Shown here: positions 1-64,000 of the stretch, piece by piece
How positions within the stretch are numbered: the stretch's first letter is position 1
Layout of the letters: each line of letters begins with the position of its first letter
Assembly (NCBI RefSeq): GCF_964188315.1
Contig: NC_135667.1
Span: forward strand, 10,168,001-10,232,000
Source: Podarcis muralis
Taxonomy: Eukaryota
Length of the DNA: 64,000 nucleotides
Direction: 5' to 3'
The notes under the pieces: generated by a model
Told to the model about the DNA's origin: nothing
The model's input: only the letters and a program-made list of their open reading frames with translations
The model's database searches: none
Translations under genes and position numbers: made by a program

Positions 1-1183
1 ACAGACTGAAACTAACACAGGGACAAATATAAGAGGACACCTTCACTCCAGTGTGGCGCCCCTTTATTATATAATAAATAATAATTTTTTATTTATACCC
101 CACCCTTCCTGGTTTAAAAACCAGGCTCAGGGCGGCTAACAGCATAAAATGCAGCATCAATATCAATAAAATTCAAAAATTTAGGGGTCATTTTGGGGGA
201 AAACAAACAAACAAAAACCCCAGTCAGTAGACATCATATGATCACCAGGGCTAACTGGCCAAGTTGGTCCTACTAGGGCCAGCAAGGAGACCAGGGAAGA
301 ATTTAAATGTGGGGTCCCAGAAAGGGTTTCTTCATAGAAGAGGAAAGGGAAAAGGGAATAGAGGATCAGGCTAATTCAAATTGAAAGGCAGGCAGAATAG
401 CTCTGTCTTACAGCCCCTGTGGAAGGAGATCAAGACAGCCCAACAAGACAACAACAAGAACCCACAGACAGCATATGAATCGATACAGCTGACTTGACCC
501 AACAATCCCCCTCTCACACAAGGAAACAAAACCCACTTCAGTCAACTACAGGCAATCAACTATGCCTTCCCTTAATGCCAATGAAAACTGATATAGAAAA
601 CTGAATAGAAAGAGAGCCTACCCACGTGATGCTGACACAAAAACTTCTCACATATACCATGTAAAAGAATGAAAGTTTGCTACCCTCATTCTCTCCCTGC
701 CCCACTGCCTCTCCCCAACTCTCTTCTCCCCCAACCTTTGACTGTATACATCGAAGTCTCACGTCAGATATAACTGATCTGCAGAAAAAGGTGTTGGCAG
801 TAATGAAACAAACAAACACCTATCACTCTCTTCATGCCCTCACTTCTAAATCTCAGCGGTGGAGGAGCCTGTTTATTTCTAGGCTGGCTTGTTGACAGTT
901 TTCTAACCTCTTCAGGAAAGTGTTCAGCTTTGCCCAGCTGAACAAATTACTGTGATCTGGCTAATTGCAGGAGGAGATAATTAATTCCTTAGATTTTGGA
1001 CTCAGAGTAGCACTTTTGGTCAGAAAGATCTTGAAACTGTTTCCCCTGCCCTAGATCCTAGCATGTGACATGGGAATTGGATTCCAGAGTCCCATGGTGA
1101 GCAAACCCCAACCAGAAAGTGGGACCCTAAAGAAGAGCCATCATCTTGCCCCAAAACCTAAGGAAATTCCAAATCCCATTTCC

Positions 1184-1184
<1 letters not shown>

Positions 1185-1227
<43 letters not shown>

Positions 1228-1368
1228 CCTGACCATCTGGCACATATAAAAACATAATAAAACGTCAAACATTAAAAACTTCCCAATACAGGACTGCCTT
1301 CAGATGTCTTCTAAAAATTGTGTAGTTCTTTATCTTCTTAAAATTTAATGGGAGGGCATTTCACAGGT
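1185..1368 (-). mobile_element. L2 LINE 3' end with (ATT)n tail
   Basis: Homologous to 4040-4215. Confidence 0.8.
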
Positions 1369-1429
1369 TTAGAGAAAATGGTTCTTTTCTCTAAAATTGA
1401 TATGTTTCATAGTTATGTATTTTTATGTA

Positions 1430-1671
1430 CAGTGGTACCTCGGGTTAAGTACTTAATTCGTTCTGGAGGTCCGTAGTTAACCTGAAACCGTTCTTAATCT
1501 GAAGCACCACTTTAGCTAATGGGGCCTCCTTCTGCTGCCGCACCGCCGGAGCACAATTTCTGTTCTCCTCCTGAAGCAAAGTTCTTAACCTGAAGCACTA
1601 TTTCTGGGTTACCGGAGTCCGTAACCTGAAGCGTATGTAACCTGAAGTGTATGTAACCCGAGGTACCACTG
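1430..1671 (+). mobile_element. Tigger/pogo-like (Tc1-mariner) MITE
   Basis: TIRs CAGTGGTACCTCGGGTTA...TAACCCGAGGTACCACTG with TA TSD. Confidence 0.92.
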
Positions 1672-2044
1672 TATTTATTTATTAATAAATGATCAATCTG
1701 CACCAAAGTTTTTTGAAAGCTTCCCTACAGGTCAGACCGGGAGAGATCTTGGATGGCTGCTGCCAGTCAGTGTAGACAATATTGGGTTAGATGAATCAAT
1801 GGCTGTGACTCCAGCAGGATAAGGAAGCTTCCCATGTGCCTATCCTGCCTTATACCAAGTCAGAGTACTTGCCCATCTAGCTCAGTACTGTCTTCCCTGG
1901 CTGGCAGTAACTTTCCATACCAGGTATTCTAGCCCTACCTGGAGATGCCAGGGATTGGACCAGGCACCTTCTACATGCAAAATACATGGCTTCTGATTAC
2001 TGTGTTACAGATCTCTCTCCCCCTCCCTCCTCCTCCTCTTTCAG

Positions 2045-2083
2045 TGTTTTTGCACAGGCTACAAATGCGCTTGCACTGCTGTG
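2045..2083 (-). promoter_or_regulatory. Recombination signal sequence (23-RSS) of TRAV-a
   Basis: Minus strand: heptamer CACAGCA (2083-2077), 23-nt spacer (2076-2054), nonamer GCAAAAACA (2053-2045). Confidence 0.9.
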
Positions 2084-2368
2084 CTTCCACAGCACAGAAG
2101 TAGCTGGCAGCGTCTGTGAGCTGGACCCCTCTGATGTTCAGGCAACTTGACTTGTCCTGTTTACTCAGTTCAGCACTGAAGTTGGGCTCTTTGCTTTCTT
2201 TAGTTGTTAGTAACTGGAGCAGAAAAGTAGGTCCTTCTCCTGGGTATTGCCTATACCACTGTAAGCTGAGGAAATTGCTAATTTCATACTGGCAGCTGAT
2301 GGTGGAGTTTTCTCCTTCTTTCCTGACCTCCAAGTCTTTCTGATGCCCCTTTTCCTGGCATCTGATCC
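2084..2368 (-). CDS. TRAV: T-cell receptor alpha V exon (TRAV-a); V-region open, leader probably defective
   Basis: Acceptor ttcctacacag|GG ATC AGA TGC at 2368. Reads IRCQEKGHQKDLEVRKEGENSTISCQYEISNFLSLQWYRQYPGEGPTFLL...DAASYFCAVE, with Cys23, Trp41 (WYRQ) and the YFC motif. Immediately followed by a 23-RSS. Confidence 0.9.
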
Positions 2369-2501
2369 CTGTGTAGGAAAAAAAATGTGTATTTTTTCTC
2401 TACAACAAAAAACTTTTCGAACTGCTCATTGGGTCAGGTGCAAAAGACTTTAAAATCCACGGGGGCTTCCTTGCCATGAACGTTTTGGTGATGCCACTCA
2501 C

Positions 2502-2566
2502 ATCTCACAGAACCTGGCAGGCCTGGGTCAGCAATGGCCCTCCAGGTTTTTGGACTCAACTTTCAT
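2502..2566 (-). pseudogene. Probable frameshifted leader exon of TRAV-a
   Basis: Strong donor AGAT|GTGAGT at 2501 gives a 133-nt intron and T|GG (Trp split by the intron, as in many TRAV). The nearest ATG (2566) is out of frame and hits TGA, and the in-frame reading has no hydrophobic core. Confidence 0.45.
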
Positions 2567-2917
2567 CCAGCATGGCCCTTGAGGGAAGACCATAGCTCAG
2601 AGGTAGACTATCAGTTTGCATGCAGAAAGCCCCAGCTTCAATACCAATCATCTCCAGGTAGGTTTAGAAGAGACCTTTGTCTGATCCCATGGAGAACTGC
2701 TGCCAACCCATATAGACATTACAGAGCCAGATAGACCAATGTTCATGGTTGGTATAAGGCAGCTTCCTATGTATCTTATGCTCAAGGGTTGTTGTTTTGT
2801 TATTTCAATTTATGTACCAGCCTTTATCAGAAGATCCAAGGGCAGTGTACAATATTAAAAACACATTCTAGAACATTAACAACAACAACAACAACTGTTT
2901 ATTTATTATTATTTTTG

Positions 2918-3428
2918 TTTATTTTTTAAAAAAAGATATTTATTAAAATTTCAACATTTTACAAAAATAAGAAAAAAAAGAAAAAAGAAAATACAAAGTA
3001 AAAACAGTTAAAAACAAATCAGTTTTTCCAAATCTTATCTTTCATTTGCTTGTTCCCCAGACCTCCTCACACCTCCCTTTTTTGTATTCCAGTTCAATTA
3101 GTTAGTTCAGCAAATCCTTTCCCTTTTTGATTTTATCTTAATCTTTTATCTTAATATATTATAGCTTTATATTATCACCTGTTAACAAACCATTTTATAT
3201 ATTCCTTTATAACATTGCTACTAAAAACCGCTTAACTTCAATCCAACATCATTCTAACATTCCTTAATTTTGCAGTATTTCTGTAAATAGTCTTTAAATT
3301 TCTTCCAATCTTCGTCCACCGACTCTTCTCCCTGGTCTCGGATTCTGCCAGTCATTTCCGCCAGTTCCATGTAGTCCATCACCTTCATCTGCCATTCTTC
3401 CAGAGTGGGTAAATCTTGTGTCTTCCAA
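2918..3428 (-). mobile_element. L1-like LINE 3' fragment
   Basis: Minus strand reads WKTQDLPTLEEWQMKVMDYMELAEMTGRIRDQGEESVDEDWKKF, followed by an A-rich tail. Confidence 0.75.
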
Positions 3429-3431
3429 CAA

Positions 3432-3712
3432 CTGTTTATTTATACCCTGCCCATCTGGCTGGGTTTCTCCAGCCACTCTGCGTAGCTCCCAACAGAATAT
3501 TAAAAACACAATAAAACATCAAACATTTCAAACTTCCCTAAACAGGGCTGCCTTCAGGTGTCTTCTAAAAGTCAGATAGTTGTTTATTTCCTTGACATCT
3601 GATGGGAGGGCGTTCCACAGGGCAGGCGCCACTACCGAGAAGGCCCTCTGCCTGGTTCCCCGTAACCTCACTTCTCGCAGTGAAAGAACTGCCAGAAGGC
3701 CCTCAGCGCTGT
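3432..3712 (-). mobile_element. L2 LINE 3' fragment
   Basis: Near-copy of 4040-4310 (AFSVVAPALWNALP). Confidence 0.9.
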
Positions 3713-3739
3713 ACCTCAATGATAAAAACATAATAAATT

Positions 3740-3922
3740 CCACAATTATGGGGGTTGTGGTCCAGCAACATTGAGAGGGTCACAGTTTCTCCATCCATCC
3801 TTTAAAACGGGAAGCATCTTGCCTAGGCAGAGAACAGAAAAAATAAACAAAGAGAAAAGATTCAGCTTCTACCCCAAAAAAGCTATTGACAACAGCAGCA
3901 AGGTCCATGATGATATCTCCAT
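3740..3922 (-). pseudogene. Possible TRAV relic (leader-like exon plus degraded FR1)
   Basis: ATG at 3922 encodes MEISSWTLLLLSIAFLG. A pyrimidine tract ends tgcctag at 3823, then GGA GAA ACT GTG ACC CTC TCA (GETVTLS) precedes an L2 fragment. Intron only about 50 nt, phases inconsistent, no RSS. Confidence 0.35.
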
Positions 3923-3988
3923 TGCTGCCCTTGGTTTAACTCTGCAGAAGCCACATGCAGCAACTAACAGCCAAGCCCTGTGTGCAGC

Positions 3989-3989
<1 letters not shown>

Positions 3990-4031
<42 letters not shown>

Positions 4032-4853
4032 TTATTATTTATATCCCACCCATCTGGCTGGGTTTCCCCAGCCACTCTGGGCGGCTTCCAACTGAATATT
4101 AAAAACAGTACAGCATCAAACATTAAAAACTTCCCTAAAGAGGGCTGCCTTCAGATGACTTTTAAAAGTAAAATAGTTGTTTATTGCTTTGACATCTGCT
4201 GGGAGGGCGTTCCACAGGGCAGGCGCCACTACCGAGAAGGCCCTCTGCCTGGTTCCCTGTAACCTCACTTCTCGCAGTGAGGGAACCGCCAGAAGGCCCT
4301 CGGCGCTGGATCTCAGTGTCCGGGCTGAACTATGGGGGTGGAGACGCTCCTTCAGGTATACTGGACCAAGGCCGTTTAGGGCTTTAAAGGTCAGCACCAA
4401 CACTTTGAATTGTGCTCGGAAACATACTGGGAGCCAATGCAGATCTCTCAGAACCGGTGTTATGTGGTCCCGGCGGCCACTCCCAGTCACCAGTCTAGCT
4501 GCTGCATTCTGGATTAATTGCAGTTTCCGGGTCACCTTCAAAGGTAGCCCCACGTAGAGCGCGTTGCAGTAGTCCAAGCGGGAGATAACTAGAGCATGCA
4601 CCACTCTGGCAAGACAGTCTGCGGGCAGGTAGGGTCTTAGCCTGCGTACCAGGTGGAGCTGGTAGACAGCTGCCCTGGATATAGAATTAACCTGTGCCTC
4701 CATGGACAGCTGTGAGTCCAAAATGACTCCCAGGCTGCGCACCTGGTCCTTCAGGGGCACAGTTACCCCATTCAGGACCAGGGAATCCCCCACACCTACC
4801 CGCCCCCTGTCCCCCAAAAACAGTACTTCCGTCTTGTCAGGATTCAACCTCAA
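3990..4853 (-). mobile_element. 5'-truncated L2-clade LINE (RT C-terminus, 3' UTR, (ATT)n tail)
   Basis: ORF 4853-4116 contains LNPDKTE, LGVILD, SRLDYCNALY, LQLIQNAAARL and LHWLPV. Possible TSD agctaat. Confidence 0.95.
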
Positions 4854-5039
4854 GCTAATTTTTAAGATGAGATGGAGTCACCATTTACCTTCTTTTCCTG
4901 CTATTGTTCTCAGACAATCAGAAGCAAGCCTTCTTGCTGCAACTGAACACAAGAGAACTGTAGGGGGGGAAATACAGCAGAAGATTCCAGCAAGATACAA
5001 CCTTGAGAGGCCCTTCTGTCTGTCCTGCATGTATCTCAT

Positions 5040-5185
5040 AGATAGAATCATAGAATTGCTGAGCTCGAAAGGACCATGAGGGTCATCTAGTCCAACCCCC
5101 TGCAATGCAGGAATCTTTTGCCCAACGTGGGGCTCAATCCCATGACCCTTGGGATTAAGAGTCTCATGCTCTACCAACTAAGCAA
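5040..5185 (-). mobile_element. Short SINE with tRNA-Lys(CUU)-like head and CR1-like 3' tail
   Basis: Minus strand: gcttagttggtagagcatgagactcttaatcccaagggtcatgggattgagccccacgttgggc, then gggttggactagatgaccc...attctatgattcta. Confidence 0.8.
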
Positions 5186-5452
5186 TATTCATGCTTGTTC
5201 AGTCTCTATGCAAACTAAGGCTTTTAGCATGGGGCACCAGCACTCTGGAATTGCTATTGAAATCAGACAGGCTGCTACAATTCTGATAGTTCTTTGCCTG
5301 CAGAGAATGATTTTGTTTCCCCAAGCATTTTTAGAGAATGAATTTGGTTCAGAGTTGCTTGCTTATTCCGTATATTATAAGCCTATGATGCCTTAATGGG
5401 TTTATTGTATGCCACCAAACTATCTTTCTGGTGAGTTGGTGGTTTCTAAATA

Positions 5453-5678
5453 CAGTGGTACCTCAGGTTAAGAACTTAATTCATTCTGGAGGTCCGTTCT
5501 TAACCTGAAACTGTTCTTAACCTGAAGCACCACTTTAGCTAATGGGGCTTCCTGCTGCCGCCGCGCCGCTGGAGCACGATTTCTGTTCTCATCCTGAAGC
5601 AAAGTTCTTAACCCGAGGTACTATTTCTGGGTTAGTGGAGTCTATAACCTGAAGCGTATGTAACCCGAGGTACCACTG
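5453..5678 (+). mobile_element. Tigger-like MITE
   Basis: Same TIRs, TA TSD. Confidence 0.92.
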
Positions 5679-5936
5679 TACTCTTATAAATAAATGTGAC
5701 ATTTATTGCATCCATTTAGTTCTGATCTGCCTTCTTGGATCAATAAGTGCCTTCTCTAGCTGACAGCAAACCAAGGCTGCTGGGGCAGTGACATGTCTGC
5801 CCTGATGGATGACCTTGAAGCTGAATTCATCCTTGAAGTTTCCAGTGATTGGACTACTTGAAATACAGAAGGCTGAAGCTGGTCGTGACCCTGAGAAAAC
5901 CTCTGCTCCACAAAGCCCTCATGAATGGCCTCTCCA

Positions 5937-5975
5937 GGTTTTGTGTCAGGCCAGGTGTGTCTTTGTGGCACTGTG
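5937..5975 (-). promoter_or_regulatory. 23-RSS of TRAV-b
   Basis: Consensus heptamer CACAGTG (5975-5969), 23-nt spacer, nonamer CACAAAACC (5945-5937). Confidence 0.93.
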
Positions 5976-7336
5976 GCTCCAGAGCACAGAAATAGACGGC
6001 AGAATCATTCAGCCTGGTATTCATCAGGTACAAGGAGGTGGTTTTCTTCTTTTTGTCCAGGCTGATTGTGAAGCGCTCATGAAACTCAGTTCCAGTCTGG
6101 ACCATCAAGTGTATAAACTGGAGCCGCCTGCCCAACTGCTGCCTGTACCACTGCAAGCTATATTCAGTTCCTTCGTAAGAGCAGTTGAGCTGGGCAGGTT
6201 CTCCCTCCTTGACAGAAGCAAACTGGACCTTCTGGGTCACAGAAGACTGGCCTGAAGTGCCTGGAACAGGAATTATGATTGAGAACATAAGAAGAGCCTG
6301 TTGGATAAGATCAGTGGCCCATCTATCATTATCATTCACCCTAAGTTCTCAGGATGGGTTAAAACAAATAAAACCCAATACTAACAACAGTTTAAAACAA
6401 ATAAGTATTAGTAGTAGTAATAATAATAATAATAGAAATAATAAATTAATTGCATTTATTCATTGCTTCCAGAAAGAAGAGGAAAACCTTACAAATACAT
6501 AAAAACACAAACAGCGTGAAAATTCAAAATACAAAAAAACTACCAGCGCTTATCCAACAACAATATAAATATTATGAATATCAGAGAAATAATTATTTAC
6601 GAAAAAGGAGGAGGAGGAGGAGGAGGTGGAAGAGGAGGAAAGGGCTCAGTTTTCTTTAGCTTTAATGCAGGGCTGGAAAACCTCTGCCCTTCCAGATGTT
6701 CAGCTGGGCCAAAACTACCATCATCTCTGATCAAGCCATGCTGGCAGCTGGGACTTGAAGCAGCAGCACCTGGAGGGCCAAAGGTCCCCTACACTTCCTT
6801 TACTGGGAAAAGTAGTCCAATCAAATCAACAGTTACTCAAAAGTAAGCCACACTGTGCCCAATGGGACTACATACCAAAGTAAATGGGGTACGAGAAAAT
6901 TGCAGCAGCTAAGCCTATGTTACATTTTCATCAGATTGCATCTGTTGCCTTCCTAAAAAAGAAGGATTTTAACCATATCTGCTCAAAAATAAATCCCTTT
7001 TAACTCGGTGGGATTTCCCCTCTGTTCGGTGGGAACTCTCTCTGTTTCTCATTTTTCCAGTCTTAAATTCAGCATTCCACATTTAGCAGAAGAAAATGAG
7101 GGTTCCAGCAAAGTGCCCGTGAATTCTCAGTTTTACTCAATTTCTTTCTAACTTTCATCTTTCTTTCTGTTACATCCATTGAAGAATCTGAACAAATATG
7201 GGTAAGATTGGGTCATGCCTAGAGCCCTGAATCACGAATGAGCTGGGATCCAGCTGTGTTAACCCTTTACTAGAGAGAAAATACCTGTGGAGAGAGCCAG
7301 GAGCAAAGGAATGGTGCGTCTCACCAGGGTCTCCAT
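5976..7336 (-). CDS. TRAV: Intact T-cell receptor alpha V gene (TRAV-b): leader exon 7336-7285, V exon 6260-5976
   Basis: Leader METLVRRTIPLLLALST+G (52 nt, phase 1, donor CAG|gtattt). Acceptor ttcctgttccag|GC. V reads GTSGQSSVTQKVQFASVKEGEPAQLNCSYEGTEYSLQWYRQQLG...DSAVYFCALE with no stops. Confidence 0.92.
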
Positions 7337-7439
7337 CTTCTTTTGGGTGACAGATGTGATGAATGTGCCTCAGCAAGTTTTATTTGCAGCAAGAGCTGTG
7401 GCACAGACCACAAACTTGTGGGTGGTTTCATGTTCCTCT

Positions 7440-8045
7440 CTCATGGGACCCAAGAAAATAGCACACTTTTTATATGCAACAGTGGCAGCTAGAGTAAGGT
7501 AAAGGTAAAGGTACCCCTGCCCATACGGGCCAGTTGTGACCGACTCTGGGGTTGCGCGCCCATCTCGCTTAAGAGGCCGGGGGCCAGCGCTGTCCGGAGA
7601 CACTTCCGGGTCACGTGGCAGCTAGAGTACTGGTGGCCAAAAACTGGAAGAGCAAGGAGACTCCCTCAATGTCAGAATGGCAAATTAAATTTTGGGAATA
7701 TATTGAACTAGCCAAGATGACAGCATCAATTAGAATGCAATCAAAACAAAAAATTAAGAAAGGAAATGAAGTGGGTTGAAGAATCCCACAGGATTAGGGT
7801 TGGGAACAGTAAATGTTCATCAAGCCCAACTGTTTACACTGTTCTTATATGGGCCTGTGAGAATGCTGGGAGGCCTCTTTCATACTAGTTCTTATACAAA
7901 AAGAGAAGGGTTAGTATAGGATTAGATGTGGGAAATCCGTATATATAATATATGTTATGCATAGTGTTGAAATTGTACGGGAACTAACATGCAATATGCA
8001 TTTAATAATAAATAAATAATAAATAAATAGTAAACTAAATAAAAG
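7440..8045 (+). mobile_element. L1-like LINE 3' fragment interrupted by a SINE
   Basis: FLYATVAARV|SINE|LVAKNWKSKETPSMSEWQIKFWEYIELAKMT, with an AATAA-rich tail. Confidence 0.7.
7497..7614 (-). mobile_element. Sauria SINE 3' fragment
   Basis: (ACCTTT)n tail; TSD gtggcagctagagta at 7482 and 7615. Confidence 0.9.
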
Positions 8046-8560
8046 GAAAATAGCACACTCTGTTACTCTTCCACCAAATGTGCAGAGCAAAGTCTGTTTT
8101 TTATGACTTAAAGGGAGGCTTTTATGACAAAATTTCAAAATGCCACCACTAAATCACAAGAAATATGTGGCTCAGACTGATATCTGATGATGACACAGAT
8201 TTATTGTCTGGCCTTGGGCAAATCACTTCTCTCTCAAGCAGGTTCCTATTTTATTCTTACTTGTTCTAAATCAGTGGTTCCCAATTAGGGGTCAATACAC
8301 CACCCAGGCCTATTTAGTGCAAAAGGCAGCCTGTGTGGATTTTCTCTCTCTTGTTTTCTGTGGGAAGCAATGTGGCTGCATTTTGGGGGTGGAAGGAAAC
8401 AGATGTACGGCAGAATCCTAATAAATTCAAAGGTTGGTCATTCCTATTGGGTCATCAGCAAGAATAAAAACCTCATTCGAAATAAGTACTGTATTTAACT
8501 AATTAATCTCTTAAACTAGTGCCCAGTACTTTTTTTTCAGGGGGTACTCAAGGGTATAAG

Positions 8561-8890
8561 GGGATGCAGGTGGCGCTGTGGTCTAAACCACTGAGCCTCT
8601 TGGGCTTGCCAATCAGAAGGTTGGCGGTTCAAATCCCCACAACGGGGTGAGCTCCCGTTGCTCTGTCCCAGCTCCTGCCAACCTTGCAGTTCAAAAGCAC
8701 ACCAGTGCAAGTAGATAAATAGGTACCGCTCTGGCAGGAAGGTAAACGGCATTTCCAGGCGCTCTGGCTTCCGTCACGGTGTCCCATTGCGCCAGAAGCA
8801 GTTTAGTCATGCTGGCCACATGAACCAGAAAGCTGTCTGTGGACAAACGCCGGCCCCCTCTGCCTGAAAGCAAGATGAACACTGCAACCC
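8561..8890 (+). mobile_element. Sauria SINE, near full length
   Basis: tRNA-like head ggtggcgctgtggtctaaacc, gtgcaagtagataaatagg core. Confidence 0.9.
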
Positions 8891-9813
8891 CTATAACAAT
8901 TTCATAGTGAGTAACAGCACCTTTTTTTCTAGAAGAAAATGCTAATGTCCCTTGTGGGCAGGAGCATCAACTCCAGGGGGCCCCAGGGCCTGGGCATCCA
9001 TAATTTTTATCCTGTGGGTGCCTGTCTTCCCCCCACCTCCCACTGCCAGCGGCCGCCCAACAACACCACTGTTTGTGGGTTGGGGAACTCTTGACTTCTC
9101 TACAGTTGGAATCAATGCAATCTGCAGCGCTAGAAGTCAATGAGATCAGTAGGTGGCAGCAGAGAGCCAAAATAAAAACCAGCAAAGAGCTGCTATAGCA
9201 TTTGACCTCAGACCAGGGATGGGAGGAATCTATTAGTTTCACTTTCTCTCTGCTTCTCATTTTTCCCGTCTTTCAACATCAGCCTGTGTGAATTATTCTG
9301 ATTTCTTTTCTTTTTTAAAGTCTTCATGAAAAACTTGTCAGCATTTTAGTCCATTTCTGTGTGTGAGTTTGCCCTAGATACACATTTTTGCAAGCAGTTT
9401 CCTCTAACATAATTATACATACGTTAAATGTATTGTATGCACACATTCCCCAAATGTGTGCTTTCACTATTATTAACATAGTTATATAACAGATTTTAAC
9501 TTCTTTGCAGTAGATTTGGTGTGCTGCTTATTTGATGTCAAGGACTGAGGCTGCAATCCTCTACTCACTGGGAATAAGTCCCTATTCACTGGGAATAAAT
9601 AACAATGCAGCCCTATACATAACTACTCAGACATAAAGCTTATTGGGTTCAAAATCTAAAACTTCTTAAATACAAAATGAATGCAAATTTATTATTTTAT
9701 TTCCCCTCCATTTAAGCTTTGTGTGTGTGTGTGTGTACATAGGAAGAAATGTTGGAGGGTATGGTAGTATGTCCCTATTTTCTTCAGATAAATGTTGTAG
9801 GGTATGGAATAGG

Positions 9814-10004
9814 TAAAGGTAAAGGGACCCCTGACCATTAGGTCCAGTCGTGGCTGACTCTGGGGTTGCGGTGCTCATCTCGCTTTATTGGCCAAGGGAG
9901 CCGGCGTACAGCTTCTGGGTCATGTGGCCAGCATGACTAAGCCGCTTCTGGCGAACGAGAGCAGCGCACGGAAACGCCGTTTACCTTCCCACTGGAGCGC
10001 TACC
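9814..10004 (-). mobile_element. Sauria SINE, 5'-truncated
   Basis: 15-bp TSD agggtatggaatagg at 9799 and 10005. Confidence 0.92.
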
Positions 10005-10473
10005 AGGGTATGGAATAGGATGTCCCTATTTCCATTGGATAAATGTTGGAGGTTATGCTAATTTATTACATATATTTTCATCACAGAAATGTTGGTACCA
10101 TACAGGATGGGATCCGTTCTGGAGTCCCGTCTGTAACGTGAAATGCCCACAACTCGAAGTGCTGTGTCTGCGCAGGCGCATGGCGCGATTTGGTGCTTCT
10201 GAGCATGTGTGAGCGGCGAAAGCCAGAAGTAACCCATTCTGGTATTTCCAGGTTGCCACAGGACGTAACGCAAAAAGACACAACATGGAGCGGATGCAAC
10301 ACGAGGTATGACTGTATTACGTAAAACAGGACATTGCCTGCAGGTCCTGCAATATAACTGATATTGTTATGAGGTCTGGGGGTGGTAGGCTGCATGCCTG
10401 GGCCCCCTTTTTATTCCAAGATCCAGCATGGAGACAATTCCTGGAATAGCCAGGCTAGCTTCCTGGTGAGGTA

Positions 10474-10814
10474 GGTAAATGTAAAGGGACCCCTGACCAT
10501 TAGGTCCAGTCGTGACTGACTCTGGGGTTGCGGCACTCATCTCACTTTATTGGCCGATTCAGCTGGCGTACAGCTTCCAGGTCATGTGGCCAGCATGACT
10601 AAGCCACTTCTGGCGAACCAGAGCAGCGCACGGAAACACCATTTACCTTCCCGCCAGAGCGGTACCTATTTATCTACTTGCACTTTGACGTGCTTTCGAA
10701 CTGCTAGGTTGGCAGGAGCAGGGACTGAGCAACGGGAGCTCATCCCGTCACGGGGATTCGAACCGCCGACCTTCTGATCAGCAAGTCCTAGGCCACAGTG
10801 CCACCCACGTCCCT
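10474..10814 (-). mobile_element. Sauria SINE, full length
   Basis: 14-bp TSD ttcctggtgaggta at 10460 and 10815. Confidence 0.95.
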
Positions 10815-11765
10815 TTCCTGGTGAGGTAATAGCCCCTAAGTATGGATCGCCAAGATAAAAAAAAAAGGAAGTGGCTCTGCCTGACAGCAAATGGGTGTGC
10901 ATAGGTATAGGGTGCCTGGAGCTCTCGAGGCTCCAGCCTCCACAACATTTGCCATGAAGGGGCTGGGCGCCCACAGTTTTTTGTGCCAGGGCTGCACACA
11001 GCATGGGGGCATGCACACCCGACATCAGCATGCCTGCCGGCGCATACACATGACATCAGCACACTCGCTGATGTGCGCAGGTGATGTCAGCATGCCACAG
11101 GGCATGCACACCAGAGGGCAGGCCGACGTCAGATGTTCGTGCACGGCCCTGGCACCAAAACGACATATACAGCATGTAGGCAAAACTGCAGTTGACCTAC
11201 ACACAAGTTTTAGAAACAGCAGGTCAGCAATTGTGTCCAAAATAATAATAATGGAGCAACTTGTTGCTAAACACTTTAATTCTGAGAACTGTAGCCTGTC
11301 GGACTTATCAATAATTCCAATAGAGATGCCAACAAAGCATCTCTAGCATATGCTAGACATATTAACACCACATGGCTTCAACCTGGAGGATAGTATCAGC
11401 ATTTCTTCAGCTCAGTGGATTGAAGGACTTCTGAGCTTTCCATTCCAAAAGTTCAGTACGTACTATTTTGGAAACAGCATCATTTGTATTGGAGCAACAG
11501 AGAGAGAAAGAGAGACTGAGGCTGAGACTGAGACTACAATATTTATTTTCTGTGATCCAGTTATGGCTCAAAGCTAATGTTTACTAAGTATTCAAGTGCC
11601 TGACATTAGGAACGTTGATAAAGAAGATTTATTTGACAACCATCCAATTTCAACTTGTATTTCTGCAGTTGATAAGGGAAAGTGTTTCCATGTTAACGTC
11701 TGATCCTCCACGGAGCTCATTAGAGGCACCCACAGGGATTTCCTAGCTCTGAACTTGGCTGAATC

Positions 11766-12160
11766 TTTAATTGTCTCATTTGTTTCTAATGGCTTTTGGG
11801 TCATGCAATTCCCCCTGTCTAATTAAACAGCGCCTTTAATTAGAGCCCTCCCCGGTGTCTAGTTAGGCAAGGCCTTGGGAGCGGCACCAGTGTTTGAATG
11901 CTTAAGGAGAGAATTCAAAGCCCCGTGCAATTTATGGCACAGCCGAAATGGAGGCGAGCCAAAGTCAAATCAAACAGTTTGAACTCCTGCCGTTCCCTCC
12001 AGGCCAATTACAGCATTAACAGGTAACAATAGGTCTATTTGAGAGGCAGCTGCGTGGTTCCTAGGCTTCGCGCACTCTCTGCAAGCATGCAGTGGGTTTA
12101 ATGTTCCGATTACACCAATCGGGGAGGTCACACGATTGACTTCATTAGCGCGGCAACCTC
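11766..12160. promoter_or_regulatory. Candidate OR-cluster enhancer (homeodomain-site cluster)
   Basis: TTTAATTG 11766, CTAATGG 11786, CTAATTAA 11819, TTTAATTAG 11835, CAATTA 12005, TTTAATG 12097, TCATTA (TAATGA on minus) 12142. About 15 CpGs and no recognisable repeat hallmarks. No perfect O/E (TCCCNNGGGA) site seen. Confidence 0.4.
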
Positions 12161-12318
12161 ACGGAATTCCTTTCCCCTGTGGGTTTCGCTCTCCAATGAA
12201 ATGAGCAAATGCTAAGCAGATGCTGAGGACAGGGGAAAGGGTATCGTGTAACATTTCTGAAGCAAATGGACTAGGGAGCCATGCTGGGGAATGAAAAACA
12301 AATGCCTTTGCTTCTCTT

Positions 12319-12978
12319 TGTGATAGGAATTTTATGGTCTTAGATATATGGTAATGTTCATAAGTGTACCAACCAAGCACATACATAGATCAGCACAGGA
12401 AGGCCAACCTGGAACCATTGATTCCTAAACCGAGCAAATGTTTTCTCTGCAAGGTCAAACTGGAAAAGCCTCCCCATTGTCTTTTCCTTCACAAATCCTG
12501 TCTTAAGGGTATGTCTGTGTTTGAATAGGGTGTGAGCCTGTGACATGGCCCAGAAACTAAGTATTTATCACTACAAAAGAACGGCCAGGCTCCCCAGGCA
12601 ATCCAATCAAGTAACCCGCCAGACAGGAGATAAACAACAACAGGAGAAAAACAATATTCAAATTTCTGTTTTAGACCGCCTTTTCTGTGATGTAGGTGTG
12701 ATGTATCTGAGGGGTGGTCTTAGGTTACACCCCTTTTGTGATGTATGTTTGATGTTTCTGGGGGTGGTCTTGATCTACAGGGTGGAAATTTCAAAAGTCT
12801 TTATAAGGCCTTGCACACCATTTTTCTGGGTCCCTCCTCTCTCCTGCAGGTTAGGGGAGCACCCTGTTGCAACAGATCAATAAAGGCCAAGCCTACAGGC
12901 TGCTGTTTTGCCACAAGTAATCCTGGTTGGTGTCTTTGTTTTTTTGTCCAAGGGAGCCCTCGGATTTTTCCGTTAACA
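12319..12978 (+). mobile_element. Probable solo LTR
   Basis: TG...CA ends, 4-bp TSD tctt, TATA-like ctttataagg, AATAAA at about 12878, and an internal roughly 51-bp direct repeat. Confidence 0.6.
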
Positions 12979-14132
12979 TCTTGGAAATGCTGCTGGCTCA
13001 GTAGTTCAGTGGTAGGGCCTCTGCCTTGTATGCAGGAGGTCACAGGTTCGATCCCCTGTGGGAAGGGCTGGGAGAGGTCCCCCCCTCAAACTCTGGAAAG
13101 TCTCTCCCAGAGAAGATACTGAGCGAGGTGAACCAGTGGTCTGACTCAGTGTACGGCAGCATCATGTGTTCCCATGTGCTGGCATGCTTAAGGGATAAAA
13201 CTAGTGAGGAAACAGGAAATAGAAATATTCCAAGATAAGAGCATTGGATAAACCCTGGTGGATCAAGCCAATCGACTAGTCTAGCAACATCTTCTCTCAG
13301 CAAGCCAACCAAATGACTATGGGAAGCCTGCAAGCAGAAACTGATCACAATACCACTCTCGCCACCTTTGATTCTCTGCAACTGCCAATCAGGGGCATCT
13401 GACAATGGAGTCAGGGGCTTCTTACCCATAGACGTTAGTTGCGCGGGGCGCCAGATTTTGGAGGGCACCACAGGCTGAGTGTCTGGGAAGGAGTATCAGG
13501 GCGCGCTCCCTTCTCCACTCTGGGGCGGCCCACTCCTCTCCTCTCAGGGTACTTCCTGGCATGCCCTCCCACCGGGGCTGCCTGGGTGCCTGATGGGCGT
13601 GATCAGGGGTGGGCACAGGGCGCCCCTCTCTGGCCACGTCGCTGCCTGTGTGCCTCCCTGTGGAGTCTGCGAGCAGAGTGGGGAAGTGTCCTGTGCGACC
13701 CTGGCGCTGAACGAGGATGGCACAGCTGGCAAGCCACCTGATCTGCATCTTACGTGCAGCGCCGAGTGTGCATCGGACCACACGATGTAAACGAGCCAGA
13801 CAGAAGTCCCCCCCCTTAAAAAACTCTGGGAAACGGGGGGGGGGGGCAGAGAGATATTTGCCCTGTATGGAGTAGACCATTGTGGTTAGGAGCCATTGAT
13901 AGCTTTATCCTCCATGTCTAATTCTCCTTTAAAACCATTTAAGTTGGTGGCCATTGCTACCTGTCTGAAGAAGGCAGGGTCAACCCATCCACGAGGCACA
14001 CAGGGATGGCTGTAGACAGGATTTCTGATTCAAAGAGAGTTGGGACAGGATTACCTTCGGGGTCCCTTCCAACCCCACAAATCTATGATCCTCACAGGCC
14101 TCTTGTGAGATCTCACCAGAACCTGGACGCTG

Positions 14133-14645
14133 CTGTTACAGATAGGTAGCCGTGTTGGTCTGCCATAGTCAAAACAAAACAAAAATTCCTTCCAGTAGCA
14201 CCTTAAAGACCAACTAAGTTAGTTCTTGGTATGAGCTTTCGTGTGCATGCACACTTCTTCAGATACACTGAAACAGAAGTTGCCAGATCCTTCTATATAG
14301 TGAGAAGGTGGGAAGGGGTTTTACTCAGAAGGGTGGTGGGAATGGGTGATTGGCAGATAGCTGTGATGAGCCTGTTGACGACTCTTAACGACTGCAATAG
14401 GTCTTACAGGAAAAAGCAAGGGGTGAGAAGGTGAAAAATGGCTTTGTCATGTATAATGAGCTAAGAATCCAATGTCTTTGTTCAGACCAGGTCTCTCCAT
14501 GGTTTTAAATTTGGTAATGAGTTGCAATTCAGCAGCTTCTCTTTCCAGTCTATTTCTGAAATTCCTTTGTAGTAAAACAGCTACTTTGAGATCTTGTATA
14601 GAATGTCCTGGGAGATTGAAGTGTTCTCCTACTGGTTTCTCTGTC
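14133..14645 (-). mobile_element. Penelope-like element fragment (GIY-YIG endonuclease end)
   Basis: Minus strand reads EKPVGEHFNLPGHSIQDLKVAVLLQRNFRNRLEREAAELQLITKF. Confidence 0.8.
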
Positions 14646-15148
14646 TTGCTAATTTCTGCCTCTGGTCATGCCTCCCACTTGCGTGGGTCCCAAACAAGGT
14701 TGCACAAAAGGGGCTGTGGCCCTGTTATTGGAACCAAATCCAGAACACTGTCCCTCCCAAGCCAGTAAAGAAACCGCAGGCGGAAAGCAAAAAGAGTTTA
14801 CTCAAGGCTGTAGCAGTGAGTCTTGGCAAGATATCTCCAAAAGACTGAGTGTAGAGCACACAAAGCACAAAGCATTTATACAATTGTAGCAAGCACACAG
14901 TTGCATGATTTCCTGAGTCACTTGTGGCTAGGAATGCATACTTAAGTCAGGTATTCATCTACTTGGCTACAGAAAAGTTACTTCCTGACCCTCCCTTATC
15001 TCGAGCTCAGGTGTAACTGGGCTTGTAGCTCCAAATGTGGGGACATCTTGCAGTTCTGACAGTGGGAACATGGTTCTGCAGACTCAACACTGTTGTGCTC
15101 CTAAACTTGTGCAGAGCCTATTCGCCCTGTGGAATCTGATCTCCCAAA

Positions 15149-15388
15149 CTATCGTTCCTGAGAAGCGGCATGCCTGTCGAACAATTTCCTCAATGCCCTT
15201 TCCACTTCCTTATTCCTCAGTGTGTATATGAATGGGTTCAACATGGGAGTGATCATGGTTTGGAACACAGCCAGTGCTCCATAGGTGGAGGCACTTGAAG
15301 ATGGATGTAAATATATAAAGACTGGAGGCGCATACTGGAGCAGCACCACAGTAAGGTGAGCACTGCAAGTGGAGAAGGCCCGCCGCCT
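15149..15388 (-). pseudogene. Olfactory receptor 3' fragment (TM6-TM7 and tail), paralogue of the OR10S1-like gene
   Basis: RRRAFSTCSAHLTVVLLQYAPPVFIYLHP...TPMLNPFIYTLRNKEVERALRKLFDRHAASQER*. Upstream it joins directly to sequence matching 19737 onward. Confidence 0.92.
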
Positions 15389-16625
15389 CTTCTCTCCTGC
15401 AGCTCCCAGCAACTGGAATTCAGGAAGAGATATTGTTAGGAGAACCTGACCTCCAGCATTGTTTAGGTATTGAACCATCATCTAGAGAGCTTCCCAGAAG
15501 GAGAACACATGCATATCTTAATAGAAGCATAGCTTTTGCATTCAGGTACACTCACCTCCTGTAAAGCTGCAGTGCTATGATGAATGTAGGCATTGTTTTC
15601 AATGTGGAACAGTTCCTGAGTGTCCACTAGTCTATATACTTGTACAGTCCAAACCACAGGGGGAAGGATACGCTCCATAGGGGGCTGAGAGGCCTTTGGC
15701 TGGTGCCCAGGGGATATCAGGAATGCTCCCTCCTTCGCTGGGTAGCCCCAATAACAGTAAGACAGGGAGGAAAACTACCATTTCAGTGGGAGCGGTTGAT
15801 GCCGAAGGTTTCACTGACTCATCATAATATTTTTTTTAGCCATAGGAAACTAATGGGCAAGGAGAAAGTCTAGCCAGCAACTTTCTCCCTGACTCAATCC
15901 ATGTGCATGGAGCTCTTCGTGGGGCTGAGTAGTGGCAGACCTTGGCACCTCAAATTTCAGCAGCACTCTGTGTGATGCCAAAATTCTGTGTGCCCCTCCC
16001 CCACCTCTTCCCTTCCATTCTACATCATAGTTGTGGCGCTCGCAAGGTTCTGTTGCCCAGTTCGAAAAACCGGTCATGTTTCCTGAAACCCATGTCTGGG
16101 CTGAGGAGCATTCAGCATTTGTTCCCCTTCCTCTCAGTTTGAAATGATACAGCCTTGAAATGAGAGGACGTGGTTTGGTTATATCCAGAACTGTGCTTAG
16201 CAAAACTGCTTGCCCCGCTCCCGCCCCCAACCAAGAACAATGGAACTTGCTGTTGGTTTTCCGAAGACCGGTTTTGAAATCTCAAAATTCCACAGTGCTC
16301 CTTATGTGAGGCTCTTAATTTATAAAGCCCTGTGCAAGTTGGGTCCAGGATAGGTTAAGAACTCCCTGAGCTCTTATCTCCCTGCCTTGAGATTACCCAG
16401 AGGGCATGGCTGTCATTCCTTACGCTACAGTGGCCCAGCTGGCTTCAATCAGAAGTCGGATATGTAGCCCTCATTTGCACTATACATTTAAAGAGATATC
16501 AAAGCACTTTAAACAGCCATGGCTTCGCCCAAAGAATCATGGGAATTCTGCTTTATTGAAGGTGCTGAGCATTGTTAGAAGACCCTTATTGCCCTCAGAG
16601 AGCTACCATTCCCAGAGTGCTTTAG

Positions 16626-16864
16626 TAGTTTGGATTTGATTTCCCGCTTTATCACTACCAGAAGGAGTCTCAAAGCGGCTAACATTCTCCTTTCCCTTCC
16701 TCCCCCACAACAAACACTTTGTGAGGTGAGTGGGGCTGAGAGACCTCAGAAAAGTGTGGCTAGCCCAAGGTCACCCAGCAGCTGCATGTGGAGGAGTGGG
16801 GACGTGAACCTGGTTCCCCAGATTACGAGACTACCGCTCTTAACCACTACACCACACTAGCTCT
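16626..16864 (-). mobile_element. MIR/Ther1-derived CORE SINE (Squam3-like)
   Basis: tRNA head gtgtggtgtagtggttaagagcgg and CORE gggtgaccttgggctag. Confidence 0.8.
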
Positions 16865-17595
16865 TTAACACTCAATTCCTCAATCCCTCTTCTCATGGAC
16901 TGCTGAGGATTGTAACTGGGAGAGTTCCTTGAGGAACTAGAGTTCACAGGATTCTTTGGAGGAAGGCAAGGCAGTTTAAAGTGATATCATACTGCTTGAA
17001 ATGTATAGTGCAGATTGAACTGGCGGCCATTGGATGAAGGAATCAAACTCAGACTATGTATCTCTCTATATATCTCAAATCGGAACAGAGTGGAAAGCAG
17101 GAAAGTGTTATAAATTAGGTGTCATGCAGGACTAAACAAGCTAGGATGCATATCCAAACAAGTGACACACACTCTGTTAAGTATAATTGTTTAATTCACA
17201 CTGAAATAGAGATTGCTTGTATGTATATTACTAAAGGTTTAACATTAGAAAATTCCATTGGAGTAAAGAGAAGGCATACCACAGCTAAGAGTAAGAACAT
17301 TCAAATCACTCACTACTATATTGTATGAAAGTTGGACCGCTCCAGTTCTGTCGCTCTATGTGTTTTTGCTTCTGGTCATGCCACCACTGGTATGTGTCCC
17401 TAAGAGGTTTTCACAGATGGGACTGTGGCCCTCATGTTGAAAATGGTTCCCCAACCCCTCTTCTATCCCGGTCCAATAAATCTGCTCCTAAATTTGTACA
17501 GAGCTTATCTGCCCTGTGGAATCTGACTGCCCAAACTATCGTTCCTGAGAAGCAATATGTCTCTTGAATGATTTCCTCAACGCTCTTTTCACTTC

Positions 17596-18477
17596 CTATT
17601 TCCGCAATGTGTATATGAATGGGTTCAACATAGGAGTGATGATGGTGTAGAAAACAGCCAGAGTCCCATAGGTGGAGGCACTTGAAGATGGACGCAAGTA
17701 TATAAAGACTGGAGGTCCGTAGTAGAGCAGCACCACTGTAAGGTGAGCACTGCAAGTGGAGAAGGCCCGCCGCCTTCCCTCCGTTGTTTGGATTTTCAAA
17801 ATGGCAGATGTGATGTAGGCATAGGAGATACATATGAGCACAAAGCAGCCGGCAGCCACGGCACCAATGTTGGCCAGTATGACGGCATGGTTCACAGCTG
17901 TGTCGGCACAGGCTAATTTGAGCACTGGTGGGATGTCACAAAAGAAGTAGTCCACTTGGTTGGGACCACAGTAGGGCAGACGGAACGTCAGGCTGGTATG
18001 GATAGCGGCATGAAAGGAACCAGTGAGCCAGGTCCCAGCTGTGAGACCAGAGCAGACCCTCCTGTTCATGAGTGTACTGTAGTTCAGCGGGCGGCAGATG
18101 GCAAGGTAGCGGTCATAAGCCATGACGGTGTAAAGGAAGCACTCGGTGCTTGCCAAAAAGTGGAAGGTATAGAGCTGGATGATGCAGCCTCCAAAGGAGA
18201 TGGTTCTGTAGCTGGACCTTATGAAGCCCATCAAGACTTTGGGCACTGTGACAGAGGAGAGACAGGTGTCTAGGAAGGAGAGGTGGCAGAGGAAGAAGTA
18301 CATGGGGAGACTATGGAGCTGGGGTTCAAACAAGATGGTGATCAGGATGAGGAGGTTCCCCATCACAGTCAGCATGTAGATGGCCAAGAAGATGAAGAAG
18401 AATAGAAGGGGGAGTTCGGCTGTGTTTGGCAACCCCTGCAGGATGAAGACCTTCACAGTTTGGTTGGCAGGGTCCAT
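17596..18477 (-). CDS. OR10S1-like: Olfactory receptor, OR10S1-like, 293 aa; premature stop removes the C-terminal tail
   Basis: Starts MDPANQTV. Motifs PMYFFLCHLS, MAYDRYLAIC, AFSTCSAHL, PMLNPFIYTLR. Diagnostic HFLASTECFLY, HAAIHTSLTFRL and IGAVAAGC resemble mammalian OR10S1 (from memory). TAG at 17598-17596, and the frame continues to the ancestral stop at 17538-17536. Confidence 0.9.
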   Translation of the reverse strand: MDPANQTVKVFILQGLPNTAELPLLFFFIFLAIYMLTVMGNLLILITILFEPQLHSLPMYFFLCHLSFLDTCLSSVTVPKVLMGFIRSSYRTISFGGCIIQLYTFHFLASTECFLYTVMAYDRYLAICRPLNYSTLMNRRVCSGLTAGTWLTGSFHAAIHTSLTFRLPYCGPNQVDYFFCDIPPVLKLACADTAVNHAVILANIGAVAAGCFVLICISYAYITSAILKIQTTEGRRRAFSTCSAHLTVVLLYYGPPVFIYLRPSSSASTYGTLAVFYTIITPMLNPFIYTLRK

Positions 18478-18618
18478 CTGATAGTACAGGAGGCAAGGAA
18501 CAAAGTGAGTAATCTGAACCGAAGGGCAAGACAAGATCAAAGGATAACCAAAGGATGTGAGAACATGCACGTTGCAACATGCAGTTCAGTGGCTCACCAC
18601 AAGGGGTAGTTACATATA

Positions 18619-18847
18619 CAGTGGTACCTCGGGTTAAGTACTTAATTCGTTCCAGAGGTCCATACTTGGTAACCTGAAACTGTTCTTAACCTGAAGCACT
18701 ACTTTAGCTAATGGGGCCTCCTGCTGCTGTCACGCCGCCAGAGCCCAATTTCTGTTCCTATCCTGAAGCAAAGTTCTAAACCTGAAGCACTATTTCTGGC
18801 TTAGTGGAGTGTGTAACCTGAAGCGTATGTAACCCGAGGTACCACTG
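18619..18847 (+). mobile_element. Tigger-like MITE
   Basis: Same TIRs, TA TSD. Confidence 0.92.
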
Positions 18848-18936
18848 TATACACAAAGGTTGGCAGTATGAGCCCTGCAGCTCCTAACAGGAAGAAAAGT
18901 AATTTAAGCATTCAAATGATGAAAGAAAATAATAAT

Positions 18937-19085
18937 NNNNNNNNNNNNNNNNNNNNNNNNNNNNNNNNNNNNNNNNNNNNNNNNNNNNNNNNNNNNNNNN
19001 NNNNNNNNNNNNNNNNNNNNNNNNNNNNNNNNNNNNNNNNNNNNNNNNNNNNNNNNNNNNNNNNNNNNNNNNNNNNNNNNNNNNN
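18937..19085. other. Assembly gap (149 N)
   Basis: Run of N next to an AAT repeat. Confidence 1.
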
Positions 19086-19901
19086 GCCATAGGTATTTAT
19101 TGCTAACCCTGATAACTATGTTCCACCTTCACTGTTGGAGGAAGGATGCTTCTGAATTCCACTTGCTTGAAATCGCAAGTAGGGAAAAGTGCTGCTGCAT
19201 GGAAGTCCTTGCTTCCTAAGCTTCTCTTAGGCATCTACTAACTTGGCCACCATCATATCAGGATGCAGGACTAGAATTTGACATTTGGCTATTTTTACAA
19301 AAACAACGAAACCTCAAACTCAAAATTTAAAAGAAGATGTCACGTTTTCTTGATGGATATTAAAGCGTTGAGGTTTAAAAGTAAACTTCCTGAATTTCCA
19401 GGAATTTCCCTAAATTTCATCAGTGTTTTATAACGTTGTAAAAGAAAAGCCAATTTTAGAAGAATTAAATTCTCTGAAGTTTTGGAGGGGGACACTTTCC
19501 TCGCTTTGTCACAGCTGCTTTTTACAGATCTCGGTCTGCAAGCTTCCAGCATATTTTCCGGACAAGCATACAATGGGAACAAGCATTGCTTTCTACTGAA
19601 CTAGCTTGCTGCTAGTCTGGATTCGTTTTAATTTTTAAAAATCATTTTAAAACATAAGAACATCCAAAGGCCTATCTGGTCCAGCATTCTGTTCTTACAG
19701 TCAACTGGAGGCCTATGAGACCTGAGTGCAGCAGCACTCTTCTCTCCTGTAGCTTCCAGCAACTGAAATTCAGAAAGAGATGTTCTAGCAGAACCTGCTC
19801 CCCAATGCTGTTTAAGGAATGAACCACCAGCTAGAGAGCTTCCGAGAAGGATATGTGCATATCTTAATAGAAGCATAACTTTTGCATTCAGATATTCTCA
19901 C

Positions 19902-20090
19902 CTCCTGTAAACCTGCAGTGTGAAGATGAATATAGACATTGTTTTCAGTGTGGCACAGTTCTTGAGTGTCCACCAGTCTATATACTTGCACAGTCCAAGC
20001 CACAGCCTTCTAGGGGAAGGATACACTCCATGGGGGCCTGAGAGGGCCTTGGGTGATGCCCAGGGAGTATCAGGGATGGTCCCACCATTA
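19902..20090 (-). other. Putative non-coding 5' exon of the OR10S1-like gene
   Basis: Donor GAG|GTGAG at 19901 is conserved in the paralogous block (15555). Candidate acceptor cccttcggttcag| at 18514 lies just upstream of the OR ATG. The 5' boundary is approximate. Confidence 0.4.
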
Positions 20091-20514
20091 CGGGGGCAAT
20101 CTTGTCGCTCTCTTCCTTTCGCCCAACGCGACTGACACAGCAACATTGTGCTGCTGATATCGGCAAGGGCATAACCAGCTAGGACAAATATAACAGTTTC
20201 CTCTGGGTATTCTAGCAGGATTACTTCATTAATTTCCCCTGTTGAGAGACAAAAGCTTCCTTTTCCTAGCAAACACAGGGGAGGGATAACTTTTACATAG
20301 CAAAAGCTACATTCCCTCTGGGTTTACAGGGGCCATACTCCAGTTGTAGGTGGGGCCAGAGGCAAAAGTAGACACAGCTAAGGATGTGAGTTTTACCTTT
20401 GTATAATAAGTTAATTTCTACACATGCTTGTATGCCTCTCTGTATCCTATTAGGCTGCCTGACGTTATGATTTTTTATTATGTTTTAATCATTGATGCTC
20501 TGTAATGTGTTTTT

Positions 20515-20871
20515 GGGATGCAGGTGGCGCTGTGGGTTAAACCACAGAGGCTAGGACTTACTGATCAGAAGGTCGGTGGTTCAAATCCCCGCGACAGGGT
20601 GAGCGCCCGTTGCTTGGTCCCTGCTCCTGCCAACCTAGCAGTTCAAAAGCACGTCAAAGTGCAAGTAGATAAATAGGTACCACTGCAGTGGGAAGGTAAA
20701 TGGCGTTTCCGTGCGCTGCCCTGGTTCTCCAGAAGCGGCTTAGTCATGCTGGCCACATGACCTGGAAGCTGTACACTGGCTCCCTCAGCCAATAAAGCGA
20801 GATGAACGCCGCAACCCCAGAGTCGGTCACAACTGGACCTAATGGTCAGGGGTCCCTTTACCTTTACCTTT
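20515..20871 (+). mobile_element. Sauria SINE, full length
   Basis: TSD taatgtgttttt at 20503 and 20872; (ACCTTT)n tail. Confidence 0.95.
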
Positions 20872-21830
20872 TAATGTGTTTTTAATGTGGTACACTGCCC
20901 TAGGATCTTCTGATAAAGGGTGAAATATAAATTGTAAGCATCATCATCATCAACATCATGCTTAAGCCATGAAGACACAACGATAGACTCCAACTTTGAT
21001 GACTTTAGATTAGAGAGATTCATGGAGGATAAGGTTATCAGTGGTCACAAACCCTGATGGCTATGTTTTATCTCCACTGTATGAGTCTTAATTCCAGCTG
21101 CTGGAAAGTACAGGAGGGAAAAATGATGTTGCACTCAGGCCCTCCTTGAAAACTTCCCATGGGCATCTGGGTGGCCACTGTGAGAACAGGATGCTGGGCT
21201 AGATGAAACTGTGCCTGAACCAGCAGGGCTCTCATTCTATTCTCCATTCAGGCAAGCAAGGAGCATTGTCAGAGCTCCCTGTCACATTCCAGCCAGGCAA
21301 GAGGAGAGTATGAAGCAGGGCTGATCAGGGGTGTGGCTTGGGAAAGGGGGTGTGGCCTAGACACATGGGCAGAGGAGGGAGGGAAGACACCCACCTGTCC
21401 TGTTCCAGAACTGAACTACCTGCAACACGATTGGTCAGTTCACGGAAGCCACACCTATCACTCAGTCTGATTGCCAGTTGCATTGCTAGAATGCGCTACA
21501 ATGTGACCCCAGTGAGCATCTCAGTTTCAAATATTCTGATTATTTCTACTTTTAGTAGAAATTTTATTTACTTGAAATTTTATTTTATTTACTTGATTTA
21601 AGGGGGCAGAGGATTGCATTTGGTCCTCGGTCTCGAGGTTGCCACCCCTACTATAACATTTACCAGGGAGTAAGTCCTTACTCCTCTACCACCACCTCCA
21701 CACACCCCTTCATTTGTCCTGCTTTGCACATTGAGTTTTTTGCCTAGTGGGAATGTGTCATCAGACTCTTATAGTGCCATCTTGCTTCTCTGGATGAATC
21801 CATTCATCTTGCTTCCCTGGATGGATAAAT

Positions 21831-21868
<38 letters not shown>

Positions 21869-22425
21869 AAAGCTTGCTGTATAAGACTAAAATTTACGTG
21901 CGTTGCTCCGCTGACTCTGGTCAGTCGCCCAAAGGAGTTGCAGCCAGGTGGGGGGGAGGGGTGATGAAGAAGCCAAAGCAAATTGGTTCAGCCTGCCTGA
22001 GGATTTTATATCTTCCTGCCACCCCAAGTTAAGAGCATAGATAGCCTTGTGTTGCTGCAGTTGTACAGCTTGAGCAGGTGAGAACTTGGTGAGAAAAGTT
22101 TGTTGAGTTCTGCCATGGCTGGTGCTTATTCCCATCAGAAGCGTGAATCTTGGAAGGCCGTCTCCCTGCCATGCAGCCCCTTTCCACTTGGCCTGGGAGC
22201 ACAGGGCCCTGATTGACTTCAGCTACAGAACCCGAGGCTGTTAAACGGACTCTTGGGCTGGGGTATTTTTTATGGGTTTTGTTGGGGAGGTTGTTGCTGT
22301 TATTGTTATACCAAAAAAAAAATCTTTAGATCTTATTATGTGGAAATTGTTTAATTTTGTTGTGTATTTTTGTGTATTTTGTAACTAGTTTTGTTATGTC
22401 AGAATTGTGTGGGTTTTTTCCTAGT

Positions 22426-22553
22426 TGTAAGCTGCCTTGAGCATGGTTTCAACTATGGAAAGGTGGCATACAAACAAAATTACATATATACATACATGAC
22501 TTTATATGTATGCCACCTTTGCACAGTTAAAACCATGCTCAAGGCAACTTACA
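22426..22553. repeat. Inverted repeat (47-bp arms, 34-nt loop) made of L2-like 3' tails
   Basis: 22426-22472 versus the reverse complement of 22507-22553: 43/47 identical. Looser pairing extends to about 22383/22595. Confidence 0.9.
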
Positions 22554-22942
22554 TTTTTAAAAAAATGCATAACTACAACATAACAAAAGTAGTCATAAAC
22601 ATTTAAAAAATACCCAACGAAATAGAACAATTTCCATATAAATCACAACAAGATCTAGAATAAAGATACAGAAAAACCAACAGCACCCCCACAACAAACC
22701 CCAGCCCCATATGTATGGGGAAGTTGATTCATCCCACATTCCCTTTCCCGTATGCCCACCTTTAAGAAAACTGATTAGCTAGAAACATTCTTTAGATCAC
22801 CCAAGATTCTTGTTCACCACAGACACCATTGGAAAATGAACACATTTCTATTATGCACCAACATAGTATAAGATAGCATTCCCCATATTGTCTGAGTGAA
22901 CACAGCTAATGGCCAGTGAAATCCTATTAGCTGCCCAGGTAA

Positions 22943-23881
22943 TCATTCAATTGGTGAGGACATTTTCCTGCTCCACAGCTTTCTTAATGCACACTTCATC
23001 TCCTTGTTCCTCAATGTATAAATGACGGGATTCAGGAGTGGGGTTACAGTGGTGTAGAACACAGCCACCACTCCGTCCAGTGGGTCTTCAGACCCTGGTC
23101 TCAGATAGATGAACACTAGGGGAACATAGTAAGTTATGACAACTGTGATGTGAGCAGCGCAAGTGGAGAATGCTCGGCGGCGTCCCTCAGCACTACGGAT
23201 CCTCAGGATTGCAGAGATGATGTACACGTAGGATGTGAGGATGAGGAAGAAGCAGGTCATGGCCAAGAAGCCAATGTCTACAAAGGTCACCATCTCATTG
23301 AGTGCCGTGTCAGCACAGGCCAGCTTAAGCACAGCGGGGATGTCACAGAAGATATAGCCCACTTGGTCCCCATGGCCATAGGGCAAGTGGAAGGTGAGAG
23401 TGGTCTGTATCATAGAGTGCAAGGAGCCCCCAAACCAGGTCCCAAAGGAGAGGCAGAGGCAAGCTTTATGGCTCATAATAGTGCCGTAACGGAGCGGCTT
23501 GCAGATGGCCAGGAAGCGGTCATAGGCCATGACGGTATAAAGGAAACATTCAGTGCAGCCCAGGAAGTGGAAGAAGAAGAGTTGGGTCACGCAACCACCA
23601 AAGGAGATGACCCCACCACCTTCAAGAAACCCAGCGACCACCTTGGGTACCACCACTGAGGAGACAGTCATATCCAAGAAGGACAAGTGGCAAAGGAACC
23701 AATACATAGGTTTGTGCAGCCGGGGCTCAAATGCCACTGCCAAGAGGATCATGAGGTTTCCTATGAAGGTGAGCAGGTAGATGAGCAAGAAGAAGAGGAA
23801 CAATGGGACTCGTAGTTCACGGGGATAAGGAAACCCGACAATGATGAAATGGTACTGTCCCGTTTGGTTTTCACACTCCAT
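22943..23881 (-). CDS. OR10G6-like: Olfactory receptor, OR10G6-like, 312 aa, intact
   Basis: Single-exon 7TM ORF with LHKPMYWFLCHLSFLDM, MAYDRFLAIC, DIGFLAMTCF, PLDGVVAVFYT and NPVIYTLRNKEMK, close to mammalian OR10G6 as recalled. Confidence 0.95.
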   Translation of the reverse strand: MECENQTGQYHFIIVGFPYPRELRVPLFLFFLLIYLLTFIGNLMILLAVAFEPRLHKPMYWFLCHLSFLDMTVSSVVVPKVVAGFLEGGGVISFGGCVTQLFFFHFLGCTECFLYTVMAYDRFLAICKPLRYGTIMSHKACLCLSFGTWFGGSLHSMIQTTLTFHLPYGHGDQVGYIFCDIPAVLKLACADTALNEMVTFVDIGFLAMTCFFLILTSYVYIISAILRIRSAEGRRRAFSTCAAHITVVITYYVPLVFIYLRPGSEDPLDGVVAVFYTTVTPLLNPVIYTLRNKEMKCALRKLWSRKMSSPIE

Positions 23882-24200
23882 GTAACTTAATGTTCACCTT
23901 AGCGTTGTGAATTATTAGACTGCAAAATCCAAACAAGGGAGAGAAGGGGTTGGCATGCCACATCAACTGCTCAGTTCTGGATAAAATTACTTGTAGCCAC
24001 TTAGGTTATTTCTAGGAGATAAAATGAAAGTACAGATAAAATTAACATTGCGGGTGGGTGGCAGATTCCAAACTGTACCCTCAATTTTCACATGGAATAT
24101 CAAACGTCTAGACCATTAGTTATATGAATTTCAAACTAGGTGTTCAAGTTTTTAGTTGGACTGCTATGCTCAGAGATTAATTTTGCTGAAAATCATAGTA

Positions 24201-24568
24201 AAGGTAAAGGGACCCCTGACCATTAGGTCCAGTCACGAATGACTCTGGGGTTGCAATGCTCATCTCGCTTTACTGGCCGAGGGAGCCGGCGTACAGCTTT
24301 CAGGTGATGTGGCCAGCATGACTAAGCTGCTTCTGGTGAACCAGAGCAGCACACGGAAATGCTGTTTACCTTCCCGCCGGAGCAGTTCCTATTTCTCTAC
24401 TTGCACTTTGACATGCTTTCAAACTGCTAGGTTGGCAGGAGCTGGGATCGAGCAACGGGAGCTCACCCCGTTGCAGGGATTCGAACGGCTGACCTTCTGA
24501 TCGGCAAGCCCTAGGCTCTGTGGTTTAGACCACAGCATCACCCGCATCCCCCACAGCGCCCCCCGTGT
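24201..24568 (-). mobile_element. Sauria SINE, full length
   Basis: TSD tcatagta at 24193 and 24569. Confidence 0.93.
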
Positions 24569-24774
24569 TCATAGTACTGATCGCCAAATAAAGTTGTTCG
24601 AGCTGTAAGAGTAGGTTGTTTTGCTTTGTTTTTTGTAAGGATTTCATTCTTCACTAGCAGGTTTTTGTATTATAGCTTTGTACAGTAGCCAAAACACAAG
24701 TTAATTTTTTGTAACTCCAATTTCAGAAGACCTTGGCTACAACTGAAAACAGAAGTTGTCTCTGAAACTTAATA

Positions 24775-25008
24775 CAGTGGTACCTCGGGTTAAGTACTTA
24801 ATTTGTTCCGGAGGTCCGTTCTTAACATGAAACTGTTCTTAACCTGAAGCACCACTTTAGCTAATGGGGCCTCCTGTTGCCGCCGCCGCGCGATTTCTGT
24901 TCTCATCCTGAAGCAAAGTTCTTAACCCGAGGTACTATTTCTGGGTTAGCAGAGTCTGTAACCTGAAGTGTATGTAACCTGAAGCGTATGTAACCCAAGG
25001 TACCACTG
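24775..25008 (+). mobile_element. Tigger-like MITE
   Basis: Same TIRs, TA TSD. Confidence 0.92.
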
Positions 25009-26849
25009 TATCATCTCTGTTTACTCACTCCAGCTATTCTCCAGGAATAACATAAAACAGGTCTCACTTTCAATCCCAGGCATCTCTAGGTAGGTCTGGG
25101 AGAGACCTCCTGCCTAAAACCCTGTAGAGCCACCCAGGTCTGACACAGAATATAACAGCTCTGTATGATCCTAAGAAACAAAAATGACACTGGCTTGCCA
25201 TAAAAATTGGCTTGGCACACGAATCTTACAAGCCATGCTAAAATTCAGTCTGGGAGGCAATTATCAAACAAGTATTCTCAGATCCAGAATTTGCAAAACA
25301 ATTGAATTCCGAATGTGTCCATTTTGGTTCCATTTCTTTCTTAAAGATGAAAGGTGATTCTCTCAGAAACAGAATATACCCTTTGGTTCAAACCCTGAAA
25401 TCGTCACCTGCCGAAATAATCTCAGGAAACAGAGATGGGGGAAATCAATACTGGCCTGAGACTCTGGGGAGCTGATGCAATAAAGGATGATAGTCTATCT
25501 CAGCAGAATGGAGTTTCCTAGGTTCTGAAGCTCAATAGTTCTAGATATTGACTGTGTTCAGAGACAACACCAAATTGTGGTATGGTGTTTCAAGAATGTA
25601 CACTCATCTTCCCTTTCTCTCCTCTGATATAGGCATAAGGAGATGATAAGATGCTTCAGGTTCTTTCAGGTTCTGATTTAGAGTAACCAATGTTTAGTGT
25701 GCCTTATGTTCCTGTGTCATCCAAACTCCTTAACTGTGGTTAATGATGGTTAGCAAAAACCTAGTCGGTTATTAATTGATGCTGTTGTTGTTATTTAAAT
25801 GTAATTAATAAATTATTATTTATTAAATTTGCATCAGCTGTGGTTTGTCATTGGCTTGTTTCTATTGATAGATAAGAGTAACTACAGTTTGCCCAGGTTT
25901 TGATGGCACAGCAAACTGCGGTTAATCAAAACTTCTCCTCACAGTGGCAAAGGAGAGAAGAGCATGCAGAACTGGAGAAAACTAGCAGGACTGGCCAAAG
26001 ACATTCAGGATAAACAGCAAATGACATTCAGGATAAACAGCAGCTGCTTGAGATGACTGTCCACTCCACCTGATAGCAGAGCTGGTCCTGGTGGTAGATG
26101 ATGTCTTATAATGCTTAACTATGTTGAACTCATCCCATCACAAAATCTTACCTTTCTGCTTGATGTAATGTCAGATGTTCTATAGCCTGCAGAAATTGAA
26201 GCTCTCTTTATTTTACGCCGCAGTCCTTTCCAGTGTTTCCTTAGTCTTCTTTCTCTGCATTTCAAAACAGTCACCACTCTTAAACATAAAGTCAATGCCT
26301 AGGTGAGAAAAGAACTCCAATCCTTTCTCAGCTTAGGCTTGTTCACATGTTACACTGAACAGAGGTAGACATGTACAAGTTTCTATGTGAAAGAGTCTAC
26401 ACTTGTTGATCTGTACAATTCTGCTGTTGTGTACACATGTACACACTGTACACTCATTGAACATTATATGTGAATAGCTGTATGAGCGTATAGCTCAACT
26501 ATTTGGGTATGCAGGTACACAGATTGTACTCTTTTTGACTGTGGCATATGAGCAACCTGTGTATCTCTTTAACCTGAAACCATAGAAGACAAAAATATTC
26601 TCCTGTTACAGTAAAATAATCTCTAATCCAAAATCACTCCAGAATGCATGCTGTGAGCATAACAATAACTCTCACTTTGTCTTGGGTATTTCACCAATGG
26701 TTCTGGGATTCACCTAGTCCTAGATGGTAGCAACATGGCAATTTATGTCATCAGGCTTCATCACCACCAGTTCCCATAACATCAATCTATTTCCCTCAGG
26801 ATCACCCACAGCCACCTAGTGGGTGGGGATTTCATTTGTTTTCAAAATA

Positions 26850-27083
26850 CAGTGGTACCTCTGGTTAAGAACTTAATTCATTCTGAAGGTCCGTTCTTAA
26901 CTTGAAACTGTTCTTAACCTGAGGCACCACTTTAGCTAATGGGGCCTCCTGCTGCCGCTACTGCGCGATTTCTGTTCTCATCCTGAAGCAAAGTTCATAA
27001 CCCGAGGTACTATTTCTGGGTTAGCGGAGTCTGTAACCTGAAGCGTCTGTAACCTGAAGCATATGTAACCCGAGGTACCACTG
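26850..27083 (+). mobile_element. Tigger-like MITE
   Basis: Same TIRs, TA TSD. Confidence 0.92.
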
Positions 27084-27350
27084 TAAATCTATAATGATAT
27101 CTCATGTTGGCAAACTATAATGAGAGGTATTGAAAGGGGGGAGGTGGTGGTATATTATTACTGTTACATTATATATTGCATTTATGTATCACCTTTTCTC
27201 CAAGCGAATCCAGGGATTGCATCAATGATTAAAACAAATACAAAAAATGAGGTTCATAAATAACATAAGACTCGTTTAAAACACACGGTCAGTTACATCA
27301 TTCAGTAGATGTCAGGGATTGGACTCAACTACCTGACATTTAGAAGACAA

Positions 27351-27475
27351 TAATTTATTTGTACCCCGCCCATCTGGCTGGGCCTCCCCAGACACTCTGG
27401 GTGGCTTCCAACAAAAATTAAAAATACATTAAAATGTCACACATTAAAAACTTCCCTAAACAGGGCTGCCTTCAG
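27351..27475 (-). mobile_element. L2 LINE 3' end
   Basis: cccatctggctggg...aaacttccctaaacagggctgccttcag. Confidence 0.8.
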
Positions 27476-27618
27476 AGCAGCTTCATCACGCTGGCCACGT
27501 GACCCGGAAGTGTCTGCGGACAGCGCTGGCTCCCGGCCTCTAGAGTGAGATGAGCGCACAACCCTAGAGTCTGTCAAGACTGGCCCGTACGGGCAGGGGT
27601 ACCTTTACCTTTACCTTT
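27476..27618 (+). mobile_element. Sauria SINE 3' fragment
   Basis: ggcccgtacgggcaggggtacctttaccttt subfamily tail. Confidence 0.88.
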
Positions 27619-28247
27619 AATTGGCTTTATAAATTGTATTATGATTTGGCACGATTTGATATTGTAATAATGTGGCCCAAATTGGAGTGTTATCAATGAA
27701 AAAGTCATAAAAATTGTATTTTATAAAAAATTAAGTGCTGCCACCAGAGGCAGTGATGGCCAACAACATGGAAGGCTTTGAGAGGATTAGACAAATTTAC
27801 AGCATATAAGACTATGATCTACTAGCCATCATAGCTATGCTCTTCCTCCATAGTCAGAGGCAGTCATGCTTTTGAATACCAGTTGCCAGACACTGCAGCA
27901 GGGGACAGAGTGCTTGTGTGCTTTGGTTTCATTTGCCGATTTCTTCCGAACTTCTGGTTAGTCGCTACAAGAACAGGATGCTGGACTAGATGGGCCATGA
28001 ACCTGATCCAGCAGGCTTTTATGTTCTTACCCACCAAACTACATGTAGACCTACAGCACTTTTGCCCCTTTATTCAGTTGAAAAGGTCTAGTGGCTTACA
28101 TAAAATCAACAATAAACAATATAATTATGGCCCACAGGCTTAAAATCCATAAACAGGGGTGAGCAGAAGGCAAAGGAAGATCTTCTGGTAGATTGGCAAG
28201 AGTTTCTGACTCCTAATAGTTTTCCCATAGCAACAACCACAAGGAGT

Positions 28248-29044
28248 TGTTGTTAGGCCTCTCCTCCTCAAGGAGGGGAGGTGTTGTGGGCGGGACGCGA
28301 TTTCTGCGTCACACAGGGGGCGTTATGCCCCCTTCCCCACTCACCTGGCTGGCGCACCACGCCCACAGGTAAGTGCCCAACCGGGCGGCTTGGAGGGGGC
28401 GTGGTTTGCAGTTGGAGATACTGCTGTGCCAGCCATTCTGCCTCACTTTTCGCCTTCCCGTCGCGAGTCACCCACCCACCACTCCCTTAGGGCTTAGGGC
28501 TTAGCTTTTCGCTTGAGCTTGCTATGGACCTTTGGTTGGTCACCCAGGTTGCCCAGGGGGCCTGGTAGGAATTTTTCCAACTGGCATTAGGCCTTTTGGT
28601 TTTTTCGCCTGCCTCATAGCAATCGTCACAACTTTCTTGGTATTTGGCGGTTAGGCATTGGAATGTGTTGTTGGTGTGTGGAAGGGCTAGGTGTGGCCAT
28701 TGCCTACCCCTTCAAATTTGGGTATTCTGTTAAAGGAATCCGGCGGTCGTGGATCCTGTCCGATGCCTGTGTGGTGGGGGGCCATGGCACGACCCTCGGT
28801 GACATCAGGGGAGAGCTTATAGTTGTATTGGCATCAACAGGCTCCACCTTCTGGTGAATAAACCCCCTTCAGGCTCACCCCTCTCCGAGTGGGTGGAGTC
28901 AATCTGTCGTGGTCCAATGCCTAAACCAATACCTTTTCACTTGTTGTAATCAATAAAGTTGTGGCCTTTTCTTGCCCATTAACCTTATACACTGTGTCCG
29001 TGTGTCTTCATTCCACAAAGCGGGGATCGGGTCCTCGAACCACA
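28248..29044 (+). mobile_element. Probable solo LTR (copy 1)
   Basis: TGT...ACA ends, CpG-rich, AATAAA near the 3' end, homologous to the reverse complement of 33663-34471. TSD not resolved. Confidence 0.75.
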
Positions 29045-30171
29045 ATCTATCTATCTATCTATCTATCTATCTGTATAAAAATATATATAACAGTGGTTTA
29101 CAACATTGCCATTGTTATTATTATTTCAGTTTATTAGTTGCTACCCACATAAGGCAGCTCCAAGCAACTTGCAGAATTTGAGAGCATAAAGCATGACACA
29201 AAATAAAAAAGAAAAGTACATTACAATAAAAGTCATACAATAATCTATAAACAGACCCATAAACAGCAGCAAAACTTGCAGCAAGATGATAGGTGATGAG
29301 CAGAGCAGAGCTTGAATTTTAGCACATATGATACTGTGCCAGGGACAGCCAAGATACAATTAGATGTCTTAATGCAGAATTGGATTAATCAGGTTATTTA
29401 TTTATTATTTATACCACTTAACTGCAATTGTCTCTCAGCAGTGTACAATAAGCTGAACAAATACAATAGTGACAAACTCCATTACAAGCCAGCTATAAAA
29501 TCAGAAATGTCCTTAAATTCTTACTGAAATAAAAAGTTACCGACTAGTCTCCAGAAGTTCCATCAGGGAGTGGCCCTGTCTCATCTCAGTTGGCAGGGCG
29601 TTCCACAAAATTGAACCCACCATATTGAATGCATGATGCTTCATGAATATGGGCTGTGCCACCAAATTATTGGAGACAAATAACCATAACTCCCCTGAAG
29701 ACCTCAGTGTTCCAGCAGGGATGTGTAGAAAGAGGCAGGTGGAAGATTCAGTTTCAAAAAACAAAAACAAAAAACGGTGGGTGGGTGGGTGGAAGGGATG
29801 AAACATCCCACCGCCGTTATTCTCACAGCAACCCATGAAGTAGGTCAGGTCAAGAGATTATGACTGAACCAGAAACAGTTTGTTCCCCCTTTCATAGTAC
29901 TAGAACCAGGGCCATGGAACGAAGCTGAAAGCAAAGAGATTCAAGATGGAAGAAGGGTATTCATCATCCCATACACTCCATTAGACTGCGAATTTTGCTA
30001 CCACAGGACATGGTGAGAGCCACCAACAAAGATGGTTTTAGAATAGGATTGGAGAAGTTGATGGAGGATACAGCAATTGGTGGCTACTGGTAACGAGGGC
30101 TACATAGTGACCAGTTTACTTGAACTCACCACTTGCCAAGCTCTCTCTCTCCTTCATTCCTTCCCTTTTAT

Positions 30172-31098
30172 TCAGGAAGATATCTTCCTAAATACAAGTT
30201 TCTTCATTGCCCTTTTGATTTCTTCACTTCTCAAGGAATAGATGATGGGGTTTAGTGCAGGGGTGATAGCTGTGTAAAAAATGGACATCACCTTCTGAAC
30301 CGAGTTGGTTGTGGCTGGCTGCAAATATATGAGGACACAAGGGACGTAGAGAGTCAAGACCACGATGAGGTGGGCTGTGCAGGTGGAGAAAGCTTTTCTC
30401 TTTCCTTCCTCCGAGCGCATCTTCAGTATGGTGGCAACAATATGTGCATAGGAGCCCGCGATCAAGATGAAGCAACAGAGGGCAACCACGCCAACATTGA
30501 TCATGATGACAACTTTGTTTATCGATGTGTCAGCACAGGCCACTTTGAGCAAAGGTGGGACATCACAGAAGTAGTGCTCAAGCTCATAAGGGCCACAGTA
30601 AGGGAGACGGAAAGTGAGGACGGTCTGAATAGTGGAATGGATGGTCCCGACGAGGCACGTTCCAGCCATGAACTGGGCACAAACCATCTTGCTCATAATG
30701 GAAGAGTAGCGAAGGGGGTTGCATATGGCCACATAACGATCAAAGGCCATGACAGTGAGGAGAAAGCCCTCTGTGCCCCCACAGAAGTGGAAGAAGTAAA
30801 GCTGAGCCACACAGCTCTGGTAAGAGATGCTTTGAGAGCCATTGATGAATCCAGCCATCATCTTCGGAACGGTGGTAGTGCAGTAACATACATCTAAGAG
30901 GGACAGTTCAGAGAGGAAGTAGTACATAGGGGAGTGGAGCTGAGGACTGAGGCGGATTGTGAAGAGTATGACGGCATTCCCGAGCAACGTCAAGAGGTAG
31001 ATGGCAAGAAAGAGAGTGAAAAAGATCTGAAGACCCTGGACTTCAGAGAAACCCAGGAGAGTGAATTTAATCACAAGAGTGAAGTTGTCTTTCTCCAT
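30172..31098 (-). CDS. Class II olfactory receptor, 308 aa, intact
   Basis: LHSPMYYFL, MAFDRYVAIC, HYFCDVPPLL, KAFSTCTAHL, PALNPIIYSLR. Confidence 0.95.
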   Translation of the reverse strand: MEKDNFTLVIKFTLLGFSEVQGLQIFFTLFLAIYLLTLLGNAVILFTIRLSPQLHSPMYYFLSELSLLDVCYCTTTVPKMMAGFINGSQSISYQSCVAQLYFFHFCGGTEGFLLTVMAFDRYVAICNPLRYSSIMSKMVCAQFMAGTCLVGTIHSTIQTVLTFRLPYCGPYELEHYFCDVPPLLKVACADTSINKVVIMINVGVVALCCFILIAGSYAHIVATILKMRSEEGKRKAFSTCTAHLIVVLTLYVPCVLIYLQPATTNSVQKVMSIFYTAITPALNPIIYSLRSEEIKRAMKKLVFRKISS

Positions 31099-33086
31099 CT
31101 ACCTTCAATTGATTGTTGTGGTTGTTAATGGCACACACCTGAATGTGGGAAGAAAATGAGAATTTTGAGGAGGGGAAGAGGAGGAGGAGGAGAAACTAAT
31201 CAGTCCATTTTGATTTATCTCCATTTCATTTTTTCCAATCAAGTTTGCCACATTTCCACATCAATTTCCTTTTTTAAAAAATCCTCATGGAAATTCACCG
31301 GCATTTTTCCCAATATAGTCAGAATTCTACATGCAATTATGGCTAATAGACACATTTTGGCAAATAATTTTGCCTAACATAATGCATTCTGTATATTGAT
31401 TTCACTAATATATGCATTTCTATGCACTCTTCCCCCTATTATGTGCATTTTTGTACACAGCATTTGCTTAGAGAGCAGCATTGTGAAATACAGAGAATAG
31501 CCAATTTTGATGGGTAGCTGTGTTTTCGTTCACTTTTTATTTCAGGAAGTTGAAACTAGGCAGGTTTGCTTCTCTGTTCTTCCAGCACCCACTTCCCACA
31601 GCCACTTCCCACAGCACAGTCTCCCTAATCAAATTAGGAGTGATATGCAGATCAGGTGTGTTCTCACCCTGAAATATCTGGGTTGAGGAGATAGCCCTCT
31701 TGAAGTCATACTGAGCTATGAGAACATCGATTCTTAACTATGGACCTTTTCAATCGGCAGTATTTGAACTTACCTGAACCACAAATAAGCCGGCAAAAAT
31801 CAGTTGCATTGGCCTTCAAATGCAGAACATAGTTGTATCTATCTGACAGAAGATCTCCCTGTCTTTATAAGAGCTCTGGGATGTCTCCAGACAATGACTC
31901 TTGCATCAAAGTCAATACGTGATCTACAAGAACATGAGTCCCTCAACTATGGAAATTTCCAGTTGGAAGGATTTGAACTGTTGGTAAAACTGAATGTCAG
32001 ATTAGTTGTATTCGCGTGCACAATATTCTTGCATCTTGCAAATACTCTGACAAATAGATCTCCCTGTATTTTTAGAGAGGGGTGATCCAAGTCAATGACC
32101 CATGCAGCTTCTTTAGCTGCCTTGAGAAGGAGCCAGTGTTTGCATCTTCTTCAGAAGTTGCAAGACGCTTCAACGAGAAGCTCAAGAATGTACAAGGACA
32201 AAACAAATGTCTTCCTCAGCCACATTTCAAGGTTGGTTTGAGTACACCAGCTGGGGGAGTTATGAACCCTCTTCTCACCATATCTCTGGTTCTTATTCAT
32301 CATGGGAGTCGAGAATTCTCCCCAAGCATATTTTGACATCAGTTTGGTGACTCCAAGGAAAAGTACCTTAAAGGATCTACACACCAAGTTTAATGAGCAA
32401 TTACTGGTGTTTGCATCATTTGTGCAGAATAATAACTACCAGTGAGAAATGAGACTTTTGTTGTATTTGTTTCCATGCAGTATTTTATCTCTCCAAAGGA
32501 CTTCTGATTTCATCAGATACCTGGTCTTACTCCATTCGGTCATAAAATACAACAAATAACATTTTAGAATGAGAACAGGTTTAATAACAGAAAAATAAAG
32601 TGGTGTTGTGTTGTTGTTTTTTTGCATTTTCTATTTTTTTGGATAATTTTATTCTTTATTTAACATAATTGTTACAAAATATAAGCAAAATGTTACAAAT
32701 ACATACATATATATTTCAAATAAGCACATATATGTGAAAATAGGAACAAAAGAGAAGAAACGAAGAAAAGAAAAAAGAAGAAAAAATAAAGGGGGGGGGA
32801 GGAGAAGAAATGTTGGTTCCTGATGATTGGGTTATTCCTTCAGAGAAGCTGAGTACTGCTGGCTTAAAATGGTTCAGTTATCTCTTTCTGTCAAGGTCAT
32901 GCTGACTATAATAATAAGGCCAGAAGGAGCCTGGGTTTCACCTTTCTATCTCTCTTTCCTTCTGGTATGGTGTTCTGTATATAGTATGCTTAGTGTTAAG
33001 GTTTCAGTCTTATTATAAGTTACTGTAAGTTTAAGTTAAGTCTGCTGCAACTGGATTTCGTACGGACAGTGCCAATCCTGAATGTA

Positions 33087-33328
33087 CAGTGGTACCTCGG
33101 GTTAAGAACTTAATTCGTTCTGGAGGTCTGTTCTTAACCTGAAACTGTTCTTAACCTGAAGCACCACTTTAGCTAATGGGGTCTCCTGCTGCCACTGTGC
33201 CACCACTGCACGATTTCTGTTCTCATCCCGAAGCAAAGTTCTTAACCCGAGGTACTATTTCTAGGTTAGCGGAGTCTGTAACCTGAAGCGTATCTAACCT
33301 GAAGTGCATGTAATCCGAGGTACCACTG
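33087..33328 (+). mobile_element. Tigger-like MITE
   Basis: Same TIRs, TA TSD. Confidence 0.92.
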
Positions 33329-33662
33329 TATTGGATTTGTGACCATTATGCTCATTTGCCTTCAGTAGCCATAAAGCTCTGCTGAATGAAATATTAATTG
33401 CCTCTGGTCTATTTTTGGGGAATCCTGCAACTAAGTTTTTACTCTGCTAACTATACGTTGGAGTTCTGCTCTGGATCAACATGAGTAGAATTCATGGCAC
33501 AGCTATCCCCCACAAATAAACATAGGATTGTATCTAACAAAGTTATGCTCAGAATAGACCCATCAAAAATACTGGAGCAAATATAGTCATGTCCATTAAG
33601 AACATAACATCAGAAGAGCACTACTGGATCACACCCAAGGCCCACCTAGCCCAACATCCTGT

Positions 33663-34471
33663 TGTGGTTCAAGGACCCAATCTCCGCATAGTGGAATGAA
33701 AACACAAGGACACGTGATATAAGGTTAATGGGCAAGAAAAGGCCACAACTTTATTGATTACAGCAAGTGAAAAGGTATTGGCTTAGGCATTGGATTACGT
33801 CAGCTGACTCCACCCCCTCAGAGAGGGGTGAGTCTGAAACAAGGGGGGTTTATTCACCAGTAGGTGGAGCCTGTTGATGCTAATCCAACTATAAGCTCTC
33901 CCCTGATGTCACCAAGGGTCGTGCCATGGCCTCCCGCCACGCAGACATCAGACAGAATACACGACCACCGGATTCCTTTAACGGAATACCCAAAAATTGA
34001 AGGCGCAGGCGATGGCCACACCTAGCCCTTCGACACACCACAGCACATTATTCCAATGCCTAACCTACCCACCAATACCACGAAAGTTGTGACGATTGCT
34101 ACGAGGTAGGCGAAAAAACCAAAAAGCCTAATGCCAAATGGAAAAATTCCTACCAGGCCCCCCAGATAACCAGGGTGACCAACCTAAGGTCCATAGCAAG
34201 GCCAAAAGAAACTGAGACCCTGAGCTCTAAGGGAGTGGAGGGTGGGTGACTCGCAACGGGACGACAAAGAGTGAGGCCGGAAGGCTGGCGCTGCAGCAAT
34301 TTAGGCTGCTATACACGCCCCCTCGTAGGCACCTGGTTGGGTGCCTGCCCGTTGGCGTGGGCGCCAGCCAGGTGAGTGGGAGGCAGGGGGCTAACGCCCC
34401 CTGCTTAAGGTGGAGTCCGGCTCCCGACCACAACCACCCCCCTCTCTTGCAGGAGGAGAGTCTTTCTCACA
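33663..34471 (-). mobile_element. Probable solo LTR (copy 2, inverted), inserted in an older SINE
   Basis: Reverse complement aligns end to end with 28248-29044. Confidence 0.75.
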
Positions 34472-34653
34472 ATGGCAAACCAATAACCCACAGGAACATC
34501 TGTGCGCAACAGCAACTCTCCTCACTTGTGATTCCCAGCAACTGGCATTCAGAGGTTCTACTCTGAGCAAGACTAGCAGTGGCTACAGCTCATAGAGGTA
34601 CAATTCATCCCAACTCATGGTGCTTCTGTCTACAGAAGCTACATTGCTGTCCT

Positions 34654-35583
34654 TCAAGAAAACACCTTCTTGAATGCCAGTTTCTTCACCATCTTCTTGA
34701 TTTCTTCATTTCTCAAGGTGTAGATGATGGGGTTCAGGGCAGGTGTCACAGATGTGTAAAAGAGGGCCACAATGTTCAGGGCAGAGTGGTTGGTGGATGG
34801 CTGCATGTAAATGAATATGCAAGGGCCATAAAGGAGGAGGACTACAGTGAGGTGAGATGCGCAGGTGGAGAAGGCCTTCCTCTTCCCTTCCTCAGAGCGC
34901 ATCTTGAGAATTGTGGTGGCAATGCGGATATAAGAACCAAGGATCAAAGCAAAGCTGCTCAGTGCCACAACACCAATGTTCACTGTGACCACGGTCTCAT
35001 TCAGAGAGGTTTCTGCACAGGCTACCTTCAGTAAGGGCGGGACATCACAGAAATAGTGGTCAAGTTTGTAAGGCCCACAGTAAGGGAGGCGAAACGTGAG
35101 CACAGTCTGAAGAGTCGAATGAAGTGCCCCCACCAGGCAGGTTGCAGTCACCAGTCTGATGCAAGACACGTTGCTCATGATCCCAGAGTAGTGGAGTGGA
35201 TCACAGATGGCCACATAGCGGTCATATGCCATGACAGTGATCAGGAAACACTCGGTGCCTCCAAAGAAGTGGAAGGCATAGAGCTGAGCCACACAGCCCT
35301 CAAAGGAAATGGCTTGGGAACCAGTCAAGAAACTGGTCAGCATCTTGGGCACGGTGGTGCTGGAATAAAGTACATCCAGGATGGAAAGCTCGCCAAGAAA
35401 ATAGTACATGGGGGAATGGAGCACAGGGCTGAACCAGATGGTGAGGAATATGAGGATGTTTCCTAGAAGAGTCAACATGTAGATGAAAAGGAAGAGCAGG
35501 AAAAAGAGGAGCTGGAGCTCCAGCACATCAGAAAACCCAGAGAGAGTGAACTGAATCCCCACAGTCAGGTTGGGTTTCTTCAT
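34654..35583 (-). CDS. Class II olfactory receptor, 309 aa, intact; close paralogue of 30172-31098
   Basis: LHSPMYYFL, MAYDRYVAIC, KAFSTCASHL, PALNPIIYTLRNEEIK. Confidence 0.95.
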   Translation of the reverse strand: MKKPNLTVGIQFTLSGFSDVLELQLLFFLLFLFIYMLTLLGNILIFLTIWFSPVLHSPMYYFLGELSILDVLYSSTTVPKMLTSFLTGSQAISFEGCVAQLYAFHFFGGTECFLITVMAYDRYVAICDPLHYSGIMSNVSCIRLVTATCLVGALHSTLQTVLTFRLPYCGPYKLDHYFCDVPPLLKVACAETSLNETVVTVNIGVVALSSFALILGSYIRIATTILKMRSEEGKRKAFSTCASHLTVVLLLYGPCIFIYMQPSTNHSALNIVALFYTSVTPALNPIIYTLRNEEIKKMVKKLAFKKVFS

Positions 35584-36709
35584 CTAATTGTGGTTGTGTT
35601 CCAGATCATGGGAGCCTAAGTAAGAAGGTATAGCACCTAAGCAAGAAGATCAAACAAAAGCAGAAATTCTTCTCTTCCCCCACAGCTGCCATTAGAAAAA
35701 ACGGAGAAAGAAATGTTAAATACACATCACTATGCCATCCCTTTACTGAGCACTGGACAGAACACAATGAGCAGGATTTAATAAGCAGAAATATTGGATG
35801 CAGGTACATTTGATGGATGAGATGGGGTGTAGGCAAGCATGACGATGGAAGTGGATTGGGTGTTTGGTGATAGTAGAGGTGCTGGCAAATTGAGCACAGG
35901 CTACTTCTAGGAATGGAGGAGAAATTTGGTTCAGTTCACATCTGAAGGCAAACCTACCTAATTTACATTTCCCAGCACAACTCACAAACCAAAATGCAGC
36001 CATTCATTCAAAATTCTCACTTCTCTGAATTTTGCAATGCAGTTAGATTTGCCATACATCAGAAAAATTCCTGACATGTCCTAGTTTTCGGGTGTAAAAA
36101 TGGTGTCAGGGGGGATTTTTGCAGAATTGGGGAAATGTCTGGGAAAGCGTGATGGGGAAAGCAGCAGAAACAGCTCCAAAAGCTAAAAATCACTATGGGG
36201 GGAGGTGTTTCCCCAGCAATTTTGGTTTGTTCCCCCAAAAAACTCAACAAAAACTCAGGAATTTTACTTTTTTGAAATATGGCAACCCTAAATACTGCCA
36301 TGTAATGTGTACAACAATGCACATGCTAGGTTAACATTAATATATATATATATATATTTGTGAAAATAACCTACAAAAATGCATTATATAAGGGGAAATG
36401 GCTTGCAGATATGTTTATACTGAGGGAAACTGCTACAGGTTTTTGCTAAAGGTGCTGAGAGTTGTTAGGAAACCCTTATTCCCCTCACAGAGCTACAATT
36501 CCCAGAGTTCCCTGGGATTGAGTGTTAAACCCCTCTGTGTAGATGGGGCCTCAGAGTAGATCATTCTGGGCTAGATGGATCAATGTGCTTCTGACTCAGT
36601 AGAAGGCAGCATCATGTGTTCACATGAGTCCAAGCCATTTTTTTGCAAGTAAATCCAGATTTGAGTGAAGGCTCCGGCAATAGAATTCCCCAGCATTGTC
36701 ACAGAAGCA

Positions 36710-36908
36710 ATAGGTGCACAGGTACCGCTCCAGTGGGAAGGTAAACGGCATTTCTGTGCACTGCTCTGGTTCGCCAGAAGCGGCTTAGTTGGGCTGGCCA
36801 CTTGACCCAGAAGCTGTACGCCGGCTCCCTCAGCCAATAAAACAAGATGAGCGCCCCAGAGTCGGCCATGACTGGACCTAATGGTCAGGGGTCCCTTTAC
36901 CTTTATCT
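36710..36908 (+). mobile_element. Sauria SINE 3' half
   Basis: ggacctaatggtcaggggtccctttaccttt tail. Confidence 0.88.
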
Positions 36909-38057
36909 TATGCTTAAAATCCCTTTCAAACTATCTCTGAACCACACTTGATGAACAAACACTACTTTTGCACCCCTATGTTAACACAAAAACAACCTTG
37001 AATCTGATTTACATTACTCAGTTTGTCAGAGTAAAACAAAACAAAACAAAACAAAACAAATATGTTGAAGAGTCATCCAAGCTACCTTTCCTCCAAAGGA
37101 CTACAGAAATTCCACCATGGGTACATCTGATATCAAGGCCTTTGAAAGTCCCTTCTACGTTTTAATCCATTGCAGCTGATCACTTTATCGTCATGAAGGA
37201 ATTTATGGAGACTCTCCTGTTGTGCATGTTGAACATGGGCAGGATGGAAAGAGAAAACATTTTATAAACATCCTGTGACTCCAGGGAGACAACCAAATAA
37301 TTCCCCTCAGAGTAGAGGTGCTGAGATGCAGGCAAACATGTGTTCATAAATTATATTGATTTATTTCCCTTGCTATTTCCTAAGCAAGGGACAGGATTAA
37401 TGTTGCAATAAGAGGGCGTTCATAGGGAGTGGACTGTAGGTTCATTCCTTATCTAAGATTCTATAGTGTGACAAATATGATTACATTGGCAGTTCCCCTT
37501 CTGCCAGTGCTTTTCTTCTAGAAAAATAGTGCACTCACCATGAGGTTGTTACACTAAATGCCACATTTTTAACCAGCGCTTTTCACCCGGGAAAACAGGT
37601 GCCGGTACTACATAACCTTGAGTGCCATCAGAAAAAAACACTGCTTACTGCTTATACGCCATAGACTCCAAAAGCATTGCACAATTGATATTCTCCCCTG
37701 TAATTATTAAAATTACAATAATCAATTCACCTGGCCAAGGCTCCAGAAGTCAGAGTGGAAAAAGGATCCACAGGCAATGATTATAAGCTCCCCAGCGCTT
37801 CATAGGCAGCTATGGTAAGGGAGGAGGGAGAGGCTGGGCTTTGTTACCTATCAGTTATGAGTTTCCCCCTTTCATATCAAATCACTGTATCTTGTTTGGC
37901 ATCCGAGGCTTTCTGTTGTGACAGTCTTTAAGTTGACAATAAGGTGAATACGTGTCCCTTACAGTGCCAAATTGACAGGGTCAGCTGCTACCCATTTTGT
38001 CTTGTTCAGATCAGGTGGAGGAGAGGAATAATACTGTAGAGAGAAGCAGGGGAGTCA

Positions 38058-40004
38058 ATGCAGACAAGGATATTTGCCGTCAGGATGTTGCTCCTGCTGC
38101 TTCTGCTGCTCCCCAATATAGTGTCCCAAGGACAAAGCGCTCAATGCACCACAAATCATCCTGTTCATGTTCCACACGAGTGGTATGAGCCAGGTGACCT
38201 GGTCATTGGTGCAATGGCATCTCATATCTGTTATATCGTCCCCAATTTATCCTTCAATATACACCCTTCCCAAGCCTTCCTTTATAAGCCAATGTAAGTA
38301 ACCAGTATTTTTTTGTATTTTTTTTATTCCTTATATCTGACTTAATATAACTTAATATCTGACTTAATATAACTTGGACTGATTTGGAAGGAAAGCTTTA
38401 GAACTTTGTTTTTTAGAAATCTACAGGCACACAGGCACTTTAGTATATTCTTCTGAAACAGCGGTATAATACTACAGTGGTACCTCTGGTTGTGAACGGG
38501 ATCCATTCTGGATGCCCGTTTGCAACATGAAAAGCCTGCCGTATCTGCGCAGGTGCATGGTGCGATTTGGCGCTTGTGCGAGCGGTGAAACCCGGAAGTA
38601 ACCCTTTCTGGTACTTCCAGGTCGCCACGGGACACAACCTGAAAAAACATATCATGAAGCAAACGTAACATGAGGTATGACTGTATCGTCTAAAAAATGT
38701 ATAAACCTTTCTGGTTGTGTCCTCTCTTTACAGAAAGGCAAGTGAATCTCTCATATCTAGATTATGCGCACTCTGTAATTTTCCCACTAAACAGTAACTC
38801 AATTCATTTGCAGAGTGATGACAAAGTTTTACCAGCACATCCTTGCTTTGGTGTTTGCTGTTGATGAGATCAACGAGAATCCCAGGATGTTGCCCAATGT
38901 GTCTCTCGGGTTCCACATCTATGATATTTATTATGATTCAAAGATGACCTACCGAACCACCCTGGACCTGCTCTTTAAATCACATCACTTTATTCCCAAC
39001 TACAGGTGTGGCATCCAGAAAAATGTCATAGGAGTCATTGGGGGACTCAGCTCTGATACCTCCTGGTGCATGGCAAACGTCTTAGGTCTTTTCAAGATTC
39101 CACAGGTAGAATATGGGTTTTGAACAGAAAAGAAAAAAAACTATTCATGCAATAGTCACTGAAATAAAAACCCCACGAATACACTAAGTAAAGGAACATA
39201 AGGTTGACCACCCCACACCCTCTCTCCTCTCCCCGCCTATTTTCTTCCCAGTCCTATACTGCATATAACACCAATGTCTCACAACAAATGTAACTGATCT
39301 ATAGAAAACACAACATGTTGTGTTTTCACACAGACAATGCATGTGCTTTTGTAAATGAGGAAAATCTTTAATAAAAAAACATGAGGAAAATCTTTAATAA
39401 AAAAACATTTTAAAAAAGACAAATGCATAAATAATTCACAAGACGTTAACTAATAAACTTCCTCCCATTAAAAATCAATATATTCCATTCCTAGGGAACT
39501 AGGATTTTATTCAGCACTATTAATTTTCAGAAGCTAACTGAAAACACTGTTTATTGTTATTGTTCCAGCATTTGGCCTTCTGCAGAGTTATATAGTGGTG
39601 TCAGTATTGGGCTGTTCTCCTGCATTGTTGGATTTCATTCTTTGTTGTTTTAACCTTGGCTGAAAGTGTTTGGTATGGTATTTCTGTATGTTACTGATAT
39701 TTTATATGATGTGGTTGATTGTGCTCAGAGAAGAATAACATATACAATCAAATAGAGATCTTTAGGATTCCCCAAGATATCTTCCCAAGAGAGTTATAAG
39801 TAGATAGAGAATCAACCTCTTTCTACAATTGCTATAAAGGTTAGAGAGCAAAAGAGCATGATCAACAATTTCTATTGCTCCACCTCCACCTTGGAGTTTT
39901 TTTATTCACCCACCTAGCAGTATATTAACATGAGCCATGATAAATGCATAAATGCTCCCCTGTTCTTGGAGACTATCAATGTGTACAAGTATGAAGATCT
40001 GATG

Positions 40005-40051
<47 letters not shown>

Positions 40052-43000
40052 TATGCAGAAAACATTGAGCAAGATTGTCTTTGTTATCTATGCAAATTGA
40101 GGTTGGTGCTGTCCCCAAACTTTGTACAGTAGGGATTCAGAGGTTTTCTATTGATATTCCAAGAAATTTGATTAACATGAGAATTTTTTTGCACTTGGGT
40201 ATGGTTGCCTTTTCTCTTCTCTAGATTTCATATGGTTCATTTGAACAAGGCATAAATGATCAAACCAAGATCCCTTCTTTCTACCGCATGGTCCCCAATG
40301 AAGACCTTCAGTATCAGGGAATAATCCAGTTACTTCTGCATTTTGGATGGAAATGGGTTGGGCTCATGACTACAGCTGATGAAGCTGGAGAACATTTCTT
40401 GCAGACAATTGAACCCATGTTTTTCAAGAATGGAATCTGTTCAGCATTCACAGAAAGAGTTGAACTCAATCTGCATTATAATGGTAACTTACTAAAAATG
40501 CTTTTTGACTCAAGGATTTTGTTACCAACTTTCAAAACCAGCAGAGCCAATGCAGTTCTTGTATATGGAGAAAGTAGATTTAATATATGGTTGTCAAGTG
40601 CTTTAAACATAATGGAGTTCACCCCACTGCTATTTCCTCAAAAGAAGTCACATGAAGGAAAAGTATGGATTACAACAGCCCAACTTGATTTCATATTATA
40701 TAGCCTTCAAAAAAAATTAAATGTTAATATACAAGTGCTCCATGGAGCTATATCCTTTGCAATTCACTCCAAGGAGATTCACAACTTTAAAGACTTTCTT
40801 CGGAATATATATCCTCATTGGACAGAGAGAGATGGTTTTATCCAAGATTTCTGGGAAGATGCATTCAGTTGTTCACTTCCAAATTCCACTCTCTCAACAT
40901 TCAACGATCACATATGTACTGGAGAGGAGATGCTGGAGAGCCTCCCTGCACCATATTTTGAAATGAGCATGACTGGGCAAAGCTACAGTATCTATAATGC
41001 TGTCTATGCTTTGGCAAATGCCTTAAATAGCAAGCAATTGGCTGGTGCAATCCAAAAGAGTAGAGATGCTAAGGGGAAACTCTCCCCTCAATATGTAGAA
41101 CCTTGGCAGGTAACATTCTCTCTTACAAAGCATTCACTTCATTGATCCATTATGTAAGCATTTAATTATCAGTAAAGAAATAACAGAAAAGGACTTGAGA
41201 AATTAGAAAGAGACTTAGAATATTTCTTATAATGATAGTAAACAGATTTTAGATGGCACAGGCTTTCATAAGCAACAAACTTACAGATAATTCACATTTT
41301 ACAGGGGGCAGTTGGACATACAAGCAAAATCATTTAAAGCCAGAATAACCTCTAGAAAACCATTTTTTAAAAAACATCTTAAGAATTGCTGTACTTACTG
41401 GCGAGGGACAAATGTGGCTCTTCATCTTCCTTCTCTCCCTCACTGAATGATGCTTAAGATGGTACAAGGCCTAAAGACTTTGAGAGATAGCCAGAAGAAT
41501 GCTTCGCCTGTTGCACAGGGCACAATTGTGGAGCTTTGCAGTCAGTGAGGCCATAGTCACATCCTTCTCCTTCTCATACATCTTGACAGCAGAAACTAAT
41601 GAAAGGTCCAGTCAGATGTTCTCATATTCCATTCCTACGCTCAGGGAACATGATGTTTGAGGACATGAACATGAGGTCATGAGCTCTCACTTGACTTCTC
41701 AAATTCCTTCCCTTTCTTGGATCTTGACAATGGCATGTCCCAAGCAAGCAAGTCCATATACTTAAATCTTTCACATTTATTTATGGAATTCTGTCAACTG
41801 TTGAATTTACACTGATTCATGTTTTCCTAGTCTTCCCATATGGGGAATTGAAACAAGGATGCTCTCCATTGTAAACTGAAGTGTTTAACTCTTAGAGGAA
41901 AGGGATTTAATACCATCTAGGAAAGCTACCTCGGGTGGCGCTGTGGGTAAAAGCCTCAGCGCCTAGGGCTTGCCGATCAAAAGGTCGTAGTTTGAATCCC
42001 CGCGGCGGGGTGCGCTCCCGTTGCTCGGTCCCAGCGCCTGCCAACCTAGCAGTTCGAAAGCACCCCCGGGTGCAAGTAGATAAATAGGGACCGCTTACTG
42101 GCGGGAAGGTAAACGGCGTTCCATGTGCTGCGCTGGCTCGCCAGATGCAGCTTGTCACGCTGGCCACGTGACCCGGAAGTGTCTTTGGACAGCGCTGGCC
42201 CCCGGCCTATAGAGTGAGATGGTCGCACAACCCCAGAGTCTGGCAAGACTGGCCCGTACGGGCAGGGGTACCTTTACCTTTACCTTTACCTTTACCATCT
42301 AGGAAAGCTCTTCAACAATCATAATCAGACTATTAGAATGCTGTACTGACCTTTTGATTCTCTTTCCACCTAGCTCCACTCATTCCTGCAGAGAATCTCG
42401 TTCAACAACAGTGCTGTACTGACCTTTTGATTCTCTTTCCACCTAGCTCCACTCATTCCTGCAGAGAATCTCGTTCAACAACAGTGCTGGAGATGAAATT
42501 AAATTCAATGAATATGGAGAGTTGGCAGCTGGCTTGGATATTACAAACTTGGTCACATTCCCAAATAGATCGTACATCAGAGTCAAAGTGGGAAGGTGGG
42601 ATCCTCAGGCCCCACAGGGCAAAGAGTTCACCATTAATAAGGACAGAATCAAATGGCACAGAGACTTCACTGAGGTACAGAAATAACGGCGCAGGCCATG
42701 AAATTCCATAATTAAGACTCCAGTGATGAGATAGAATCAAGAAGTGTCCCAGACTTAAGAAGCTCTTGCTGCAAAGGTCAAATGTAGGAACCACGCATCC
42801 AAGGCATTTCTCTGCTATAAGGATTTGGCCCCAATCCCATCCATCACTGTCTTCAGACACCTGTCCAGCACCTTCACCACCTCCTCTTGTTCCAATGGAA
42901 TGGAAAGGTAGAACTTCACATCATCAGCATCCAGATGATACCATGAGCCAAATTCTAGGATATTATTCCTAACAGTTTCATTGAAATAATAAATAGCACA

Positions 43001-44726
43001 GGAAGCAGAATGAACCATATTGGGACACTACAACCCCAAAGCCGTGGGGTGGTTTCCTAGTACTAGTTTCTCAAATGACCCTACAAGAAGTAACAGAAAT
43101 AATTCACCCAAACCTTGTCTTCATATTAAACTCTTCCTATATCTTTGAATAGGTGCCACCTCTTTCTATATGTAATGACAACTGCCATCCTGGATACGGG
43201 AAGAAAAAGAAGGAAGGAAGGAAGTTTTGCTGTTATGATTGTGATCCATGTCCAGAAGGAATGATCTCAAATGAGAAAGGTGGGAGATGGCATCTTAGGA
43301 TATACCAATTTATTTTAATAAGCTCTGAACTCTTTGGCAAACTTGTTGTCATTAAACTGATGGAGGAGGGAAGGCTTAACTTTAATAGATGTGTTGTTCT
43401 CATTGTTTATAGTTAGTATCAATTTAATTCCATCCTTAAAACATATTAAAAATATTTTAAAATGGAAAGTCATCTATTTTACTTCCAACTTCTACAAAGT
43501 TAGGGTGGAATAGAAGTGGTGGTCTCTCCTGAAAGACTTAGGTTGTTTGACAAAAGGTTGAAAGTCCCATTAATCTTGCCTTTCTGGGCTCCAAAGATTT
43601 CTGCAGTAATGTATTTTTAATTTTGCTATGCACTACAAGTTGTTACAACAAAAAGAGAAGGGAACCAATAAAAAAGATGTCACCCATGTAGAAAATTCCA
43701 GATTTCATACAGAAGTTCTTAAACATTTTGAGATAGAAAACACTATGCTAAAATTTCAATGAGGAAATCCTTAAGAATAGTATTGGATGCTTAAAATTGT
43801 CATGCATTCTTTGTTTGTTTTCAGACATGGAAACATGTGTCAGTTGCCCAGCAGATCAGTATCCAAACAGCGGCCAAGATCTATGCATTCCTAAGATTCC
43901 AAACTTCCTAGCCTTTGATGAAAACTTGGCCATTGTTTCAACATCCTCTGTGCTTCTATTCTCTCTGATCACAATTCTGGTGCTAGGCATCTTCATTAAG
44001 CATCGCAATACAGCCATAGTCAAAGCCAACAACCGAAGCCTCACCTACATTCTCCTTATCTCCCTCCTCTTGTGTTTCCTCTCTTCTTTGTTGTTCATCG
44101 GAAAACCTAATATGGTGACCTGCCTTCTCCGACAAACTGCTTTTGGCATTGTCTTCTCTGTGGCCCTCTCTAGCATCTTAGCCAAAACCATATTGGTGGT
44201 TTTGGCTTTCATGGCTACCAAACCAGGATCCAATATGAGGAAATGGGTAGGCAAAGAACTGGCTTATTCCATTGTCTTTTCCTGCTCCATTGTTCAAGTA
44301 GGGATCTGTGTTCTCTGGCTGGCAAACTCTCCCCCATTCCCAGATGTGGACATGCACTCAATGCCTGAAGAAATCATATTTCTTTGTAATGAAGGGTCAG
44401 TCTCCATGTTCTATTGTGTTTTGAGTTACATGGGCTTCCTGGCCACTGTCAGCCTCTCAGTCGCCTTCCTAGCCAGGAAGTTGCCTGACACTTTCAACGA
44501 AGCCAAGTTCATCACCTTCAGCATGCTGGTCTTCTGCAGTGTTTGGCTCTCCTTCATTCCTACCTACCTGAGCACCAGAGGAAAATACATGGTGGCTGTG
44601 GAGATCTTCTCCATCTTTGCTTCTGGTGCTGGGTTACTGGCTTGTATTTTTGCCCCTAAATGCTACATTATTGTGGTGAGGCCTGACCTGAACAACAGAG
44701 AGCAGCTAACACAAAGGAAGGTTTAA
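38058..44726 (+). CDS. V2R: Vomeronasal type-2 receptor V2R-A (class C GPCR), 6 exons, 889 aa
   Basis: Exons 38058-38293, 38814-39105, 40225-41109, 42447-42674, 43153-43279, 43825-44726. All GT-AG and phase-compatible, totalling 2670 nt. Signal peptide, Venus flytrap domain, cysteine-rich domain ([11 protein letters not shown]) and 7TM ([18 protein letters not shown]). Confidence 0.93.
38475..38683 (+). mobile_element. Second Tigger-like MITE family (another copy at about 10095-10314)
   Basis: CAGTGGTACCTC...GAGGTATGACTG, TA flanks, different internal sequence. Confidence 0.8.
41928..42292 (+). mobile_element. Sauria SINE, full length, in V2R-A intron 3
   Basis: 17-bp TSD taccatctaggaaagct at 41911 and 42293. 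Confidence 0.96.
42339..42488 (+). repeat. 73-bp tandem duplication spanning the V2R-A exon-4 splice acceptor
   Basis: tgctgtactgaccttttgattctctttccacctagctccactc...aacaacag occurs at 42339 and 42412, giving acceptors before 42374 and 42447. Confidence 0.97.
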
Positions 44727-45424
44727 ATGACAGAGGAATTTGTAGCTCTGTTGGTTCTTAGGTTACCTGGACTTGCTGGCAGGTATCACTTTCCCCTGTT
44801 GTTTCCCCACCAAGACCTTACCAGAATATTTACTTTGTCTTCCTACTCTTCTCCTGCATTCATGTGGGTGCCCCACATTTCTGCTCAAGAGTCTCTGTGC
44901 CTTTCCTGAACAAATTTGGGGAAACCATAGGAAGCTGCCAAGAGAAGAGAGGAAGAAAACCACAGGAATACTGGAAACTGCCTAATTCTGAGTCAGACCA
45001 TTTGTCTATCTAATGGGACTGTGGCTGCCTCAAAATTTTCTGGGGTTGTCTGGCAGTGGTGCATCAGGAAGGAACTAAACTCAGATATTAGGCTGGGTTA
45101 CCTGTGAAATAATCTAGACCCAACTGTGTTCTCGGTGTGTCTTCCCGGGATAATGTAGGAGATTCACTGACTGATTCTCCTTCCTACCTGATGTCCCACC
45201 CAACGGCATCCTTTCCTTCACCAAATAGTTGCTTGTGGACAGAGAACCTGTAGAATGCTCAACCATAAGCAGCTTCCCCACAAATAAATTGTTTGCAAAA
45301 GAGAAAGTTTTGAAATTATACCCCCCCGTCGCCGCCCTGCCCAATCCTGAGTTTGGAGAAGTTGCAACTTCATATCTTCCCACTCTGCTCCCAGACATAT
45401 GTTTAATTGGAGCTTTTGACATTA

Positions 45425-45653
45425 CAGTGGTACCTCAGGTTGCATACACTTCAGGTTACAGACTCTGCTAACCCAGAAATAGTGCTTCAGGTTAAGAACT
45501 TTGCTTCAGGATGAGAACAGAAATCATGCTCCGGCGGCGCAGCAGCAGCAGGAGGAGGCCCCATTAGCTAAAGTGGTGCTTCAGGTTAAGAACAGTTTCA
45601 GGTTAAGAACGGACCTCCGGAATGAATTAAGTACTTAACCCGAGGTACCACTG
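45425..45653 (-). mobile_element. Tigger-like MITE (opposite orientation)
   Basis: Same TIRs, TA TSD, internal sequence reversed. Confidence 0.92.
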
Positions 45654-46100
45654 TATTAGACATTAGGCCAGTTCTTGATCTGCTTCACGATGGATCCAAG
45701 ATCATGTCAGAGGTCTTCATCAAGTAGGGCCTGAACTGGATTGCTTTTCACCCCTGTTTCCACCTTCACTCCATGTCCATGCCAACTCAATGACCTTTTG
45801 TGAACAATCTCTGGAACACTAGTTACCCGTATGGATACATGGTTTTGCATGTAGCAAAGGACAAAAGACTCCAAAGACTGACAACGAAAAGCAGTTCAGC
45901 AAGTGGCTGCCAACGGTATGAACTGGGCTCACTTCAATAAAAAGAAAATGTTACTAAGCTATGCTCCTTCCTTTATCTGCTTTTGGAAATTTGCTCTACC
46001 CATATGTGGATACAATAGCATGGAACCCTATCTCATTTATTTTGCTGTTGGAATAATGGCCATATTTCCCTTGAAACTCTTTTTAGCAGCTGCACAGGAA

Positions 46101-46710
46101 GTAGGGTCAAAGGTGGGAGATGGTAGGGTCAACTTCTCTGTGTGTGACTAAATTACTGGATTTATATGATGTAAATAGGATAAAGGGTCTCTCTTCTGTC
46201 TCTTTCTCTCCTTATTTTTTAGGTTTTTCTTTTTATTAGTCTTGTTCTGTAGACTAGGTTATATATATATATATGCACTTCCAGTGTATGCAATTCTTTG
46301 GGTGGTAACACACCAAGGCATATGGTAAATAACCACAGTTTGAACAAGTAAACATAAAACCGAATGAAAACAGCAGAATGCTTCCTGCTAAATAGTATCT
46401 AGAAGTGTTCACTACTGAAGACAATGCTTAAGAATGGAGGAATTGCTGATCCAAATAGACCAAGGACAGCAAGAACTTCCAGCCCTCACAGACTTCATCT
46501 TCTTCTGTTCTTGGAGTCTCCTATTCTAATTTCATTTTGTTCTTCATCAGTTTCCCAAGACAAACACAAACTCTCTGAAAATCCCTGACTGACAGCTTTA
46601 CTTGCATACATTGTTTCTCTCCATTTCTTAGCCATTCAGAAGCACAGTAGAACTCTATTTAGATTCCCATTACCCCAAATCTTAAGTTTCTTTTGCTTGC
46701 AATTTTGTCA
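46101..46710. other. Inverted segment relative to the paralogous V2R-B/C spacer
   Basis: Reverse complement matches 56535-57635 (which carries an extra insertion). Flanked by tgcacaggaa (46091) and ttcctgtgca (46711). Confidence 0.88.
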
Positions 46711-47215
46711 TTCCTGTGCATCTTCTTGTCCCAGTTTTTCACCCAGGGAGGCTCTTTCTACACCGTAAGAAATATGAAAACATTGGCATTTTCCCTACTG
46801 CTGATGTGCTATAGACTCCAAAAACATTGAACATATGATTCTCTACCCTATCATTATTAGAATTACAGTAATCAATTCACCTGGCTGAAGCTTTGGATGT
46901 CAAACTGGAAAAAAAGAATCAACAAGCTAGTTTGAAATGATTGTAAGCTCCCCAGTGCTTCATAGGCAGCTATGGTAAAGGAGGAGAGAGGGTGGGCTTT
47001 GTTATCTCTCAGTTATGAATTTCCCTCTTTCATATCAAATTACTGCATCTTATTTGGCATCCGAGGCATTCTGCTGTGATAGTCTTTAAGTTGACAATAA
47101 GGTGGATACGTGTCCCTCAAAGTACCAAATTGACAGAGTCAACGACCACCCAATCTCTCTTGTTCAAATCAGGAAGAGGACAGCAATAATATTGTAGAGA
47201 GAAACAGGAGTGTCT

Positions 47216-61642: not shown

Positions 61643-62932
61643 ATATATATATATAACATATATAATCTTCCCAGGAGAGTTCTTAGCAGATGGAGAATCA
61701 GCCAATCTCTACAACCACTGTAAAGGTTACAGAGCAAAGGAACAGTTTCTATTGCTCTATCTCCACCTCAATCATTCCTTTATTAATATATTAAAATAAG
61801 CAATGATAATTTCTTCCCTCTACTTGAAAAGAATCGATGTGCACAAGTATGAAACTGTGATATAACAATAATAGTAATAATAATATCCACAGAAAGCATA
61901 GAGCAAGATTGTCTATGTTTTTCTATGTAAATTGAGGTTGGTGCTGTCCCTAAGCTTCATATATTTGGGATATATAGGATTTATATTTATATTCAAAGTA
62001 GTTGGAATACCATTAGTTTTTTATTACACTTGGAAATGTTTGGCTTTTTCCTTTTCCAGATTTCATTTGGCTCATTTGAACCAGCCATAAATGATGGAAC
62101 CGAGTTCCCTTCCTTTTACCGCATGGTTCCCAATGAAGATCATCAGTACAAGGGAATAATCCAGTTACTTCTGCATTTCAGATGGAAATGGGTTGGGCTC
62201 ATCACTCCAGCTAATGAAGCTGGAGAACGTTTCTTACAGACAATAGAACCAATGCTGTTCAATAATGGACTCTGTTCAGCATTCACAGAAAAAGTTAAAC
62301 CCAATGTGCATTATAACGGTAACATAGTAGGAACGCTGAATGCATGGTTTTCATTTACACCTTTTACAACCAGCAAAGCCAATGCAGTTCTTGTATATGG
62401 AGAAGGTAGATTTATTATATGGTTAGCAAGTGCTATAAAGACAATGGAGATAACTCAGTTACTACTTCCTTATAAGAAGTCACACGAAGGAAAAGTATGG
62501 ATTACAACAGCCCAACTTGATTTCATATTATATAGCCTGCAAAAAAAATTTAATGTTAATATACGAATGTTCCATGGTGCTATCTCCTTTGCGATTCACT
62601 CCAAGGAGATTCACAAATTTCAAGACTTTCTTCAGAATGTACATCCTTATTGGACAGACACAGATGGTTTTATCCAAGATTTCTGGGAAGATGCATTCAG
62701 TTGTTCACTTTCAAATGCCACTCTCTCACCAACCACGTGTACTGGAGAGGAGATGCTGGAGAGTCTCCCTGCACCATATTTTGAAATGAGCATGACTGGC
62801 CACAGCTACAGTATCTATAATGCTGTCTATGCTTTGGCACATGCCTTAAATAGAATGCACTTGGCTGCAGTCATCCGCAAAAGGAGAGATGCTAAGGGAA
62901 AACTCTCTCCTCAGTATGTAGAACCTTGGCAG
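59548..62932 (+). CDS. V2R: Vomeronasal type-2 receptor V2R-C, exons 1-3 (remainder not in window)
   Basis: Exons 59548-59780, 60545-60836 and 62060-62932 (873 nt, 12 nt shorter than in A and B). Open and phase-compatible. Confidence 0.9.
61583..61660. repeat. (TA)n microsatellite; others: (ATT)n 1185-1226, (AAT)n 3990-4031, (GT)n 21832-21866, (CTAT)n 29046-29071, (TAA)n 40008-40051
   Basis: Direct reading of the sequence. Confidence 0.95.
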
Positions 62933-63006
62933 GTAATGTTCTCTCTTACAAAGCATTCACTGCATTGATCCATTATGTGAGTTGGCATTTAATTATCAGT
63001 AATGAT

Positions 63007-63366
63007 ACGGGTGACGCTGTGGGTAAAAGCCTCAGCGCCTAGGGCTTGCCGATCGAAAGGTTGGCGGTTCGAATCCCCACGTCGGGGTGCGCTCCCGTTG
63101 CTTGGTCCCAGCGCCTGCCAACCTAGCAGTTCGAAAGCACCCCCAGGTGCAAGTAGATAAATAGGGACCGCTTACTGGCGGGAAGGTAAACGGCGTTTCC
63201 GTGTGCTGCGCTGGCTCGCCAGATGCAGCTTTGTCACGCTGGCCACGTGACCCGGAAGTGTCTCTGGACAGCGCTGGCCCCTGGCCTCTTAAGTGAGATG
63301 GGCACACAACCCCAGAGTCTGTCAAGACTGGTCCGTACGGGCAGGGGTACCTTTACCTTTACCTTT
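63007..63366 (+). mobile_element. Sauria SINE, full length, in V2R-C intron 3
   Basis: Very similar to 41928-42292 but at a different intronic position. Confidence 0.94.
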
Positions 63367-64000
63367 TAATGAAATAAAAGAATAGAAGTTAAGAAATTAA
63401 AGATAAACCTTAAGTAATTTTATTGTATCAAAGATGGGAATTAGAATATTTCCCATAGTGATACTGAACTGACTTTACATCACTCAAGCTTTCATATCTA
63501 ACCAGGCAACAACTATGACAGTTAACTCACATTCCTGGCCATCACACATATAAGCAGACTCATGTAAAGCCAGAATAACTCCTAGAAAACCAATTTAAAG
63601 CTATTTTTAAAAAACTGCTTCACTTACCGGTCAGGGACAAATGTGGCTCTTCCTCTTCCTCTTCTTCTCCCTCACTGAATGATTCTTCATATGATAAAAG
63701 CACCAGAGGGTCTGACTGACAGTCAGATGTTGTGTTCGGCTTGTTGTGCAGGGTTCATTTTGGAAGCCTCTTTTTCTGCATATGCAGCCTCCCCTGTCAT
63801 TCAGACATTCTTCAGGTTTAAGCAAATCTTAAAGCTGTTAAGCAAACCTGGGCTGGCTTTAAATTCCATTGGCAAGCTGGTCCTCATCTGTGAATGATTG
63901 GGAGTGGTCTTAGAGGATCGGAGGATTTTGGTTTACGATGCTGCTATCCACAGAAACCAATGTCCAGTTCATATCTTCCACCCATAAGTTCCGTGCCATC

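Follow-up and report, generated by a model that had tools for sequence, protein, structure and literature searches.

The window, that is the whole 64-kb stretch of Podarcis muralis DNA that was analysed, contains TRAV, olfactory receptor (OR) and V2R genes only and not a single non-receptor gene; 149 of its letters are N. As assigned by Pfam matches and translations, V-set segments lie on one side of the conserved non-coding element (CNE) described below and OR genes on the other (Table 1). An earlier note on this DNA had placed a candidate enhancer between TRAV and OR genes, and this placement was confirmed. The nearest OR is a relic whose orthologue is an intact gene in Zootoca, and the first intact OR is 100% identical to the Podarcis muralis protein 'olfactory receptor 10S1-like'. 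The relic is 2.8 kb and the first intact OR 5.3 kb away from the CNE, which lies on the 3' (downstream) side of the nearest ORs; the cluster consists of four family-10 genes. In Podarcis the CNE is therefore intergenic and at the edge of an OR cluster, the siting looked for in an OR-cluster enhancer.

Table 1. Features at the TRAV/OR boundary of Podarcis muralis, with positions in the window
Feature	Position	Strand	Remarks
V-set segment	1971-2333	-	
Nearest TRAV-like V segment	5854-6339	-	Pfam V-set, E 1.9e-13; translation with ...WYRQ...YFCA
Whole CNE, ~690 bp	about 11631-12317		nhmmer, blastn, alignments A1/A2/A3
Core module	11655-12030		Kept in squamates and turtle, probably in alligator
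Candidate homeodomain site GAGCTCATTAGA (minus: CTAATGAGCTC)	11713-11724	-	Identical to Rhodes Lhx2 EMSA site
Candidate homeodomain site TTTAATTGTCTC	11766-11777	+	
Site A, TCCCC half-site adjoining CTAATTAA	11808-11826	-	
CTAATTAA	11819-11826		Homeodomain core named by the earlier note
TTTAATTAG	11835-11843		Homeodomain core named by the earlier note
Candidate homeodomain site TTTAATTAGAG	11835-11845	+	TAATTAGAG in 4/7 squamates
Site C, TAACTA + G + ACACCGGGGA	11849-11865	-	Ebf-like 10-mer 6/8, composite spacing
Site B, TAATTG + G + CCTGGAGGGA	11994-12010	-	Homeodomain core + Ebf-like site, 1-bp spacing
CAATTA	12005-12010		Homeodomain core
Right module	12040-12300		Squamata only; aligned in 7/7 squamates
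TTTAATG	12097-12103		Homeodomain core
AGGTCA nuclear-receptor half-site	12125-12130	+	
TCATTAG (CTAATGA on minus)	12142-12148	-	Kept in 4/7 squamates
E-box CAGATG	12217-12222		Invariant in 7/7 squamates
Highly conserved block GTATC(A/G)TGTAACATTTC	12240-12257		Mean squamate identity 0.77
Nearest OR, 5'-truncated relic	15149-15481	-	Pfam 7tm_4 match to C-terminal part only
First intact OR, OR10S1-like	17596-18477	-	Pfam 7tm_4

When the window was searched with an nhmmer profile built from eight species, one match was obtained (11631-12317, E 7e-186), so that the CNE is single copy within the 64 kb. The segment 11766-12160 singled out by the earlier note is conserved, but it is merely the middle of this ~690-bp element. 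Clear matches were detected by blastn and nhmmer in eight other reptiles, with E values from 1e-22 to 1e-240 and each at the corresponding locus. The order OR10S1-like gene, CNE, TRAV-like segment, on the same strand, recurs in Rhineura, Elgaria, Varanus, Tiliqua, Eublepharis, the snakes Liasis and Crotalus, the turtle Carettochelys and the weakly matching Alligator; in the seven squamates among these, the OR is the last OR10S1-like gene and the V segment the first TRAV-like one. A squamate-only profile recovered the turtle locus by nhmmer (L007:12228-12576, E 8.6e-22), and the weak alligator match (L011:15214-15405, E 4e-4 to 4e-5) is in the expected place and on the expected strand. The distance to the last OR is 1.2-5 kb in every species examined, with a TRAV-like segment a few kb away. 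This retention of position and orientation implies, on commonly cited divergence dates, conservation over about 280 million years. The comparison covers relatives beyond the Lacertidae, and the Zootoca locus sequence stops about 700 bp short of the CNE.

Identity to Podarcis in alignment A2 is 76% in Rhineura, 68% in Elgaria, 66% in Tiliqua and 64% in Eublepharis, while the DNA flanking the CNE is unalignable between species. Between Podarcis and Elgaria, the 5000-19000 part of the window yielded a 697-bp non-coding match at 11590-12273 and otherwise only matches of about 150 bp and 76 bp, and conservation thus far exceeds that of the flanks, a comparison on which the proposal of the earlier note had been made to depend. 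The sequence is alignable across lineages in which neutral DNA is saturated, is non-coding and is single copy, the properties by which a conserved non-coding element is recognised. Within it, conservation takes the form of short motif-like blocks separated by variable spacers. The right module was not detected in the turtle in alignment A2.

A protein-coding origin was rejected, as each frame carries at least four stop codons in every species and indels are mostly not multiples of 3; the best tblastn match of the CNE to OR or TRAV proteins had an E value of only 3.7. A repeat was rejected likewise, since the CNE is single copy in the window and its orthologues sit at one locus. In four small public runs, probably of RNA, depth was zero over 10836-12171 and the neighbouring interspersed repeats were heavily covered. 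As the earlier note had observed, the segment carries no repeat hallmarks, and it is not a transposable element. In runs that matched by a small share, one of them from a second organism, only the interspersed repeats flanking the CNE were matched.

To describe the composition of the segment, CpG dinucleotides were counted in 11766-12160. The reported number of about 15 proved correct (15 CpGs, GC 0.48), with an observed/expected ratio of 0.65 vs 0.29 for the whole window, but the count is not unique, as at least 15 CpGs were also present in 5% of 395-bp windows, in 13 blocks over the 64 kb. Over the entire CNE the ratio is 0.53 in Podarcis vs 0.15-0.42 in the seven A2 orthologues. A CpG island, defined by a GC content of at least 0.5 and an observed/expected CpG of at least 0.6 over at least 200 bp and by retention in orthologues, was rejected on account of the GC content of the segment and the ratios of the orthologues. 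The palindrome CCGATT-ACACC-AATCGG described earlier is real (12106-12122) and is found in Podarcis only. It overlies an ancestral CAATTA homeodomain core, which reads CAATTACACCAATC-like in other species and was changed in Podarcis by an A-to-G substitution to CGATTA. Because both CpG richness and the palindrome are Podarcis-specific, they stand outside the conserved design, and CpG richness, which had been taken as a feature of the enhancer, is to be read as lineage-specific.

Homeodomain cores, on the other hand, are found in the best-conserved blocks. About eight are present in Podarcis, four to six of them conserved among species, which amounts to multiple putative Lhx2-type sites. All cores named previously were present, including TCATTA (minus TAATGA) at 12142-12147. 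The segment 11766-12160 contains six AATTA/TAATT and four TAATG/CATTA matches, and only the top 1.3-3% of 651-bp windows across the 64 kb are as rich in cores as the CNE. The mouse Greek Island Rhodes harbors a validated Lhx2 EMSA site, the probe sequence of which is given in supplementary file 7 of the respective study (PMC5608512). The exact word shared with this probe is a 12-mer in Podarcis, a 15-mer in Rhineura, a 10-mer in the snakes and a 9-mer in the turtle, whereas none of 188 background windows of 650 bp shared a word of at least 10 bases with it. At 11766-11777, the six lizards all share an identical TTAATTGTC, and the turtle too retains TTAATTGT; the site is lost in both snakes.

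Ebf-like sequence conserved in the CNE consists of TCCC/GGGA half-sites only. The caveat of the earlier note that no perfect O/E site is visible holds for Podarcis, where the full palindrome is missing. Scored against the Ebf-like 10-mer, Podarcis sites reach 5-6/8, and 7/8 is reached at site C of Liasis and, by eye, at site A of the turtle. At site A, CTAATTAA is kept in five of the seven A2 squamates, Eublepharis having TTAATTAA with an intact core and Varanus CTTATTAA; in the turtle an O/E-like TCCCCAGGGT is present and TAATTA is lost, and the spacing differs by 1 nt among species. Site C reads TAATTA G ACCCTAGGGA in Liasis (7/8). At site B, the arrangement TTCCCT...GG.CAATTA is invariant and ungapped in five lizards and retained in the turtle, with an Ebf score of 5/8 in Podarcis and 6/8 in Elgaria and Tiliqua.

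For the composite Lhx2/Ebf motif a rule of 1-bp spacing and an example have been published (PMC11643329, PMC5608512). A TAATTR core followed after 1 nt by an Ebf 10-mer scoring at least 5/8 was found at 18% of the homeodomain sites of the CNE vs 1.6% of 319 background sites, and one scoring at least 6/8 at 6% vs 0%, counts that are not independent because the species compared are homologous. Homeodomain cores and half-site spacing are conserved. Searching with the published degenerate composite pattern (PMC11643329, fuzznuc) was uninformative, as it gave 222 matches per 64 kb (3.5 per kb); the pattern was not enriched in the CNE, its one match there falling on non-homeodomain sequence. Two further likenesses were discarded: over the whole 24-mer, the similarity of site B to the Sfaktiria composite does not exceed the background level, and the same applies to similarity to the OMP Ebf probe.

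Besides these sites, GAGGTCA is identical in six of the seven squamates, the seventh, Eublepharis, having GGTCAC at an offset in the alignment. In Rhineura, Varanus and Liasis the right module has a CAGGTG/CAGCTG E-box with a RUNX-like TGYGGTY after it; Elgaria, Tiliqua, Eublepharis and Podarcis (which reads TGCGTGGTT) have no such RUNX-like site. Also conserved in the CNE is a Myb-like AACNG core. No CTCF-like site was detected in the CNE at up to three mismatches to the consensus. In both snakes several homeodomain and TCCC sites are lost, yet the adjacent ORs are intact.

The stretch 11631-12317 is best explained as a deeply conserved cis-regulatory module which in reptiles would mark where the TRA-linked family-10 OR cluster gives way to the TRAV array. 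Since its place is conserved and it carries the binding-site types of known OR enhancers, the CNE is a good candidate for an OR enhancer, and it may well be an OR-cluster enhancer of the kind of H, P, J and the Greek Islands, although we stop a little short of calling this probable. From the sequence we infer its binding factors, its activity in olfactory neurons and its OR targets. In olfactory sensory neurons, the conserved TAATTG, TAATTA and CTAATGAG cores would be occupied by a LIM-homeodomain factor of the Lhx2 type and the adjoining TCCC/GGGA half-sites by Ebf (O/E) proteins, and the CNE, once bound, would stay accessible and increase the probability that nearby OR10G/S-like genes are chosen. 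Several observations speak against an OR enhancer: the Ebf-like sites score only 5-6/8 with no full O/E palindrome in Podarcis, the published composite pattern is not enriched in the CNE, site B is no closer to the Sfaktiria composite than background sequence is, homeodomain and TCCC sites decayed in snakes beside intact ORs, and the depth of conservation is unusual for OR enhancers.

A rival reading is a developmental or neuronal enhancer of a more distant non-OR gene, in which case the CNE would be a bystander that by chance occupies a place of stable synteny between ORs and TRAVs. Developmental enhancers with no part in olfaction are typically conserved and rich in homeodomain sites too, and being single copy and hundreds of millions of years old is generally regarded as a hallmark of that class. 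The E-box CAGATG, which is invariant, and the half-site AGGTCA would be in keeping with many neuronal enhancers. In snakes the homeodomain cores decayed though the neighbouring ORs are intact, and none of the OR enhancers in the literature surveyed is reported to be conserved as deeply. However, the 64-kb window is devoid of non-receptor genes, and in no species examined is the CNE far from receptor genes, the last OR being at 1.2-5 kb and a TRAV-like segment at a few kb. Its best keeper is Rhineura (76%), a limbless and reduced-eyed animal, which argues against a limb or eye element lost together with these organs. Ebf-like half-sites are, moreover, enriched at the composite spacing. We regard a bystander enhancer as doubtful.

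The CNE is always situated directly upstream of the first TRAV-like segment in a fixed orientation, and it could thus be a regulator of the TRA locus, such as a distal V-region enhancer or promoter that confers germline transcription or accessibility on the 5' end of the TRAV array in thymocytes. The succession of E-box and RUNX-like TGYGGTY in the right module of Rhineura, Varanus and Liasis and the conserved Myb-like core would suit such a role. But the RUNX-like site is missing in Podarcis, Elgaria, Tiliqua and Eublepharis, and the entire right module is missing in the turtle; the best-conserved blocks are homeodomain cores, which are generally considered atypical of TCR enhancers, and a CTCF-like motif is absent. 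For the 5' end of mammalian TRA no such element is known to us, and our literature search did not find one. A role in the TRA locus is therefore judged improbable.

Being conserved, non-coding and single copy, the CNE could also be an exon or gene of a non-coding RNA or an unannotated untranslated exon. This is very improbable: an Rfam search gave no family at E values up to 1, the covariation term of RNAalifold was unfavourable (+9.8, with compensatory change in 16 of 140 predicted pairs and many pairs broken), none of the public runs recorded as RNA contains the stretch, depth was zero in the four probable RNA runs, and short motif-like blocks with variable spacers are not what such a reading predicts. 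Lastly, the CNE might be without function, either an old repeat or AT-rich motifs clustered by chance. In favour of this reading it may be said that its CpG and homeodomain counts are each only in the top 1-5% of windows, but the reading is contradicted by a single-copy state and by same-locus orthologues in eight species plus the weak alligator match amid unalignable flanks, and is almost certainly wrong.

Returning to an OR enhancer, the CNE provides a concrete, small and alignable reptile candidate at the OR/TRAV boundary; to our knowledge, OR enhancers have been defined almost entirely in mouse. Should it act as an olfactory enhancer, conservation of OR-choice cis-logic in sauropsids would extend to the level of an individual element, and the decay in snakes would be informative. 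If it is not, an unusually old CNE lies between two of the fastest-evolving vertebrate gene families and needs an explanation of its own. The suggestion of the earlier note that enhancer-based OR choice predates mammals can now be attached to a real and deeply conserved element; we put it forward as a hypothesis, since its support is partial and both the position and the extended homeodomain motif differ from those of H.

The mouse H element (Greek Island 'H', mm10 chr14:52547909-52548295) is the enhancer of the TRA-linked MOR28/Olfr1507 cluster. Like the lizard CNE it lies at an interface of OR cluster and TRAV genes at TRA (PMC4574546, PMC5638857), and a position between TRA-linked ORs and the TRAV array is the one expected of an H orthologue. 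TRAV1 and TRAV2 flank Olfr1509, Olfr1508 and Olfr1507 in mouse, and the human genes OR10G2 and OR4E2 are found among TRAV1-1, TRAV1-2 and TRAV2 (PMC4574546); H presumably lies on the TRAV2 side of Olfr1507 and thus in the OR4E2-TRAV2 interval. In the known enhancers H, P and J, several homeodomain sites are accompanied by O/E-like sites within cores of 187-430 bp (PMC7804114), and the lizard CNE is comparable in having several putative homeodomain sites with O/E-like half-sites nearby in a compact core of a few hundred bp. In contrast to the lizard CNE, which is 2.8-5.3 kb 3' of the nearest ORs, H is located 75 kb 5' of the nearest OR (PMC5638857). An extended homeodomain motif, AACTTTTTAATGA, is common to H, P and the P3 promoter (PMC7804114). 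This motif is absent from the CNE, the best agreement by eye in alignments A2/A3 being 8/13 in squamates (GAATCTTTAATTG) and 9/13 in alligator. The ORs adjoining the lizard CNE are OR10S/G-like and not OR4E-like. The mouse H cluster includes family-10 ORs, as the lizard cluster does. The proposal of an H-like enhancer is supported by the conserved cores and the Rhodes-identical putative Lhx2 site, but not by AACTTTTTAATGA, by the Ebf scores of 5-6/8 or by the 3' position.

That the CNE is the sauropsid orthologue of mammalian H, a single OR-choice enhancer retained at the OR/TRAV boundary from an amniote ancestor that lived more than 300 million years ago and, in mammals, diverged beyond simple detection, we think improbable too. 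A profile search of 10 kb on either side of bat OR10G2 (L012), which has a TRAV-like segment nearby, gave no match, and the possum OR10G2-like locus (L009) was discarded as a TRA-linked comparison as it is inside a Tim17-family gene model without TRAV. If the orthology were true, no OR enhancer older than the CNE would be known, and it would be direct evidence for OR choice based on Lhx2/Ebf at this cluster before mammals arose.

The J element, a class I OR enhancer found from platypus to human, resembles the CNE in being deeply conserved, and its orthologue was likewise found and validated by an nhmmer profile and synteny (PMC5638857). It differs in acting on class I genes over 3 Mb and in its AAACTTTTC motif, whereas the CNE is without this motif and beside class II family-10 genes. 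The deepest conservation of an OR enhancer reported in the literature surveyed is mammal-wide, that of J (PMC7804114, PMC5638857). In the same literature none of the Greek Islands, the 63 mouse OR enhancers, is reported to be conserved outside mammals, whereas the CNE is conserved across sauropsids. With the Greek Islands it shares an intergenic site within an OR cluster or at its edge, a core of about 400 bp and a putative Lhx2-type site identical to the Rhodes EMSA site. The 1-bp spacing of homeodomain core and Ebf-like sequence may be a further likeness, the proximal Ebf halves being degenerate as they are in low-scoring composites.

Loci around orthologues of the OR10S1-like protein were compared, each with 10 kb of flank at either end. 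In window 5000-19000, Podarcis and Elgaria (Anguidae) shared mainly OR coding DNA and a stretch at 11590-12273 (70.9% identity over 697 bp, E 7e-72), the only others being two short non-coding matches of ~150 bp and 76 bp. The segment at 11766-12160, which the earlier note had proposed as a candidate OR enhancer, lies within this stretch, and cross-species alignments showed it to be clearly more conserved than its flanks. The element was also found by blastn in Rhineura (76% identity, E 3e-138), Tiliqua, Eublepharis and, weakly, the python Liasis. A profile of five squamates recovered it in Varanus (E 2e-111), in Liasis in two pieces (E 4e-38 and 3e-23) and, core only, in the turtle Carettochelys (E 8.6e-22). 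An eight-species profile matched Crotalus (E 3e-55 and 2e-36) and weakly Alligator sinensis (E 4e-4 in the search of all loci, 4e-5 when its locus was searched alone), in whose alignment the same landmark blocks were visible; in the Podarcis window this profile had one match, 11631-12317. All orthologues share one orientation with respect to the OR and are placed 1.2-5 kb on its downstream side; the element is upstream of a TRAV-like V segment in eight loci (tblastn) and of an annotated V-set gene in the turtle. The robust result is a non-coding element of ~690 bp, single-copy, that has kept its place at the boundary of ORs and TRAVs across reptiles, and no report of such an element was found in the literature searched. 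By commonly cited dates, geckos and other squamates separated ~200 million years ago, and lepidosaurs and turtles/archosaurs ~280 million years ago. The element is at least as old as those splits (~280 million years on these dates).

The segment lies in the 8.8 kb that separate an OR relic from the nearest V segment. The relic retains just the final third of its coding sequence. Its Zootoca orthologue (L001:10001-10942) is intact, and the ~1.2 kb missing in Podarcis covers the initial ~700 bp of the coding sequence. A second, small Podarcis-Elgaria non-coding match (15509-15660 against Elgaria L002:7746-7894, 71% over ~150 bp) sits just upstream of the relic in Podarcis; in Elgaria the start codon of the OR10S1-like gene follows ~2.1 kb downstream. 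The match may represent a promoter or a 5' non-coding exon of an OR. The chromosome order is TRAV, OR, V2R, with V2R-type genes directly adjoining the OR cluster. A run of N (149 N in the window) falls inside a retroelement-like region at ~3771-4853, in which a 245-aa ORF (4116-4853, minus strand) gave no Pfam hit.

Conservation takes the form of short blocks with variable spacers, arranged in two modules.

Features of the element and its neighbourhood (window positions)
Feature	Position	Strand	Remarks
V-set segment	1971-2333		WYRQ...YFCA signature
V-set segment	5854-6339		WYRQ...YFCA signature
Core module	11655-12030		common to squamates and turtle
GAGCTCATTAGA	11713-11724		core module
TTTAATTGTCTC	11766-11777		core module; TTAATTGTC identical in six of six lizards, TTAATTGT also in turtle; lost in both snakes
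Site A, ATTCCCC...CTAATTAA	11808-11826		core module
TAATTAGAG	11837-11845		core module
Site C	11849-11865		core module
Site B, TTCCCTCCAGGCCAATTA	11994-12010		core module; ungapped, nearly invariant in lizards, recognisable in turtle
Right module	12040-12300		conserved in squamates only
E-box, then partly conserved RUNX-like heptamer			right module
Ancestral CAATTA, CGATTA in Podarcis			right module, under palindrome 12106-12122
GAGGTCA			right module
TCATTAG			right module
CAGATG E-box	12217-12222		right module; invariant
Block GTATCATGTAACATTTC			right module
OR relic, 5'-truncated	15149-15481 (within 14647-15481)	-	OR nearest the element
OR10S1-like, intact family-10 OR	17596-18477 (17599-18477 in the protein match)	-	fourth; 100% identity to 'olfactory receptor 10S1-like [Podarcis muralis]' protein
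OR10G6-like, intact family-10 OR	22943-23881	-	third in strand order
OR10G4-like, intact family-10 OR	30172-31098	-	second
OR10G7-like, intact family-10 OR	34654-35583	-	first
V2R-type genes	beyond ~40 kb (40288-62968)	+	exons matching Pfam ANF_receptor, 7tm_3

Read directly in the sequence, all items that the earlier note had listed for 11766-12160 were present, and the observation is confirmed. The segment holds 15 CpGs (observed/expected 0.65, GC 0.48) against an observed/expected of 0.29 for the window, a CpG level equalled by 5% of same-size windows, in 13 blocks, of the 64 kb. Over the whole element the ratio is 0.53 in Podarcis versus 0.15-0.42 in the seven other species of the eight-species alignment, so that CpG richness is not a conserved property. 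Within 11766-12160, homeodomain cores number six AATTA/TAATT and four TAATG/CATTA matches, and having as many cores as the element places a 651-bp window among the top 1.3-3% of such windows in the 64 kb. The 12106-12122 palindrome has no mismatch between its arms; it arose in Podarcis by a change of CAATTA to CGATTA, which also made one of the noted CpGs. As described, the segment is free of repeats: it is single-copy in the window, and read depth was mapped in four small public runs, in each of which a few percent of the 11500-12500 words occurred and which contained interspersed repeats only. All four had zero depth across 10836-12171; to the left of it depth was very high (9667-10000 and 10335-10835), to the right moderate (~12340-13006 and 14009-14500). 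The segment is thus the right portion of an island, 1.3 kb long, that is free of repeats. Both regions of very high depth are copies of one interspersed repeat of very high copy number, an end of which resembles a tRNA (GGTTCGAACCC-type). This repeat is extremely abundant in small runs, probably RNA, of organism A, and equally so in a run whose label names a second organism.

Three motif tests were made against published sequences. Exact words were shared with the Lhx2-site EMSA probe of the Greek Island Rhodes (PMC5608512, supplementary file 7) by Podarcis (12-mer), Rhineura (15-mer), both snakes (10-mers) and the turtle (9-mer), and words of at least 10 bases by none of 188 background 650-bp windows. 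This match is the strongest single motif result; the Rhodes-like site falls just outside 11766-12160. In composite motifs Lhx2 and Ebf sites are 'stereotypically separated by 1bp' (PMC11643329), an example being TAATTG-A-TCTCCAAGGA of Sfaktiria (PMC5608512). The 10-mer after TAATTR and one base was compared to TCCCNNGGGA and scored out of 8. Among 319 background hexamers (309 kb of window and locus sequence outside the element) 1.6% scored at least 5/8 and none at least 6/8; among 49 hexamers of ten orthologous elements the values were 18% and 6%. High scores fall at sites A, B and C, which are homologous between species, and because the species are related the test shows a retained arrangement, not independent enrichment. 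Podarcis alone has a single strict site at 5/8, which is not significant, and the resemblance of site B to the Sfaktiria 24-mer is no better than chance. The published degenerate composite pattern was too loose to use (3.5 exact matches per kb). The predicted homeodomain sites are well supported, at least one of them appearing Lhx2-grade, and the Ebf component is no more than suggestive. Low-scoring composites have been described with 'degenerate Ebf motifs' but kept spacing, a description that the Ebf-like sites would fit.

In both snakes, Liasis and Crotalus, the element is interrupted in its middle by a SINE-like insertion (…CCAGCATGCTGGCTGGGGAATTCTGGGA…GAAGTCCAC…; L006:13700-13850 and L010:12330-12930). 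A related copy lies at L006:9482-9557. Both have lost the cores TTTAATTG and TAATTAGAG together with site A's TCCCC, and Liasis additionally site B, while the adjoining ORs are intact. The decay may reflect a generally fast snake lineage or relaxed constraint, and it speaks mildly against an indispensable OR role. The element is best preserved (76%) in Rhineura, which has no limbs, so the decay does not go with loss of limbs or eyes.

The proposed interpretation as an OR enhancer equivalent to H is partly supported: conservation beyond the flanks and the homeodomain sites stand, and the CpG richness and palindrome are peculiar to Podarcis. The element could be an enhancer of the OR cluster to which Lhx2-type and Ebf factors bind, a tentative reading to which we give a little less than an even chance. 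That it is a bystander developmental or neuronal enhancer is unlikely. A TRA-locus element is more doubtful still. Similarity of the element to OR or TRAV proteins was not detected, nor was a CTCF-like site (by consensus match). Protein coding was rejected, with at least four stops in every frame in each of six species and multiples of three making up only 1-4 among 9-18 pairwise indels. An RNA is very improbable; the element matched no Rfam family, RNAalifold gave an unfavourable covariation term (+9.8 kcal/mol) with many broken pairs, and none of the public runs recorded as RNA contains the stretch. That the element does nothing is scarcely credible.

The mouse interval from TRAV1 to TRAV2 contains Olfr1509, Olfr1508 and Olfr1507, and human OR10G2 and OR4E2 are set among TRAV1-1, TRAV1-2 and TRAV2 (PMC4574546). 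From a position 75 kb upstream of Olfr1507, H controls seven ORs spread over 141 kb (PMC5638857). Its listed coordinates are mm10 chr14:52547909-52548295, and its composites comprise one strong and four permissive ones. A profile search found no element within 10 kb of bat OR10G2. The Trichosurus possum 'OR10G2-like' gene (L009) sits inside a Tim17-family gene model with no TRAV-like segment within 10 kb, and the OR10G2-like name does not imply TRA linkage. Orthology of the lizard element to mammalian H is judged improbable. Unlike H, the lizard element is 3' of, and near, family-10 ORs, and unlike H and P it lacks the extended homeodomain motif AACTTTTTAATGA (best 8-9/13; motif from PMC7804114). 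Its neighbourhood is comparable to that of H, with a cluster of TRA-linked ORs next to TRAVs.
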